Assembly: GCA_038203955.1 (NCBI GenBank)
Contig: JBBRDK010000005.1
Coordinates: forward strand, 6,401 to 70,400
Reading direction: 5' to 3'
Source: Thermoanaerobaculia bacterium
Lineage (GTDB): Bacteria > Acidobacteriota > Thermoanaerobaculia > UBA5066 > Gp7-AA6
DNA length: 64,000 nucleotides
Shown: piece after piece, positions 1 to 64,000 of the stretch
How positions within the stretch are numbered: the first letter of the stretch is position 1
Layout of the letters: each line of letters begins with the position of its first letter
The notes under the pieces: model-generated
What the model saw: the letters and a program-made list of their open reading frames with translations, nothing else
Told to the model about the DNA's origin: nothing
The model's database searches: none
Made by a program: the position numbers and the translations under genes

Positions 1-2597
1 TCGTTCGCGAGAGCCTGCCTCTCGGACTCGCCGGAGAGGATGCGGTCGGCGAGCGCCAGCCCGCGCATCGCGTCCACGGCGTAGACCGCGAGCCCGGCGT
101 ACGCCGGCGCGATCCGCTGGTCCGTGAACTTCTGCGACAGCGCGGCGCCGCCCACCAGCATCGGGACCTTGACTCCGCGCGCCGTCAGGTCCTGAGCGGT
201 GGTCACCATCTGCTGCGCGCTCTTGACGAGCAGACCCGACAGGCCGATCAGGTCGGGATGGTGCTCCTCGTAGGCCGCGACGAGGCGCTCGGGCGGCACC
301 TTGATCCCGAGGTTCACGACTTCGTAGCCGTTGTTCGACAGGATGATCTCGACGAGGTTCTTCCCGATGTCGTGCACGTCGCCCTTGACGGTCGCGAGAA
401 GGATCTTCCCCTTGCGGGAATCCGTGGCCTTCTCCATGAACTGCTCGAGATGGTTGACGGACGCCTTCATGGACTCCGCGGACTGCAGGACCTCCGCGAC
501 GATCAGCTCGTTCGCGTTGAAGAGCCGTCCGACCTCGCGCATCCCGTCCATCAGGGGGCCGTTGATGATGTCGAGCGGCGACATGCCTCCCGAGCGGACG
601 GCCTCCAGGTCCTCGACGAGACCCTCCTTCGAGCCTTCGAGGATGTACCGCGGCAGCCTTTCGAGCGGCGTCCCGGCGCGGGCCGCCGTCCGGGGCGTCG
701 ACCCCTTCGCCTTGAAATGGGCGGCGAACGCGGCCACCGGATCTTCCCCGCGGGAGAAGAGAAGGTCCTCGGCGAGCCGCTTCTCCTCGTCGGGGATCGA
801 CGGATACCGCATGATCCGCTCGCTGTTCACGATCGCGAGATCGAGCCCCGCCTTCACGCAGTGATACAGGAACACGGAGTTCAAGACCTCCCGCCCGCCC
901 TCGGGGAGGCCGAAGCTCACGTTGGAGATCCCGAGGATCGTCTTGGTCTCCGGGAGCTCCGCCTTGATGAGGCGGATCCCCTCGATTGTCTCGACGGCGC
1001 TGCCGACGTACTTCTCGTCCCCGGTTCCGCAGGGAAAGACGAGAGGGTCGAAGAAGATGTCTGTCGCCGCGATGCCGTACTTTTCCGTCAGGAGCGTGAA
1101 GCTCCGGCGGGCGATCTCGAGCTTCCGCTCGCGCGTCACTCCCATTCCGTGCTCGGGGTCCTCGTCGATCGTCCCGACGACGAACGCGGCGCCGTACTTC
1201 TGCGCCATCGGCACGACGGACCGGAATCGCTCCTCGCCATCCTCGAGGTTGATCGAGTTCAGGATCGACTTGCCCTGGCTCCACTTCAGCCCGAGCTCGA
1301 GGACCTTCGCGTCCGTCGAGTCGATCATCAGGGGAACCTTCACCATCTTCGTGACGCGCTCCAGGAAGGCGTTCACATCCGCGGCCTCGTCCCGGTCCGG
1401 ATCCTGGAGACAGACGTCGATGACCTGGGCGCCGTTCTTGACCTGGGCGCGCGCGATCTCCGCGGCCGCCTCGAACTTGCCTTCCGCGATCAGCCGCTTG
1501 AACTTCCGGCTGCCGAGAACGTTCGTCCGCTCGCCGACCAAGACGGGCCGGTTGTCCACATCGATCTCGAGCGCCTCGATCCCGGAAACGAGCGTCTTCG
1601 AGACGTGGGGGATCCGCCGCGGCCGCTTCCCTCGCGCCGCATCCACCAGCAGGCGGATGTGCTCGGGGGTCGTCCCGCAGCATCCACCGATCACGTTGAC
1701 CCATCCTTCGTCGATGAACCGCTTGAGACGCTCCGCGAGGAGCTGCGGAGACTCCGAGTAGTTCCCGTCGACGTCCGGAAGCCCCGCGTTGGGGTAACAC
1801 GAGACATAGGTCTTCGCGATCCCGGAAAGCGTCCGGAGATGGTCGGTCATGAACTCGGGCCCGGTCGCGCAGTTCAATCCGATCGAGAGGAGCGGTGCGT
1901 TCATCAGCGACGCGTACAGCGCATCGATCGACTGTCCGGCGAGCATGGTGCCCATCGGCTCGATCGTCACGGAGCCCATGATCGGAACGCTCCAGCCGGT
2001 CTCCGAGAAGGCCTCCTGGATGCCGATCAGGCCCGCCTTCATGTTGCGCGTGTCCTGCGTCGTCTCGAGGAGCAGGACGTCCGCGCCTCCGGCGAGAAGG
2101 CCCGCCGCCTGGATGCGGTAGTGCCCGATCAGCTCCTCGAAAGTGACGCCCCCGGTGACGGTGACGGAGCGGGTCGTCGGGCCCATCGATCCGGCAACGA
2201 AGCGAGTCCGGTCCGGAGTCGAAAAACGGGCGGCGACCTCGCGCGCGAGCTCCGCGGCGCGGCGGTTGATCTCGAACGCCTTCTTCTCGAGGCCGTATTC
2301 GGCGAGCACGAGCGGCGTGGCGCCGAACGTGTCCGTCTCGACGATGTCCGCTCCCGCCTCGAAATACGCCGCGTGCATAGCGCGAATCACGTCGGGGCGC
2401 GTGAGCACGAGGTTCTCGTTGCATCCCTCGAGCTCGTCTCCGCCGAAGTCCGTGGCGGTCAGGTCCTGCGACTGAATCCAGGTGCCCGTCGCGCCGTCGA
2501 GCACGAGAATCCGCTGGGAGAGCGCCTCCTGGAGGTTCTCCGTCCGACCCTGCATCGTCGAGGCATCCGGCGCGCGCGTGCTCATGGAACCGGACAT
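1..2597 (-). CDS. metH: Cobalamin-dependent methionine synthase, N-terminal ~865 aa (3' end runs off the window start)
   Basis: My own minus-strand translation from ATG at 2597 gives MSGSMSTRAPD...LVLDGATGTWIQ (Hcy-binding domain). It also shows GCCGTTPEHI (~1685), ISNVSFGL in the pterin domain (~929) and GDVHDIGKN, the B12 DxHxxG motif (~380). The reading frame is constant at every checkpoint. The gene is absent from the ORF track because no stop lies inside the window. Confidence 0.9.
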   Translation of the reverse strand, partial: MSGSMSTRAPDASTMQGRTENLQEALSQRILVLDGATGTWIQSQDLTATDFGGDELEGCNENLVLTRPDVIRAMHAAYFEAGADIVETDTFGATPLVLAEYGLEKKAFEINRRAAELAREVAARFSTPDRTRFVAGSMGPTTRSVTVTGGVTFEELIGHYRIQAAGLLAGGADVLLLETTQDTRNMKAGLIGIQEAFSETGWSVPIMGSVTIEPMGTMLAGQSIDALYASLMNAPLLSIGLNCATGPEFMTDHLRTLSGIAKTYVSCYPNAGLPDVDGNYSESPQLLAERLKRFIDEGWVNVIGGCCGTTPEHIRLLVDAARGKRPRRIPHVSKTLVSGIEALEIDVDNRPVLVGERTNVLGSRKFKRLIAEGKFEAAAEIARAQVKNGAQVIDVCLQDPDRDEAADVNAFLERVTKMVKVPLMIDSTDAKVLELGLKWSQGKSILNSINLEDGEERFRSVVPMAQKYGAAFVVGTIDEDPEHGMGVTRERKLEIARRSFTLLTEKYGIAATDIFFDPLVFPCGTGDEKYVGSAVETIEGIRLIKAELPETKTILGISNVSFGLPEGGREVLNSVFLYHCVKAGLDLAIVNSERIMRYPSIPDEEKRLAEDLLFSRGEDPVAAFAAHFKAKGSTPRTAARAGTPLERLPRYILEGSKEGLVEDLEAVRSGGMSPLDIINGPLMDGMREVGRLFNANELIVAEVLQSAESMKASVNHLEQFMEKATDSRKGKILLATVKGDVHDIGKNLVEIILSNNGYEVVNLGIKVPPERLVAAYEEHHPDLIGLSGLLVKSAQQMVTTAQDLTARGVKVPMLVGGAALSQKFTDQRIAPAYAGLAVYAVDAMRGLALADRILSGESERQALAN

Positions 2598-2839
2598 ATT
2601 AGCGTCAACCGGGGTTCCTCGCCCAGACCTTGCGATCGCCGCGGCCATGGAGAAACAGAAACCGGGCGGCGCTCCCGGCGCTTCGACGCCGGAGGAAGTG
2701 GAGCGAGCCGATCGCCAGCCGGGGGAAAAGGGCGCACCCGGCGACCCCGCAGCGCCGGGACCGACCGCTCCGCGCGAGACCGGCGTCAAAAAAACGCCGG
2801 GGAAGAATTTCGGCGCCCGGCGCGGGCCGGCGTTAAGGG

Positions 2840-2887
2840 CGGGAAACGGGAAAAGCCGGAGCCGGGAATCGGGCGGGAATCGGGAAT
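2840..2887. repeat. 7-nt-period tandem array, CGGGAAW family
   Basis: cgggaaa cgggaaa ... cgggaat cggGCgggaat cgggaat, read directly in the metH upstream intergenic region. Confidence 0.7.
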
Positions 2888-2954
2888 CGAAGAACGGAGG
2901 TCCGCGGCCCGGCGTCCCGAGCCCTTCGCTTGTCGCCTTCGCCGTTCGCCCCGC

Positions 2955-3503
2955 CTAACCTGCCGTCGTTTCCACCAGTTCATCGAGCAGAGCCTCGCCC
3001 GACGGCCAAGGACCGAAACCCGACGCGGCGTTGATGTGGCCGGCCGGCCCGATGTCTACCCGGCGGCTCCCCCAGGCGCGCGCGAAGCTGAAGCTGCGCT
3101 CGACGGCCAGGTAAGGATCCGCCGAGGACGCCACGAGGATGCTGGCGAAAGGCATCCGCTGCATCGGGATCGGCCGAAAGCCGGCGAGCTCCGGCGGCGC
3201 GTCGTCGCGCTCCGAATCGCTGGGAGCGACGAGGAGGGCGCCGCGAACCACGCCGTTCCCAGGGGACGCCGCCCACAGCACGGCGGTCAGGCATCCGAGA
3301 GAGTGGGCGACCAGGAGAGGCGGCTCCGCGCACTCCGCGACGGCGCGATCCAGCGCGGCCACCCATTCGTCCCTGTCCGGACGCGCCCAGTCGCGCTGCG
3401 CCACCCGCGTGAGGTTTCCGCGGCGGCGTTCCCACAGGCTCTGCCAGTGCGTGGGTCCCGAGCCGTACAAGCCCGGGAGTACCAGAATGGGAGGAGCCGT
3501 CAC
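2955..3503 (-). CDS. RBBP9/YdeN-family alpha/beta serine hydrolase
   Basis: ILVLPGLYGSGPTHWQSLWE N-terminus and an HSLGC nucleophile elbow. I chose the GTG start at 3503 because the longer track ORF (to 3674) would overlap the upstream gene. Confidence 0.75.
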   Translation of the reverse strand: MTAPPILVLPGLYGSGPTHWQSLWERRRGNLTRVAQRDWARPDRDEWVAALDRAVAECAEPPLLVAHSLGCLTAVLWAASPGNGVVRGALLVAPSDSERDDAPPELAGFRPIPMQRMPFASILVASSADPYLAVERSFSFARAWGSRRVDIGPAGHINAASGFGPWPSGEALLDELVETTAG

Positions 3504-3571
3504 GTCCGCGCGCGACCCGGCCGCCGCCGGCGGTCCGCCTGCCGCCCGGATCCGCGCTCGCCGCGCCGCAT

Positions 3572-4288
3572 TCAGCGCCGGCGCGCCGCGAGGGGCGCCG
3601 CGGCGGGGATCTTCTCGAAAGGGACGTCCAGGATTGGATATTCGCGCCAGGCCCGATAGTTGTAGTGCCACCACTCACCCGGGTCGACGTCGAATCCCTC
3701 TGCTTCCATCGTCTTCCGCAGGAGATCGCGCCGTTCGAGCAGCTCCCTGGGGCCGCCACGATAGTCGGGCGAGGCGCGGTCGGAGAATTCGTCGTACGCG
3801 CTCGGCATGACCGACTCGGCGCCCGTCGCGAGGTCGTAAAGCGAAAGGTCCACCGCGCATCCGCGATTGTGTTTCGAGCCCTTGGCGGGGTTCGCGACGA
3901 AGCCGCGGGCCCGGTCCTGGGGCGTCACGATCTCCCAGAAGAGCTTCGTGACCGACCAGGGGCGGTAGCCGTCGAACACGACGATTCCGTACCCGTGGGC
4001 CGCCAGTGCGCGATGGGCGCGGACCATCGCCCCCGCGGCGGGCCGCTGGAGAAAGGCGCGGGCTTCGCCGTAGACGGCGCGCCCGGCGAAATTGTTCGGT
4101 GTCGCGTACCGGATGTCGAGGTGGACCGTCCGGTCGAGCCGCACGAGCTCGACGAGATCCGGCTTTCGGAAAGAGCCCTTCTCGGCGGGCGGTCGGGAAG
4201 ACGCGGCGCGCGGCGCGGCGGCCGGCGCGCAGGCGGGCGAGACCGCCAGGAGGAGCATAAGAAGAAAGCGCGGGGTCCGGCTTTTCAT
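3572..4288 (-). CDS. D-alanyl-D-alanine dipeptidase (M15D, VanX/DdpX family), secreted
   Basis: N-terminal signal peptide MKSRTPRFLLMLLLAVSPA. Family motifs SKHNRGCAVDL and EWWHY are present. Confidence 0.8.
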   Translation of the reverse strand: MKSRTPRFLLMLLLAVSPACAPAAAPRAASSRPPAEKGSFRKPDLVELVRLDRTVHLDIRYATPNNFAGRAVYGEARAFLQRPAAGAMVRAHRALAAHGYGIVVFDGYRPWSVTKLFWEIVTPQDRARGFVANPAKGSKHNRGCAVDLSLYDLATGAESVMPSAYDEFSDRASPDYRGGPRELLERRDLLRKTMEAEGFDVDPGEWWHYNYRAWREYPILDVPFEKIPAAAPLAARRR

Positions 4289-4367
4289 CGGCAGAGCATA
4301 CCGAAGCGGGCGGACCGGACCGCGCGACCCGGCGGCCGCGACGGCGCATACTTTCGTAGAGATCGAC

Positions 4368-5059
4368 GTGGCAACGAAACCTCCGCGGAAAAAGACGCCG
4401 TCCCGACTGGAGGCGGTCGTCGCCGAGTTTGAAGATTTCTACGGCGCTCCGCCCCCTCCCATCTCAGACCCGTTCGTCAACATCGTCTGGGAGAACGTGG
4501 CCTACCTGGCGGACGACGCCCGGCGGGCCGAGGCCTTCCGGATCCTCCGGGACGCGACGGGTCTCGATCCGCGGCGGCTTCTCGCCGTGCCGCGATCCGC
4601 GCTTCACGCGATTGCGGGCCGCGGCATCCTTCCGGAGCAGGCCGTCGAGAAGCTGAGAGAGATCGCCGCGCTGGCGCTCGAAGAGTTCGGCGGCGATCTC
4701 GAAGCCGTGGTGGCGCTTCCGTCCGCCGACGCCGCGCGAGCCCTGCGGAGGTTCCCCTCGATCGGGCAGCCCGGCGCCGAGAAGATTCTGCTGTTCGCCG
4801 GGCGGCTCGCCGTTCTGGCGCTCGAGTCCAACGGACTCCGGGTCCTGCTGCGACTCGGGTATGGAAGAGAGGAGAAGAGTTATGCGGCGTCGTATCGCTC
4901 CGCCCAGTCCGCCGCCGCCCCCGAGCTCCCGGCCGACTGCCGCGTCCTGATCGCCGCCCACCAGCTCCTGAGGCGACATGGTGTTGAGCTCTGCCGTCGT
5001 TCGCAACCTCAGTGCGAACGATGCCCTGTCGCGCGTCGATGCGACTATTTCAAGAAGTC

Positions 5060-5075
<16 letters not shown>
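4368..5075 (+). CDS. HhH-GPD / endonuclease III-like base-excision repair protein
   Basis: HhH motif LRRFPSIGQPGAEKILLF and a C-terminal 4Fe-4S loop C-x6-C-x2-C-x5-C (CRRSQPQCERCPVARRC). GTG start at 4368 chosen because the upstream part of the track ORF overlaps the divergent dipeptidase gene. Confidence 0.7.
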
Positions 5076-5145
<70 letters not shown>

Positions 5146-5167
<22 letters not shown>

Positions 5168-5700
5168 CCTTTCACCCTCTCCGCCTGCCACAGGTGCCGT
5201 CTTTCGTGCGCGGCGAGGAAGGCGAACCACTGGCCGAGCGTCATCTTGAAGCGCCGGCTGATGGGAGAGCTCATCCGGATCGCGCCGACGTCGAGTCCGT
5301 CGGCGGACCGCACCCGCGCGCCGAGCTCTTTCTGAAGCTGCAGGACCCGCGGCACGACCTCGGCGGGCGGCGGATCGAGCCGGGGGCGGTACTGCCGCGG
5401 GGACTTCACCTTGATGCGAGCGGGCGGCTCGATCAGCCGGATGTAGAGGCGCCCGAGCCAGGGCTCCGAAAACGGCCCAGTTCCGACGAGATTTCTGTCG
5501 CGCGCCTCTCCGATCTTCCCGTCGAGCTTCGGAAGGACCTTCCAGGCGGCATTCAAGTGCTCGAGACATTCGACGATCGACCACTCCCCCTCCGCCGGGC
5601 GCCAGAGCAGGTCTTCGTGCGAGAGTCTCGCGACGAGCCGATCGATCCGCTCATGGAGCGCGGTGAACTGGGAGTCGTAGGAGGCGAGGACGGAGTTCAT
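5146..5700 (-). CDS. DinB-family (DinB_2) metal-dependent protein
   Basis: 184-aa ORF with the WSIVECLEHL and LAAHERRHLWQ His motifs typical of the DinB four-helix bundle. Confidence 0.8.
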
Positions 5701-5708
5701 GGGAAGTG

Positions 5709-5891
5709 GAGAGTTGAGAGTTGAGAGTAGAGAGTAGAGAGTAGAGAGTTAAGAGTTAACAGTTAAGGGTTCCAGGCCAGCAACCGGACGCGGCATCTCC
5801 AGCTGAGTTTCCCACGGGCGCGCCGAGCTCCGGCCTCACTCGGCACTATCAACTCTGGACTCTCAACTCTGAACTCTCAACTCTGAACGTT
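5709..5891. repeat. Inverted pair of heptamer arrays: GAGAGTW-type x9 at 5709-5771 and SAACTCT-type x6 at 5850-5891
   Basis: Read directly. The arrays flank a 78-nt unique core and lie in the divergent promoter region between the DinB and NmrA-like genes. Confidence 0.85.
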
Positions 5892-5940
5892 CCCGGCCTG
5901 CGTTACTGTCCTCTCTCCGCGAGGCTGAAAGGAGTCCCCC

Positions 5941-6780
5941 ATGATTCTCGTGACGGGCGCGACCGGCAATGTCGGGTCGGCGCTGATCAAGGAGCTCGAC
6001 GTGCTGAAAGCGCCCTACCGCGCCGGTCTGCGCCACGCGGGCTCGATGGGCATCGATTCCGTGGCGTTCGACTTCGACGACCCGGCGACCTTCGGCCCGG
6101 CGCTGACCGGAGTCGAGAAGCTCTTTCTGCTGACCTCCGGCGGGACCGAGCGCGAGGGACCGGCCGTCGACGCCGCGAAGGCTGCCGGCGTCCGCCACAT
6201 CGTTAAGCTTTCCGTGTGGGGCTCGGAGCGGGAGGATTTCGCGTTCGGCCGCCACCACCGGGCCATCGAGAAGAGGATCGAGGCTTCCGGCGTCCCCTAC
6301 ACGTTTCTCCGGCCCAACGGATTCATGCAGAACTACCTCACTCAGGCGGAGACGATCAAAGGCCGGGGCGCCTTTTACCTTCCCTCGCGGGATTCCCGGT
6401 ACAGCCTGATCGACGTGCGCGACGTCGGCGCCGTCGCGGCGCGCATTCTGACGGCAAGCGGCCATGAGGGCCGCGGCTACGCGCTGTCGGGACCGGAGAG
6501 CCTTTCGAACGGCGAGATCGCGCAAAAGCTCTCGGCCGCCACGGGCAAGCCCGTCGCGTACGTCGGCGTGCCGGACGACGTCTTCCGGAAGAGCCTCGTC
6601 GACGCCGGAGTCCCCGGGCCGTACGCCGACGACTACATCGACCTGTTCCACTACTACATCGCCGGAAAGGGCGCCGCCGTGACGGCCGAAGTCGAGCAGG
6701 TCACGGGCAAGGCGCCCCGAACGTTCGACGAATTCGCGACCGATTTCGCCGCCCAGTTCAAGTCCGAAGAGCTGCCATGA
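5941..6780 (+). CDS. NmrA-like atypical SDR, NAD(P)-binding
   Basis: MILVTGATGNVGSALIKEL Rossmann motif; 279 aa. Confidence 0.8.
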   Translation: MILVTGATGNVGSALIKELDVLKAPYRAGLRHAGSMGIDSVAFDFDDPATFGPALTGVEKLFLLTSGGTEREGPAVDAAKAAGVRHIVKLSVWGSEREDFAFGRHHRAIEKRIEASGVPYTFLRPNGFMQNYLTQAETIKGRGAFYLPSRDSRYSLIDVRDVGAVAARILTASGHEGRGYALSGPESLSNGEIAQKLSAATGKPVAYVGVPDDVFRKSLVDAGVPGPYADDYIDLFHYYIAGKGAAVTAEVEQVTGKAPRTFDEFATDFAAQFKSEELP

Positions 6781-7028
6781 CCGACGAGCATCTGAAGGAA
6801 ATTCGGAAAGTCACGCCGAGCGCGAAGGGTTGCGAGGACTGCCTGAAGATCGGGGCCCGATGCGTGCACCTGCGCCTCTGCCTCTCCTGCGGCCACGTCG
6901 GCTGTTGCGACTCGTCGCCGAACCGGCACGCGACGAAGCACTTTTATTCAACGAAGCATCCGATCGTCCAGTCCTTCGAGCCGGGCGAGGACTGGCGCTG
7001 GTGCTACGTGCACGAAGCGATGGTCTGA
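6777..7028 (+). CDS. UBP-type zinc-finger protein
   Basis: CEDC...CLSCGHVGCCDSSPNRHATKHFYSTKHP Cys/His pattern. ATGA overlap with the upstream gene. Confidence 0.75.
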   Translation: MTDEHLKEIRKVTPSAKGCEDCLKIGARCVHLRLCLSCGHVGCCDSSPNRHATKHFYSTKHPIVQSFEPGEDWRWCYVHEAMV

Positions 7029-7055
7029 CCCTTCCGTCGCGCCCGGGGGGGGAGA

Positions 7056-7910
7056 TCAGACCGGTGGCGTCTTCCGGAAAGGGTGCTCGAAGGAGAGATA
7101 GAGAAGGATCGAGCGCTCGCCGCGGCTGGGACCGACGCCGAAGGGAACGGCGATACCGGGAACGATCTGGAGCCCGCCGGGGCGGTTCCACGCCCATCGC
7201 ATGCCGGGGCTCACGAGAAAAGTTCGAGAACGGATCGTGCGCCCGGGCGCGGACACCGCTTCGGCGCTCGACCACACGGTCTCGACGAGGCCGTTTACGT
7301 CCGGGCGCGCCAGCCATACGAAGCTCTGGCCGAGTCCCCAGCTCCTCTCCGGGGCGCGATCCCCGGACTCGTTGCGCGCAGACCGAACGTAGGTGACGTC
7401 GGCGTTCCAGTGCGCGACCAGCCAGGGCAAAAGAACGGTGCTGACCGGAAGCGAGACCTGCACGCCCGTTCCACCGGCGCCCAGGGCCCGGCGCGCGTCC
7501 CCCGTCGGGAGCAGCACCGTGAGCCGGGGGGCGGCGGCGAGCTTCGCCTCCCCGTTTCCTGCGAGCTGGTAGCGGTAGTTGAGCGCCACGTCGCCGAGCC
7601 CCGTCGCCCACCCGGACTGCGCCCGCGTGCGGGCAACCGGAACCGTAAAGCTCAGCTGGTGGGTCTCGGCGGGAACGGGCCACTCCTGCGTGAAGGCGTA
7701 CGTCCAGGCGCCGCCTCTCGCCCGCTCGAACGTCTGAATGTGTTGAACGACTCCTCTCTCCTGGTTGTAAGCCTCCTCGATCAGGAAGCTGTTGTCCTGT
7801 ATCGGGGGACGCTCGAGGGGAAGCGCGCGGGAGGACGGAGGCGCCGCGACGATCCACGAGGAGAGCGCCGCCGTCGCGGCGAGGAACAGGTGGCAGGCGC
7901 GGGCAGTCAT
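7056..7910 (-). CDS. Outer-membrane beta-barrel protein (MetA-pathway/transporter-like, tentative)
   Basis: Signal peptide MTARACHLFLAATAALSS and alternating beta-strand pattern, with GLGDVALNYRYQL and LLPTGD. Start is residue 91 of the track ORF (ATG at 7910). Confidence 0.6.
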   Translation of the reverse strand: MTARACHLFLAATAALSSWIVAAPPSSRALPLERPPIQDNSFLIEEAYNQERGVVQHIQTFERARGGAWTYAFTQEWPVPAETHQLSFTVPVARTRAQSGWATGLGDVALNYRYQLAGNGEAKLAAAPRLTVLLPTGDARRALGAGGTGVQVSLPVSTVLLPWLVAHWNADVTYVRSARNESGDRAPERSWGLGQSFVWLARPDVNGLVETVWSSAEAVSAPGRTIRSRTFLVSPGMRWAWNRPGGLQIVPGIAVPFGVGPSRGERSILLYLSFEHPFRKTPPV

Positions 7911-7934
7911 TTCAGCCCGATAGAATACGGCCAG

Positions 7935-8713
7935 ATGTCCCACTCGCCGCGGAAGGCTCTCGCGGAGAGGTCCGCCGGGGCGCGCGCCGGATTTCGCTGG
8001 CGCGGAGGCGAGGTCTCGAGGCTCGAGGGGTTCACGGACGCCGTCTTCGCGTTCGCGGTGACGCTCCTGATCGTCTCTCTCGAGGTGCCGCGCACGTTCA
8101 ACGAGCTCCTGATCGCGATGCGCGGCTTCTTCGCCTTCGCGATCTGCTTCGCGTTGCTGTATCTCATCTGGTACGAGCATTAGGTTACTCCCGTCGATAC
8201 GGCCTGGACGACACCACGGTCGTCGCTTTGAACGGCGTTCTCCTGTTCGTCGTCCTCTTCTACGTCTACCCGCTGAAGTTCGTGTTCACGATGTTCGTGG
8301 GCTCTCTCCTGGGATACGAGACCGGCGTGCATCGGCCGGGCGGAATCGTCGAGCCAATGGTCCGCAACGCCGACGGGCCCGCGCTCTTTCTCATCTTCGG
8401 CGCGGGCTACGTCGCCGTGTTCCTGGTCTTCGCTCTGCCCTACCTGCACGCGTACCGCAAGCGCGGGGAGCTGCAATTGAACGCGATCGAAACGTTCGAC
8501 ACGCGGGTGGGCCTGGTGTCGGCGGTCGCGACGGGCGCGGTGGGCGTGGCCTCGATGGCCCTGACCCTGGTTCTCGGGTCCCGCGCGAACGGCTGGAACG
8601 GGTGGATCTATTTCGCCAACGGGCCCGTGCAGACCGCCCTCGGCTTCTGGGCGGGATCGCACCGCCGCCGTTTGGAGGCGGCCGCAGTCCGGGGTGGGCC
8701 CGACTCTCTTTGA
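7935..8713 (+). pseudogene. TMEM175/DUF1211-family K+ channel homologue, reading frame broken near 8180
   Basis: Part 1 (7935-8183) carries the hallmark RLEGFTDAVFAFAVTLL and ends ...YLIWYEH*. Homology continues in another frame as GYSRRYGLDDTTVVALNGVLLF (the track ORF at 8228 is in frame 2, part 1 in frame 0). Confidence 0.7.
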
Positions 8714-8770
8714 GGGTCACTTCCCGCAAGAGAGCCCGGCCGCCGCGCGGCGATGCGGGAAGCCCGCCGG

Positions 8771-9295
8771 CTAGCGTTTCTCGTCCGTCACGGCCGTCGG
8801 ATCGCCCGTCCGGTGGTCCTCGATCTGAAACCGCAGAAAACGATGCAACGCCTCGAGACCTTCCCGGTCGGCCGCGCGCGCCTCGAGCGTCGCCCCGCGG
8901 TCGGTCTCGCGGAACTTCCACGCTACGGCGGAGGGTCTCTTCTTCATCACTTCGACGCCGGGCGGAACCTGATCGTGGACCAGCATCGGCGCCTGGAAGT
9001 CCCCTTTCGCGAACATCTTCGCGATCTGGGAGAGGTGTCCGCGAATCGCGTCCCGGCTTGCCGTGTCCTCTGCCTGGTTCGCGGTGATCTCGATCGCGCC
9101 GCCGTTCTTGTAGAGCCGGAAATGGTGGGTCGTCTTTTCGTGGTCGAACCCCATCACGTGGTCGCCCCGCGAGTCGACCATCGCGTGGTGGTCGTGCTCG
9201 GCGGGGGGCGCGGGGGTGCTCGTCTGGGCGAGGAGGGCCGCGGGGACGAGAAAGAGACCGGCGAGAAGGGCGCGGGAGAAACGAGCGACGGTCAT
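8771..9295 (-). CDS. Secreted His-rich protein of unknown function
   Basis: Signal peptide, then AEHDHHAMVDSRGDHVMGFDHEKTTHHF. 4-nt overlap with the upstream MerR gene. Confidence 0.6.
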   Translation of the reverse strand: MTVARFSRALLAGLFLVPAALLAQTSTPAPPAEHDHHAMVDSRGDHVMGFDHEKTTHHFRLYKNGGAIEITANQAEDTASRDAIRGHLSQIAKMFAKGDFQAPMLVHDQVPPGVEVMKKRPSAVAWKFRETDRGATLEARAADREGLEALHRFLRFQIEDHRTGDPTAVTDEKR

Positions 9296-9777
9296 GACGT
9301 CTCCTTGGATCGGCGGCGATTGAAGGCCAGCGCGGAAAGCGCGGACCCGGACGTGTGTCGTGTCGGTCGGAGCGATTCCAGGAGGCGGGCGGGCTCTCCT
9401 TCACCGGCGGCGGCGAGCCGCGCGTCGAACTCCGCCACCGTGGCTTCGAGTGTCTTCTGAAACGCGCGCATCTCCTCGATGCGGCTCTCGATCTCTTCGA
9501 GCTTGCGCGCCGCGAGGGCGCGCACTTCACGGCACGGCGGCGATCCCCGGCTCCGCGCCTTCAGAAACCTCGCGAGCTCCTCGATGGTGAATCCGACGGA
9601 GAGCGCGCGCTGGATCAGGAGAACGCGGTCGCGGGCCTCGGACGGATACGCGCGGTAGCCGTTGCGTAGCCGTGCAGGACGCGAAAGCAGCCCCCGCCGC
9701 TCGTAGAAACGCAGGGTATCGGTGCTGACGCCTCCCGCCCGCGCCAGCTCGCCCGAGCGCATCCCTTTTTCTGCCAT
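9292..9777 (-). CDS. MerR-family transcriptional regulator
   Basis: MRSGELARAGGVSTDTLRFYERRGLL wHTH followed by a coiled-coil dimerisation helix. An alternative start is the ATG at 9762 (MRSGEL...). Confidence 0.85.
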   Translation of the reverse strand: MAEKGMRSGELARAGGVSTDTLRFYERRGLLSRPARLRNGYRAYPSEARDRVLLIQRALSVGFTIEELARFLKARSRGSPPCREVRALAARKLEEIESRIEEMRAFQKTLEATVAEFDARLAAAGEGEPARLLESLRPTRHTSGSALSALAFNRRRSKETS

Positions 9778-9783
9778 GGAACG

Positions 9784-9815
9784 ACTCTAAACCCCGGAAT
9801 CGATTCCAGGGTCAA
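9784..9815 (-). promoter_or_regulatory. Putative MerR-type promoter/operator
   Basis: The minus strand reads TTGACC, then a 20-nt spacer containing the dyad CTGGAATC/GATTCCGG, then TAGAGT. The -10 element ends 6 nt before the ATG at 9777. Confidence 0.45.
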
Positions 9816-9830
9816 GGGGAAAGGGAGTGA

Positions 9831-9928
9831 TCAGTTGTCAGTAGTCAGTTGTCAGTAGTCAGTAGTCAGTTGTCAGTTGTCCGCTGGAGGCTCTGAGAAC
9901 TGAAAACTGAGAACTGAAAACTGACAAC
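9831..9928. repeat. Heptamer arrays TCAGTWG x7 (9831-9879) and TGARAAC x5 (9894-9928), imperfect inverted pair
   Basis: Read directly, between the stop of the GreA-like gene and the MerR promoter. Confidence 0.85.
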
Positions 9929-9933
9929 TCACT

Positions 9934-11997
9934 TCAGCGCGTCCACGGCTCGATCGAGACGATCTCCGCCGGAGTGCCCGAGAGGCCGACGCGTTCTCCG
10001 GGGCGGCGGCCGAGGAGTCCCTGAGCGAACTCGGATTGGTACGAGTAGACGTTGTCTTCGGGTTTGGAGTCCCACGGCCCGAGGATGACCGCGACGCGCT
10101 CCGCGCCTCCCTCGAGCTCCCGCAGGCGCACGCGCGTGCCGACGCGCACCTCCGAGACGTCGATGCGCGCCGGGTCGAGCGCGCGCGTGCGTGAGAGCTC
10201 GTCGGAGAGCGCAGCGATACGCGCCGACAGATATTCGTGTTTCTGGCGCGCCGACTGGTATTCGAAGTTCTCCCGCAGGTCCCCATGCTCCTTCGCGGTC
10301 CGCATCGCCTCGGCGTTGGCCGGAAGCTCGACCTGCTTCAAGTGCGTGAGCTCTTTGCGGCGGCCTTCGATCGCCTGGGCGGTTCCATAGAGGTAGTCCA
10401 CCGCCGGAGCGCGCAGCTCCGGATACGCCATCAGGAGAGCGTCACGCACGACGGACCGGCGATGCTCCTCGAGCCCGCTCGCGCGAGTGAGCGCGGCGAG
10501 GAAGTCCCGGGCCTCCGTCTCGCCGGCGGCGCGGACGAGACGGACCGCCAGTCCCCCGGGCTCGAAGAACTCCTTCAGCCGCGAGCGGAGGCCGGAAAAG
10601 TCGTCCTGTCTCAGCGCGTCCACAAGGACGAGGAACAGCCCGGGCGGAGCGGGAAGCTCCTCGTCCTGAATCCGGTCGCACAGCCAGACGAAGGCGCGGG
10701 GCGCCAGCCGCGGGGAACGCAGGATCCGCCGCACGATCTCGTCCCGCTTCTCGGGCGCCGCTGCGAGCTCGCGGTAGAGAAACGTGAGAACGCGGGAGTC
10801 GTCTTCGCGGTGGAACTGGTCGGCGAAGATTTCCGCCCACCGGGGGAGCCCGCGGAGAGCTTCGAGGGCGCGCTCGCGCGCTCCTGAGTCGTGAATCTTC
10901 AGAAGGAGAGGCCCCGGATCCCCGGCGGCGGCGAGCGCTTCTGCATTGAAGGCCTCGGCCTCGCCGGGCACGAGGCGGACCGCGGCCTGCGAGAGCTCCC
11001 AGGCGAGGGCCGGGTCATCCTCCGCGGCGGCGGACGCCCGCGCGGAGAGGACTCCCGCGAACTCTCGAGCCAGGGCCTTCGACCTCTTCCCGTTCTTGCG
11101 CGCGAGGTCGATCTGCCGGCGGGGATCCGCGGCGTGGAAGGCGGCGCGGATCGAGTCGTCGGCCGAGGCGGCGCTGTCCGACCAGCTGACGCGCGCCGAC
11201 CGCGCCGCGCCGGCGACCAGAAGCTGCGGGTGCTTCCTGGCGGCGGTCCAGAACGAGGTCCATCGCGCCTCGTCCACGAGACCGCTCAAATGCTCCTTGA
11301 CTTCACTGACGGTCAAGGCACGCCCGAAGCTGGCGAGGAGGCGACGGACGCTCTCGGACGGTTCGGAGGCGGCCAGAGCGCGCATCTCTTCCGGACGCTC
11401 GAGCTTGTCGCGCAGAAAGTGACCCTCGGGCAGCCTCGTCAGGGTCCGCTCCGCGGAGACGAGCGACAGTGGGAGGCGGGTGCCCCCGATCTCGAGGCGC
11501 AGGACGTCGAGCCCCGGATTCATTTCGACGATACGGCCGGGCCCGCGTCCCGGAAGGAAGTGGATCTGCCCCGGCGCGAACTGGAGCCAGCGCTCGACCT
11601 TGCCCGCGGCCGCGGCCGGATCGGGAGGGACGACCGGATGCTTCGCGAGGACAGCCGTGAGCGAGGGGTGTCCGGGGAAGCGCTCCTTCAACGCCGCCTC
11701 GAGCTCGGGGCGGACGGCAGGGTCCGTCGGAGCGATCCGGGCGATCTCGAGCAACACCTTGAGCTTGCGCTCGCGCTCGCCTTTTCCCCCGAGCTCGTCG
11801 GCGAGAAGCCGCAACCAGCCGACGGCGCCCGCGACGTTCCCCTTCTTCTTGACGGCCGAAGCGACGGAAAAGAAGAGCGGAAGGTCGGTCGAGTCCACCT
11901 CCATGAGACGAACCCAGCGGTCCTCGAGCTCCGCAAACTTCTTGTGTTCGATGAGGCTGGCGATGTCCTCGGGGAGATTGGGGTCGGATGTCGGCAC
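9934..11997 (-). CDS. Long GreA/GreB-family protein (about 530-aa N-terminal extension plus GreA coiled-coil and C-terminal domain)
   Basis: C-terminal AKEHGDLRENFEYQSARQKHEYLSARIAALSDEL (Gre coiled coil), then VRVGTRVRL...VAVILGPWDS (Gre C-terminal domain). Confidence 0.75.
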   Translation of the reverse strand: MPTSDPNLPEDIASLIEHKKFAELEDRWVRLMEVDSTDLPLFFSVASAVKKKGNVAGAVGWLRLLADELGGKGERERKLKVLLEIARIAPTDPAVRPELEAALKERFPGHPSLTAVLAKHPVVPPDPAAAAGKVERWLQFAPGQIHFLPGRGPGRIVEMNPGLDVLRLEIGGTRLPLSLVSAERTLTRLPEGHFLRDKLERPEEMRALAASEPSESVRRLLASFGRALTVSEVKEHLSGLVDEARWTSFWTAARKHPQLLVAGAARSARVSWSDSAASADDSIRAAFHAADPRRQIDLARKNGKRSKALAREFAGVLSARASAAAEDDPALAWELSQAAVRLVPGEAEAFNAEALAAAGDPGPLLLKIHDSGARERALEALRGLPRWAEIFADQFHREDDSRVLTFLYRELAAAPEKRDEIVRRILRSPRLAPRAFVWLCDRIQDEELPAPPGLFLVLVDALRQDDFSGLRSRLKEFFEPGGLAVRLVRAAGETEARDFLAALTRASGLEEHRRSVVRDALLMAYPELRAPAVDYLYGTAQAIEGRRKELTHLKQVELPANAEAMRTAKEHGDLRENFEYQSARQKHEYLSARIAALSDELSRTRALDPARIDVSEVRVGTRVRLRELEGGAERVAVILGPWDSKPEDNVYSYQSEFAQGLLGRRPGERVGLSGTPAEIVSIEPWTR

Positions 11998-12025
11998 GAA
12001 CGCTCATCTTAGCCGAGAACGAAAT

Positions 12026-12192
12026 CTCTCCACCCCAACCCTCTCCTGAGCCCGGGGAGAGAGGGGAAGAGGCCGCGCGTCCACCTCAGTGGCGGATGCT
12101 GCGGGAGCGTGAGCGAGCGCAGCGAGCGGAAGCGACGAGAGATTCCCCTCACCCCAACCCTCTCCCCGCGCCCGGGGAGAGGGAGGAGAGGC
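12026..12192. repeat. Two direct copies of a hairpin REP-like element (12026-12072 and 12145-12192)
   Basis: CACCCCAACCCTCTCC-N-CCCGGGGAGAGRGG, with an internal CTCTCC/GGAGAG stem. A third, inverted copy lies at 16851-16897. Confidence 0.75.
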
Positions 12193-12203
12193 TCGCGGGG
12201 TAC

Positions 12204-13208
12204 CTAGTTTCTTGCGGAGCGTTTCTCGGCCAGCGAGCGCAGGACGCTCGACGGCAGAGTTCCGCTCACGGTGACGGCATCTCCGTCGCTGTCGATCTTG
12301 AACCGGCGGAGAACCGAGACGAGCTCGGGAGACTTCTCCTGGACCGCCAGCCGCCACATGGCGACGACGCCCCTCAGCGAATCTTCGAGCAGCTGCCTCG
12401 TCTCCGCGTCGGCGGAGACTCCGCTCGCGGTCACGGAGAGGTCATCGGCATGGACGGCGGCCTGGAACGAAAAGAGCGTGACGGATTTCATCGCTCCCAT
12501 GAGCGCGGTCGCCGCCTCGCTGCCGCCGTTCCCCCCGCCCGAGCGCCCGAGACCCTTCTGGATCGCCGGGTAACGCGTCACGTCGACGAGCGCCCACATC
12601 GACGAGCCCCGGTCGATTCTGGAGAGCTGCCGTCCGAGACCGATGCCGGAGGAGAAGGTCGTGCCGCCGCCCGCGCGAGCCGCCAACGCCGCCTGGACGG
12701 CGGGCTCGCTTCCGGCGACGAGGAGCCTCGGGGAAACAAACGCGACCGCGCCTCGCCCGTTGTGCCGGCTGGAGGCGGAGGCGTTCTCGGGAGTGAGCCA
12801 GTAGTCGCCGGACGATCCGGACACGCGGCTCGCTCCCCGGGTCTGCGCGGCCGAGGCGAGGCGGTCCGGATCGAAGCGGCCTTCGAACAGCGCGAGGACG
12901 TTCGTGGACGTGGCGCCCAGAGGCGAGAGACCGACGATCACCACCGTGTCGACGTCCTCGCGGGGCTTCAGGTTCGCTTCGTTCATGAAACGCGCGGCTT
13001 CTCCGTTGGCGTTCATGTGATCGGCGTCTGAAAATAGCTTGCTCGCCAGCGGCGTCGAGCGCAGCTCGTTGAACCGGACGACGGCGACGGACGCCGCGTC
13101 GGAAGGAACGAGAGACAGCGCGTCGTCGGAGGATCGCGTCGCGGCGGGAGCGGCGGCGGCCGCGGCGAGGAAAAAAGCGAGGACCGCGAAAGCGCGGTGC
13201 GTCTTCAT
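12204..13208 (-). CDS. Secreted protein of unknown function, third gene of the ABC operon
   Basis: MKTHRAFAVLAFFLAAAAAAPA signal peptide. The start at 13208 lies 1 nt after the permease stop. Confidence 0.6.
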   Translation of the reverse strand: MKTHRAFAVLAFFLAAAAAAPAATRSSDDALSLVPSDAASVAVVRFNELRSTPLASKLFSDADHMNANGEAARFMNEANLKPREDVDTVVIVGLSPLGATSTNVLALFEGRFDPDRLASAAQTRGASRVSGSSGDYWLTPENASASSRHNGRGAVAFVSPRLLVAGSEPAVQAALAARAGGGTTFSSGIGLGRQLSRIDRGSSMWALVDVTRYPAIQKGLGRSGGGNGGSEAATALMGAMKSVTLFSFQAAVHADDLSVTASGVSADAETRQLLEDSLRGVVAMWRLAVQEKSPELVSVLRRFKIDSDGDAVTVSGTLPSSVLRSLAEKRSARN

Positions 13209-13209
13209 G

Positions 13210-14064
13210 TCAGAAATCCTTTCTGGAAAACAGCCAGCAGGCGAGCATGAGCGTAGCAATTCCAAAGAGCGCGGTCGAGCCGTAGACGGCCAGAAGGTTC
13301 ATGTCCCCGATTCCCCGGAACGCCTGGTTTCCCGCGACGTGAGCGACGGTCGCGCGGCCGAGCTGCGCCGTCTTCGGAAAGATCCAGTAGAGCCCCTCGA
13401 CGAGCTTCGCGGCCCAGTCCTTGGACATCGCCGCCGAGATGCGGGAATGCGCGGACAGGATCGCCGAGAAGAAGAATATGGCGTAGGTCGCCATCAGCGA
13501 GACGCCGGTGGACGACGTCACGACCCCGACCAGGAACGCGAAGGCGAGCAGGGTCGCGATGGTGAAGAGAATCGACAGGCCCGCGAGAAAAAAGCGTCCG
13601 TGAACGACGTGCGTCTTCCACACGATGATGAGCCAGAGCGAGCCGATCAGATAGAGAAGGTTTGCCGCCGCCAGCAGCAGGCCCGCCGTGTAGCGCGAGA
13701 GCAACAGCGGGACCCGGCCGACGGGCCGCGAGAGGTACAGATCGATGGTGCCCTTCTCCTGCAATCGGGGAACGAGGTGCGCGGTGGCGAAGAGCGCGAG
13801 AAAGGTTCCCACGAGATACAGGAAGCCGGAGAAGCCCGATTCGAAACCGAGCACCAGGCGATCGATGTCGACCGAGCTCCGGCCGATCTCGACCGACTGC
13901 CCGAAGAGCTTGGCGCCCGCGAGAGCGCCGTTGACGATATCGAGGTTCACGGCGGTCGCGAAAAGGAGGATGAAGAGGGTCGAGAGGGTGAAGTAGGCCA
14001 CGAGCGTCCAGCGCGCCGCAGCTTCCCGGAAGACCTCCTCGACGCTGGCGGCGAGCGCTCTCAT
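13210..14064 (-). CDS. ABC-2-type transporter permease
   Basis: About 6 predicted TM segments. 4-nt overlap with the ATPase gene. Confidence 0.75.
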   Translation of the reverse strand: MRALAASVEEVFREAAARWTLVAYFTLSTLFILLFATAVNLDIVNGALAGAKLFGQSVEIGRSSVDIDRLVLGFESGFSGFLYLVGTFLALFATAHLVPRLQEKGTIDLYLSRPVGRVPLLLSRYTAGLLLAAANLLYLIGSLWLIIVWKTHVVHGRFFLAGLSILFTIATLLAFAFLVGVVTSSTGVSLMATYAIFFFSAILSAHSRISAAMSKDWAAKLVEGLYWIFPKTAQLGRATVAHVAGNQAFRGIGDMNLLAVYGSTALFGIATLMLACWLFSRKDF

Positions 14065-15017
14065 GAAGGCTCCTTCGGCCCGGCATCGGGAGAGGGAGGG
14101 GCGATCAGGTCGACGAACACGTCTTCCAGGCTCGCGCGCAGCGGCGACAGCTCCTCGAGGAGGGCGCCCCGCGCCCTGACTCGGTCGACCGCGGCATTCA
14201 GCTGGACGAGGTCGCGCGTGGACAGCTCGAGGTGCCCGTTCACCCTCGTCACTTCGGAGCCGGTCTCCCGCAAAGAGGCCAGGAGAGCGTCATCGATCGG
14301 CGAGACGGCCATCCGATACCGGGCGGTCTGCGCCGTCAGCTCCGCGATCGTCCCCTGCGCGGCGATCCGCCCGGCGCGCAGCACCGCCACGCGGTCGCAG
14401 GTCCGTTCGATCTCCGACAGCAGGTGGGAGTTGACGAGAATGGCCCGGCCGCGGTCGGCCTCTTCCCGGAGGAGATCGCGGATTTCCCGGCGTCCAACGG
14501 GATCGACGCCGTCCGTCGGCTCGTCGAGCAGAAGGACCTGTGGATCGTGGACAAGCGCCGCGGCGAGTCCGAGGCGCTGCGTCATTCCCTTGGAGAACTT
14601 CTTCACGCGAACGTCGCGCCAGCTCGCAAGCCCCACGCGGTCCAAGAGCGGTTCGATGCGGCGCCGAAGCGCCGGCCCGTCCACTCCGGACATGCGGCCG
14701 AAGATCGCGAGCGTCTCCCGCGCCGTCAGATACCCCGGGAAGCGGTGCCCCTCCGGCAGGTAGCCGACGCGGCGCCGGCTTTCCGGATTCCCGACGGGGA
14801 TCCCGAAAAGGCGGGCTTCGCCCGACGTCGCCCGCGTCAATCCGAGCAGGATCTTGACCGTCGTCGTCTTGCCGGCGCCGTTCGGGCCGAGAAGGCCGAA
14901 CATCTCGCCCGGGCGGACGTCGAGGTCGAGCCCGTCCAAAGCGAGCACCGTGCGCCCTTTCAGACCCGACCGATAGGCCTTGCGCAGGCCTCTCGCTTCG
15001 ATGGGAAGAGCGCTCAT
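14061..15017 (-). CDS. ABC transporter ATP-binding protein
   Basis: Walker A GPNGAGKTT, signature FSKGMTQR, Walker B LLLDEPTDGVD. Confidence 0.9.
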   Translation of the reverse strand: MSALPIEARGLRKAYRSGLKGRTVLALDGLDLDVRPGEMFGLLGPNGAGKTTTVKILLGLTRATSGEARLFGIPVGNPESRRRVGYLPEGHRFPGYLTARETLAIFGRMSGVDGPALRRRIEPLLDRVGLASWRDVRVKKFSKGMTQRLGLAAALVHDPQVLLLDEPTDGVDPVGRREIRDLLREEADRGRAILVNSHLLSEIERTCDRVAVLRAGRIAAQGTIAELTAQTARYRMAVSPIDDALLASLRETGSEVTRVNGHLELSTRDLVQLNAAVDRVRARGALLEELSPLRASLEDVFVDLIAPPSPDAGPKEPS

Positions 15018-15119
15018 GCCTCCCTATAACGAAAAAAAACCCTCAAAGTTCCCGGGGGGGCGTTCCGGTCGGGCTCCGCGCCACTTGGCCCGGGGCTTGC
15101 GGAGACGCCTGCGGACAGA

Positions 15120-16739
15120 ATGGCGAAGACTTCCAGAAAGAGGCCCGCGACCGGGCGTAGCGGGCGATTCCCGCGACGCGCGCTCTGGCTCTGGATCGTC
15201 GGGGGCGTGTTCCTCCTGGTGCTCCTCCTGGCGTGCGGAGCGTCCGTGGCGCTCCACCGCATCCTGACGACCGGAAAGATCAGGCAGTGGGCCAATAAGG
15301 AGCCCGAGAAGCTCCGGATCGAGTACGCGTCGGCATCCGGGTGGGTTCCCTGGGACATTCACGTGACGGGCTTCGAGCTGCGCAATCGCGACCCGAACGT
15401 CGAGTTTTACTTCCGCCTGGACGACGCACGGGTTTCTTTCTCCATCTTCGCCCTGCTGTCCCACGAGCTGCGCTTTACTCGCGTCCGGGGCTCGGGCCTC
15501 GATTACCGGCTACGAATCCGCCCCGATCCGACCCTCAAGGCGGAAGACCACTTCGCGGCCCTGCCGCAGATCCCCGGCTTTCCGGAGCGTCCCTTGGTCG
15601 CGCACGAGGACACGCCGTCGCAAAAATCCGAGGGGGGGCAGAAACCGGCTCCACCGGCGGTCGCTCCGCCCTCCACGCCCGCCTCGGCGCCGGCCTCCGA
15701 GCCGTCCTCCGAGTCGCGAGAGGACCGCTCCTCGCGCCCGTTCCGGCTGAAGTTCGACGACCTGCACATCGACGCAGTCCGGCAGGTCTGGATCGACATC
15801 TACCGGTACCGGGGGGCGGGGACTCTCGACGGATCCTTCGATCTCCTCCCGCGCCGCCACGCGCAGGTCGGCCCGGCGCGCCTCGCGCTCTCCGGCGACC
15901 TCACGCTCGGAAAGCACACGATCGCGCGCCACGCGGACTTCGAAGTCAACGCTGTCATCGCTCAGTTCGATCCTCGCTCCGTCCGCGGCAACGCCGTCTG
16001 GCCGTTCATCACGGGGAGGATCCGGCTCGACGGGCCCCTCGCGGGTCTGGAGTTCCTGAATTACTTGATCGACGGCGAGCCGCGGCTTTCCGGCGGCGCC
16101 GGGACCGTGCGCCTCGCGCTCGCGGTCGAGAAGGGAATCGGAAAGGGCTCGCTCGCTCTCTCGAGCAAGGGCGTCCACGCCCGATACGCGAAGTCCGAAC
16201 TGCGGTCCGATGCGGCCTTTCGGATCAGGATCGATCCCTGGACCTTCGAGAAGGACCGCATCGACTTCTCCGGCTCGCACATCGAGCTCACCCATGCCGC
16301 CGAGGGCGGGACCGGCCCTGACTCCCGCTGGTGGGGCAAGTTCGATCTGCCTTCCGCGGACATCCAGCCGCACCGCGCGGCGGTTTTTCAGACGCGGGTG
16401 TCCCTGAACTGCCGCGACGCGCGGCCCCTCTTCACGCTCTTCGACACGGACCTGCCCGGATGGGCCCGCGGCATCCTGAAGCTCGAAGGGATCGAGGCGA
16501 CCGCCCGATTCGCCGCCGGCAAGTCCCTCCTCGAGATCGAGAAGCTCGACGCGAAGGGCGGATCCTTCCGCATCCGGGGGCACTACCGCGTGAAGAAGCC
16601 GGCGAAGACGGGGGCGTTTCTCGTCGAGACCGGCGTCCTCGCGGTGGGCCTGGAGATCGAAGGCCCGTCGTCGAAGTTGAAGCTGCTCGGGGCGAAGAGC
16701 TGGTACGAAGGACGGGAGGCGGAAGGCGGGAGGCGGTAG
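15120..16739 (+). CDS. Membrane-anchored protein of unknown function
   Basis: N-terminal TM helix ALWLWIVGGVFLLVLLLACG followed by a large beta-rich domain. The last codons (REAEGGRR*) are encoded by a GGGAGGC heptamer array. Confidence 0.6.
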   Translation: MAKTSRKRPATGRSGRFPRRALWLWIVGGVFLLVLLLACGASVALHRILTTGKIRQWANKEPEKLRIEYASASGWVPWDIHVTGFELRNRDPNVEFYFRLDDARVSFSIFALLSHELRFTRVRGSGLDYRLRIRPDPTLKAEDHFAALPQIPGFPERPLVAHEDTPSQKSEGGQKPAPPAVAPPSTPASAPASEPSSESREDRSSRPFRLKFDDLHIDAVRQVWIDIYRYRGAGTLDGSFDLLPRRHAQVGPARLALSGDLTLGKHTIARHADFEVNAVIAQFDPRSVRGNAVWPFITGRIRLDGPLAGLEFLNYLIDGEPRLSGGAGTVRLALAVEKGIGKGSLALSSKGVHARYAKSELRSDAAFRIRIDPWTFEKDRIDFSGSHIELTHAAEGGTGPDSRWWGKFDLPSADIQPHRAAVFQTRVSLNCRDARPLFTLFDTDLPGWARGILKLEGIEATARFAAGKSLLEIEKLDAKGGSFRIRGHYRVKKPAKTGAFLVETGVLAVGLEIEGPSSKLKLLGAKSWYEGREAEGGRR

Positions 16740-16958
16740 GGGGAGATCGGGAAACGGGAAACGGGAGCCGAGCGACTAGCGGGAGCGAGACGGCCGCGGT
16801 ACTCCGCTCGGGAATCGAAAGCTTCGAAAGACGCGAGGGCGAGGGCTGTTCCTCCTCCCTTTCCCCGGGGCGCGGGGAGAGGGTTGGAGTGAGGCGGAGT
16901 CGGCCTGGCCGCCTGCTCCCGCCGCTCCCGCCTCCCGCCTCCCGCCTGCCGCCTCCCG
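16714..16958. repeat. Composite nested repeat block filling the intergenic space
   Basis: The order is: GGRAGGC x4 (16714-16741), CGGGAAA x3 (16748-16768), 68-nt element copy E1 (16763-16820), REP-like hairpin (16851-16897), then CCGCCTC-type x6 (16911-16958). The outer arrays are reverse complements of each other. Confidence 0.8.
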
Positions 16959-17292
16959 TCAGCGCGCCGCTTCCACCACGACCGCCGTCCCGTACGCCAG
17001 AACCTCCGCGACTCCCTGCGCGATCTCGTTGGCGTCGTAGCATCGCGATCACGGCGTTGGCGCCGAGCTGCTCGGCGTGCTGGGCGAGGAGCTCGAACGC
17101 CTCCTCCCGCGTGTGCTCGCAGAGCTGCGTCCAGATGGTGATGTTGCCGCCGATCAGGCTCTGAAGCCCCGCCCCGATGGTGCCGATCACGCTCCGGGAG
17201 CGCACCGTAATGCCCCGGACGACGCCGAGACTCCGGACGACCCGGTATCCCGGCAGCTCCGCCGCCGTCGTGATGAAGGTCCGGTTCAGCAT
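16959..17292 (-). pseudogene. ybjQ: YbjQ/UPF0145-family protein, reading frame broken at ~17040
   Basis: N-terminus MLNRTFITTAAELPGYRVVRSLGVVRGITVRSRS...LGANAVIAM. The family C-terminus YDANEIAQGVAEVLAYGTAVVVEAAR* is in another frame and ends at the TGA at 16961-16959. The span is 334 nt (3n+1). Confidence 0.7.
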
Positions 17293-17333
17293 GACTCCTC
17301 CTTCTTCCCGGCAATTCTCCGGCGATTTCGTTT

Positions 17334-20300
17334 TCAGGGCGCGGCCGTCTCGACCTTGGGCGCGGGAACGACGCGCGGAATCTGGAGCGCGTCGGCGGCG
17401 CGGTTGAACTCCGCGACATCCCCTTCCATGAGGCGGTCGAACTCGCCCACGACCGCGACGAGGCGCGTCTTCAGCAGGTCGTAGTAACGGACGGAAGACG
17501 CGAGCGGCTTCGCGTCCGCGCTCGCGACGATCCCCGCGAGGTTGGTCAGGTCGTGGTCCAGCTTCGGCTCGAAGTTCAAGTCGTCTTCGTTGGCCTTGAT
17601 GTTCGGATTGATCAGTTTCTCCTCGACCGCCGTGAGCCTCGACGCGAGCGCCGCCGCCCGCTTCGACAGCGCGTCCCCCTTTCCGAGCCGCGCCGCGCGA
17701 TCGCCGAGCTCCTTCGCCTGGAGGCGCGCGTCCCGGATCTTCAGAACGGTCGCGTGCGTCTCGGAGAGCCGGTCCCGGATCGCGGTCAGGAGGTCGTACT
17801 GCGCCTTCAGGTCCGCCGCCGACGCGAAGCCTCCCGGGTGAGGCTCGACCACCGCCGTCTCCGTGAACGACTTTCCTCGGGCGGTCAGCCGCACCTGGTA
17901 GGAACCGGGGCCCACCTTCGGCGGCGTCTTTGTTCCCTCATTGAAAACCGCCTTCGGGACCAGGGTCGGCTTGAACACCCTCATGTCCCAGACGAATCGA
18001 TTCAGCCCGGCCTTCAGCTCGAGCGGCTTGTCGCGGTCCTTCTCCTCCTCTTCGCGCGCCGCCTGCTCCTTCAGGTCCCCGTCCTTCTCGGGCTTCTGGT
18101 TCGAGAAGGACCGGATGACCTTTCCCTCGGCGAGGATCTCGAGGACGACCTTCTCCCCCTTCGCGGGCTTTTCCGAGAGCCAGTAGTTGACGATCACCCC
18201 GTTGGGCAGGTTCGTCCCGACTCCCCGCAGCGGCTCGTCCTCCTCGTCCACGCGCTCGGTCTGCATGCGCACCGCCTTGCGCGGCGCGAAGAGTCGCGGG
18301 CCGGAAGCCGGCACACTTTCGTTCCATTGCCGCACCGGGGTCAGGTCGTCGAGGATCCAGAAGGCGCGGCCCTGCGTGGCGACGACGAGATCTCCGTTCT
18401 TGACCGTCAGGTCCGTGATCGGAGTCGCCGGGAGATTGCGCTGGAACGCGCGCCAGCCGGCGCCGTCGTCGAACGAGACGTAGAGGCCCGTTTCCGTGCC
18501 GGCGTACAGGAGTCCGCGGCGGGCGGGATCTTCCCGGACGACGCGCGTGAACGCGTCCCCCGGGATTCCCGTCACGATCTTCGTCCAGGTCTTTCCGTAG
18601 TCCTTCGTCCTGTAGAGGTAGGGAGCGAAGTCGTCGAACTTGTACATCGTGGCGGCGACGTAGGCGACGCCCTTTTCGTGCGGCGAGGCGTCGATCGCGT
18701 TGATCTGGATCCACTCCGGCATTCCCTTCGGCGTCACGTTCTGCCAGGTCTTTGCGCCGTCCCGCGTGACGTGAACGAGGCCGTCGTCGGAGCCGGCCCA
18801 CAGGATGCCCGGCTCGACCGGCGATTCGGAGATCGCGAAGATCGTGCCGTAGACCTCGACGCCGGTGATGTCCCGCGCGATCGGGCCGCCCGAATCCCCC
18901 TGCTTCGTCACGTCATTGCGCGTCAGATCCGGGCTCGCCTCCTCCCACGTTTCCCCCTCGTCCCGGCTGCGCAGGAGGATCTGCGACGCGTGGTACAGCG
19001 TCTTCTGATCGTGGCGTGAGATCAGAATCGGCGCGTTCCACTGGAACCGGTACTTCAAATCGCGCGTCGCGTGCCCGTCGGCGAGCTGCGGCCAGGATCC
19101 GATCTCGCGCGCCTGCCTCGTCCGGTGGTCGTACCGCGTGATCTGTCCGCCGTACTCCCCCGCGTACACCACGTCCGGATTCTTCAGGTCGGGCGCGATC
19201 CAGCCGCTCTCGCCCCCGCCCGCAGAGTGCCAGTCCGCCATGTCGATCGCCGCGCCGGTAACGCCGCTCGGAATGCAGACGTTCGAGTTGTCCTGCTGAG
19301 AGCCGTACACCCAGTAGGGGAACCGGTCATCGGTCGTGACCCGATAGAACTGTGCCGTCGGCTGGTTGTTCTGAGTGGACCACGTGCGCCCGCCGTTGAA
19401 GCTGATCGTCGCTCCTCCGTCGTTGCCGAGGATCATTCGGTTGGAGTCGTCGGGATCGATCCAGAGGTCGTGATGGTCTCCGTGGGGCGACGACAGATTC
19501 GAGAAGGTCTTGCCGCCGTCCGTCGAGCGGTGCAGGTTGACGTTGGGGAGATACACGGTGTCGGCATTTTTCGGGTCCGGGTAGACCCACGCGTAATACC
19601 AGGCGCGCTGGCGGATCTTGTGCTCGTCGTTGACGTGCTTCCACTTTTCCCCGCGGTCGTCGCTGACGAAGAGCCCTCCGCCGTCTTTCGCCTCGATGAA
19701 GGCGTAAACGCGTCCCGGCCGCGCCGCGGACGCCGCGACTCCCACCTTTCCCCACAGGCCGGAGGGCAGGCCCTCGGCCTCGATCTTCTTCCACGTGTCC
19801 CCGCCGTCCGTCGAACGATAGAGAGCGCTCGCGGGCCCGCCATCCACGAGCTCCCACGGGCGGCGGACGACCTGCCAGAACGCCGCGTAAAGAGTGCGCG
19901 GGTTCGATGGATCCATCGCGAGATCCGAGGCTCCGGTCTCGTCGTTCACGTAGAGCACCTTCGCCCAGGTGCGGCCGCCATCCCGGGACCGGTAGATGCC
20001 GCGGTCCGCGTTCTTTCCCCAGACGTGCCCCTGCGCCGCCACGTAGACGAGGTCGGGATCCGTCGGATGGACGCGCACGCGCGCGATCTGCCGCGTACCC
20101 TTCAGTCCCATCGACGTCCACGTCAGCCCGGCGTCGGTCGATTTGTAGACCCCGTCGCCGTGCGAAACGTTGCCCCGGATCGGGGCCTCGCCCATCCCGA
20201 CGTAGACGACATTCGGGTCCGACTCCGAGACCGCGATCGCGCCCACCGACCCCGTCTTGAAATCCTTGTCCGAGACCGCTTCCCAGTTCGAGCCGCCGTC

Positions 20301-20567
20301 GGACGTTTTCCACACCCCGCCTCCGGTCGCCCCGAAATAAAAGGTCAGAGGATCGTGGCGGACTCCCGTCACGGCGGTGACGCGGCCGCCCCGGAAAGGC
20401 CCGATGTTGCGAAACTGAAGGCCGTCGAAGAGATCCGAGAACGTCTTCGGCTTCTCGTCCGCCTTCGTGGAAACCGACGCCGGTTTTGGCGCGGTGGTGG
20501 CCGCGAAAAGCGGGAAAGCCGCGGCGAAGAGGCCGGCAAGGGCGAGCGCCCGGCGGGAGTGAAGCAC
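17334..20567 (-). CDS. Secreted Sortilin/VPS10-type BNR (Asp-box) repeat protein, glycosyl-hydrolase-like
   Basis: Multiple SxDxGxTW Asp-boxes (KTSDGGSNW, KSTDAGLTW, RSRDGGRTW, RSTDGGDTW and others). GTG start at 20567 sits behind a GGAGGA SD; the upstream 87 codons of the track ORF are Arg-rich non-coding-like sequence. Confidence 0.8.
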   Translation of the reverse strand: MLHSRRALALAGLFAAAFPLFAATTAPKPASVSTKADEKPKTFSDLFDGLQFRNIGPFRGGRVTAVTGVRHDPLTFYFGATGGGVWKTSDGGSNWEAVSDKDFKTGSVGAIAVSESDPNVVYVGMGEAPIRGNVSHGDGVYKSTDAGLTWTSMGLKGTRQIARVRVHPTDPDLVYVAAQGHVWGKNADRGIYRSRDGGRTWAKVLYVNDETGASDLAMDPSNPRTLYAAFWQVVRRPWELVDGGPASALYRSTDGGDTWKKIEAEGLPSGLWGKVGVAASAARPGRVYAFIEAKDGGGLFVSDDRGEKWKHVNDEHKIRQRAWYYAWVYPDPKNADTVYLPNVNLHRSTDGGKTFSNLSSPHGDHHDLWIDPDDSNRMILGNDGGATISFNGGRTWSTQNNQPTAQFYRVTTDDRFPYWVYGSQQDNSNVCIPSGVTGAAIDMADWHSAGGGESGWIAPDLKNPDVVYAGEYGGQITRYDHRTRQAREIGSWPQLADGHATRDLKYRFQWNAPILISRHDQKTLYHASQILLRSRDEGETWEEASPDLTRNDVTKQGDSGGPIARDITGVEVYGTIFAISESPVEPGILWAGSDDGLVHVTRDGAKTWQNVTPKGMPEWIQINAIDASPHEKGVAYVAATMYKFDDFAPYLYRTKDYGKTWTKIVTGIPGDAFTRVVREDPARRGLLYAGTETGLYVSFDDGAGWRAFQRNLPATPITDLTVKNGDLVVATQGRAFWILDDLTPVRQWNESVPASGPRLFAPRKAVRMQTERVDEEDEPLRGVGTNLPNGVIVNYWLSEKPAKGEKVVLEILAEGKVIRSFSNQKPEKDGDLKEQAAREEEEKDRDKPLELKAGLNRFVWDMRVFKPTLVPKAVFNEGTKTPPKVGPGSYQVRLTARGKSFTETAVVEPHPGGFASAADLKAQYDLLTAIRDRLSETHATVLKIRDARLQAKELGDRAARLGKGDALSKRAAALASRLTAVEEKLINPNIKANEDDLNFEPKLDHDLTNLAGIVASADAKPLASSVRYYDLLKTRLVAVVGEFDRLMEGDVAEFNRAADALQIPRVVPAPKVETAAP

Positions 20568-20659
20568 GGGTCCTCCTTGAGTGGAAGCCGCAGAGTATAG
20601 GGCAGCGTTCGAGCGGCTTTGCCGGGGTAGACTTCGACCGTAACGACGCCCCACGTTCG

Positions 20660-21535
20660 ATGAAGTTCCGCGCCGCCATCGCCGCCGCCTGGCTCCTGCT
20701 CGCCTGCGGGTGCGCGTCCGTCCGCATGGAGCACGGAGCGGCGGTCGGGACCGCGGGCGCCGCGTGGGGACGCGCGATGGATTCGCTCCTGCTTCTCGCC
20801 GAGGAGACCTCCGTGGACGCGGATTCATCCCGCGCGCTTTCGGAGGGGCAGGGACTGTCGCGGGAAGAGCGCCGCGCCGTGCTCGAGAAGCATGCCGGCG
20901 TCGAGGACCTGATCTCGGACCTGGAGCGCCTCCGGAGACACGCGCGTCTCCTCACCCGGTACTTCGAAGGACTGAGAGAGCTCGCGGATCCCGCGGCCGA
21001 TCGCGCCGCCTCCGACGCCGCCGCGAAGGCGGCCGAATCGGCGGGCGACCTCGGGCGTGAGCTCTCCGGGTCAAAGCTTCTGAGCGCTTCGGAGCGCGAC
21101 CTCCTGTCGAAAACAGCCGGACTGCTCGTCCGCGGCGTGCGGGAGAGGGCTCTCGATCGCGAGGTCGCGGCGCGCGCTTCCGCCATCGATCACGAGCTGG
21201 CGGTTCAGAAGACGCTTCTCGACGCCCTGCGGCGCGAGATCCGGGCAGACACGGTCTCCCTGCGCGAGCTCGGGCGGCAGCGCGACGTCGCGAGGCCCTA
21301 CCTCGAGAACCGCGTGCAGGATCCCGCCGCGTGGATCGCCCAGCGGCGCCTTTACACTCTTCCGCCCGCGGTGGGCGACATCCTCGCCGACGCCAGCGAC
21401 ACGGCCAGCCGGCTGCGTTCGGCGTGGGCGGCGCTGGCGCAAGGGCGGCTCGACGGGGCGGCATGGTCCACCCTGCTCGCCGACGCCGACGCGCTCGCAT
21501 CCTGGGTTCGCGCCGTGCGGGAGGCGCGCTCGTGA
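20660..21535 (+). CDS. Lipoprotein of unknown function, helical/coiled-coil
   Basis: MKFRAAIAAAWLLLACGC lipobox; ATG at 20660. Confidence 0.6.
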   Translation: MKFRAAIAAAWLLLACGCASVRMEHGAAVGTAGAAWGRAMDSLLLLAEETSVDADSSRALSEGQGLSREERRAVLEKHAGVEDLISDLERLRRHARLLTRYFEGLRELADPAADRAASDAAAKAAESAGDLGRELSGSKLLSASERDLLSKTAGLLVRGVRERALDREVAARASAIDHELAVQKTLLDALRREIRADTVSLRELGRQRDVARPYLENRVQDPAAWIAQRRLYTLPPAVGDILADASDTASRLRSAWAALAQGRLDGAAWSTLLADADALASWVRAVREARS

Positions 21536-21891
21536 CCGCCTCCGACGACGCCGCGGACGCCGCCCGGGAAAAACTGCTCGATCTCCTGCGGAACCGGGTG
21601 CGGGCGCCGATCGAGCGCCATGCCGACGAGATCCTCGATTCGTTCGTGGACGACAACGAAGGTCTCGCCGCGTTTCAGCTGGCGCGCGCCGACCTGGACC
21701 AGTTGATCACGCACCTGGAGCACGCGAACCTGAAGGTCCTCTCGCAGCGGCTCGACTCCCACAGAAGCGAGCTCACCTCCGGAATCCGCGACATGACCGA
21801 CAGCCTGAAAACGGCCAAGAGCCTGACGCATTCCGCCGAGCTCTTCGCGACGGTCGTTGGAGTCTTGGCGCGGATCGTGGCGTTGGCGTGA
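21532..21891 (+). CDS. Small protein of unknown function with a hydrophobic C-terminal tail
   Basis: The GTG start overlaps the upstream stop (GTGA). The C-terminus is AELFATVVGVLARIVALA. Confidence 0.5.
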   Translation: MTASDDAADAAREKLLDLLRNRVRAPIERHADEILDSFVDDNEGLAAFQLARADLDQLITHLEHANLKVLSQRLDSHRSELTSGIRDMTDSLKTAKSLTHSAELFATVVGVLARIVALA

Positions 21892-21897
21892 GGAGGG

Positions 21898-22012
21898 TTG
21901 AGCGTTAAGCGTCGTGCGTTGAGCGTTCGTTCCGGTCTCCGTTCCCGTCTCGAATTTCGATTTCCGATTCCCGATTCCCGACCCGGTCTTCACCGCCTCC
22001 CGCCTCCCGCCC
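21898..22012. repeat. Three consecutive heptamer arrays: TTGAGCG-type, ATTCCCG-type and CGCCTCC-type
   Basis: Read directly. Together they make up most of the 150-nt intergenic region upstream of the rhodanese gene. Confidence 0.8.
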
Positions 22013-22041
22013 AGTCGCTATACTCGCGCCCGGGCGAATCC

Positions 22042-22422
22042 ATGACCTCTCCGACTCCCTACAGCCGTCTCGTCTCCGAAGCGAAAGCGCAGATCCGGGA
22101 GACCACGCCGGAAGAGGTGCTCGCGCGCCGCGCGCGGGGTGACAGCCCGGTGCTGGTGGACGTGCGGGAGGACGACGAATTCCGCAAGGACCACGCGGCG
22201 GGCGCTCTCCACCTCTCCCGGGGGATTCTCGAGCGAGAGGTCGGTAAGACGATCCCCGACGCGGACATGCCGGTCGTTCTGTACTGCGGCTCGGGGTCCC
22301 GCTCGGCGCTCGCCGCCGACACTCTTCGCCGGATGGGTTACACGCAGGTCGCGTCGATGAAGGGCGGAATCGGGCGCTGGCGCGAGCTCGGCCTTCCCCT
22401 CGAAATTTGCAAGAAGGACTAG
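22042..22422 (+). CDS. Rhodanese-domain sulfurtransferase
   Basis: Active-site loop VLYCGSGSRSA; 126 aa from the ATG at 22042. Confidence 0.8.
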   Translation: MTSPTPYSRLVSEAKAQIRETTPEEVLARRARGDSPVLVDVREDDEFRKDHAAGALHLSRGILEREVGKTIPDADMPVVLYCGSGSRSALAADTLRRMGYTQVASMKGGIGRWRELGLPLEICKKD

Positions 22423-22430
22423 GAGCCGGC

Positions 22431-23462
22431 ATGGCGCTCTCCGTCGGCATCCGGGGGCTCGGCCGGATCGGCCGGAATCTCTTTCGTCTCCTGTACGCGC
22501 GGCCGGACGTCCGAATCGCGGGCGTGAGCGAGATCGCGGACCCGGCGGGGCTCGAGTACCTCCTGCGGTTCGACACGACCCTCGGACGTTTCCCCGACGA
22601 GATCTCGATCCGCGAGGGGAACATCTACGTCGCCGGCCGCCAGATCCCGCTGCTCTCCGAGTCGGACGGCCGGCAGACCCCGTGGGGCGAGCTCGGCGCG
22701 CACACGCTCCTCGAAGCGACGTCGCGCCCCCGCCCCCGCCGGGAGCTCGCGCGGCACCTGGAAGCCGGCGCGAAGCGGGTCATCTCCCTGGCGCCGCCGG
22801 ACCCCGCCGACCCGCCGGACGCCGTCGCCGTGATGGGCCTGAACGACGACGCGCTTTCGAGCGAGCATCGGATCGTCTCGAACGCCTCGTCCACCGTGCA
22901 CTGCGTCTCCCCGATCGCGAAGATCCTGGCGGAAGCCTTCGGAATCGAGCGCGCGATGTTCACGACGGTGCACTCCTACACGAGCCAGCACCGCCTGGCG
23001 GACGTGCCCGCAGAGGACAAACGCCGCGGCCGGGCGGCCGCCGAAAACATCATCCCGCAGGCGTCCCGCTCGCCGGCGATGCTCGCGGCTCTCCTTCCCG
23101 AGATCGGCGGGCGGATCACCGGGTCGGCAATGAGCGTTCCCGTCCGCAACGGGTCGCTCGTCGACCTGGTGTGCTGGCACGAGAAGAAAATTTCGAGGAC
23201 CGCGATCAACGAGGTCGTGCGGACGGCGGCCGCGACGCGCCGCTGGAACCGGTATCTCAAGTACGAGGTCGAGCCGATCGTCTCGAGCGACGTCGCGCAC
23301 AGCCCGTATTCCTCCGTCTACGACTCCCTCGCGACGATGGTGATGGGGGATCGCGTCTCGAAGACGGTCTCCTGGTTCGACTCCGGGTTCGGTTACGCGT
23401 ATCGCGCGATCGACCTGCTGGGGCGGTTTGCCGAGCTCGACGGCGCCGAGAAATCCTCATGA
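22431..23462 (+). CDS. GAPDH-like paralogue lacking the catalytic cysteine
   Basis: The GIRGLGRIGRN NAD motif is retained. The active site reads SNASSTVHC where canonical GAPDH has SNASCTTNC, and MSVPV where it has MRVPV. AGGAG SD lies 6 nt upstream of the ATG. Confidence 0.8.
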   Translation: MALSVGIRGLGRIGRNLFRLLYARPDVRIAGVSEIADPAGLEYLLRFDTTLGRFPDEISIREGNIYVAGRQIPLLSESDGRQTPWGELGAHTLLEATSRPRPRRELARHLEAGAKRVISLAPPDPADPPDAVAVMGLNDDALSSEHRIVSNASSTVHCVSPIAKILAEAFGIERAMFTTVHSYTSQHRLADVPAEDKRRGRAAAENIIPQASRSPAMLAALLPEIGGRITGSAMSVPVRNGSLVDLVCWHEKKISRTAINEVVRTAAATRRWNRYLKYEVEPIVSSDVAHSPYSSVYDSLATMVMGDRVSKTVSWFDSGFGYAYRAIDLLGRFAELDGAEKSS

Positions 23463-24457
23463 TCCGAGTCGGCATCAACGGTTTCGGCAGGATCGGGCGG
23501 TCCGTCTTCCGGATCCTCTCGGACCGGTCCGACGTCGAGGTCGCGGCCATCAACGACCTGTACGACAACGATCAGCTCGCCTATCTCTTGAAGTACGACA
23601 CGGTGATGCGCGTGTTCGAGAAGGAGGTTCGAGCGGACCAGGATTCGATCACGGTCGGCGGGCGGCGGGTCCGGATGACGGAGGAGCGGGACCCGGCGAA
23701 GCTCCCCTGGGGCGAGATGAAAGTCGACGTGGTCGTGGAGTCGACCGGTGTCCTCCTGACCCGGGAGAAGCTGGAGGGGCATCTCACCGGCGGCGCCCGC
23801 AAGGTGATCCTGACGGTGCCGGCAAAAGACCAGATCGACGCGACCATCGTCATGGGCGTCAACGACGATTCCTTGAAGCCTGAGCACCGCCTCGTCTCCA
23901 ACGCCTCCTGTACGACGAATTGCCTCGCGCCGCTGGCGAAGATCCTGGACGACCGATTCGGGATCGAGGAGGCGTTCATGACGACGGTGCACGCGTATAC
24001 GAACGACCAGCGCCTCGCCGACGTGCCTCACAAGGACCTGCGCCGGAGCCGCGCCGCCGCAGAGAACATCATCCCGACCACGACGGGCGCCGCGAAGGCC
24101 GTCGGGGAGGTGCTCCCCCGGCTGAAAGGGAAGCTCGACGGAATGGCCATGCGCGTGCCGGTGCCGGACGGGTCGATCGTGGACCTCACCTGCCGCGTCT
24201 CGAAGACGCCGACCGCCAGGGACGTCAACGCGGCCGTGGCCGAGGCGGCCGACGGGCCGATGAAGCGCATCGTTCAATACAGCGAGGCGCCGCTCGTCTC
24301 CTCCGACATCATCGGAAACCCCCACTCCTCGGTCTTCGACGCGCTCTCGACCGCCGCATCCGGAGATGGATGGGTCAAGGCCGTGGCGTGGTACGACAAC
24401 GAATGGGGGTATTCGAACCGCGTGGTCGATCTGATCGAGCGGCTGGCGACTATTTAG
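23459..24457 (+). CDS. gap: Glyceraldehyde-3-phosphate dehydrogenase, type I
   Basis: INGFGRIGR, SNASCTTNCLAPL, TTVHAYT, WYDNEWGYS. ATGA overlap with the upstream paralogue. Confidence 0.92.
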   Translation: MIRVGINGFGRIGRSVFRILSDRSDVEVAAINDLYDNDQLAYLLKYDTVMRVFEKEVRADQDSITVGGRRVRMTEERDPAKLPWGEMKVDVVVESTGVLLTREKLEGHLTGGARKVILTVPAKDQIDATIVMGVNDDSLKPEHRLVSNASCTTNCLAPLAKILDDRFGIEEAFMTTVHAYTNDQRLADVPHKDLRRSRAAAENIIPTTTGAAKAVGEVLPRLKGKLDGMAMRVPVPDGSIVDLTCRVSKTPTARDVNAAVAEAADGPMKRIVQYSEAPLVSSDIIGNPHSSVFDALSTAASGDGWVKAVAWYDNEWGYSNRVVDLIERLATI

Positions 24458-24490
24458 TTCTCAGTCGTCAGTTTTCAGTTCTCAGTTTCT
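24456..24490. repeat. Heptamer array AGTTNTC x5
   Basis: agttctc agtcgtc agttttc agttctc agtttct, lying exactly between the convergent stops of gap and the next gene. Confidence 0.8.
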
Positions 24491-24911
24491 ATTTCTTCGG
24501 GCCGAAGCGGGCGCGCAGGGTCTTCATGCGCTCCTCCGCGGCCGGCAGCGCCGCGACCTTTTCGACGTTGACGAGAAGCCGGGGATTCGTCTCGCTGCGG
24601 ATCGCCGGGACGACGTGCTCGAGCTTGGCCCAGACGACAAGCATCTCGCCGCCGGACTCCAGGAAAAGAACGGAGTCGAGGATCCCGTGGACGATGAACG
24701 AGGCGGCCATGTCCCAGTACGTCGTGACCATCCGGTAGGACGCGTTTTCGGCGGTCCCGGCCGCCAGTCCACGAACGTCTTCCACGGAGCGCGGCGAGAA
24801 CTTCTGCAGGAACCACTCGCGCGCCTCGCGCATCCTCGGCTCGCGGCGCAGGTCGTAGAGGTTCAAAATCAACTGGGCATCGTGATGCGTCGCGACCGAT
24901 TGTTTCGCCAT
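24489..24911 (-). CDS. Conserved hypothetical protein
   Basis: The start MAKQSV at 24911 sits behind a GGAGGA SD. Codon usage is coding-like and I recognise no motif. Confidence 0.55.
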   Translation of the reverse strand: MAKQSVATHHDAQLILNLYDLRREPRMREAREWFLQKFSPRSVEDVRGLAAGTAENASYRMVTTYWDMAASFIVHGILDSVLFLESGGEMLVVWAKLEHVVPAIRSETNPRLLVNVEKVAALPAAEERMKTLRARFGPKK

Positions 24912-24981
24912 GTGTGGTCCTCCGGTTGCCGGGATCTCTTCGCCGCCTGTTCTATCATCGCCCGCCTGTGGAGGAGCTCCC

Positions 24982-26316
24982 ATGCGGCGACCCGCTTTCC
25001 TCGCGGCTCTTCTGGCCCTCTCGACGGTCGGCGGCGCAATCGCCGCGCCGCCGCGATCCGATCCGGCCCGTACGGGCGGCGGAAAAGCGCGAATGAACGC
25101 CGTCGCCGAGTCCTACGTCAAGCTCGTTCTCGCGCTCGGACGGCACGACGCCGATTACGTGGATTCGTACTACGGGCCGCCCGCCTGGAAGGAGGAGGCC
25201 GGGCGAGTGAGCCGGCCGCTTCCCGAGATCCACGCGGAGGCTGAGGCGCTTCTCGCGCGACTCGCTCTCATTCCCGAGCCCCGCGAGGAGATGGAGCGGC
25301 TGCGGCATCGCTACCTCGTCAGGCAGCTTTCCGCGCTCCGGGCCCGCTCGGAAATGCTCTCGGGCAGGAGGTTTTCCTTCGACGAGGAGTCCCGGGCCCT
25401 GTACGACGCCGTGGCGCCGACACAGGCCGAGGAGCACTTTCGGGCCATGCGCGACGAGCTCGCCCGCCTGCTTCCCGGGACCGGATCGATGGGAGAGCGC
25501 TACGAGGCCTTCCGCCGGGATTTTACGATTCCGCCGGCAAAGCTCGACGCCGTCTTCTCCGCGGCGATCGAAACGGGCTGCGCTCGCACGAAGGCCCACA
25601 TCTCGCTTCCCGCCGAGGAGCGCTTCCGCGTGGAGCAGGTCACCGGGAAGTCATGGAGCGGCTACAACTGGTACCAGGGGAAGTTTCACAGCCTGATCCA
25701 GGTGAACACGGACCTCCCCGTCTACATCGACCGGGCGGTCGACCTCGCCTGTCACGAGGGATATCCCGGGCACCACGTCTACAACGTCCTGATCGAGAAG
25801 AACCTCGTGCGGGACCGCGGATGGATCGAGTTCAGCGTGTATCCGCTCTTTTCTCCGCAGTCGCTCATCGCGGAGGGCAGCGCGAATTTCGGGATCGAGG
25901 TCGCGTTTCCCGGACCGGAACGGACCCGATTCGAGACGGAGGTGCTATTCCCGCTCGCGGGCCTCGACCCTTCCAGGGCCGCGAAATACGCGGAGGTGCA
26001 GAAGCTCGCGGAGAAATCGAGCTACGCCGGGAACGAGGCCGCGCTCCGCTACTTGAACGGCGAGATCGACGCGAAGCAGGCGGCCGACTGGCTGGAAGAG
26101 TACGGGTTCATGACGCGGCCCCGAGCGGAGCAGCGCGTGCGGTTCATCGACCAGTACCGCAGCTACGTCATCAACTACAACCTGGGGAAGGACCTGGTGC
26201 GGAAGTGGATCGAGGCGCAGGGAGGAACCGCGGATCAGCCGGAACGACGATGGAAGGCCTTCGCGAAGCTGCTGTCGTCACCGAGGTTGCCGTCGGACCT
26301 CGTGTCGGGGCGGTGA
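24982..26316 (+). CDS. Secreted DUF885-like putative metallopeptidase-fold protein
   Basis: Signal peptide MRRPAFLAALLALSTVGGAIA and an HEGYPGHH motif resembling the DUF885 HExxPGHH. Confidence 0.65.
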   Translation: MRRPAFLAALLALSTVGGAIAAPPRSDPARTGGGKARMNAVAESYVKLVLALGRHDADYVDSYYGPPAWKEEAGRVSRPLPEIHAEAEALLARLALIPEPREEMERLRHRYLVRQLSALRARSEMLSGRRFSFDEESRALYDAVAPTQAEEHFRAMRDELARLLPGTGSMGERYEAFRRDFTIPPAKLDAVFSAAIETGCARTKAHISLPAEERFRVEQVTGKSWSGYNWYQGKFHSLIQVNTDLPVYIDRAVDLACHEGYPGHHVYNVLIEKNLVRDRGWIEFSVYPLFSPQSLIAEGSANFGIEVAFPGPERTRFETEVLFPLAGLDPSRAAKYAEVQKLAEKSSYAGNEAALRYLNGEIDAKQAADWLEEYGFMTRPRAEQRVRFIDQYRSYVINYNLGKDLVRKWIEAQGGTADQPERRWKAFAKLLSSPRLPSDLVSGR

Positions 26317-26326
26317 GACGAGGGCC

Positions 26327-26407
26327 AGGAATCGGGAATCAGGAGCCGAGCGACCAACGGGAGCGAGGCCGCGGTACTCCGCGGTCAACTAGTTCGGGAA
26401 TCGACGG
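26327..26407 (+). repeat. Conserved ~68-nt intergenic element, copy E2, preceded by GGAATCG heptamers
   Basis: AGGAGCCGAGCGACCAACGGGAGCGAGGCCGCGGTACTCCGCGGTCAACTAGTTCGGGAATCGACGG. It has a 3-nt deletion relative to the other copies. Confidence 0.8.
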
Positions 26408-26524
26408 ATGACCCGAACCGGAAGAAACCACGCAAAGAAAATCCCGGAGCGCAAGTTTCGTCTGCAGCTCCGGGGGTTGAGGCGAAAAGCGCTCTCTCGC
26501 GCCCCGCGTCGAGTCTGACTCTTC

Positions 26525-27160
26525 TTACTTGGATCCGCCCGACGTCGACCGCGCGGTCTTGCCGGCGACCTTCGCGTTCAGCTCCTGGATCATCTTCAGG
26601 TGCTCCTGGAGGGTCGGGAGCGTCTTACTCGCGAACGCCTTGACCTCCGGGTCTTTGCCGCCGTTCGCTTCCTTCTGGAACTCGGCGACATCCTTCTTGT
26701 GGTCCTTGACCATGTCCGCGACGTACGCCTTGTCGAACGCGTCGCCCGAGAGCTTCGCCATCTTGTCCATCGCCGCCTTCTGAGCCGGATCGACCGCGCT
26801 CGGAAGCGTGATCCCCTTCGCGCTCGCGACCTGCTTCAGCTCGTCGTTCGCCTTCGAGTGGTCATCGACCATCTTCTGGCCGAACTGCTTGACGTCCGGG
26901 TTTGTCGCCTTGTCGGCCGCCATCTTGCCCATCTCCACCTCGGCCATTCCACCCTTCGCGGCGTCCATCACGAACTTCGAATCGGCGCTCTTGGCGGTGG
27001 AGCCGCTCATCGCGCTCGAGCCCATCTTCGAGCTCTTGGCCGTGTCCGGCGTTCCGCTCGTTCCGGTCGTTCCCTGGGTCTGAGCGGCCGCGTGAGCCGA
27101 TCCCAGAACGAGAGCGCCCGCAGCCGCAGCGGCCATGAAAAGTGAGAGTTTCTTCGCCAT
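26525..27160 (-). CDS. DUF4142-domain secreted protein
   Basis: Signal peptide, a low-complexity S/T/G linker, then FDKAYVADMVKDHKKDVAEFQKEA and TLPTLQEHLKM. Confidence 0.8.
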   Translation of the reverse strand: MAKKLSLFMAAAAAGALVLGSAHAAAQTQGTTGTSGTPDTAKSSKMGSSAMSGSTAKSADSKFVMDAAKGGMAEVEMGKMAADKATNPDVKQFGQKMVDDHSKANDELKQVASAKGITLPSAVDPAQKAAMDKMAKLSGDAFDKAYVADMVKDHKKDVAEFQKEANGGKDPEVKAFASKTLPTLQEHLKMIQELNAKVAGKTARSTSGGSK

Positions 27161-27252
27161 TTGTTCCCCCTTGAAATTGAATGGACGCGGGGCCCCGATC
27201 GATACGAACGAGGCTCAACCGCAGAGAAAGAGGGAGCAAAGGCAGTGCCACT

Positions 27253-27297
27253 CGAACGCAAGCGACGCTCGACGCTGAACGCTCGACGCTCAACTCT
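27253..27297. repeat. Heptamer array CTSRACG x6 (AACGCTC family)
   Basis: ctcgacg ctgaacg ctcgacg ctcaact, read directly. Confidence 0.75.
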
Positions 27298-27487
27298 CTT
27301 TAGGCAGATACCTCGCACAGGCCACCACGGGCTGCGGGGGATATCGGCGGAAAATCGGGCAGAAGATGAACACCGAGCGGGGCGTGCGGATGTATTTCGG
27401 GGGCGCCGCGCACGTGTGGCAGAGGCTGTCGGGAAAAGGGAGCGCCTCGGGGTCCGGAGGTTCCGGGGGTCCTTCGTTTCCGGTCAC
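27290..27487 (-). CDS. Small Cys-rich protein (about 65 aa), tentative
   Basis: The GTG start overlaps the stop of the epimerase gene (GTGA). It contains CHTC...FCPIF...PQPVVAC. The ORF is the tail of track ORF 27290..27958. Confidence 0.4.
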   Translation of the reverse strand: MTGNEGPPEPPDPEALPFPDSLCHTCAAPPKYIRTPRSVFIFCPIFRRYPPQPVVACARYLPKES

Positions 27488-28518
27488 GGGCGTCGCCCCT
27501 CGGTTGGCGCGGCCGCGGCCAGCGCGGCATCTTCGAGGGAATAGTCGGGAGCCGGCGCGCCGGCGCCGCTCTCCTTCTCCCACTCCGCAGTCCTCCGGAA
27601 GGCGGTCTCCGGAGCCGTGATCTCGCGCCAGTCGAGTTCCCGCCGGATCCGGGATGTGTCGTAAGAGATCGGCTGGGCGAAATTTCCCGCGGCCGCCAGA
27701 TGGGGCGGCAGCCGCGCCTCGGCGAGCGCGACGACCTGCCCTTCCCATTCGAGCGCCCGGCCGAATGCCTGCGCCCGTTCCGCCATCGTCGGCGCCGTCT
27801 CTTCTCCCACGTTGTAGATGCGGCCGCGCGCCCTCTCCGCCGTCACCGCCAGCACGACGGCCTCGGCCACGTCGTCCACGTAACCGTGCGTCCAGCGAAA
27901 CGCGGCGTGCGACTTGCCGAAGAGAATCGCGGGGCGGCCATCCGCGATCCTGCGCCATGCCGCTCCGAAGCGGTGCTGCCGATCGCCCGGACCGTACACC
28001 GCCGGAAGGCGAAGGACGGTCCCCGGCATCGCGGGGTCGGACTGAACGACCCGCTCGACGAGGAGCTTTTCATAGTCCGCGAGATGATCCGGGAGACCTG
28101 GCATCCCTCGATACGGGAAGAGACTTTCCCGCATGGCCGAGTCTTCGGTCAGCGGCCGCGGATCCGGAGCTCCGCCTTCGCTTCCGGAGAAGACGCCCCA
28201 CGCGCGGTACACGTCGCCGCTCGAGAGCGCCACCACGCGGCGCGCGATTCCGCGGAAAGTGCTCATCAGCGCGCGGGAGTCCGCCTCACCGATGGGCGCC
28301 ATCGCGAGCACGACGTCCCAGGCGAGATCCGTCAGCTCGTCCGGAAAGGAGACGACCGGCGGCGCGGCGCCCGCGGCATGGACGTGCCGGACGCCGAACG
28401 GGAGGGACGCCTCGTGCTCGCCGCGGTGATACACCGTGACGTGATGTCCGAGGTTGGACAGCCGCGTCACCACCCGAGGCCCGAGGAACCCCGTCCCGCC
28501 GACGACGAGGACACGCAT
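27484..28518 (-). CDS. NAD-dependent epimerase/dehydratase family protein
   Basis: MRVLVVGGTGFLGPRVV Rossmann motif and YEKLLVE (YxxxK). Confidence 0.8.
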   Translation of the reverse strand: MRVLVVGGTGFLGPRVVTRLSNLGHHVTVYHRGEHEASLPFGVRHVHAAGAAPPVVSFPDELTDLAWDVVLAMAPIGEADSRALMSTFRGIARRVVALSSGDVYRAWGVFSGSEGGAPDPRPLTEDSAMRESLFPYRGMPGLPDHLADYEKLLVERVVQSDPAMPGTVLRLPAVYGPGDRQHRFGAAWRRIADGRPAILFGKSHAAFRWTHGYVDDVAEAVVLAVTAERARGRIYNVGEETAPTMAERAQAFGRALEWEGQVVALAEARLPPHLAAAGNFAQPISYDTSRIRRELDWREITAPETAFRRTAEWEKESGAGAPAPDYSLEDAALAAAAPTEGRRP

Positions 28519-28542
28519 TCCGGCGGAGCATAGCGGGGAAAC

Positions 28543-28611
28543 GGGAGCCGAGCGACCAACGGGAGCGAGACGGCCGCGGTACGCGCGGTCAACTAGACCG
28601 GGTATCGACGG
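28543..28611 (+). repeat. Conserved ~68-nt intergenic element, copy E3
   Basis: GGGAGCCGAGCGACCAACGGGAGCGAGACGGCCGCGGTACGCGCGGTCAACTAGACCGGGTATCGACGG. Confidence 0.8.
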
Positions 28612-28642
28612 AACGACCGTGGAAAGGAGCGGAACCGATCAC

Positions 28643-28672
28643 GAGAACTGAAAACCTAAAACTCAAAACTCT
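28643..28672. repeat. Heptamer array NARAACT x4
   Basis: gagaact gaaaacc taaaact caaaact, immediately 3' of def. Confidence 0.7.
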
Positions 28673-28673
28673 C

Positions 28674-29189
28674 TCACCCGAAATTCACGGTGTAGGCCAG
28701 AGATCGCATGTCCGGCATCCGGTCGAGATAGACCAGACCGTCGAGATGGTCGATTTCATGCTGCAGGACCCGCGCGTGGTAGCCGGACGCCTCGAAGTCG
28801 ACGGCTTTTCCGGAGCGGTCGAGCGCCCGCACCCGGATCGTCTCGAACCGGGGGACTACCCCTCCCCACAGAAACGGAACGGAAAGGCACCCCTCGGAGT
28901 CGGTTTCCATCGCGGCGCCGACGCCTTCATAGGACGCGTTGAAGAGCGCGGTCAAGGGAATCTCCTTCTCGTTGCGCCTGCGCTTCTCCGGGTGCACCTC
29001 GTAGAGGAACGCCCGAAGCGGGGTAAACACCTGAGGAGCGGCGATCCCCGTGCCCTCGTACTCCCGCATGGTGTCCTCAAGGTCGGCGAGGAAGGACTCG
29101 TAGTCGCCGCGGGAAAGGGCCCTCGGATCGACGTCCTGCGAACGAGCCCGGAGGACCTTGACTCCGAGCTTGGCGACTTTGAGAATCAT
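28674..29189 (-). CDS. def: Peptide deformylase
   Basis: Motifs GTGIAAPQ, EGCLS and QHEIDH. Confidence 0.9.
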   Translation of the reverse strand: MILKVAKLGVKVLRARSQDVDPRALSRGDYESFLADLEDTMREYEGTGIAAPQVFTPLRAFLYEVHPEKRRRNEKEIPLTALFNASYEGVGAAMETDSEGCLSVPFLWGGVVPRFETIRVRALDRSGKAVDFEASGYHARVLQHEIDHLDGLVYLDRMPDMRSLAYTVNFG

Positions 29190-29193
29190 GGGA

Positions 29194-29320
29194 GAGAGTT
29201 TTCGGTTCTCAGTTCTCAGTTCTCAGTTCTCCGCTCTCCGGTTTCGGGAAACGACCACCGCTAGTAACGCGAGCAGGAACAACCGACGGCTGATCGCTGA
29301 GAGCTGACAGCTGACAGCTT
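29194..29320. repeat. Heptamer arrays CTCAGTT-type x7 (29194-29242) and GCTGASA x4 (29289-29320)
   Basis: Read directly, between the def start and the 3' end of tRNA-Phe. Confidence 0.8.
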
Positions 29321-29326
29321 TATCGT

Positions 29327-29402
29327 TGGTGCCCAGGGACGGAATTGAACCGCCGACACAGGGATTTTCAGTCCCTTGCTCTACCGACTGAGCTACCTGG
29401 GC
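29327..29402 (-). tRNA. tRNA-Phe (GAA)
   Basis: The reverse complement is GCCCAGGTAGCTCAGTCGGTAGAGCAAGGGACTGAAAATCCCTGTGTCGGCGGTTCAATTCCGTCCCTGGGCACCA. It folds as a cloverleaf with anticodon loop CTGAAAA. Confidence 0.9.
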
Positions 29403-29583
29403 TCTCTCCGGGGCCGCGAGTGTAGCGAGATTCCCGCACACTGACAACGCCTTTCGGGCGCCGTTTCAGGCGCTTCCGCCCGCGAGCGGCGCCTCTCGCT
29501 TGCCCGGAGCGAACGTCCGGGTGGATCATGGGCGCGATGAAACCGAGGCGCCCTGCCGATCCCTTCCTCCCGTACCGCCGGGA

Positions 29584-30537
29584 ATGCGCGAACGGCGCAT
29601 CTCGTTGTCCCGCCGAAGACTGGAGGTCCGGTTGAGAACCTTGGTCGCGCTCTGCCTCTCGGGCCTCGCCATGACTTCCGCGGCGCAGCAGCCCGCCCCG
29701 ACGCCCGCGCCGGGCGGCATACCGCTTTCCGCCGGGAGTGCCGTGACGAGTCCGGGCAACGCCCGCTGGGCGGCGACTCCCGACGAGGCCATGGCGCGCG
29801 CCGCCTCGGAAGGGAAATTCGTGTACGTCGAGTTCGACGCGCCGAAATGTGGTCAGTGCCGGCGCATGGACGCGCTCCTCTACCCGGCCTTTCAGTTCGA
29901 AGCCGTCCTGCTGCCGATGGTTCCCGTGAAGATCTCACTGGCGTCGCCGGAGGGCCGCGAGCTGGCCAGGCGGTACGAGGTTCGAGAGACTCCCGCGGTG
30001 CTCGTGACGACGCCCGAGGGGCGCATCGTGTTCCAGATGCAGGGGTTCGCGAACGCGGAGGAGTTCTACCAGCGGATCACCCGGGACACTTCGGCGTATC
30101 GCGCGTTTGAGCGGCGGGTCGATTCGCAGGACATCGCGAAGCTGAAGCCCCGGGAGGCGTTCGAGACGGGTCGCGAGCTCTACCAGCGGTCCGACTCGGC
30201 CGCCGCGCTTCCGCGTCTCAGGCGGGCGGCGTCGGCCCCGCAGTCGCCGCCCGCCGTCCGGGACGAAGCGCGCGAGATCCTCGCGGCGGTCGAGCTCGAC
30301 CTCGGCCAGGTAGCGAGCTCCCGGAAGACGATCGACCGCCTTCTGGCGACGTCGCGCGATCCCCTCCGCCGGGAACGCGCGGAGCTCTTCCGCGCGCAGC
30401 TGCCCCTGGCCGAGGACAAGCCCGCCGAAGCGCTCGCTCTCTTCAAGAAGTTCCAGAAAGACCATCCGAAGTCTCCCTACATCGAGCAGGTCAACGCGAT
30501 GCTCGCGCGTCTGACCGCCCCGCCTTCCAATCCATGA
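29584..30537 (+). CDS. Secreted thioredoxin-fold protein with a TPR-like C-terminal domain
   Basis: FVYVEFDAPKCGQCRRMD CxxC motif. The start is uncertain (ATG at 29584). ATGA overlap with dsbD. Confidence 0.65.
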   Translation: MRERRISLSRRRLEVRLRTLVALCLSGLAMTSAAQQPAPTPAPGGIPLSAGSAVTSPGNARWAATPDEAMARAASEGKFVYVEFDAPKCGQCRRMDALLYPAFQFEAVLLPMVPVKISLASPEGRELARRYEVRETPAVLVTTPEGRIVFQMQGFANAEEFYQRITRDTSAYRAFERRVDSQDIAKLKPREAFETGRELYQRSDSAAALPRLRRAASAPQSPPAVRDEAREILAAVELDLGQVASSRKTIDRLLATSRDPLRRERAELFRAQLPLAEDKPAEALALFKKFQKDHPKSPYIEQVNAMLARLTAPPSNP

Positions 30538-32276
30538 CGGCGAGACGGGTGTTCGCGGCTCTCGTTCTCTTCGCGGCGGCGCTCGCGGTCGCGGCGGCTC
30601 CCGTTCCGAAGCCGGCGGAGATCGTCTCGTTCACCGCCCGGTTCGACGCGAACGGGAAGAGCGCGGGAACGGTGCGGATCGCGGCGAAAATCCTCGCCGG
30701 GTACCACGTCAACAGCCACACGCCCACCGAGGACTACCTGATCCCCACGTCGGTCGTGCTCGATGCGCCGGCGGGGTCGTCGGCGGGAGCGGCCGTTTAC
30801 CCGCCCGGGCTGATGAAGAAGTTCTCATTCGCCGAAAAGCCGCTTTCCGTCTACGAGGGCGCGTTCTCCGTCGAGGTTCCGGTGTCGTGGACCGGCGGCG
30901 CTCCCGCGGGGTTCTCGGGAAAGCTCGACTTCCAGGCGTGCAACGACACGCAGTGTTTCGCCCCGGCCTCCCTCCCGTTTCGCGCGGAGGCGGGCGGCGC
31001 GGGCGCCCCGCTCGCGGCCCTGGCGGGGGGTGCCGTGCCCCTGTCCTCCGCCCCCGCCGCCGGGAGCCGGGACGCCCGGGCGGCGGGCGCCTCGTCGGAC
31101 TTCGAGGAACAGTTGAACCGCCGGGGGCTTCCCGTCGTCCTGCTCCTGCTCTTCGCCGGCGGCCTCGCGCTGAATTTGACGCCGTGCGTCTATCCCGTCA
31201 TTCCGCTGACTCTCTCCTTCTTCGCGGGCCAGGCGCCCGGCGACGGCCGGCGCGTGTTCCGCCTGGCGGCCATCTACGTGCTCGGGATGTGCACGATGTA
31301 CTCCGCGCTCGGCGTCGCGGCCGCGCTATCGGGCCGCCTCTTCGGATCCGCCCTGCAGTCTCCCTGGGTCCTCGGCGGTGTCGCCGCCATCCTCGTCGCG
31401 CTCGCGCTCTCGATGTTCGGCCTCTACGACCTGCGCATGCCGAGCGCCCTCATGCAGAAGGCGGGCGCCCGGTCCGGCGCAGCGGGCGCCTACGGAATGG
31501 GCCTCCTCGTCGGCGTCGTCGCGGCTCCCTGCGTGGGCCCGTTCGTCCTCGGACTGCTCGCCTTCGTCGCGGCCCGCCAGCAGGCCGGCCTCGGATTTCT
31601 CCTCTTCTTCGTTCTCTCGCTCGGCCTCGGACTGCCGTATCTCTTCCTGGGGGCATTCTCGGGAAGCCTGGCACGCCTGCCCCGCGCCGGCATGTGGATG
31701 GAGTCCGTCAAGAAAGTCTTCGGCTGGGTCCTCCTGGCGATGGCGGCGTACTTTCTGCGCCCCGTCCTCCCCCGCCCGCTGGGCGACTGGCTGCTTCCGG
31801 GGGTTCTGCTGATCGCCGCGGTCTTTCTCGCCTTGCGGGGCACGGCGTGGAAGCCCGCGCTGCGGGCGTTCGCCGCCCTTCTCTTCGTCGCCGCGGCCCT
31901 TTTCTTCCGCCCCCGGGGGCGCGTGGACGCCGGCGGGCTCGAGTGGCGTCCGTACGCCGCGCAGACGATCGCCGCGGCCGGCCGAGCCGCCGTTATCGAC
32001 TTTTCCGCGGACTGGTGCCTCCCGTGTCGCGAGCTCGAGGAAAAGACGTTCTCGGATCCGCGCGTACGGGCTGAGCTCGAGCGCCGCGGCCTGTTCAAGG
32101 CGGACCTCACCCGATCCGGCTCTCCCGAGGTGGCCGCGCTGTCGGACAAGTACGCGATCCTGGGCGTTCCGACTCTCGTGTTCTTAGACGCCACGGGTCA
32201 GGAGCGGCGGGATCTGAGGCTCGTCGGGTTCGAGAGCCCCGAGGACTTCCTCGCGCGCCTCGCGAAGGCGCCATGA
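30534..32276 (+). CDS. dsbD: Thiol:disulfide interchange protein DsbD
   Basis: N-terminal domain QACNDTQCF, TM-domain cysteines TPCVYPV and APCVGPF, and C-terminal thioredoxin WCLPC. Confidence 0.85.
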   Translation: MTARRVFAALVLFAAALAVAAAPVPKPAEIVSFTARFDANGKSAGTVRIAAKILAGYHVNSHTPTEDYLIPTSVVLDAPAGSSAGAAVYPPGLMKKFSFAEKPLSVYEGAFSVEVPVSWTGGAPAGFSGKLDFQACNDTQCFAPASLPFRAEAGGAGAPLAALAGGAVPLSSAPAAGSRDARAAGASSDFEEQLNRRGLPVVLLLLFAGGLALNLTPCVYPVIPLTLSFFAGQAPGDGRRVFRLAAIYVLGMCTMYSALGVAAALSGRLFGSALQSPWVLGGVAAILVALALSMFGLYDLRMPSALMQKAGARSGAAGAYGMGLLVGVVAAPCVGPFVLGLLAFVAARQQAGLGFLLFFVLSLGLGLPYLFLGAFSGSLARLPRAGMWMESVKKVFGWVLLAMAAYFLRPVLPRPLGDWLLPGVLLIAAVFLALRGTAWKPALRAFAALLFVAAALFFRPRGRVDAGGLEWRPYAAQTIAAAGRAAVIDFSADWCLPCRELEEKTFSDPRVRAELERRGLFKADLTRSGSPEVAALSDKYAILGVPTLVFLDATGQERRDLRLVGFESPEDFLARLAKAP

Positions 32277-32287
32277 GAGTTATCGCT

Positions 32288-33004
32288 TCATGCGGGCAAC
32301 CGCCCCAGTTTCTTGAGTGCTTCCTTCGCCGCCTTTCGCTGGGCCTCCCGCTTTGAATTTCCCGTGCCGAGAGCGAACGTCTCGCCGTCCCAGAACACCT
32401 CGACCACGAACACCTTTTCGTGGTCCGGGCCGTATTCGTCGACGATGCGGTAGTCGGGAAGAGGCAGACCGAGCGCCTGCGCGGATTCCTGGAGCGCCGT
32501 CTTGTAGTCGTGGAACGAGAGGTCGGCGAGGTCGATGCCGGCGATGTCGGGCGCGAAGACGCGCTGGATGAACTGGCCCGCCGCCGGCAGCCCGCCGTCC
32601 AGGTAAATCGCGGCCACGAGGGCCTCGAACCCGTCCGCCAGCAGGGAAAGCTTTTCACCGCCGCCGGACCGCGCTTCGCCCGTCCCCATCCGGAGAAACC
32701 GGCCGATCTTGAGCTCGCGGGACTTCGTCGAAAGTGTCGCCGCCGACACCAGGTGCGCCTTGATCTTCGAGAGGGCGCCCTCCTGAAGGTTCGGGAAGTT
32801 GCGATAGATGAGATCCCCCACGACGAACCCCAGGACCGTGTCACCCAGGAACTCGAGGCGCTCGTTGTTCGGGGACGGAAGATCCCGCCGTTCGTTGGTG
32901 TACGACTTATGGGTCACCGCGCGAACGATCAGCTCGCGGTCGCGAAACGTGTAGCCCAGGCTCTCCTCGAGCTCCTGGAGGCCCTCCGCAACGGCTTTGC
33001 TCAC
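32288..33004 (-). CDS. rnc: Ribonuclease III
   Basis: NERLEFLGDTVLG signature plus a C-terminal dsRBD. GTG start at 33004. Confidence 0.92.
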   Translation of the reverse strand: MSKAVAEGLQELEESLGYTFRDRELIVRAVTHKSYTNERRDLPSPNNERLEFLGDTVLGFVVGDLIYRNFPNLQEGALSKIKAHLVSAATLSTKSRELKIGRFLRMGTGEARSGGGEKLSLLADGFEALVAAIYLDGGLPAAGQFIQRVFAPDIAGIDLADLSFHDYKTALQESAQALGLPLPDYRIVDEYGPDHEKVFVVEVFWDGETFALGTGNSKREAQRKAAKEALKKLGRLPA

Positions 33005-33008
33005 GCCA

Positions 33009-33038
33009 GTCTCGTCGGCCCTGGTCTCGTCGGCCCTG
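33009..33038. repeat. Perfect 15-bp tandem duplication GTCTCGTCGGCCCTG x2
   Basis: Read directly. It occupies the 32-nt spacer between the 3' end of tRNA-Leu and the rnc start codon. Confidence 0.85.
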
Positions 33039-33125
33039 GTACCGGAGGCCGGGGTCGAACCGGCACGGGCCTTTCGGCCCTCGGGATTTTAAGTCCCGTG
33101 CGTCTACCCATTTCGCCACTCCGGC
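33037..33125 (-). tRNA. tRNA-Leu (TAA), long variable arm
   Basis: The reverse complement is GCCGGAGTGGCGAAATGGGTAGACGCACGGGACTTAAAATCCCGAGGGCCGAAAGGCCCGTGCCGGTTCGACCCCGGCCTCCGGTACCA. The anticodon loop is CTTAAAA. Confidence 0.85.
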
Positions 33126-33273
33126 ATGACCGATGATGGTAGCAGAGCGACTGCATCGGCCCGGTGGGCCGCAGGCCACCCGAAGACGCCATCGGCGCGC
33201 TGGAGGAGTCGAAATCGCGCACCGCGCGAGGCTCCGGGACAGGCAATGGATCCGCGGGCGGTGAGATGGGAAA

Positions 33274-33471
33274 TCAGCGCGAGGCGTCTTCCCAGGAGGC
33301 GAGAGCGCGAAGGGCCTCTTCTTCCGCGCTGGCTTCGTCTCCCAGCCGGGAGATCGCGGGAAGGCATTTCTCCAGGGCCTTTGCGAGGCGCGTCGCGGCG
33401 TCGAGCTTTCGGATGATCTTGATCACGCCCTCAGACCGGAACGCGAAAACGGTCTCGCCACTGTCGAGCAT
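33274..33471 (-). CDS. Small hypothetical protein (65 aa), tentative
   Basis: MLDSGETVFAFRSEGVIKIIRKLDAATRLAKALE... Codon usage is coding-like and I recognise no motif. Confidence 0.35.
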   Translation of the reverse strand: MLDSGETVFAFRSEGVIKIIRKLDAATRLAKALEKCLPAISRLGDEASAEEEALRALASWEDASR

Positions 33472-33603
33472 GTGATGACCTGACGACCTCTCCGCCGGCC
33501 GCTCGCGCATCACTTTCGCGCGTCTGTGCCGACACACGGCCGCGCTCCTGGTTGCGGCCACCGGCCGAGGAAAATAGCAAGGACTATGCCTCGGGGGGCC
33601 GGG

Positions 33604-33645
33604 TTGAGCGTTGAGCGTTAGAAGTTGAGAGTTGAGAGTAGTCGC
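33604..33645. repeat. Heptamer array TTGAGCG/TTGAGAG x6
   Basis: ttgagcg ttgagcg ttagaag ttgagag ttgagag tagtcgc, read directly. Confidence 0.8.
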
Positions 33646-33673
33646 TCAGAGTCCGTCAGGGGCCGGGCGATCA

Positions 33674-33749
33674 GTGGAGGCGACGGGCGGATTCGAACCG
33701 CCGAATAAAGGTTTTGCAGACCTCTCCCTTAACCACTTGGGTACGTCGC
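33674..33749 (-). tRNA. tRNA-Cys (GCA)
   Basis: The reverse complement is GGCGACGTACCCAAGTGGTTAAGGGAGAGGTCTGCAAAACCTTTATTCGGCGGTTCGAATCCGCCCGTCGCCTCCA. The discriminator base is U and the anticodon loop is CTGCAAA. Confidence 0.85.
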
Positions 33750-33836
33750 CCCGGGGCCGCCGATTCTACCCGAAGGAAACGGCCCGCCACGCGTTGGATC
33801 GGACTCCAGAGCGGGGATGTGGGCTGCCGCCTTTCA

Positions 33837-34439
33837 TTACGCGCTCGCGTAGTCGCGAATCAGGCCCGTCACGACGCCCTGCACGGTCACGTCGCGCGCG
33901 TCGGCCATGATCGGCTTCATCGCGGCATTGGCCGGCTGGAGCCGCACGCGGGCCCCCTCGGCGTAATACCGTTTCAGAGTGGCCTCGCCGCGCACGAGCG
34001 CGACGACGGTCTGGCCGTTCTGCGCGCTCGCCCGCCGCGCGACGACGACGTAGTCCCCATCGCGGATTCCATCCTCGACCATCGAGTCCCCGCGCACCCG
34101 GAGGACGAAGTGCTCGCCCTTCCCCAGAAGGGAGGAGGGAACTTCGATCGTCTCCTCGTTCGGAAAGGGCTCGATCGGCCGCCCGGCGGCCACGCTTCCG
34201 AGAAGGGCGATCTCGCGCGCGCCCCCTTCTTCCGCCGCCGGGGAGATGCCGCGGCTCCGGTTCCACTGCCGGGACAGGGCGCCTTTTTCCTCCAGGCGCT
34301 TCAAGTGTTTCTGGACGGTGCCGAAGGACGAGAGGTGAAACTTCTCCCGGATCTCCCGCTGGGTCGGAGAGATTCCTTTCTCGTCTCGATACGCCCGAAG
34401 GAAGTCCAAGATCTCTTTTTGCCGTTTTGTGAGGTTCAT
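33837..34439 (-). CDS. lexA: LexA repressor
   Basis: N-terminal wHTH, Ala-Gly cleavage site VAAGRP, Ser in RGDSM and Lys in LKRY. Confidence 0.92.
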   Translation of the reverse strand: MNLTKRQKEILDFLRAYRDEKGISPTQREIREKFHLSSFGTVQKHLKRLEEKGALSRQWNRSRGISPAAEEGGAREIALLGSVAAGRPIEPFPNEETIEVPSSLLGKGEHFVLRVRGDSMVEDGIRDGDYVVVARRASAQNGQTVVALVRGEATLKRYYAEGARVRLQPANAAMKPIMADARDVTVQGVVTGLIRDYASA

Positions 34440-34639
34440 TTCACTCGCTTGCCTTATGAAACATGGCCGATGGCCGTTCCCGACGAATCAGTAGAGCCGA
34501 GGGAACCACCGCGGCCGCGCCCCTGGCCATCGAGGAGCGGCCCATCGGCCCACCTCGGACAGCATGGGCGCAAAAGAGGCGTAAGTCAAGGGGCATCGTG
34601 AGTCCGGCGGCGATTGCCGTTCTGGTTCCCGCCCTTCCT

Positions 34640-37412
34640 TCAGAAGCTCACCTTCACGCCGAGCTGGAGCTGCCGCGGGTCGTTGACCGCCGTCGGCTGC
34701 CCGAAAGGTGGGAGAGCCGAAGGAGTTGTTCGGAACCTGGTCGTTCTTCCGGTGAGAAGGTTGAAGGCCACGAGGATCGCCTCCACGGCCACACTGTTCG
34801 TCACGGGAACCTTCGCGACAGGCGCAGGTCCACGGACTCGAAACCGAACCCCTCTCCAGAGTTGCGCGCGACTCCCGCTGGCCGGTCGTTCAGCGTCGAG
34901 TCGCCGTTACGGTCGAACGGGAGCAGCACGTTGAACGGAAGAGCCGAGGCGTAGGTGAAGATGCCGGTCAGCGTCCACCCTTCGGCGAGCGCGCCCCACA
35001 GGCTTTCCTTTCCGCGAACGGGCGAGACCGCGCTCCCTGACAGCGTGACCCGGTGGCGCTGATCGTTGTCCGATCGGCCCCTCTCCGCGGCGACGTCGCG
35101 GTTGTCCTGCGGCGAGCTGAAGAAGAAGTTGCCGGATGTGTCGAAGCTCTTCGAGTACGTGTACGACGCCCGGAGGCTGCCCCATGAAACGGGCCGCTGC
35201 GTGTAGCTCAACGTCACGCCGTCGTACCAGGAGTCCCCGATCGACTGGTACTGCGAGTTGTTCGCGTACGCGGCGTTTGGCCTTCCGAGGTTGAAGACGG
35301 AGGGATTCGTCGTGGTCGGCACGTTGACGTTGCGCGACATGATGATGTGCCTCCCCCGGATGTGCTCGTAACCGATCGACGCGGTCGCCGAGGGCAGGAT
35401 CTGTCGCTCGTACTGCGCCGCGGCCTGAAAAGAGGATCCACTCTGGATGTCGGGATCGATCGTCGTGACGTTCGTCAGCACCCCGGAAGGAAACGACGCG
35501 TAGACGTCGGGGAACACGGGCGGTGCCGGCGAGGTCCGGCTGGCGGGAGTCACCTGAGCGACTCGATACGCAACGCCGTCTCTCTGAAGCGCGTTGGCGA
35601 CGGCGCGCAGGGGAACCGGGTTGTAGAACAGTCCGGCGGTCGCCCGGAGGACGCTGCGGCCGTCGCCCGCCGGATCCCACGCCAGGCCGACGCGGGGGGA
35701 GAGGTTGTCGCGGTCCGTTTGCACCAGAGAGGGAAGAAACTGGAGGTCGTATCGAAGACCGGCGTTGACGTTCACGCGCCGCGAGACTCTCCACTCGTCC
35801 TGCAAAAACGCCCCGACGTTCGAGTTGTCTTGCGGCGTCCCGGGAATCCCGAAAGCCTGCTGGAACGTCGTGTACCGGCCGGCCTGAAAGTCCGCCAGAT
35901 TCCGGAAGGTGTAGACGCCCTGGAGCGCGCCCGGGAAATCGATTCGGACTCGATTGAACAGCGTGTCGACGCCCCCCTTGATCGAGTGGGATCCCAGCAC
36001 GGACGTCACGGCGTCGACGGCCTCCCACATGCTCGTATTGCGGACGGTCGGCGAGTTCGTCGCCGTCCCGAAGCTGGCGATCCCGGAAATGGTCACCGCC
36101 GGGCCGACGAGGTCGTTCGGCGGCGCCGACAGATCGCTCGTCGTCATCTGCCCCCGGGTCTCGTTGAAGACGGAGGGGGAGATCGTCGCCACGTTGCTGG
36201 CTGCCCACGTTTGGTCCGTGTCGGCGAGCCCCGTCGCCCGGCTCGCGTCGTTCAAGCCGCCGACCGTCCGCGCGTTGGCGCTCGAGACCGCGTACCGGCT
36301 GTACCGGAGATTGAGCTGATCGGCGGAGGAGAACGCGTGGTCGAGGCGTCCGAACCAGTTGGTCGTGTCGAGTGTCGTCGCCAGATTGCCCGTGGCGATG
36401 CGGACGCCGGGATAGGACACGGCGTCCAGACGCGCGTTGACAGCCGCCGCGCTGGCGGAGGAAATGGTCACGACGCTCCCGTTTTGCTCCGCGAGCTGCT
36501 CGAAGTTCGCGAAGAAGAACGTCCGATCGCGGACCGCCGGACCTCCGAGCGAGAGACCGTACTGCCGCCGCGAGAAGGGAAACGCCTTCGAAGCGAGGGC
36601 GTTTTTCGCATCCAGGCGGTCATCCCGGAAAAAACCGTACGCGTCCCCGGCGTACGTGTTGGTGCCGGATTGCGTGACGACGCTGATGATCCCCGCGGTC
36701 GCGCGGCCGTACTCCGCGATTCCGCCGGACCGCACCACTTGGAACTCGCGAATCACGTCCTGGCTGTAGAACGTGCCCGCGAGCTCCGCCGCGTCGTCGT
36801 TCGCGGACAGCCCGTCGACGACGAAGGTGTTGTTCAGGTTCCGCTGGCTCGACACGGAAATGCCGGTCCGGGCACCGCGGACGTCTCGGCGAAACGCTGG
36901 TTCGCCCCCGTGTTCGTCCGGGAGACTCCCGGGACGAGCAACGCGAGATCGAGATAGTTGCGCCCGTTCAGAGGCAGGTTCCGGATCTCTTCGGGAGTGA
37001 CGGACTCCGCGACCTGCGTGCGCACCGTCTCGACGAGGGGCGCGCCCGTCACCGTCACCCTCTCCGTTGCGCTCGCCAGGTTCAACCTCACCGGAATCTC
37101 GAGCGCCTGCCCGGCGGCGGCTCGAAAAGGCGTCCGCACGTCGAGAAACCCCTCCTTCCGGATCGAGAGCTCGTAGTCGCCGGCCGGGACGGCCGAGAAA
37201 CGGAATCGGCCTCGCGCGTCGGAAACGGCCGTCACCCGCCGGTTCGTGCCCGGATGAAAGAGGACGACGCCCGCCGCCGGAACGGGAGCGCCGGCGGGGT
37301 CCTCGATGCGCCCTCTCACGGTCGCAGTGTCGACCGTCTGCTGCCCGCCGCAGAGCGCCGCGATCGGGAACAGCAGGGAGAATGCGAGGAGCGCGTGCAG
37401 GCAGCGGCTCAT
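34640..37412 (-). pseudogene. TonB-dependent receptor with carboxypeptidase-regulatory-like N-terminal domain, frame broken twice (~36868 and ~34805)
   Basis: Three collinear pieces. (a) 37412-36834: signal peptide, CarbopepD_reg-like domain, ...NQRFAETSAVPG. (b) 36867-34801: TGISVSSQRNLNNTFVVDGLSANDD...RLSRRFP*. (c) 34805-34640: VTNSVAVEAILVAFNLL...DPRQLQLGVKVSF*, a classic barrel terminus. The span is 2773 nt (3n+1), consistent with two 1-nt losses. Confidence 0.8.
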
Positions 37413-38617
37413 CGAGCCGCCCGTTTCCTGAAAACGTCGAGGGGCCCGGTTTCGGCCACGGCGAGAAGCTCGTTGCCGTTTCGCGCCGTGTAGGAGATAG
37501 CGCTGGCCGATCCCCGGACGGTGATCCGCGGGTCCGCGGCGTCCTTCAGAAGGCGAACGGCCGCGCTCCAGCTCTTTCGATCGGGCTCCAGACCCCGCCC
37601 GAAGACGGACGAACCCGACACGTAGAGCGCGACGAGGCGGTCTTCCGGAAGTACGGCGATGTCGGGATGATTCGGGACGCCCGAGCCTTCCGCCTTCCCG
37701 GCGAGCTCGACACGCGGTGAGAAGCTCTTCCCCCCGTCGGACGAGAACGCCGCGAAGACGCCGGGAACGGCGCCCGTGTACCACGCGACCCAGAGCGCCC
37801 CGGACCGCTCGAGCGCCAGCCTCGGCCCGGAGTCCGGACATCCATCGATCCGCCAGCCATCGTCCGACACCACCACGGAGGGGGGAGCGCTCCCGTTTCC
37901 GTCTCCCACGGCGGCGACCGCGATGTTGCGCAGGTCCTTGCCCTCGAGGTCGCGGTAGGCGATCCAGACGCCCTTTTTCGAATCGGCGGCGACGCTCGTC
38001 GCGCAGCACTGACACGCGCGGGGGTCCACGACCCGATTCGTCTCGAACCGCGCCCCGTCCCCGCTCACGGCCGAGACGACGCCCTGCCCTCCCGCACGGC
38101 TGTCGAGCCACGCCAGCCGCATCCGGCCGGCGGAGTCGATCGCCGTGGAAACCCAGCCGTGCGGCCCCGCGGTCTTGTCGTCGTTGACGGTGACGGGCGC
38201 TCCCCACGTCGAACCGCCGTCGGTGGAGCGCTGGGCGCGAAGCTCCGTATTCCATCGGCCGGGTGCCGTCACGGAATACACGGCCACGAGAGCGCCGCCC
38301 GGAAGGATCTCGAGGGAGGGTCCCGTCTGTGAATGCGCCATCACGGCGGGCGCCGGCGGAGACACGGCGACGGCCGTCCGGTGCCCGCCCGAATCGGCGT
38401 AGCAGAGGCGGCCTCCCCCGGCCTCTTCCCGAACGAAGACCATGCAGAGGTCGCCGGACGCGTTCCATCGCGCCGAGGGGTCGTGGCCCGCCTGGCGCAC
38501 CGCGCGGCCGGCGGCCGGCGGCTGCCCCGCTCCCATCGACCGCAGCGACGGCGACACGGCGTAGAGCGCGATCGCCGCCGCAGCGATGGCAAGGCTTCGT
38601 CTAAAAATGGGCTGCAT
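37409..38617 (-). CDS. Secreted sialidase/BNR-like beta-propeller protein
   Basis: Signal peptide MQPIFRRSLAIAAAAIALYA, Asp-box-like QRSTDGGSTW and FSSDGGKSF, and Cys clusters RACQCCATS and DGCPDSG. ATGA overlap with the receptor gene. Confidence 0.7.
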   Translation of the reverse strand: MQPIFRRSLAIAAAAIALYAVSPSLRSMGAGQPPAAGRAVRQAGHDPSARWNASGDLCMVFVREEAGGGRLCYADSGGHRTAVAVSPPAPAVMAHSQTGPSLEILPGGALVAVYSVTAPGRWNTELRAQRSTDGGSTWGAPVTVNDDKTAGPHGWVSTAIDSAGRMRLAWLDSRAGGQGVVSAVSGDGARFETNRVVDPRACQCCATSVAADSKKGVWIAYRDLEGKDLRNIAVAAVGDGNGSAPPSVVVSDDGWRIDGCPDSGPRLALERSGALWVAWYTGAVPGVFAAFSSDGGKSFSPRVELAGKAEGSGVPNHPDIAVLPEDRLVALYVSGSSVFGRGLEPDRKSWSAAVRLLKDAADPRITVRGSASAISYTARNGNELLAVAETGPLDVFRKRAAR

Positions 38618-38732
38618 GATTCTCCACACTCGGATCGCATCCGGCCGGTTCGCGGCCGGAACGATGGATTCCGGGCCGCCGACGCCTGCCGCTGCGTGCG
38701 GCCGCGCTCCGCCCGGAGTCAGACGAGGAGGA

Positions 38733-39074
38733 TCAGGCTCGAGGAGGAGGGGTGGCGGGAGCGAGCTTAAACGAGCGCGGCGCGGCGGAGACGGGGAATG
38801 AAATCTCCGCGGATCTCTCGAGGGTCAGAAACGGCGAGACCGGAGCGAGAATCGCGGGAAGCGCTCCGCCGAGAGTCACGACTTTCGAATCGGGCATGCA
38901 TCCCCGCAACTGGCACTCTCCTGGGGAGGAGCTCTGCGCCGCCGCGCAGGACGGCATCGAACCGTCTTCGGACGCGGCGCAGCAATCGGGAACGCACTCG
39001 ACCCAATTCGCCAGCGGTCCGCACGAGACGAGCAGAAGGAGAACGACCGCCGCGGAGCGCATCGCGCGGAGCAT
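38733..39074 (-). CDS. Small secreted Cys-rich protein (113 aa)
   Basis: Signal peptide MLRAMRSAAVVLLLLVSC, then 7 Cys within about 45 residues (ECVPDCCAAS...SCAAA...ECQLRGC). It is the first gene of the receptor operon. Confidence 0.5.
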   Translation of the reverse strand: MLRAMRSAAVVLLLLVSCGPLANWVECVPDCCAASEDGSMPSCAAAQSSSPGECQLRGCMPDSKVVTLGGALPAILAPVSPFLTLERSAEISFPVSAAPRSFKLAPATPPPRA

Positions 39075-39429
39075 ATCGCGGGACTCTGACCCTTTCCCGG
39101 GAGCCCGCTCCGAAAAGCGGCTACGGCGTCCGTGCGTCGCCTCGACTCCTGCAGGAGCCTCCCGAGTGGGATCCTGAGCACTCTTCCAGTCACTCGAATC
39201 CGGCATCGCGTGGTTCCGGGGGGTTTCCCCTCCGCGGCGAAAAGGACGCTCTGCTGCTCGAGACCAAGGGCCACATGGTGGACACACGGGCATGAAACTT
39301 TGAGAGTCGGCGGCGCGTCGATCGACTCGCCGCTGCGGGGCCGCCGGCGGCCCCGACGGCGATGCTAGACTGCCGGGGTTGCTCGCCTCCCGACCCGGCC
39401 AGACGGATGTCGAGAAAGTGGAGGTCCGA

Positions 39430-39921
39430 ATGCGGGTGAGAACCGTCGTTCTCGGGGTCGTCCTCCTCGGAGGGGTTTTTCCCGGCTCGTTGCGCGCCGT
39501 CAGCCGGATCGCCTCAGTCGCGGTGACCGGATCGCCGACGCCAGCCGCGACGGCGGTCCCCTTGAATCTATTCGACAATACGATTGCGGAATTTCTGACC
39601 GTCGTCCCTGTCGTGGACAGCGTCACCGGAGCCGTCTCGTCGATGGCCGCGTCGGTCAGCGTCTCCCCCGCGAGCCTCTTCAGCCTCTGCGGCGTCTCCC
39701 TTCCCGGTTGCGCGAGCGACTTCTATCTCGCGCAGTGGACGATCAGCTCGGACGCCTCCGGCATCCGGGCTCTGACTGCGTTCCAGGGAAGCGGCCCGCT
39801 GCGGCTGCTCAACAACACCGGCGCGCCCCAGCAGTACACCCTGCGATGCCAGACGGCACAGGTGACGGGCTCCTGCATTTTCTCGTTTCGCTATGTCCCC
39901 GTTGCCGATCCGTTGTTCTAG
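39430..39921 (+). CDS. Secreted protein of unknown function
   Basis: MRVRTVVLGVVLLGGVFPGSLRA signal peptide; GTGGAGG SD upstream of the ATG at 39430. Confidence 0.5.
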   Translation: MRVRTVVLGVVLLGGVFPGSLRAVSRIASVAVTGSPTPAATAVPLNLFDNTIAEFLTVVPVVDSVTGAVSSMAASVSVSPASLFSLCGVSLPGCASDFYLAQWTISSDASGIRALTAFQGSGPLRLLNNTGAPQQYTLRCQTAQVTGSCIFSFRYVPVADPLF

Positions 39922-40054
39922 CGGCGAGATGGCCCGGCCGACCCGGGTGATTTTTTTGCGAACGAGTCGAGGAGGCCGGCGCCTAATTGTCTGAATGGCC
40001 TGGTTTTCTGAACGGAATGTGGAACGGACGGGTAGTCGGACCGCCGGCAGGACC

Positions 40055-40672
40055 ATGAGGGTCGAGGCGCTCGCGGGGCGGCCGCTCGTCGTTCTGGTCT
40101 TCGGCGCGCTGCTCCTGGGCACCGGCTGCTTCAAAGATCCCCCGACGGCGCCGGCCAGCATCCCGAGCCCCGCGGCGTCGATCACGCCCGAGGCGTCCGC
40201 CACGCCGACGCCCGTTCCTCCGGCGACGCCCGTCGTGTCGGCCTCCCCGACGCCTCCGGCCCCGACGGCGACCGCGATCGCCCCGACCGGCACGCCAACC
40301 GCGGGTGCGACCAGCACGGCCACTCCGTCGCCGACCCCGACCCCGACCTCGACCTCTTCCAGCACTCCGAACCCCGGGGTCTCTCCGACTCCGGTTCCGA
40401 GCGCGACCGCGACTCGTCTGCCGACCTCGAGCCCGACACGCACGGCAACCTCGACCGCGACTCCGAGCCGGACGCCCACGGCCACCGCGACGAACACGCC
40501 TCTTCCCCCGACCGAAACCGCGACTCCGACGCGGCCGGCGCCGCCCACCGCGACGAACACGCCGCTGCCGCCGACCCCGACCCCGACGGCTACGGCGACG
40601 GCCACGTCTCTGTTTCCGTTCACACCGACGAGGACCGCGACCCGCACGCCGACGAGAACGCCCGGCCTCTAG
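40055..40672 (+). CDS. Lipoprotein with a long Pro/Thr-rich low-complexity region
   Basis: MRVEALAGRPLVVLVFGALLLGTGC lipobox, then about 170 aa of P/T/A/S repeats (TATNTPLPPT occurs twice). The opposite-strand GV-rich ORF is rejected. Confidence 0.55.
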   Translation: MRVEALAGRPLVVLVFGALLLGTGCFKDPPTAPASIPSPAASITPEASATPTPVPPATPVVSASPTPPAPTATAIAPTGTPTAGATSTATPSPTPTPTSTSSSTPNPGVSPTPVPSATATRLPTSSPTRTATSTATPSRTPTATATNTPLPPTETATPTRPAPPTATNTPLPPTPTPTATATATSLFPFTPTRTATRTPTRTPGL

Positions 40673-40759
40673 AGCGGATGCTGGGTGCGACGTGCGTGCG
40701 TGGCCGGGGTCACGGCGGCGGCTCTTTCTGATCCGGGATGCGAAGCGGCCCGCCCGACG

Positions 40760-42334
40760 TCAGTCTCCCGATTCGGTGGGCCGGGTCTGGACGGGCTTTC
40801 GGCGCGAAAGCCTCAACGCTCCGAGAGCCGTCTCCAGGTCCCTCGCCCGTTTCCGCTGCTGCTCCTCCTGCTCTGCCGCGGCCAGTCGGTGCATCAGCGA
40901 GCTCAAGCGTGCGTCGGGATGCTCGATGATCAAACGGAGGAGGACCTCGTAGTCCCGGACCATCGTCTCGATCGTGGCGTCTTCGAAGAGCTCCGTTTTG
41001 AATTCGAAGGCTCCACTCAACCCTTGCGGCGAAACGAGGAGACCGAGCCTCAGGTCGTGCCGCGTCGCCCCGGCCGGACCTCGATCGAGCTGCCCTCCGT
41101 CGTCGACGAGGGGCGTAACCGTCAGGCCGTGGAGCTCGAGGTCGGGATTGGGAACGTTCTGAAGCACGAACCAGACCTGAAACAAGGGCGAGTGGCTCAA
41201 GCGGCGCTCGGGCTGAAGAGCCTCGACCAGCTTCTCGAACGGCAGGTCCTGGTGCGCATAGGCGTCCAGGGCGACGCAACGGACACGCGAAAGAAACTCG
41301 CGAAACGGCGGATCTCCCGAGAGGTCCAGCCGGAGGACGAGGGGGTTGATGAAGAATCCGATGAGGACTTCCGTCTCGAGCTGGCTTCGACCCGCCGTCG
41401 GCGTCCCAATCACGATGTCTTTCTGGCCGGAATGACGAGAGAGCAGCACGGAGAAGGCGGCGAGCAGAGTCATGTAGAGAGTCGAGTCCTCTCGAAGGCT
41501 CAACTGCCGGAGACCCTCCGCGATCTCCGGCGGAAAAACGAAGGTCCGCCGCGCCCCGCGAAATCCCGCGACAGCCGGCCGCGCGCGATCCGTCGGGAGC
41601 TTCAGGACAGGGAGTGGCCCTCCAAGCTGACGCTTCCAGTAGGAGAGCATCTCGGCGAGGGCTTCTCCGCGGAGCCACTCCTTCTGCCAGGACGCAAAAT
41701 CGGCGTACTGGACCGGCAACTCGGGCAGCGAAGAAGGCCGACCTGCGGCGGCGGAGGCGTAGAGCGCCCCGAGCTCCTGGAAGAGCACGCCCGTCGACCA
41801 GCCGTCCGTGACGATGTGATGCATGGTGAGGATGAAGACGTGTTGCGTCGCGCTCCACCGAAGCAGGACCGCCCGAAACAGGCGATCCGACGTCAGGAAG
41901 AAGGGACGATCCTCTTCGTCCGTCGCCCGTGAACGCGAGACCTCTTCCCGCTCCGCCTCGGAAAGCCCCTCCATCGACACCGTTTCGAGCCGGACCGATC
42001 GCGGCGGATGAACCCTCTGACGGGCTTCTCCCCCCTCCATCTGGAAGGAGGTGCGCAGCATCTCGTGGCGGCGGACGATTTCCGTCAGCGCCGCCTCCAA
42101 CGCCGGCACGTCCAGTTCTCCGGTCAGACGCAGCGCGACCTGGACGTTGTAGGCCGGGTTGCCCGGTTCCAGCTGATCGAGGACCCAGAGTCGTTGCTGC
42201 GCAAACGAAGCCGGCAGGCTGACCGTCGATTCCGCGGGGCCTGCCGGGTCGAACGCGCTGTCGGCGCTCGGCAGTCCCCCGCCTGACGCCCCGGCGTCAG
42301 AGGGCGTCGGGGCGTCTTTTCCGGTCGGGCTCAT
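40760..42334 (-). CDS. Stand-alone NRPS condensation (C) domain protein
   Basis: LPASFAQQRLWVLDQLEPGNPAYNV (C1), MHHIVTDGWS (HHxxxDG, residues 171-180), IGFFINPLVLR. Confidence 0.85.
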   Translation of the reverse strand: MSPTGKDAPTPSDAGASGGGLPSADSAFDPAGPAESTVSLPASFAQQRLWVLDQLEPGNPAYNVQVALRLTGELDVPALEAALTEIVRRHEMLRTSFQMEGGEARQRVHPPRSVRLETVSMEGLSEAEREEVSRSRATDEEDRPFFLTSDRLFRAVLLRWSATQHVFILTMHHIVTDGWSTGVLFQELGALYASAAAGRPSSLPELPVQYADFASWQKEWLRGEALAEMLSYWKRQLGGPLPVLKLPTDRARPAVAGFRGARRTFVFPPEIAEGLRQLSLREDSTLYMTLLAAFSVLLSRHSGQKDIVIGTPTAGRSQLETEVLIGFFINPLVLRLDLSGDPPFREFLSRVRCVALDAYAHQDLPFEKLVEALQPERRLSHSPLFQVWFVLQNVPNPDLELHGLTVTPLVDDGGQLDRGPAGATRHDLRLGLLVSPQGLSGAFEFKTELFEDATIETMVRDYEVLLRLIIEHPDARLSSLMHRLAAAEQEEQQRKRARDLETALGALRLSRRKPVQTRPTESGD

Positions 42335-42350
42335 GAGTCGAGGCAGGCGC

Positions 42351-43637
42351 CTAGATGACCCCGCGCCGTCGCAGGTCCTTCAGTTCCGCCGCGGAAAGGC
42401 CCAACCATTCGCGATACACCTCGTCCGTATGGGCGCCGAGCTCGGGGGGGCCTCGCCGGACGCTGCCGGGAGTCTCCGACAGTTTCACGGGGATACCGAC
42501 CTGCCTCGTGGCGCCGAGGGTTGGATGCGGCGCCTCGACGACCATCCCGCGTTCCGACGCCTGCTCCGACCGGATCGCGTCCTCGACGGAATTGATCCCG
42601 CTGCACGGGATTCCCGCGCGTTTCAGGAGGGAGACCCAGTGCTCCGCGGACTTCGAATTAAAGACGGCTTCGAGGGCCGCGTGGAGCCGCTCCCGCTGCG
42701 ATACCCTGCCGGCGTTCGTCGCGAAGGAAGGGTCCGGCTCGAATCCGGAGGGCGCCAGAGCGTCGCACAGCCGCCGCCAGAGCGCGTCCGTTCCGACCCC
42801 CAGCGCAAACCGCGAGGCCGACGCCTCGAAGACCTCGTAAGGCGCCAGCGACGGATGCATGTTTCCGAGCCTCTTCGGGCTGCCGGTCCCGGCGAGGACG
42901 CTCGAAGCATGGAACGCCATGAGCGAGAGCGCGCTGTCGAGCAGAGCCACGTCCACGAGTTGCCCTTCACCCGACAGGTCGCGCGCCCGCAGGGCCGCCA
43001 GGGTCCCGTAGGCCCCATAGAGGCCGGCGGTCATGTCCGCCAGGGGAACTCCCGCTTTCGTGGGACCTCCTTCCGGATCGCCGGTGACGCTCATGATTCC
43101 GCTCTCCGCCTGGATCGTGAGATCGAATCCCGCCTCGCCCTTTCGAGGGCCAGTCTGCCCGTACCCGGAGATGGCGCAATAAATCAGGCGGCGATTCACC
43201 TCCCGAAGCGCCGCGAAATCCAGCCCGGAACGCGCGAGCGATCCTACCTTGAAGTTTTCAACGAAGACGTCCGCGCGCGCCACCAGGCGCTTCAAAAGCC
43301 GCTGTCCGTCGGGGTGGTGGATGTCGAGCGTCACACTGCGCTTGTTCCGGTTGACGCTCAGAAAATAGGTGCTGTGCCCATCCACGAAGGGTGGCCAGCC
43401 GCGGGCGGGATCTCCCTTCCCGGGCTGCTCGATCTTGACCACGGTCGCCCCCATGTCCCCCAGCAGCATCGTGCAGAACGGTCCCGCGAGCGTCCGCGAG
43501 ACGTCGAGGACCAGCGTCCCCGAAAGCGGTCCGAAGTCGCCCGCCGTGAGTCCTACCTCCGACGCGGTCGCCGGCTTCCTTTGCCGGGACCGGCCGACGG
43601 GCGTCAGGTCCCGACCCTCGCGGCGGCGGCTCGTCAC
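42351..43637 (-). CDS. Family III CoA-transferase (CaiB/BaiF/Frc family)
   Basis: GTLVLDVSRTLAGPFCTMLLGDMGATVVKIEQPGKGD and later family blocks. The GTG start at 43637 gives a ~35-aa N-terminal extension, so the start is uncertain. Confidence 0.85.
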   Translation of the reverse strand: MTSRRREGRDLTPVGRSRQRKPATASEVGLTAGDFGPLSGTLVLDVSRTLAGPFCTMLLGDMGATVVKIEQPGKGDPARGWPPFVDGHSTYFLSVNRNKRSVTLDIHHPDGQRLLKRLVARADVFVENFKVGSLARSGLDFAALREVNRRLIYCAISGYGQTGPRKGEAGFDLTIQAESGIMSVTGDPEGGPTKAGVPLADMTAGLYGAYGTLAALRARDLSGEGQLVDVALLDSALSLMAFHASSVLAGTGSPKRLGNMHPSLAPYEVFEASASRFALGVGTDALWRRLCDALAPSGFEPDPSFATNAGRVSQRERLHAALEAVFNSKSAEHWVSLLKRAGIPCSGINSVEDAIRSEQASERGMVVEAPHPTLGATRQVGIPVKLSETPGSVRRGPPELGAHTDEVYREWLGLSAAELKDLRRRGVI

Positions 43638-43653
43638 CGCGGCACGCAGGGAC

Positions 43654-46600
43654 TCATCTCGCGACCAGCGGCCCCGGCGCTGCCTCGCGAGCCGTGATGT
43701 CTTTCAACTTGTTCAACTGGTACAGGCTGCTCATGATCGACTCGAAGTCGAGACCGAAATCGATGAGGCAGGTGATCTCGTCGACGCCGATCGCGCTCAG
43801 GACGGCGACGCGCTCGCGACAGCTGGCGACGGTCCCGACCAGCCCCCGCTCGTCGAAGAGTCTCTCCGTGGCCTGCTTGGTCAGAAAGTCCCGGTCCTCT
43901 TCCGTGGGCGCGAAATCCTCACCCGACCCGCGGACCCGGTCGGCCTGAAGACCGAGGTTGACGAGAAGGTAGTCGAGGTACGCGCCTCCCACTTTTTCCC
44001 GCACCGTTTCCATATGCTCCGCGAGAAACGTGTGCAGACTGACGGTGACCTGCCCCGTCGCGGGATCGTGTCCCTGCCTGGCCCTCGCCTTCCTGTAGAT
44101 GGCGATCTTCGGCGCCAGCTCCGCGACCGACATCAGGAACATCGACGTGATGACGTTCGCGCCGATCTCGCCGGCCTTCTCGAACGTCGCGTCGGATTGA
44201 CACGAGAGCCAGATGGGAAGCGACCGCTGGACCGGCCGCGGGTAGGTCATCACCTCGATCGGGTTTCCTGCGCCGTTCGGGAGCGTCATGGGCCGGCCCG
44301 CCCACAGCTCACGGACGATCCCGATGCGCTCGAACATGACGTTCCGGCGATCCACGTAGGTCGAGGGAGACAGAGCGAAATCATTGACGTGCCAGCCTGA
44401 CGCGAAGGAGACCCCGACTCGTCCGCCGGAGAGGTTGTCGACGACCGACCACTCCTCGGCCACCCGAATCGGGTCCTGGAGCGGCAACACCACGCTCGCC
44501 GCGCGAATCTGGATCCGGCTCGTGACGGCGGCGATCGCCGCGCCGACGACGGCCGGGTTCGGGTAGAGGCCCCCGAAGGAGTGGAAGTGCCGCTCGGGCG
44601 TCCAGACTGCCGCGTATCCATGCTGGTCGGCGAACCGAGACGCCTCGAGCACCAGCCGGTACTTGTCCGGCGAGTCCGCGGATCCGTCGGCCGAAAAGAA
44701 GAACAGGCTGAACTGAAGCGGCGAATCGGAGCCCCGTGCCGCGGACGTTTTCGATGCCGCCGCGCGCGGCGGAGCCGCCGGCGCTGCGGGGCGGTCCACG
44801 CGGGGAGGCGGAGCTGGATTTTCCGGCGAGGCAGTCGGCTGAGACCGGCGCGCGATCGGCGCGCGGACCGGCGATTTCCCTCGGCCGCGTTCCACGGCCG
44901 CGCAGACCTCGGCAAACGTCGGCGTGTCGAAGAGCGCGCGCAGCGGAAGTTCCACGCGGAGGTCTTTCCGGACTCGAGCGACCAGGAGGGAGGCGCGGAT
45001 CGAATCGCCGCCCAGGCGAAAAAAATTTCCATCCGGATCCGCGCGATCGACTTTGAGAAGATCGCACCAGATCTTAGCCAGCGACTCCTCGACCGAGACC
45101 GTCTTCTCCGGCGACGGCTCATCCGCCGGGCCTGGAGCGCTGCCCGCGGGCGCGAGGCCGAGCGCCTGCGCGAGTCCGATGCGACGCAGCTTTCCCGTCG
45201 GCCCCTTGGGGATTTCTCCGAGGATGAGAATCTGACGCGGAACCTTGTACTCGGCGAGCCGCCTGGCCGCGAACTGACGAAGGTCGGCCTCCGACGCCGA
45301 GGCGCCCGGCCGCAGCACGACGGCCGCCGCGACGTCTTCGCCGAGGGTCGGGTGCGGCACCGCGAACGCAACCGCCTGCGCCACCGCGGGGTGTCCCATG
45401 AGGGCCTCATCCACCTCGAAGGGCGAGAGCTTTTCGCCGCCGCAGTTGATGATCTCCTTCAAGCGGCCGGTCAAGGAAAGGAACCCGTCCTCGGAAAGGA
45501 CTCCCTGGTCTCCGGTCCGGAACCATCCCCGCGAAAACGACGCCTCGTTGGCCGCGGGGTTGCGGTCATAGCCCTGCATGACGGGCGGGCCCTGGATCAC
45601 GATCTCCCCGGCCTCGCCCGCGGGAAGCTTCTCGCCCGACTCGTTCATGATCGCGACGGACGGCCCTGCCGGGACCCCGACCGAGCCGGCGCGGCGGCGG
45701 CCGGGCGGGAGGGGGTTCGACGTGATTTGAGTGCACTCGGTCATGCCATACGCCTCGATGACCGGACATTTAAACTCCTGCTCCAGTCCCGTCTTGACGG
45801 AGGGCGGGAGAAAAGCGGCGGACGACCGGATGAAACGCAGAGGGCGGTCCTGCAGCGCGACGCGGTTCGACCCGGCGTTCTCGAGGATCGCCTGGTGGAT
45901 CGTGGGAGCGGCCGTGTACCAGGTCGGCCGGAACGTCCTCACCCAGTCGAAGAACTCGGGGATCAGGAGGCCGGGCGTGCTGACGACCGATGCTCCGGCC
46001 ATCAGCGACGAGAGTGTCGCGATGATCAACCCGTGCGCGTGGAAGAGAGGCATCACGTTGATGCAGCGGTCTTCGGGACGGATTTCGAGAGCCACGGCGA
46101 TGTTGTGGGCCGAGGTGCAGAGCTCCCTTTGCGAGAGAAGAACCGCCTTCGGGCGCGAGGTCATGCCCGAGGTGTAGAGAACGAGGGCCGGGTCCTCGGG
46201 GCGCGCGGACACTCCGCCGCGCGCCTCGCCCTGCGCCGGACCGGAAAAGCGGAACCGCCCTGCCGGCGCACCGGGCTCGGGCGCGATCTCGAGGATGGGA
46301 ATGCCGCGGGAGAGCGCCGCCGCCCGGGCGGGAGAATCGACGCCCTCCGAAAGGATCAGCGCGCGGGCGCCGAGATCGTCGAGAAAGAAATCGAACTCCG
46401 GCTGCCGGTATGCCGGATTCAAGGGAGCGCAAATGGCGGCGACGGAGACGCCGAGGAACGCCGCCGCCATGTCCGGGCCGTTCGGCATCACGACGGCGAC
46501 GCGATCCGTCCGCCCGATCCCGGCCCCCTTCAACCGTCCGGCGATCGCGGCGACGGTGGCGGCGAGCTCTCCGTACGTCGCGGGCGGGCGTCCCGGGGCC

Positions 46601-46713
46601 GCCAGCGCGGTCGCTTCGGGGCGCGACGCAACCCGCCGCTCGAGCAGGTCCGTCAGGGTCAGAGCGGGCGGATCGTTCAGGGTGGTCGAGCGAGCGGGCG
46701 TCGAGTGTGTCAC
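43654..46713 (-). CDS. Tridomain NRPS-like enzyme: ANL adenylation domain, PCP, and luciferase-like monooxygenase domain
   Basis: A domain: LVLYTSGMTSRPKAV, YGMTEC, WFRTGDQG, GRLKEIINCGGEKLSPFEVD, PKGPTGKLRR. PCP: FFRLGGDSIRA (Ser571, codon 45003-45001). A Pro/Ala linker is followed by the LLM domain from LQFSLFFF (about residue 666) to the C-terminus. Confidence 0.88.
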   Translation of the reverse strand: MTHSTPARSTTLNDPPALTLTDLLERRVASRPEATALAAPGRPPATYGELAATVAAIAGRLKGAGIGRTDRVAVVMPNGPDMAAAFLGVSVAAICAPLNPAYRQPEFDFFLDDLGARALILSEGVDSPARAAALSRGIPILEIAPEPGAPAGRFRFSGPAQGEARGGVSARPEDPALVLYTSGMTSRPKAVLLSQRELCTSAHNIAVALEIRPEDRCINVMPLFHAHGLIIATLSSLMAGASVVSTPGLLIPEFFDWVRTFRPTWYTAAPTIHQAILENAGSNRVALQDRPLRFIRSSAAFLPPSVKTGLEQEFKCPVIEAYGMTECTQITSNPLPPGRRRAGSVGVPAGPSVAIMNESGEKLPAGEAGEIVIQGPPVMQGYDRNPAANEASFSRGWFRTGDQGVLSEDGFLSLTGRLKEIINCGGEKLSPFEVDEALMGHPAVAQAVAFAVPHPTLGEDVAAAVVLRPGASASEADLRQFAARRLAEYKVPRQILILGEIPKGPTGKLRRIGLAQALGLAPAGSAPGPADEPSPEKTVSVEESLAKIWCDLLKVDRADPDGNFFRLGGDSIRASLLVARVRKDLRVELPLRALFDTPTFAEVCAAVERGRGKSPVRAPIARRSQPTASPENPAPPPRVDRPAAPAAPPRAAASKTSAARGSDSPLQFSLFFFSADGSADSPDKYRLVLEASRFADQHGYAAVWTPERHFHSFGGLYPNPAVVGAAIAAVTSRIQIRAASVVLPLQDPIRVAEEWSVVDNLSGGRVGVSFASGWHVNDFALSPSTYVDRRNVMFERIGIVRELWAGRPMTLPNGAGNPIEVMTYPRPVQRSLPIWLSCQSDATFEKAGEIGANVITSMFLMSVAELAPKIAIYRKARARQGHDPATGQVTVSLHTFLAEHMETVREKVGGAYLDYLLVNLGLQADRVRGSGEDFAPTEEDRDFLTKQATERLFDERGLVGTVASCRERVAVLSAIGVDEITCLIDFGLDFESIMSSLYQLNKLKDITAREAAPGPLVAR

Positions 46714-46765
46714 TTCATCTTCCTCTCTGGAACCGCGAATGAGCCCGGCGGCTGGATCGCGCTCG

Positions 46766-48625
46766 TCACAGGTTCGGCATCTCGAACAGCCGAAGGAAGA
46801 GCCCGAGGGTCAGAACGATCAGAAGCAAGTCCACCTCATAGGGAATATTGAGCATGAAATTTGGATCGGCGTACTGCTTTCGCAACCGTTCGACCTCCGC
46901 GGGGTTGAAATACCCCTGCCGGGAGATGGTGTCATTCGACAGAAGGTCTTCCACCCATTCGGTTTTCAGCCTCAGAAGCTGAGGACTCCCCGGCGAGGCG
47001 AACGGAAATTTTTCACGCTGCGCGATCACCGGGGGCAGGTAGCGCGAGGCGATCTGGCGCAAGGCGTATTTCTCCTGGAAACCTCGAAGCTTCAGGTCCG
47101 GGGGCATCTTCGCGACCGAATCGAGGACCCCGAGATCCAGAAAGGGAAAGCGCCCCTCGACGGAATGCGCCAGGAGCATTCGATCTCCAGCGTCGCCGAG
47201 GAGATGGTCCGCGAGCCTGACCTTCAAGTCCACATACGACCGCTTGTGAATGGGATGCAGTCCGGCGATCTTACGCGGGTCGATGACTCCGAAGCGGATG
47301 AAGTCGAAATCGGCGTAGCGGGCCGTTACCTGTTCCGAAAAAAGCGATCGCTTGACGGCGCGGAGGGCAGATTGATTCGCTTCATAGTGAAAACCGGGAT
47401 CGCCCCACAGCGTCTCTCGCAGGACCGCTTCTTCAGGGGGGGCGGCGCCGGCGTCCTGCTGCTGCCGTCGATACCGGTCGAATCGATAGCTCGTGTATCC
47501 CGCGAACAGCTCGTCGGCGCCTTCGCCCGTCAGAACTACCCGGACGCCTTCCGATTGCGCCGCAGCGGAGAGCGCGTGCGTCGCCGCGTTGTACGTTTCC
47601 TTCAAGGGGCACTCGCAGTGCCAGATGACGTTTGAAAGATTTTCTGCGATGTCGGAGACGTCGAAGTCGATCTGCCGGTGTGGAAACTTCAATTGATCCA
47701 CCATGACCGACTGGTAATCCCGCTCCGCAAAGAACGCGTCGTTAAAAACGACCGAGAAGGTTGTCTTCTCATCGGGAGACACGGCCCGGATCATGCTGGT
47801 CACCAGGGAGGAGTCGAGTCCGCCGCTCAGATAGGCGCCCGCGGGCACGTCGGCCTGGAGGCGGCGCCGGACGGAGGAGAGCAGCCGCTCCTCGAGCTCC
47901 GCCAGGTCCTCGCTCTCCGACCGATGATAGACGGCGTCCGACTCTTTCGGATACAACACGTCCCAGTATTCCGCCGTCCTGACCGCGCCATTGCGAACCT
48001 CCAGGAGGTGGCCGGGCGGAAGGCTCTGGATTGCCTGGAACATCGTTCGCGGACTCACGAGACCGGGGAGGGAAAGAACCTGGTCGAGACCCGTCAGATC
48101 GACTCGGCGCTCGACGAGCGGGTGCACCAGGAGGGACTTGATTTCCGAGGCGAAAAGCAGCGTGTCTCCGACGATCGTGAAGAAGAGCGGTATGACGCCG
48201 AATTGGTCGCGCGCCAGCAGAACGGTTTGCTTTCGTTGATCGAAGATCGCCAGCGCGAATTGCCCGTTCAACAGGTTGAGAAGCGATGACCCTACGTCTT
48301 CGTAGAGATGGACCAGGACCTCGACGTCCGACCGCGAGCGGAAGCGATGACCACGGCCGGCGAGATCGTCCCGCAGGTCCAGATAGTTGAAGATCTCGCC
48401 ATTGCAGACCAGGTGCACCGACTCGTCCTCGTTGGACATCGGCTGGTTTCCGCACGCGGCGTCAATGATGCTCAAACGCCGGACACCAAAACCGACGCGG
48501 TCGTCCACGAAGAATCCCGCGTTGTCCGGCCCGCGGTGAATCAGTCTCTCCGTCATTTGCGCGAGGATGCCTGCGTCGATTCCAGCGGGCTCCCGGACGT
48601 TCACGATGCCGCAGATTCCGCACAT
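46766..48625 (-). CDS. Asparagine synthase (glutamine-hydrolysing)-like amidotransferase
   Basis: MCGICG Ntn Cys2 and YLSGGLDSS PP-loop; 619 aa. Confidence 0.88.
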   Translation of the reverse strand: MCGICGIVNVREPAGIDAGILAQMTERLIHRGPDNAGFFVDDRVGFGVRRLSIIDAACGNQPMSNEDESVHLVCNGEIFNYLDLRDDLAGRGHRFRSRSDVEVLVHLYEDVGSSLLNLLNGQFALAIFDQRKQTVLLARDQFGVIPLFFTIVGDTLLFASEIKSLLVHPLVERRVDLTGLDQVLSLPGLVSPRTMFQAIQSLPPGHLLEVRNGAVRTAEYWDVLYPKESDAVYHRSESEDLAELEERLLSSVRRRLQADVPAGAYLSGGLDSSLVTSMIRAVSPDEKTTFSVVFNDAFFAERDYQSVMVDQLKFPHRQIDFDVSDIAENLSNVIWHCECPLKETYNAATHALSAAAQSEGVRVVLTGEGADELFAGYTSYRFDRYRRQQQDAGAAPPEEAVLRETLWGDPGFHYEANQSALRAVKRSLFSEQVTARYADFDFIRFGVIDPRKIAGLHPIHKRSYVDLKVRLADHLLGDAGDRMLLAHSVEGRFPFLDLGVLDSVAKMPPDLKLRGFQEKYALRQIASRYLPPVIAQREKFPFASPGSPQLLRLKTEWVEDLLSNDTISRQGYFNPAEVERLRKQYADPNFMLNIPYEVDLLLIVLTLGLFLRLFEMPNL

Positions 48626-48914
48626 CGGTCAGGCCGGGAAAGGCCTCGCGCACACGCGCGGAAGCTCCGGCAGGGTCCCCACCGTTCCGGGGCGTCTGAG
48701 GAGGCGCGGTTCCTTCTTCTCCTCCGGCGGTACCCGGGAGACGGCCGCGCGCCGCGGAAATCGCTCTGGAATCGGGCACTCCCGAGCACGGCACGAGTGC
48801 GGCAATTCTTTCTCCCTTCTGCGGATCGTTCGTCAGGAAAACCCCGAATCGAGGCAGGAAAGGCCCCGGAACGAGGTTGGATACCCGGTCGGGGACTTAC
48901 GTCTCCGAATTTTT

Positions 48915-48943
48915 ATCTTATCCCGGACCCCCGCCTACGGGAA
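48915..48943 (-). promoter_or_regulatory. Candidate sigma-70-type promoter for the NRPS-like operon (speculative)
   Basis: This is the only AT-rich patch in the 448-nt gap. The minus strand reads TTCCCG, 17 nt, TAAGAT. That would imply a ~290-nt leader. Confidence 0.25.
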
Positions 48944-49073
48944 TGCTTTGGGGGTCGGAGTCGGACGGCGTTCGAACGCCGGCTGCCACAGCAGGACGAT
49001 GGAAGCCACGGACGGGCGGCGAGGCCGCGACGCGCCGCAGCCTCGCACGCCTCAGAGGCCCATCCGCCCTTTC

Positions 49074-51227
49074 TCAGAAATGCAGGGCAACCTCCGCGAA
49101 GAAGCGGCGGGGGGCCGCGACGTAGAACTGGCTGTCGCCGACTTCGCTCTCCGACGTGTAATGGCGGCTGTCGCCGAGATTCCGGCCGACGAGGGAGATC
49201 CGAAAGCGTTCGAGCTCCCAGCTCACGCCGGCGTCGGTTTCATAGAAGCCGTCCGTGAAAAAGCGGTTGCGGCGATTGAGCGGCCGCCGTCCCTGGTGAC
49301 GCACCGCAACGAACGCGCCCGCTCCGGTGCGGGGGGCATACGAGAGTTTCGCGTTCCAGAGATCGCGGGGAATGAGCTCGAGACGTTTTCCGTCGACCAC
49401 GCGCAGTTCGCCGTCCGGCGTTAGGAATGAAAATCGTATGAATCGGGCATCGTGGTGGGCGTACCCGGCCGAAAAGGACAGGCCGGGGAGCGGCGCGGGC
49501 CTATATCCCACTTCGATCTCCGCCCCCTGAAACCGCTCCGATCCCGCGTTGATCAGCGCGGGGGTTCCGTCCGCGCCCAGATTCGACACCACGAGGTTTT
49601 CGAAGGTCATGTGGAAAAGAGAGAGATCCACGGACACCTGGCGATCGAGCCACCGCGTCTTGAGTCCGACCTCGCCGCTTCGAGTTCTCTCTGGATCGAG
49701 GATGCGGGCGTTCTCGGTCTCCGTCAGGTTCGGCGCCGCCGGCTTGAACGCCGACTTCGCCGCTACGTAGAAATGGACCGAATTCACGCCGCCCGGGCGA
49801 TCGGAGACGAACCGTACGAGACCGCTCACACCGCCCGACCACTTCCCGTCCGATCGTGAATCGCGCGAGACGTCGGCCTCCGGCGCTCCCACCTCCTGAC
49901 CCTGCGCGAAGAGGCGTTCGGACACGGAGTCGAATCGGGCGCCTCCCGTGAACGTGAGGAAGGGCACGGGCGTCCACTCGTCGTTGACGTAGAAGCCCAC
50001 GAACGTCCGCCGGTCCACGAATGACCGGTTGTCGCCGGTGGGCGTGTCCGCGAAGCGCGGCACGACGACGGGTTCGATCTGGAGGTCGATGTCGAACCCC
50101 GTTCCCGAGGCGGTCGTTCGTCCCCACGTGATCGCGGCGCCGCCGACCACCCTGTGGCGGCCGGCGGCCTCGAAGAGCGCGGTGACGTGCAGGTCGTCGT
50201 AGAGAACCGTTTCGTGGGGCTTCAACGAGACTCCCGCCGCCGCCGCGGTGTTTCCTTCGACCGCGCCGACGAAGGAGCGGATCGAGATCTGGTCGTCGCG
50301 CGTGACGCCGAGAACGTTCTCCAGCGAAAGGGAGGCCGACAGGGGCTTCGCGAAGCGGGTCCTCAGGGAGTAGACACGATGGTCGACACGCCCTCCGTCC
50401 ACCCCGTAATTCCGCTCGATCCGAAATCCCGGAAGCGGCTCGCCCGCATCGACCGGCAGCGGCGACCCGAAGAACTGCGTGGTGCGAAAGACGTCGACCA
50501 ATCCCGAGAACTGCCCTCCGCCCGAAATGGGGACGTCGAGCCGCACGCCGCCGCGATCTTCGCGGTAGTCCGTCCGCTGCTGCCAGCCCTTCGCCCGGTC
50601 GAAGGTCCCGAACAGCCGTAGCTTCGCGCCGCCGAGGTCCTGAGTGTGCGACAGGTGCAGGCGCCCTTCGGAGAAAGAGCCTCCGCCGGCACGCACGTCG
50701 CTGCCCTGTGCCGCCGGCCGCGTGAACACCTGGATCATTCCCGCGAAGGCGGACACGCCGTAGAGGGTGCCCTGCGGCCCCTTGACGATCTCGATGCGGT
50801 CGACATCCTCGATGTTGATCTGAGACAGCGACGGATTGAACGGGCCGCCGGCCGGCATTCCATCCACCATCACGAGCAGCGCGTCGAACTCCTTCAGTCC
50901 CCACAGGCCGATATTGGGCAGCCGTCCGCCGTTGTCGCTCCCGAGGCCGGTGTCGACCCCGACGACGTCCTGAAGCGCCTCCGCAAGCGTCTTGACGTTC
51001 TCCCGGCGCAGCTGTTCGCCGGTGATCACCGTCGCCTGCCCCGGGATTTCCGTCTCATGTTCCGGAAGGCGCGTGGCGGAGACGACCACGTCCTCGCGGG
51101 TCGCCGGCGCGGCGGGGGGGGCCGCCGGGGGCGCTGCCTGTCCCTGTCCCCAGGCGGACGTGAGCGCGAACGAGAACAGCGTGATGAGCGATCGTGGCAG
51201 AAAACCGTTTCGTCGCGGCGCGCTCAT
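49074..51227 (-). CDS. TonB-dependent receptor (siderophore-receptor-like)
   Basis: Signal peptide, TonB box EDVVVSATRL, plug IEIVKGPQGTLYG, and barrel ending ...FFAEVALHF*. The start is the ATG at 51227 (residue 156 of the track ORF). There is no N-terminal signalling (STN) extension. Confidence 0.85.
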   Translation of the reverse strand: MSAPRRNGFLPRSLITLFSFALTSAWGQGQAAPPAAPPAAPATREDVVVSATRLPEHETEIPGQATVITGEQLRRENVKTLAEALQDVVGVDTGLGSDNGGRLPNIGLWGLKEFDALLVMVDGMPAGGPFNPSLSQINIEDVDRIEIVKGPQGTLYGVSAFAGMIQVFTRPAAQGSDVRAGGGSFSEGRLHLSHTQDLGGAKLRLFGTFDRAKGWQQRTDYREDRGGVRLDVPISGGGQFSGLVDVFRTTQFFGSPLPVDAGEPLPGFRIERNYGVDGGRVDHRVYSLRTRFAKPLSASLSLENVLGVTRDDQISIRSFVGAVEGNTAAAAGVSLKPHETVLYDDLHVTALFEAAGRHRVVGGAAITWGRTTASGTGFDIDLQIEPVVVPRFADTPTGDNRSFVDRRTFVGFYVNDEWTPVPFLTFTGGARFDSVSERLFAQGQEVGAPEADVSRDSRSDGKWSGGVSGLVRFVSDRPGGVNSVHFYVAAKSAFKPAAPNLTETENARILDPERTRSGEVGLKTRWLDRQVSVDLSLFHMTFENLVVSNLGADGTPALINAGSERFQGAEIEVGYRPAPLPGLSFSAGYAHHDARFIRFSFLTPDGELRVVDGKRLELIPRDLWNAKLSYAPRTGAGAFVAVRHQGRRPLNRRNRFFTDGFYETDAGVSWELERFRISLVGRNLGDSRHYTSESEVGDSQFYVAAPRRFFAEVALHF

Positions 51228-51832
51228 GGCCTCGCCTCTCGCGCTTCCGACCCGGCGGGATTGGCTCCAGTCATCGTCTCCATGAAGTGAGAAGTCGTGC
51301 CGGCGAGATGGCGCAGAACGATTCTCGCCCGCTTCCACCGGCCGGCGGCACTTCGGTGCATTCCCTTGGGCAGGCGGATCCCGAGCTTCGCGAGCGCGAG
51401 GCACTCGATCTGCCGCACCCGCTCCCGCGTCAACCCGAGCTCGAGGGCGATTTTCGCCAGCGGCCGGGGAGGGCCGGCGAGCCCCAGGCTCGCACCCAGA
51501 ACGCGGATCTCCCGCGCGGTGAGATCTCCCGGGGAGGATTGGATCTGGAGAGCGAGGAGGTCGCTTTCCCAGACGGCCAGAGGCTGTTCCTGCCGGCAAT
51601 CGCATTCCGCCTCGCGCCGTTCGGCCGCCGCCGGTGAGGCGGAGGTGAGGGCGCGGGCGGCTGCTTCCCCATGCTTCTCCAGCCACAGCCACCCTTTCAT
51701 CCGGATCTCGAAGCTCGGACTCGCGGAGCTCGCGAGGACCTCGGCGAGCGACTCGATCAGGGCGCCGTGTCCCTCGAAGCGATCGCGGTCGTCGCTATCC
51801 CGCGGAGAGCACGCTTTCAATGAGTGCGTCAT
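51224..51832 (-). CDS. Protein with a sigma-70 region-4-like HTH only
   Basis: LTAREIRVLGASLGLAGPPRPLAKIALELGLTRERVRQIECLALAKLG resembles region 4.2 of group 1-3 sigma factors. I can see no region 2/3 motifs. ATGA overlap with the receptor start. Confidence 0.55.
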   Translation of the reverse strand: MTHSLKACSPRDSDDRDRFEGHGALIESLAEVLASSASPSFEIRMKGWLWLEKHGEAAARALTSASPAAAERREAECDCRQEQPLAVWESDLLALQIQSSPGDLTAREIRVLGASLGLAGPPRPLAKIALELGLTRERVRQIECLALAKLGIRLPKGMHRSAAGRWKRARIVLRHLAGTTSHFMETMTGANPAGSEAREARP

Positions 51833-51970
51833 CTTCTTCTCCCGCTTCGCCGACGAAGCGAAGCCGATCTCGGTTGGATGGTCGCGGTCGGACCCGGCGA
51901 CGGGACACTCCCGTACGAGCCCGCACGCGGACAGAGAACCCGGCAGGCGCCAGCGCCGCCGGGTTCCCTC

Positions 51971-52690
51971 TCAGATCCGCTGAGGGATGGCCCGAGGAGA
52001 AAGACAGGAGAGAGGAGAGGAAGGGAGCAGAAGCGGTCGAAGCACGAGGGATTTCCCATGGGTCTGGAGGGGATAAATCGAATGCTCGGCCATGCGTCGC
52101 CGGACATCGACGGCGTCGGCGGCTTCCGGGAGCGCGGTCATGCTTTCTCCAGAGCGGGAGAGGTCTCCTTCGGAGCTCGGCCGGGCCGGCTCGGCCTCGC
52201 GGTCCGCCTCCGCCCAGATCTCTCCCGAATACCAGCGCAGGCGTATGCGGGCGGCCGAAGGATCCGGCGCGATCAGAAACGGCCGGCTCGTCGCAGCGAC
52301 CACTTCCCCGCCGTCCCCTCCCATCCGGATCGCGAGGCGCGCCGCGTTCGTATCGAGGCGCGGCACCTTCCAGAGCCAGGAGCCGTCGCCCGGTTCGAGC
52401 TCGTCCGTCAGCCGAACGGAGTAGGTCCGCCCGCCGTCCACGGAAAGCAGAAGCTCGACCTCTTCCGCCGAGTCCGGCAAACCGGACCAGCGGACTTCCA
52501 CGAGGCTCCCCGCATCGAGTCGGTTCGATTGCCGCGGGCCCGAACGCCCGGTCGAGGAGGCGTCCGGCGAGACGGAGGCAAACTCCAGAACAGGCGCCCC
52601 CGCCGGAGAGTGAGGCGGACCCTCGGCCAGCGTCGCGGTGCTGACCAGCGCGCCGTAGAGAAGGGCCCCCAGCAAGACCTTGGGAAACAA
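51971..52690 (-). CDS. Secreted protein of unknown function
   Basis: MFPKVLLGALLYGALVSTATLA signal peptide, then an Ig-like segment VEVRWSGLP...ELLLSVDGGRTYSVRL. The C-terminal third looks less protein-like. Confidence 0.45.
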   Translation of the reverse strand: MFPKVLLGALLYGALVSTATLAEGPPHSPAGAPVLEFASVSPDASSTGRSGPRQSNRLDAGSLVEVRWSGLPDSAEEVELLLSVDGGRTYSVRLTDELEPGDGSWLWKVPRLDTNAARLAIRMGGDGGEVVAATSRPFLIAPDPSAARIRLRWYSGEIWAEADREAEPARPSSEGDLSRSGESMTALPEAADAVDVRRRMAEHSIYPLQTHGKSLVLRPLLLPSSPLSCLSPRAIPQRI

Positions 52691-52828
52691 GCGGCACAGC
52701 GTAATGGCGCCTTCCGAACGAAGTCAAACCGAAAATCCCCGCATGGGGACCAGGGCGGAATCGAAACCCGAGGCCGCATCTGCGATGGGCCCCGGTCTGC
52801 GTGTTCTGATGCGGCCAGGAGGATCCCC

Positions 52829-53344
52829 ATGCGCGTCCTCATCCTCGGGCTGCTTCTCGGTCTCGCGCCGGAACCGCCGGTGACAGAACCGCCGGCGACG
52901 CCGCCGGCGAAGACGCCTCCGTCAACGGCACTCCCGGCGACTCCGCTGCCGGCAACTGCCCCGTCCGCCGACGACCTTCCGGCCGTCGTCCTTCCCGCCG
53001 GGCTGGCGCGCGTCCTCGACGACTACGAATCCGCCTGGAGGCGCGGCGACGGAGCCGCACTGGCCGCCCTGTTCGACGAGCAGGGGTTCGTTCTGGGAAA
53101 TGGCAGCCCGCCGGTCCGCGGCCGGGAGGCGATTCGCGCCTTCTACAAGGGGCCCGGCGGACCGCTCGTCCTGCGGGCATTTGCCTTCGCGACGGACGGC
53201 TCCACCGGTTACATCCTGGGCGGGTTTTCGCGCGAGGCCGGAAAGCCCGACATCGGCAAGTTCACGCTGATCCTGCGAAAGTCGGCCGGAGGGAGATGGG
53301 TCATTTTCTCGGACATGGACAACGGAAACCGGCCGCGCGGTTGA
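52829..53344 (+). CDS. SnoaL-like/DUF4440 (NTF2-fold) protein with a Pro-rich N-terminal leader
   Basis: LDDYESAWRRGDGAALAALFDEQGFVL...GREAIRAFY; AGGAGGA SD before the ATG at 52829. Confidence 0.65.
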   Translation: MRVLILGLLLGLAPEPPVTEPPATPPAKTPPSTALPATPLPATAPSADDLPAVVLPAGLARVLDDYESAWRRGDGAALAALFDEQGFVLGNGSPPVRGREAIRAFYKGPGGPLVLRAFAFATDGSTGYILGGFSREAGKPDIGKFTLILRKSAGGRWVIFSDMDNGNRPRG

Positions 53345-53393
53345 GCGGCTCCTTTCGAACAGCCAGTTCAGAAGCCTCCGCGGCGGCGCGCCG

Positions 53394-55097
53394 CTAGACC
53401 GAAGGAGCGGTTTGCGATCTCCCTCCGGCGGCCGCGGCGGGCGACACGACTCCCGCCGCGCGCCCCGGCTCCGGCCGCCCGACGGCCGACACGGATTTCA
53501 AGTACGCCTCGGGGTCGTGCTCGAGCGCTCCCTCGGGAAGCCACTTCCAGAGCGGGCCGAGATCCCGCCGCACAATGCTCGAATAGAACGCGGGCAGCTT
53601 CGCCGCGCGCTGCTGGAAGAACGGCCGGAACTCGCGGTCGTCATCCAGGCGCCGGCGGATCTCGCTGTGGTATCGGATCCGGCCCGATCCTTCCGTCGAC
53701 ACGGCCCGGACGACGTTCATCAGGCGCGGGATGGCGCCCGACGTCCCGCGGAAGCGATTCCAGATCGCCCGCTTCGAGAAGGCGTACCGGGTCAGATCGA
53801 TTACGCGATCGTAAAACTCGGGCCAGAGGTAGTGGCTCGGGCGCACGTTCATCGACTGGTTATTGTTCAGAAAATGGAAGGGGAAAGGCAGGACGCGCCC
53901 GTCGCGCTGGTACTCGAGATTTACAGGCGCCGCCCGCCCGAACGCAGTCAGGAGCGAGAAGCCGGGAAAGGCGCCGGGAGTCATGTCCACGAACCTCTTC
54001 GTGAGCTCGAAAGGCTCCGGGCCTTCGTCCGAGTCGAGCCCGAGCACGAAGTTCGCCTGGACGTAAGGGATGTGCCGCAGAATCAGGTTGACGTGCTCCG
54101 ACACCTGTCGGACCTTATCCATACCCTGGTTCGCTCCGGTCTTCGACTTGTTCCCGAGGTCGTACCAGGATTCGACCCCCGGAAGCAGCGCCCGAAAGCC
54201 GTTGCGCGCCAGCCGCTTCAGGTGCGGCTCGGAGAGGAGCGACAGGCTGCTCTCTGCGATGAAATCGACGCTGCCGGGGGGAACGGCTTCCTCGATCATC
54301 CCGAGATAACGGTCGAACTGGACGCCGAAATTGGGATCGTGCCACCCGACGAGCGGGCGCTCGAATCGGGTGCGGAGAAAGCGCAGGTCTTCCTTCAGAA
54401 CGTCGAACTCGAGCGGCTGGTAAGGCACTTCCGAGTCGATGCAGAAGCGGCACGTGTAGGGGCATCCCAGGCTTCCGAGCATGGGGACCATTTTGATCAG
54501 CGGCGCCTTCGCCAGCGTCGGCTCGATGAATTGCCAGCGCTCCCGGACGCCCGGCAGCGCCAGCGGCTGCGTCGCGGCCGCGAGCCGAAGGCCCGCGGGG
54601 CGATGCGGCGAGCATTCCTTCAGAACATCGCGCAGAACATCCCGGTTGGTGAACCCGAGAACGTAGTCGAAATACTTCTGCGCATCTTCCGGGTAGCAGC
54701 GCGCGTGAGGACCGCCGAGCACCGTGACCGCCCCGTGCTCGCGGAACAGGGCAGACAGGGCATACGCAGTGTGCGCGGCTTCGGTGAAAGCGCCCAGGAA
54801 GACGATGTCCGCATCGGTCGGCAGCTCTTCGAGCAGATCTTCGAAACCGGTGTAGCAGACGAACTGCACATCGTGGCCGTCCTCGCGGCACCAGGCCCCG
54901 ATCACCTGGGGCATCACGCTCGCGAGGTTGGGGTTCATGACGCGCGCGTAGAGGGCCCGCGTGGGGCTTCGCTCGACGATGTCGACGATGCCGACCCGCA
55001 GCCTCCTCCCCCGCGGCGATGGGACCGGCAGAGACCTCGGAGTCTGAGGAAGGGCAGGGCGTGTGCGCACCCGACGAGGCGGGCCAACGTTCTTCAT
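53394..55097 (-). CDS. B12-binding-domain radical SAM protein (class B)
   Basis: N-terminal B12-binding-like DADIVFLGAFTEAAHTAYAL...VLGGPHA and radical SAM cluster GCPYTCRFC. The start is the ATG at 55097 (residue 79 of the track ORF). Confidence 0.8.
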   Translation of the reverse strand: MKNVGPPRRVRTRPALPQTPRSLPVPSPRGRRLRVGIVDIVERSPTRALYARVMNPNLASVMPQVIGAWCREDGHDVQFVCYTGFEDLLEELPTDADIVFLGAFTEAAHTAYALSALFREHGAVTVLGGPHARCYPEDAQKYFDYVLGFTNRDVLRDVLKECSPHRPAGLRLAAATQPLALPGVRERWQFIEPTLAKAPLIKMVPMLGSLGCPYTCRFCIDSEVPYQPLEFDVLKEDLRFLRTRFERPLVGWHDPNFGVQFDRYLGMIEEAVPPGSVDFIAESSLSLLSEPHLKRLARNGFRALLPGVESWYDLGNKSKTGANQGMDKVRQVSEHVNLILRHIPYVQANFVLGLDSDEGPEPFELTKRFVDMTPGAFPGFSLLTAFGRAAPVNLEYQRDGRVLPFPFHFLNNNQSMNVRPSHYLWPEFYDRVIDLTRYAFSKRAIWNRFRGTSGAIPRLMNVVRAVSTEGSGRIRYHSEIRRRLDDDREFRPFFQQRAAKLPAFYSSIVRRDLGPLWKWLPEGALEHDPEAYLKSVSAVGRPEPGRAAGVVSPAAAAGGRSQTAPSV

Positions 55098-55263
55098 TCG
55101 AGTGTTCGCAAGGGTACACCAGAGGGTGCGACCGGCATCTGGGTGGTCCGCTTCGAGGCGTCGCGATGCCGCAGCGGCAGCGTTGGGACCGATCCAGACA
55201 CGTCCGCCGCATGAGTTGATCGACGCGCCCTCGCCGAAGGATCCGACTCTGGCCGCCCAAACC

Positions 55264-55584
55264 TCAGAGTGTTGCGAGGAGCCGGAAGTAATCCTCAGGA
55301 GGAGTCTCGGAGAACCGGACTCCGAAGCCACTCGGCATCAGCGCAGCCAGCGCAGGTGGTCCACGAAAGGACCTCACGACAACGCCCCGGAGACCGACGT
55401 CTGTGTCTTTCGATGAGCGGAGGGTCATGGAGAGAGCGGTTCCCGGCTTCGGGGCCCGGATGGAGCAAACGAAGAGGCCGGAGGGTGACACGTCGTGCGT
55501 AAAGCCGGTGTGCTTGACCCCGGCCGCTTCAAATTCAACGAGAAATCGCCGCTTCTTACGGAGTCGGCGTTGTCTTTCCGGCAC
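55264..55584 (-). CDS. PilZ-domain protein
   Basis: RKKRRF (RxxxR) and DVSPSG (DxSxxG) c-di-GMP-binding motifs. Confidence 0.7.
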   Translation of the reverse strand: MPERQRRLRKKRRFLVEFEAAGVKHTGFTHDVSPSGLFVCSIRAPKPGTALSMTLRSSKDTDVGLRGVVVRSFRGPPALAALMPSGFGVRFSETPPEDYFRLLATL

Positions 55585-55770
55585 GGGTTGATTCTAGCCC
55601 TTTCGAACGCGGATCGATCGGTCGGACGCGCCGCTCGCGAGAGCACCAGGGTCGCTGAAACCAGGGGCCTCCTTCTCGCGCCATCCGAAATCCAAGGGTT
55701 CGGGCTTCTCCGCGGGTGCGGGGTGAAATATCCTCGGCCTCGGATCTCGCTCCGGATCCGAGGAGGTTCG

Positions 55771-56106
55771 GTGAAACCCGGCAACCTCAGCTTCTTTACG
55801 AGAAGGCGAAGCGCGGTCGAAGAGCGCGACTACACCCGGCATGCCGACGTCGTCCGGGCGGCGATCCCCGGGGCGTTTCGTACCCTCGGATGGAAGGCCC
55901 GGGCGACGCAGAGCGGCACGTTCGAAGCCAGCTGGGCGGGCTCCTTTGGGACAGAGGGCTCCGTCGTGGTCCGGATCCTCACGGTAAAGAAAGCCACGCG
56001 AGTGCGCGTCGAGTCAGTCGCCCGACGAGGCGGATTAGACTTCGGTCAGAACGCGAGCAAGATCCGCGAATTCTTCCTGAAGCTCGACCTGAGCCTGTCG
56101 CTGTAA
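55771..56106 (+). CDS. Hypothetical protein (111 aa), tentative
   Basis: GTG at 55771 sits behind an AGGAGG SD. The upstream part of the track ORF overlaps the PilZ gene on the other strand. Confidence 0.4.
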   Translation: MKPGNLSFFTRRRSAVEERDYTRHADVVRAAIPGAFRTLGWKARATQSGTFEASWAGSFGTEGSVVVRILTVKKATRVRVESVARRGGLDFGQNASKIREFFLKLDLSLSL

Positions 56107-56166
56107 GACGCCGCTCCCCAGGCAACCGAATCGGAGAAGCGGCTGGAGGTCAGCGATCGAAAAGAC

Positions 56167-56243
<77 letters not shown>

Positions 56244-56317
56244 AGAGAAGAGGGAGCGGTTATATCGCGTTCGCCGGCGCGGGTTCAAGGCGTGGCGGGC
56301 TCCGAAGCCCCCCGGCG

Positions 56318-58720
56318 CTACTGAACGCGGGCGGAGAGGCGGCCATTGGCGTAGTCGAGCCGGAGGGTGCGCGTCTCCCCTCCGCCGACCTGCGCCGTGG
56401 CGGTCGCGAGGACCGACGCCGGGATGTCCGGGCCCGAGAGCCACACTTTGACCGAAGCGGCGCCCGCGCGGACGGGGATCGACTCGTCGATCGTGCCGCG
56501 CTCCTTCACCGTCTTGAAGAGGCCTTCCTTGCGCTTGAAGGAGAACTGCTTTCGCAGCAGGATCTGATCGTTGACCGCCACCATCACGTGGCCTTCCGAG
56601 AGGGGCGAGTCGAAGAGCAGTCGCAGCATGCCGCTCGTCGAGACGGACGCGGGCGGCGCGGTCGGCTGCAGGGCGGCGCTCGTCGGAAGCGCCTCCTTCG
56701 CCGGCACCACCGCGGCGCGCCGGACGGGCGCCGCGGTCGGCTTCAGTTTTTTCCGGGCGGCGGCGTCCGCCTCCGCGATTTTCGCGCCCGCCTGCTCCCG
56801 CAGCTGCTGGGCCTCCACGCGTCCGCCGTCCATGGCGAGCGTGTCGTCGGCGCGCTTCTTCGCTTCGTCGAAGTTGCCGGCTGCGAATGCCGCGACCGCG
56901 TCCTGCATCGCCTTGTCGGCGTCCGCCGTCTTGCGCGACTGCTCCTGTTTGCCCTGGAGCGCGTTTTCGGCCATCTGCGCGTACTGCCGGGCCTGCGCGT
57001 TGTTCGGGCTGCGCGCGAGAAGCCGGCGGAAGAGGGCGAGGCTTTCCTCGTACTTGCCGTCGGCGAAGAGCTTCTTCCCTTCCTCGAGGGAACCGCGCCG
57101 GTCACGCGTCTCCTTCTCGAGAGCCGCGTCGACCGGCATCGTGGGCCTCGACACGCTCGCGCGCCGCCACAGGAGTCCGCCGACGATCGCGACCAGCACG
57201 AGCACCGCGATCCCAACCACGCGCCAGAACCAGGCGGGATTGACCTCGGAGCGGACGACCCGCCCCCAGTCCTGACCCTTGAGAAGCGCCGCCTTCTCCT
57301 GAAGCTTCTGCACCAGCGAGGGAGGGCGTCCCTTGCTGGAGTCCTTCGGCGCCGACATCCTGCTCCTGGCCGGGAGCGCGAATGGCGTCGTGGGCGCCCG
57401 GGAGGCGGCGAAAGCGGCCGGTGTCTGAGAGGAGCCTGCCGCTGCGGCGGAACGATCGGCGCCGGGTGAGGCCTCGGCTTTGCCGGAACCCGACGCCGGG
57501 GGCCCAACCGGGGTCAACGGGGGAAGCGCCTCCCCCGGAGTGGAGACCGCCGGCGCCGGCGAGGACGAGGCGTCGGAGGCCTCGGCGCCGGCGGGCGCGG
57601 GCGTCTCGTCCGCCGGAGTCGCGCGCGGGTCCGACGGAATCGGGACTCCGGGATCGGCGATGCGAAAGGCCTGCGTCGCGTCTTCGTGGCGAACGGGCGG
57701 CCGGACCTGCGTGCTGCGGCCGGAGCGCGCCTCCGTGTTGTGGCGGTTCTCTTCCGCGGCTTCCAGGACCAGCTGGTCGATGTTGGCGAGCTTCAGCGTC
57801 GGCATGAACTCCGCCTCGGACACGATGGTGCCCAGGTCCTGGAGCGCCCGCTGTTCCTCCAGGTGCGCGCGCAGCTGGTAGAGCGCGAGCGCGAAGTCCT
57901 TGCCGCGCTGGTACCGGTTCCAGGGATCCTTCGCCATCGCGCGCGCGACGATCGGGTTGAACTCGGAAGGGACCTCGCTCGAAAGCTCGGCGGGAGGCGT
58001 GAAGTCCTCGTGGACGATCTTGTATGAAATGGCCGTCAGGTTCTCGCCGACGAACGGCTTGCGGTGGGTCAGGAGCTCGTAGAGGACCACCCCGAGGGAA
58101 AAGATGTCGCTGCGGCCGTCGACCGGGGCGCCGGAGACCTGCTCCGGCGACATGTAGTTCGGCGTCCCGAGGAACTGTCCCGTCGTCGTGAGGTTGGAGG
58201 ACGCGACCTTCGCGATCCCGAAGTCGGTGATTTTCACCTTCTCGTCCGTCGTGATGATGATGTTGGCCGGCTTGATGTCCCGGTGGATGATCCCCTTGCG
58301 GTGGGCGTAGTCGATCGCCTCGGCAACCTGCGCGATCATTTCCGCGATCTGGTCGTACGAAAACGGGGCCCGTTCCGCCAGCAGCGACTTCAGGTTCTTT
58401 CCCTCGATGTACTCCATGGCGATGAAGGACGTCGAGGTCTCGGGGTCCTGCCCGATGTCGTGGATCGTTACGATGTGGGGATGAGACAGGATGCCGGCCG
58501 TCTGCGCCTCGCGGACGAACCGCTCCCGGAATTCGCGCGATTCGGAGTCGTCGTCGCCGGCCATGGTGGACGCCCGGATCGTCTTGATCGCCACCATGCG
58601 GCCGATCACCGGGTCCTTGGCGAGGTACACGACCCCCATCGCGCCCTTCCCGAGCTCGCTCAGTACCTCGTACCGGCCGAGCTTGAGAAGCCGGGCCCCC
58701 GCGACTCCTTTATCCCCCAT
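56318..58720 (-). CDS. Hanks-type Ser/Thr protein kinase with a TM helix and a TPR-like extracytoplasmic region
   Basis: [28 protein letters not shown] and SPEQ motifs, a TM segment [22 protein letters not shown], and a TPR-like C-terminus. Confidence 0.9.
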
Positions 58721-59097
58721 TGGACTCGAAGAAACTCCTTTCCCCCGAAGGCGAAAGCTCCCCTAACACGCCTCCCGAGAGAGAACGGATTCTCGAAATT
58801 GTAGCGTCGCCGCGAAGGGGGGTCAATCCGCGCGTGTCATTCGAGGCCAGGCGGCGCGTTTTCTTGGACGAAACGCCGCCGGGAGACGCCTCGTCCCCTC
58901 CGTCGGCGGCAAAAAGAGGACGCGGCGGGGTCCGCCGCCTTTCCGTGTCGTCTTCCGAACTCGAGACGCCCGGGAGAGCCCGCGAGAGTCCGTTCGGGCC
59001 GAGCGGGGAACGGAGGCGATCCTCTCGAAAAGGCCCGTAGAATCGGGGCCGGCCAGCGCGCCGCCTCCGCGACGAGCCGGTGAATATAATCCGGCGC

Positions 59098-61179
59098 ATG
59101 AAAATTCTTTCGGCTCCGGAGCTCCGGAATGTCGCCGTCCTCGGGCACAACACGGTGGGCAAGACCACGCTCATCGCCGGGCTGCTGCACGCGGCCGGCG
59201 CGACCACCCGCCCCGGAAAAATCGAAGAGGGCACGTGCCCGACCGACTTCGACGGCGAGGAGATCGAGAGGCGGATCTCGATCAACCTCGCGTGCGCCCA
59301 CGTCGTGCATCGGGACGTGCGGATCAACTTCATCGACGCCCCCGGCTACGGAATCTTCTCGCCCGAGGCGCGGGCCGCCGTTTCCGCAGCCGACTCGGTA
59401 CTTCTCGTCCTCGACGCCGTTTCGGGAGTCGAGGTCCAGACGGAAAAGGCCTGGAAATTCGCCTCGGAGTTCGGCCGGCCCGTCCTGTTCGTTATCAACC
59501 GGATGGACCGGGAGCGCGCGTCCTTCGACCGCGTCGTCGACGGGATGAAAAACCGGTTCGGCCGCGGCGTCGTGGCGCTCCAGATCCCGGTCGGGGAAGA
59601 GCGCGCATTCCGCGGAACCATCGACCTCGTGCGCATGGAAGCGCACTCGCACGACAGCGGAAAGCGGGTGGACGGCCCGATCCCGGAAGAGCTCGCCGAG
59701 CAGGCCCGCGCCCAGCACGAGCAGCTCGTCGAGCTGGTCGCGGAAGGCGAGGACGGGCTGATGGAGAAGTTCTTCGCGCAGGGCACGCTCGATCCGGCGG
59801 ACCTGATGCCGGGGTTGAAGTCCGAGGTGGCAGACCGGAAGATCTTCCCCGTTCTTTGCGCGTCCTCTGCCCATGAGATCGGCCTCGTCCGGATCCTGGA
59901 CGCCTGCGTGGCCATTCTTCCGTCCCCCGAGGGCGCCGCGATCGAGGGGACCGACAAGCACGGCAAGCCGGCGAAGATCTTCACCAACGAGACGGATCCC
60001 GCCGTGGCCCAGGTCTTCAAGACCGTCTCGGACCCGTTTGCCGGGAGGATCTCCTACCTGCGCGTGCGCTCCGGGAAGTTCCAGTCGGACGGCACGTACT
60101 GGAATTCCACCCGCGCCATCCCGGAGCGCTTCTCGGGACTGTTCCTCCCCCAGGGCAAGGAGCACGTCAACGTACCCGAGGCGCGCGCCGGCGACATCGT
60201 GGCGGTGGCGAAACTGAAGGAGACGACGACCGGCGACACGCTGACGGCGAAGGACCATCCGGTCGTCCTCCCGAAGCTCGTCGTGCCGGAGGCGTCGATC
60301 GCGTACGCCATCGAGCCGCGGGCCAAGGGCGACGAGGACAAGATCTCGACCGCCCTCCACAAGCTGATCGAGGAAGACCCGTCGCTCCACTTTCAGCGCG
60401 ACGACGAGACCAAGGAGTTTCACCTGTCGGGCGCGTCGCAGCTGCACGTCGAGGTCGCCGTGGCGCGGCTCAAGAGGCGGTACGGCGTCGAGGTCATCCT
60501 CCACCCCCCGAAGGTCCCGTACCGCGAGACGATCAAGGGAAAGGCGGAAGCGCACGGGCGGCACAAGAAGCAGTCCGGCGGCCACGGGCAGTTCGCGGAC
60601 TGCCGGATCCGGGTCGAGCCCCTTCCGCGCGGCGCGGACTTCGAGTTCGTGGACGACATCTACGGCGGCTCGATCCCCCGAAACTTCATTCCGGCCGTCG
60701 AGAAGGGCATCCAGGAGGTCCGCCGCAAGGGGTTTCTGGCCGGCTTCCCGATGGTGGACTTCCGCGTGATCCTCTACGACGGCCAGTACCACGACGTCGA
60801 CTCGTCGGAGCTCGCTTTCAAGATCGCGGGGTCCCTCGCCTACAAAGAGGCGATGGAAAAGGCGCGGCCGACGCTGCTCGAGCCCGTCATGAACGTCGAG
60901 GTCTCCACGCCCAACGAGTACGTCGGGGACCTGATGGGGGATCTCTCCTCCCGCCGGGGGCACGTCCAGGGCATGGACGCGGAGTCCGAGGACACGGTGA
61001 TCAAGGCGCAGGTGCCCATGGCCGAGATGCTGACCTACGGCGCGCAGCTCCGATCGATCACCCAGGGCCGGGGGACGTTCCACATGGAGTTCTCGCACTA
61101 CTCGGAGGTGCCCCAAGCGGCCCAGGAGAAGATCATCGCCCAGTCGAAGGCGGGCAAGGCCGCGGCGGAAGGGGCCTGA
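59098..61179 (+). CDS. Elongation factor G paralogue (EF-G2-like)
   Basis: Five-domain EF-G architecture, with G1 reading GHNTVGKTT (not AHIDAGKTT), G3 DAPGY and G4 NRMD. ATG at 59098 preferred over GTG at 59080. Confidence 0.88.
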   Translation: MKILSAPELRNVAVLGHNTVGKTTLIAGLLHAAGATTRPGKIEEGTCPTDFDGEEIERRISINLACAHVVHRDVRINFIDAPGYGIFSPEARAAVSAADSVLLVLDAVSGVEVQTEKAWKFASEFGRPVLFVINRMDRERASFDRVVDGMKNRFGRGVVALQIPVGEERAFRGTIDLVRMEAHSHDSGKRVDGPIPEELAEQARAQHEQLVELVAEGEDGLMEKFFAQGTLDPADLMPGLKSEVADRKIFPVLCASSAHEIGLVRILDACVAILPSPEGAAIEGTDKHGKPAKIFTNETDPAVAQVFKTVSDPFAGRISYLRVRSGKFQSDGTYWNSTRAIPERFSGLFLPQGKEHVNVPEARAGDIVAVAKLKETTTGDTLTAKDHPVVLPKLVVPEASIAYAIEPRAKGDEDKISTALHKLIEEDPSLHFQRDDETKEFHLSGASQLHVEVAVARLKRRYGVEVILHPPKVPYRETIKGKAEAHGRHKKQSGGHGQFADCRIRVEPLPRGADFEFVDDIYGGSIPRNFIPAVEKGIQEVRRKGFLAGFPMVDFRVILYDGQYHDVDSSELAFKIAGSLAYKEAMEKARPTLLEPVMNVEVSTPNEYVGDLMGDLSSRRGHVQGMDAESEDTVIKAQVPMAEMLTYGAQLRSITQGRGTFHMEFSHYSEVPQAAQEKIIAQSKAGKAAAEGA

Positions 61180-61181
61180 GA

Positions 61182-61220
61182 AGCTGTAGCTCTCAGCTGT
61201 CAGCTGTCAGCTGTCAGCAG
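61182..61220. repeat. Heptamer array AGCTGTC x5
   Basis: agctgta gctctc agctgtc agctgtc agctgtc agcag, immediately 3' of the EF-G stop. Confidence 0.8.
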
Positions 61221-61224
61221 AATG

Positions 61225-61292
61225 GGGAGCCGAGCGACCAACGGGAGCGAGACGGCCGCGGTACTCCGCGGTCAACTAGATCGGGAATCGAA
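61225..61292 (+). repeat. Conserved ~68-nt intergenic element, copy E4
   Basis: GGGAGCCGAGCGACCAACGGGAGCGAGACGGCCGCGGTACTCCGCGGTCAACTAGATCGGGAATCGAAAA. Confidence 0.8.
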
Positions 61293-61315
61293 AAAGAGAA
61301 ACGCGACCGCCCGCG

Positions 61316-62035
61316 TTACAACTCCTTCGCAGCCGATTCGTCCAGTAGCCACAGGAGGCTTCCCCGGCGCGGGCGGACGCGGGCGGCGGGCAGGTCTCTT
61401 CCCGCTTTTGTCCTGCGGATGATCGCCGCGGCGGGCGCGGCTTTCTCCTGGCCGGCCACGAGGAAGACCACGCGGCGGGCAGCGTCCAAGACCTGGTAGG
61501 TCATCGTGATCCGCCACTCGCGGAGCTTCGGGACCCAGTTCGCGGCGACCGGGATGTCCCGTTCCTCGAGAGCACGCGTCCCCGGAAAGAGAGAAGCCGT
61601 GTGTCCGTCGGGCCCGAGGCCCAGGAGGACGAGGTCGAGCCGCGGCCTGCCCCGCTCCCCGGCGAACTCCGTTTCGAGAATGTTTCCGTACTCGCCGGCG
61701 GCGGTCTTTGGCGGAGCCTCCCCGCGAATCCGGAAGACGCGGTCCGCCGGAATCTCGAGCGGCCCGAGCAGTGTCCGGGCGGCCATGAGGTAATTAGAGC
61801 GATCCGAATCCGGCGGAACGCACCGTTCGTCGCCGAAAAAGAAGCGAATCCTCCTCCATTCGATGCCGCGCCGGAACGGAGTCCGCGTCAGGCGCTCATG
61901 AAGAAGGCGGGGCGTCGACCCTCCGGAGAGCGCGACGCGAAACACGCCGCGCGCCGCGATGGCCTCCTCGGATGCCGATCGAAATTCGCGCGCAGCCGCC
62001 TCGGCGAGGCCGGCCGCCCCCGGCAGCACCCGCAC
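61316..62035 (-). CDS. pgl: 6-phosphogluconolactonase
   Basis: FRVALSGGSTP, FFGDERCVP and LGLGPDGHTASLFP motifs. The start is uncertain: GTG at 62035 or 62029 is preferred, and the track ORF begins at a TTG at 62146 inside a heptamer array. Confidence 0.8.
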   Translation of the reverse strand: MRVLPGAAGLAEAAAREFRSASEEAIAARGVFRVALSGGSTPRLLHERLTRTPFRRGIEWRRIRFFFGDERCVPPDSDRSNYLMAARTLLGPLEIPADRVFRIRGEAPPKTAAGEYGNILETEFAGERGRPRLDLVLLGLGPDGHTASLFPGTRALEERDIPVAANWVPKLREWRITMTYQVLDAARRVVFLVAGQEKAAPAAAIIRRTKAGRDLPAARVRPRRGSLLWLLDESAAKEL

Positions 62036-62136
62036 CTCGAAGCGAGGCGGCGCCTCGACCGGCAGAGTCGTGCGGAGACGCGTTTCCTTTTTCGCTTCGC
62101 CTTCGCCGTCTTCTCGTCGCGTCCGATCCCGCCGTC

Positions 62137-62171
62137 CGACGCTCAACGTTGAACGCTCAACGCTCGACCCT
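62137..62171. repeat. Heptamer array SRACGCT x5 (AACGCTC family)
   Basis: cgacgct caacgtt gaacgct caacgct cgaccct, between zwf and pgl. Confidence 0.75.
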
Positions 62172-62179
62172 CTTCTCGA

Positions 62180-63730
62180 CTACAACGTCCTCCACCGCCG
62201 CCCCTCCCTTTCGAGGAACCGGTCCGCCGACTCCGGCCCCCACGTCCCGGAGGCGTAGTTGGGAAAGTCGGCCGCCGGTTGCCCCTCCCACGCGCGCAGA
62301 ATCGGCGACACGACGCGCCACGCCTGCTCGACCTCGTCGCCCCGGGTGAAGAGCGTCTGGTCGCCGTGGGTGACGTCGAGGAGCAGCCGCTCGTAGCCGC
62401 CCTGGATCGGCGCGCCGAGCTTGCTGTAGGGAAAGTCCATGTAGACGGACTGGATCTGCATCACCGTGCCGGGGATCTTCGCGTCGAACTTCAGCGACAC
62501 GCCCTCGTCCGGCTGGATCCGGACGCGCAGGACGTTCGGGTTCAGAGTCCCGACGGCCTTCGAGAAGAGCGGGTGGGGCACCTGCTTGAACTCAATCGCG
62601 ATTTCGGAGACCCGCTCCGCGAGACGCTTGCCGGACCTCACGTAGAACGGCACGCCGGCCCACCGCCAGTTGTCGATGGCGAACTTGACCGCGGCATAGG
62701 TGGGCGTGCCGGAGGCCGGGTCCACCTTCTCCTCTTCCCGGTATCCGGGCACCTTCTTGCCGCCGACGACACCCGGGCCGTACTGCCCCCGCACGGCCCA
62801 CTCGTCGATCGCGTTCTCCGGAATCGGGCGGATCGACTGGAGCACTTTCACCTTTTCCGCGCGGACGGCGTCCGCCTCGAAGGCAACGGGCGGCTCCATC
62901 GCGGTCAGGCAGAGCAGCTGCAGAAGATGGTTCTGGAACATGTCGCGAACGATGCCCGCGCCCTCGTAGTACCCCGCGCGATGTCCGATCCCCACGGTCT
63001 CGGAGACGGCGATCTGCACGTGGTCCACGTACCGGTTGTTCCACAGCGGCTCGAACACGCCGTTGGCGAAGCGGAGGACGAAGATGTTCTGGACCGTCTC
63101 CTTTCCGAGGTAGTGATCGATCCGGTAGATCTGCCGCTCCTTGAAGACCGAGCGGAGCTCGTCGTTCAGGTCCTTCCCGGACTGCAGGTCGTGTCCGAAG
63201 GGCTTTTCCACGACCACGCGCGCCCACCCCTGGTCGGGGGACGCGAGCCCCTTGTCGCCCAGGAACTTCACGATCGTCGGATCGGCCTCGGGAGGCGTCG
63301 CCATGTAGAAGATCCGGTTGCGCGAGCCCGGGCGCTTGCCTTCGATCTGGTCGAGGGTGGACTTCAACCGGTCGTAGAGGGCCGGATCGCCGAAGTCGCC
63401 GGCCAGGTACCGGACGGTCGGCGGCAGCTCGCCGGGCCGTCCCTGGGTGGGAGGCGTGAATTCCCGCGCCCCGCCGTCCAGATATGCGCGAAACTCGCCG
63501 TCGCTCATCTCCGACCGGGCGAGCCCCACGATCGCGAAGTCGGGCGACACCGCGCCGTCGCGCAGCAGATGGGCGATGGCGGGCGCGAGGAGGCGCCGGG
63601 TCAGATCCCCGGACGCCCCGAAGATGACGAGCGTGCAGGGCGGCCGGGCTTCCTCTTCTCCCCGCACCTCCCGGTCGTCGGAAGCGGCCGGCTCCACGCG
63701 GGGCTCGAACGGGACGACCACCGCGCTCAT
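62180..63730 (-). CDS. zwf: Glucose-6-phosphate 1-dehydrogenase
   Basis: IFGASGDLTRR, EKPFGHD and RIDHYLGKE motifs. The start is the ATG at 63730 (residue 83 of the track ORF). Confidence 0.92.
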   Translation of the reverse strand: MSAVVVPFEPRVEPAASDDREVRGEEEARPPCTLVIFGASGDLTRRLLAPAIAHLLRDGAVSPDFAIVGLARSEMSDGEFRAYLDGGAREFTPPTQGRPGELPPTVRYLAGDFGDPALYDRLKSTLDQIEGKRPGSRNRIFYMATPPEADPTIVKFLGDKGLASPDQGWARVVVEKPFGHDLQSGKDLNDELRSVFKERQIYRIDHYLGKETVQNIFVLRFANGVFEPLWNNRYVDHVQIAVSETVGIGHRAGYYEGAGIVRDMFQNHLLQLLCLTAMEPPVAFEADAVRAEKVKVLQSIRPIPENAIDEWAVRGQYGPGVVGGKKVPGYREEEKVDPASGTPTYAAVKFAIDNWRWAGVPFYVRSGKRLAERVSEIAIEFKQVPHPLFSKAVGTLNPNVLRVRIQPDEGVSLKFDAKIPGTVMQIQSVYMDFPYSKLGAPIQGGYERLLLDVTHGDQTLFTRGDEVEQAWRVVSPILRAWEGQPAADFPNYASGTWGPESADRFLEREGRRWRTL

Positions 63731-64000
63731 TTCGTCTTGACCGCGTGGCCGCCGAACTCGTTGCGCAGCGCCGCGTTGACCTTCGCGGCGAACGCGTCCG
63801 GCTGGCGCGAGGCGAATCGGGCGAACAGGGCGCCCGCGAGACCGGGCATGGGAACAGCCTTGTCGATGGCGTCCTGAAGGGTCCAGCGGCCCTCTCCGGA
63901 ATCGTCGACGTAGCCGCGGATCCCCTGGAGGCCCGGGTCCTTCTCGAAGGCGAGAACCAGCAGGTCGAGCAGCCACGAGCGCACGACCGACGCATGCGTC
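63727..64000 (-). CDS. gnd: 6-phosphogluconate dehydrogenase (decarboxylating, Gnd-like), C-terminal part; 5' end beyond the window
   Basis: VDDSGEGRWTLQDAID and ...NEFGGHAVKTK*. ATGA overlap with the zwf start. Confidence 0.8.
   Translation of the reverse strand, partial: THASVVRSWLLDLLVLAFEKDPGLQGIRGYVDDSGEGRWTLQDAIDKAVPMPGLAGALFARFASRQPDAFAAKVNAALRNEFGGHAVKTK

Follow-up and report, generated by a model that had tools for sequence, protein, structure and literature searches.

Four minus-strand genes filling positions 40760-48625 of the 64-kb stretch of DNA analysed here (the window) are, on balance, probably a unit for the initiation ('capping') of nonribosomal peptide synthesis, here detached from the rest of its assembly line. 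The cassette would be a rare, uncharacterised "starter kit", which in related Acidobacteria appears to begin hydroxy-aspartate peptides resembling iron carriers; here it stands without the remaining assembly line, yet is kept intact by selection.

Gene content and domain types

The cassette encodes an AsnB-like glutamine-dependent amidotransferase, a tridomain protein with adenylation (A), carrier (PCP) and luciferase-like monooxygenase (LLM) domains, a family III CoA-transferase and a free-standing condensation (C) domain. These identities, given in an initial annotation made from the sequence alone, are upheld by Pfam and NCBIfam profile searches, and ORF calls agree with its description of four co-directional minus-strand genes separated by 52, 16 and 16 nt. 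All four ORFs are intact, and the catalytic motifs that it had read (MCGICG, SGGLDSS, GGDS and HHxxxDG) are all present in the translations, as MCGICG, SGGLDSS, GGDSI and HHIVTDGWS. Each gene has a single start codon within the first 30-50 codons. The C gene is taken as the end of the operon because the next ORFs lie on the plus strand and converge on it. No NRPS-like match beyond the cassette was found by tblastn of the 64-kb window with the A, PCP, C and LLM parts, and a Pfam scan of its larger ORFs with coding-like GC3 (about 45, a subset of all ORFs) gave no match to a thioesterase (TE), reductase (R), PPTase or MbtH. Thus the second carrier, amino-acid-type A domain, release domains, PPTase and MbtH that had been described as missing were not found in these searches. 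The window also yielded no TauD hydroxylase, His-less interface-like C domain, Asp-specific A domain or release domain, and it does not classify as a beta-hydroxyaspartate siderophore NRPS cluster. As previously stated, the gene set has no match among characterised pathways.

The tridomain protein (43654-46713, minus strand, 1019 aa) carries Pfam domains AMP-binding (aa 24-382), AMP-binding_C (433-508), PP-binding (544-607) and Bac_luciferase (669-979), an architecture common to 35 full-length homologues, in which the A10 lysine (K508) and the carrier serine (S571) are invariant. By Pfam and motif reading, its A domain (aa 24-508, 45190-46644) is an ANL core with a fused carrier, that is, a loading module of CoA-ligase type. 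The A4 region reads FHAHG in place of FDxS, with no amino-group-binding Asp, and the best PDB match is AtAAE3 (5ie0, 375 bits), followed by MatB (205 bits); these results support the earlier description, a non-amino-acid ANL domain joined to carrier and LLM domains. The oxalyl-CoA synthetases (AtAAE3, LsOCS, yeast Pcs60 and bacterial FadD7-like proteins) are thus its best structural-sequence relatives. However, Ser289 and His319 of AAE3, which contact oxalate and are conserved only among oxalyl-CoA synthetases (PMC8905533), are both missing: Ser289 is replaced by Ala299, and the His319 position holds Gln329 in the HMMER alignment, or is a one-residue deletion relative to the bacterial homologue EATHQM. 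Assignment as an oxalate--CoA ligase (AAE3/OCS) is rejected on these residues, and the FadD7 family of fatty acid--CoA ligases (NF004511) is rejected at 404.5 bits against a cut-off of 650. The A domain is an ANL acyl-activating type descended from oxalyl-CoA synthetases, whose oxalate-binding Ser and His it has lost. Its pocket signature, FHAHG / SSAAF / YGMTECT-QIT, co-varies with the presence of the cassette. While oxalyl-CoA synthetases make a CoA ester, the product here would be a carrier-bound thioester. Stand-alone bacterial homologues of the A domain are 54-55% identical, and one of them adjoins a PanE-like reductase.

In the carrier domain (aa 544-607, 44893-45084), the phosphopantetheine-attachment Ser571 (codon 45001-45003) lies in the motif FFRLGGDSIRA, and G568, G569 and S571 are invariant in alignment A1. 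The LLM domain (aa 668-1004, 43702-44712) matches the full TIGR04020 MupA/Atu3671 model (positions 1-341 of 341) with 450.3 bits, above the cut-off of 244.45, and the structure of the PuwE Ox domain (6KET) with 354 bits. The PuwE domain is predicted to hydroxylate position 2 of a 3-amino acyl bound to a carrier (PMC4219810). The earlier proposal that the LLM domain oxidises a tethered acyl thus fits its family, and oxygenation of the alpha-carbon of the carrier-bound thioester is predicted from the PuwE match. The MOx/Ox domains of PuwE, MicD and MtaG type and MupA belong to the same LLM family, with the same expected oxygenation alpha to the thioester, and in the PuwE/MicD/MtaG-type systems, as here, the carrier adjoins the LLM domain. 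However, the known substrates of those domains are beta-amino fatty acyl or glycyl-peptidyl intermediates held within large synthetases, whereas the cassette LLM domain follows, at the C-terminal end, a loading A-PCP didomain expected to carry a short acid. Many other fetched members of the family sit inside A domains.

The free-standing C domain (40760-42334, minus strand, 524 aa) matches Pfam Condensation at E 3e-107, with HHIVTDG at 41801-41821 and the C1 motif SFAQQRLW; its N-terminal tail of about 38 aa is of low complexity, and its C-terminal tail of about 40 aa is charged and helical. HHxxxDG is intact, SFAQQRLW fits the LCL-type C1 motif SxAQxRLW, and the best PDB matches are Txo2 (333 bits), Txo1 and TycC6, with a DhbF-like domain also among the best. 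From its motifs and matches, the domain is classed as an ordinary LCL elongation type. VibH of vibriobactin synthesis, the standard example of a stand-alone C domain with a soluble amine as acceptor, underlies the mechanism proposed initially, and both domains would work with a separate A and carrier pair. However, VibH is absent from the 58 PDB sequences that match the free C domain at E <= 1e-5, and assignment to a VibH-like free-amine-acylating type was rejected for want of any sequence relationship among these matches.

The AsnB-like protein (46766-48625, minus strand, 619 aa) consists of GATase_7 (about 48128-48625) and Asn_synthase (about 46865-47899) domains, with Cys2 of MCGICG as N-terminal nucleophile and the PP-loop SGGLDSS at 47807-47827. 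With 441 bits against the TIGR01536 cut-off of 267 it is a class II amidotransferase of asparagine-synthetase B type. It falls short of the model for housekeeping asparagine synthase B (NF006949, 308.8 bits against 499); its C-terminal half aligns poorly to E. coli AsnB, and the hydroxyamidotransferase TsnB9 (7ylz, 193 bits) is a better PDB match than E. coli AsnB (168 bits). The gene has a GC3 of 0.765, below that of its neighbours.

The CoA-transferase (42351-43637, minus strand, 428 aa) matches the whole of CoA_transf_3 (PF02515, positions 1-366 of 366, 435 bits, E 2e-130), and its catalytic Asp172, in GFDLTIQAESG (codon 43122-43124), does not vary among five orthologues. Its best PDB matches are SUGCT, a formyl-CoA transferase and YfdE. 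No specific dicarboxylate type (succinate-glutarate, CoA:oxalate, formyl-CoA, mesaconate), and hence no substrate, can be assigned, as every NCBIfam equivalog cut-off is missed, the best scores being 340 against 750, 290 against 522 and 278 against 700 bits.

Conservation of the cassette and its context in relatives

The gene order recurs in 8 other fetched loci, with tridomain identity from 89% down to 52%. The order AsnB-tridomain-CoA-transferase-C is found in L001 and L002 (89%), L003 (67%), L007 (66%), L170 (65%) and L171 (52%); L169 (77%) keeps it up to the end of the contig, inside the CoA-transferase gene, and in L006 (65%) only the last three are present, with no AsnB gene beside them. 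The suggested check for conserved synteny thus refutes chance adjacency. The tridomain stop and the CoA-transferase start overlap by 4 nt in L006, L007, L169, L170 and L171, and the CoA-transferase, to which the initial annotation assigned no role, is the most tightly coupled partner of the tridomain protein. It was found in none of 80 loci with more distant LLM domains, and NRPS parts in none of 80 loci with the nearest other CoA-transferases. The cassette is rare: 5.8 billion proteins contain about 20 clusters of it at 90% identity, and all named ones are from Acidobacteriota. Clade sizes agree between the genes: 21 clusters for the CoA-transferase (at least 59% identity, then at most 53% in housekeeping paralogues), 20 for the AsnB-like protein (at least 62%) and about 16 for the tridomain protein, with a drop in identity after each. 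Between the window and L001, both orphan, dN/dS (at dS 0.39-0.52) is 0.087 for the AsnB-like gene, 0.142 for the tridomain gene, 0.130 for the CoA-transferase, 0.148 for the free C gene and 0.068 for the LLM domain alone. Thus, purifying selection indicates that the unit is still in use.

In distant relatives, the cassette lies within large NRPS clusters, where its neighbours are a TauD hydroxylase and a module whose A domain is Asp-specific. The Asp acceptor module occurs in L003, L006, L007, L170 and L171, but neither in the window nor in L001. All six relatives with sequence 3' of the C gene show an Asp module whose C-like domain lacks the catalytic His (LPALCAD). The A-domain code, DLT.(V/I)GH(I/V)GK, is the Asp code, although its fourth position is unreliable. 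L006, L170 and L171 have TauD, the His-less interface-like domain and the Asp module, and no release domain; L007 has the His-less domain and Asp module, with no TauD in the fetched stretch, and L003 has a partial C-like domain and Asp-type A module after the C gene, with a TE module upstream. Orthologues of the free C domain keep HHIxTDGWS in L003, L006, L007 and L170, and the L171 copy is fused to TauD; of the four cassette proteins in the window, the free C domain is the most diverged from its embedded orthologues (51-58% identity). Asp modules that end in an E domain (HHLAVDxVSWR; EGHGRE in 2 of 3) are followed by a DCL-type C domain (LSPMQQGILFH), and those without an E domain by an LCL domain. 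Together with the His-less C-like domains, this pattern leaves the free C domain as the only competent catalyst for the first condensation. The arrangement without the Asp module is shared by the window, L001 and L002, and as this orphan clade nests inside the embedded relatives in a neighbour-joining tree, the orphan state here appears to be derived.

The acyl-capped beta-hydroxyaspartate siderophore clusters of cupriachelin, taiwachelin, potashchelin and cyanochelin type have the same order as these relatives, with an acyl-loading unit, then C, then a TauD-hydroxylated Asp module; the TonB receptor beside the cassette is a further likeness of the window to them. The C-TauD fusion in L171 is comparable to PtcB (PMC7100376) and to ccsJK/ccsL of cyanochelin, where the rest of the beta-hydroxy-Asp module lies on the protein after C-TauD (cyanochelin C preprint). 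However, cupriachelin-type clusters load fatty acids through FAAL/CAL domains, whereas the A domain of the cassette resembles oxalyl-CoA synthetases and has a small, polar pocket. In addition, their loading carrier bears no LLM domain, and they have neither a family III CoA-transferase nor an AsnB-like gene. The window in turn, unlike those clusters, has no Asp module, TauD or TE. Uncharacterised LLM-less A(AAE3-like)-PCP-C(LCL)-A-PCP proteins of about 1700 aa are common loading modules in cyanobacteria, Poribacteria, Binatia and others. Their A-PCP part is 52-59% identical to that of the cassette, with the same GGDS-type carrier, and their LCL domain is 45-52% identical to the free C domain; unlike the cassette, all parts are fused in one chain and the pocket keeps the Ser289 equivalent. 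The single such protein whose context was examined has no CoA-transferase or AsnB-like gene beside it.

Proposed pathway and alternative explanations

As the Asp module lies downstream in all six relatives with sequence there, the cassette would normally be the initiation unit of a larger NRPS. The A domain would adenylate a carboxylic acid that is short and polar, a C3-C4 dicarboxylate or its half-amide being the likeliest, and load it onto its own carrier at Ser571, and the fused FMN-dependent LLM domain would, as its family membership suggests, hydroxylate the carbon adjacent to the thioester. The free LCL-type C domain would then pass the oxidised acyl to an amine, as suggested by the conserved architecture; in relatives this may be the PCP-bound Asp or beta-hydroxy-Asp of the module with the catalytically dead C-like domain, for which reason the free C domain is read as a catalyst in trans. 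The AsnB-like enzyme might turn the remaining free carboxylate, either the distal one of the cap or that of the Asp side chain, into a carboxamide, although this is tentative. DdaH and OxyD are AsnB homologues that amidate the distal carboxylate of an activated dicarboxylate. The proposed pairing of a small-dicarboxylate adenylating enzyme with an AsnB-like glutamine amidotransferase follows the logic of dapdiamide and oxytetracycline, a likeness to DdaG/DdaH (DdaG is cited in PMC12568646) and OxyD that is one of description, not of sequence comparison. Unlike the cassette pathway, dapdiamide assembly is NRPS-independent, and neither system has an LLM domain or CoA-transferase. In the least certain step, the CoA-transferase may interconvert the cap acid and its CoA thioester and so supply the A domain. 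As the Asp module is not within the 64 kb, the acceptor here would be encoded elsewhere or be a free amino acid or amine.

Several observations count against a capping unit. The window has neither an acceptor module nor a TE or R release enzyme, LCL domains normally accept aminoacyl or peptidyl donors and not hydroxy-acyl ones, L006 has no adjacent AsnB gene, and L008 and L009 have stand-alone tridomain genes without a C domain, so that in some systems, evidently, turnover by the tridomain protein needs no C partner. A decaying remnant, or a housekeeping neighbourhood brought together by chance in which the AsnB-like protein is the cell's asparagine synthetase and the CoA-transferase serves primary metabolism, would account for the missing remainder of the NRPS, the TIGR01536 match, the low GC3 of the AsnB-like gene and the abundance of housekeeping-type CoA-transferases as nearest non-cassette relatives. 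However, this already disfavoured explanation is very improbable given four intact ORFs with dN/dS of 0.09-0.15 at dS of about 0.4-0.5, gene order kept down to 52% identity, cassette-specific AsnB-like and CoA-transferase clades of matching size, and an AsnB-like score of 309 bits where the cut-off for E. coli-type AsnB is 499. The cassette could instead be an in-line module in which the LLM-made alpha-hydroxyl acts as nucleophile; the free C domain would link it, in a depsi bond, to an upstream acyl or peptidyl donor or to an acyl-CoA that the CoA-transferase could supply. In L006, L007 and L170 an NRPS protein is encoded immediately upstream of the cassette, and a related tridomain protein is found between elongation modules in L004. 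Such an ester-forming role is nonetheless improbable, as those upstream proteins end in E, not C, and begin with His-less C-like domains and therefore need the free C domain themselves; in addition, in L171 the cassette opens the cluster, after MbtH, and the E-then-DCL, no-E-then-LCL pattern fits a starter order.

A self-contained minimal pathway, with the oxidised acyl released by the free C domain onto a soluble amine or amino acid before amidation by the AsnB-like enzyme, is unlikely, although less so. Its product, a small alpha-hydroxy-amide metallophore, would be secreted and then taken up again by way of the adjacent TonB receptor. No second carrier, further A domain or release domain was found in the window, L001 and L002 have the same orphan arrangement, kept under purifying selection, and the divergence of the free C domain would fit a changed acceptor. 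However, the mechanism initially proposed is supported in part, and its release onto a free amine is not: the C domain belongs to the standard LCL type and shows no relation to VibH-like domains among its PDB matches, and every relative with sequence downstream of the C gene has a PCP-bound Asp acceptor. The TonB-dependent receptor (49074-51227, minus strand, 717 aa, with signal peptide, plug and barrel domains) is of uncertain membership. It lies directly upstream in the same direction, 448 nt from the AsnB-like gene, and its best full-length match is the siderophore-receptor model TIGR01783, although at 152.5 bits it is below the cut-off of 223.5. Its adjacency is kept only in L001 and L002 and not in L169, a search for a Fur box allowing up to 3 mismatches gave no match, and TonB receptors are frequent in the genome, with a second one 12 kb away. 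Of the metallophore suggested initially, the argument from the TonB receptor is thus weak; a metallophore-like role of the capping unit does fit the relatives, whose TauD and Asp modules resemble beta-hydroxyaspartate siderophore clusters. The receptor start is placed at 51227, not 51692, where it overlaps (ATGA) the stop of a small sigma-70 region-4 protein (51224-51832, minus strand, 202 aa), also of uncertain membership. The sigma-like protein is 66% identical to its copy in L001, with a dN/dS of 0.31.

Gene content and distribution of the cassette

The four minus-strand ORFs at 40760-48625 (the cassette) are separated by 52, 16 and 16 nt. They encode an AsnB-like amidotransferase (GATase_7 and Asn_synthase; TIGR01536, 441 bits), a tridomain protein of 1019 aa (AMP-binding, AMP-binding_C, PP-binding and Bac_luciferase), a family III CoA-transferase (Pfam E 2e-130) in which the catalytic Asp172 is present, and a free condensation (C) domain (Pfam E 3e-107). 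The C-terminal luciferase-like monooxygenase (LLM) part of the tridomain matches TIGR04020 (MupA/Atu3671 LLM) with 450 bits, against a cut-off of 244. Every motif cited in the initial annotation was found in the translations, and Pfam scans of the other large ORFs with coding-like GC3 (about 45) gave no thioesterase, reductase, PPTase or MbtH match, in agreement with it. No further A, PCP, C or LLM parts were found in the 64 kb by tblastn with cassette parts. The C gene is the last of the operon: the two ORFs that follow lie on the plus strand and run towards it. No Rfam family, sigma-70-like promoter or Fur box (at ≤3 mismatches) was found in or around the cassette. G+C of the window is 64-71%, and its closest public relatives are Acidobacteriota MAGs. 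Local G+C is 0.64 at 46000-50000 vs about 0.68 on both sides, and GC3 is 0.765 in the AsnB-like gene vs 0.79-0.84 in the remaining cassette genes, which may be a trace of separate origin.

The gene set is syntenic rather than a chance adjacency, as the order AsnB-tridomain-CoA-transferase-C recurs in relatives at falling tridomain identity. It is complete in two loci that, like the window, are orphans with no Asp module nearby (L001 and L002, both 89%), and in four loci embedded in larger NRPS clusters (L003, 67%; L007, 66%; L170, 65%; L171, 52%, with C fused to TauD). In a further locus (L169, 77%) the CoA-transferase gene is broken off by the contig end, and in embedded L006 (65%) the AsnB-like gene is the only one missing. 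In five of the relative loci there is a 4-nt overlap between the stop of the tridomain gene and the start of the CoA-transferase gene.

The cassette is rare. In searches of 5.8 billion protein clusters, the cassette-specific CoA-transferase clade comprises 21 clusters at ≥59% identity, followed by abundant housekeeping paralogues at ≤53%; the AsnB-like clade comprises 20 clusters at ≥62% (then ≤57%) and the tridomain clade about 16, so that the three agree in size. GTDB representative genomes scanned with a tridomain alignment gave only distant LLM domains (≤59%), many of them MOx domains inserted inside A domains, and none of 80 loci with these more distant LLM domains carries the CoA-transferase. 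JGI metagenomes scanned with a cassette CoA-transferase alignment gave only paralogues (≤51%), with NRPS parts in none of the 80 loci carrying the nearest of them. The pocket signature of the A domain (FHAHG / SSAAF / ECTQIT) goes together with the cassette, and tridomains lacking the CoA-transferase have ECLYAT in place of ECTQIT. The pocket signature and the CoA-transferase clade are handles for finding products. As the initial annotation had surmised, no characterised cluster matches the cassette; neither the gene combination nor TIGR04020 or Atu3671 yielded anything in literature searches.

A proposed initiation unit for beta-hydroxy-Asp peptides

Judged from domain composition and gene order, the cassette is predicted to initiate NRPS assembly of beta-hydroxy-Asp peptides that resemble siderophores. 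Its enzyme set is without precedent, and the window has it in an apparently derived orphan form. Upstream of the cassette, L006, L007 and L170 each have a gene for a C*-A-PCP-E protein, where C* is a His-less C-like domain with LPALCAD in place of HHxxxDG, the A-domain code DLT.(V/I)GH(I/V)GK is that of Asp, the carrier is of the GGDSI type, and the last domain is an epimerase (HHLAVDxVSWR; two of the three also have EGHGRE). In L006 and L170 this gene is itself preceded by one for TauD. In the relatives with an E domain, the gene downstream of the free C opens with a C domain bearing the DCL-type motif LSPMQQGILFH. In L171, TauD is fused to the free C, and the next protein consists of a His-less C* and an Asp A domain, with no E, followed by an LCL C domain; in L003, C*-A(Asp) directly follows the free C. 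Only one order of action is consistent: the tridomain loads, the free C acts in trans, C*-A(Asp)-PCP(-E) and TauD come next, and the module after that continues. The free C would therefore be the condensing catalyst for the first (beta-hydroxy)Asp module. By type it is an ordinary LCL domain with Txo2, Txo1 and TycC6 as best matches; VibH is not among its matches. Siderophore clusters are known in which a 'C-TauD' protein is followed by the remainder of a beta-hydroxy-Asp module (PMC7100376; cyanochelin preprint), and beta-hydroxylase 'interface' domains are recognised by antiSMASH 8 (PMC12230676).

Other tridomain-like architectures occur. Proteins of about 1700 aa with the order A(AAE3-like)-PCP-C(LCL)-A-PCP are abundant and are a fused version of the loading logic of the cassette, without the LLM. 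The locus L172 (979-4865) has a tridomain of 47% identity that keeps the pocket Gln, a flanking GNAT acetyltransferase, and a C domain (51% to the free C) directly after it; with no CoA-transferase, it is an intermediate architecture. Stand-alone A-PCP-LLM genes with the pocket signature ECLYAT (L008, 10001-12838; L009, 9995-12952) have solute-binding proteins and Amidohydro_2 genes as neighbours, and neither a C domain nor an NRPS in the vicinity. They represent a separate, uncharacterised use of the tridomain, which must turn over there with no condensation partner.

Predicted cap substrate and chemistry

The best solved relatives of the A domain are plant and yeast oxalyl-CoA synthetases (AtAAE3, 375 bits), then MatB. 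Stand-alone bacterial homologues are 54-55% identical, one of them adjoining a PanE-like reductase. According to PMC8905533, oxalate is contacted by two residues whose conservation is confined to oxalyl-CoA synthetases. Both are altered in the cassette: Ser289 is replaced by Ala299, and His319 is lost by a one-residue deletion relative to bacterial EATHQM. The pocket is enlarged by Val215 to Ala and Ala313 to Gly. The acyl unit loaded (the cap) would be a short, polar acid of somewhat greater size than oxalate, possibly with a neutral distal group. Oxalate itself is ruled out by the pocket residues, a long-chain fatty acid (FAAL) by AAE3 and MatB being the closest relatives, and an amino acid by the absence of an Asp235 equivalent. 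The gene context of a fused relative of ~1700 aa in Iningainema tapete yielded no substrate clue.

The LLM domain matches the Ox domain of PuwE (6KET, 354 bits), which is predicted to install the 2-hydroxyl on the carrier-bound 3-amino acyl chain of puwainaphycins (PMC4219810). For the AsnB-like protein, the match to the TsnB9 hydroxyamidotransferase (193 bits) is stronger than that to E. coli AsnB (168 bits), and its score lies below the housekeeping AsnB cut-off. Relatives of it with 46-49% identity head NRPS-type operons on Streptomyces plasmids (L176, 12001-18693; L177, 12001-18831), one including an A-PCP protein as well as a PP-loop ATPase joined to a His-less C-like domain, and the second a carbamoyltransferase plus a stand-alone TIGR04020 LLM. 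This showed that the AsnB subfamily is natural-product associated, although the partner genes differ. The CoA-transferase is nearest to the dicarboxylate enzymes SUGCT, a formyl-CoA transferase and YfdE, and scores under every equivalog cut-off.

The predicted sequence of loading, alpha-oxygenation and C-mediated transfer to an amine has reasonable support, in contrast to the roles of the AsnB-like enzyme and the CoA-transferase. As L006 has an identical A-domain pocket with no adjacent AsnB gene, amidation would be a tailoring step after loading. Its target could be either the Asp side chain or, as with DdaH in dapdiamide biosynthesis, the cap's distal carboxylate. In the window's genome, the acceptor would be either a module encoded elsewhere or a free amine.

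The tight coupling of the CoA-transferase to the tridomain suggests supply or recycling of the cap acid. A bolder reading, which we consider improbable, is that the CoA-transferase goes beyond precursor supply and acts on the thioester chemistry of the cap itself, the orphan cassette being a four-enzyme chelator factory. In one version, CoA would serve as a temporary protecting group on a symmetrical dicarboxylate, limiting amidation by the AsnB-like enzyme to one of its ends. In another, the thioester would be shifted from the hydroxylated to the other end of the dicarboxylate, in analogy with mesaconyl-CoA C1-C4 transferase; the shift could occur on the pantetheine arm of the carrier and expose an alpha-hydroxy-carboxylate or alpha-hydroxy-amide as a metal-binding head. 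If such thioester chemistry did take place, the orphan cassette would be complete in itself, its product being a new chelator of very small size assembled on a free amino acid.

As a predicted initiation unit, the cassette is a rare, conserved form of NRPS start that uses a short, polar and oxidised acid where a fatty acid is customary. Its combination of an oxalyl-CoA-synthetase-derived A domain, an LLM domain attached to the loading carrier, a CoA-transferase in translational coupling and a C domain in trans is not known from any pathway. Acidobacteria are abundant in soil, and almost all of their natural products and iron-uptake molecules are still to be found.

Orphan state and neighbouring genes

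The window and L001 are collinear with about 85% nucleotide identity across the cassette and beyond, and the Asp module is absent from both. At dS 0.39-0.52, dN/dS between them is 0.087 for the AsnB-like gene, 0.142 for the whole tridomain (0.068 for its LLM domain alone), 0.130 for the CoA-transferase and 0.148 for the free C. Therefore, the cassette has stayed functional ever since these two genomes separated. In a neighbour-joining tree without bootstrap, the embedded clade is the sister group of the orphan clade (window, L001 and L169) and embedded L171 branches outside the two, which suggests that the orphan state is derived. The same cassette, embedded in assembly lines or stranded alone and under selection in both, is a natural experiment.

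Upstream of the cassette, across a gap of 448 nt, lies a TonB receptor (717 aa), the start of which is overlapped by the stop of a small sigma-70 region-4 protein. The metallophore link drawn earlier from this receptor is weak, as the adjacency is kept only in the 89% relative, the receptor is below cut-off and the search for a Fur box (≤3 mismatches) gave none. A 645-aa protein (53394-55331, minus strand), encoded in the same direction as the sigma-like gene, receptor and cassette and conserved in L001, has weak sub-threshold B12-binding and radical-SAM matches.

A second, Oar-like TonB receptor (34801-38468, minus strand) is split over two overlapping frames, 36834-38468 with CarboxypepD_reg and 34801-36855 with an OMP_b-brl_4 barrel. 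The split probably reflects either pseudogenisation by a frameshift or a fault in the assembly; the receptor lies within about 4.6 kb (34756-39330) missing from 85%-identical L001. A 687-aa ORF (9934-11997, minus strand) has GreA/GreB domains only at aa 539-673; its N-terminal extension of about 530 aa has no Pfam match and a coding-like GC3 of 0.86. A Pro/Thr-rich lipoprotein-like ORF with a signal sequence, a Cys and TPTPTATAT-type repeats lies on the plus strand at 39995-40672, with its L001 counterpart at 16034-16885. Two genes called after the C gene in L001 (94 and 186 aa) are V/G/A-rich reverse-strand artefacts of this lipoprotein gene.
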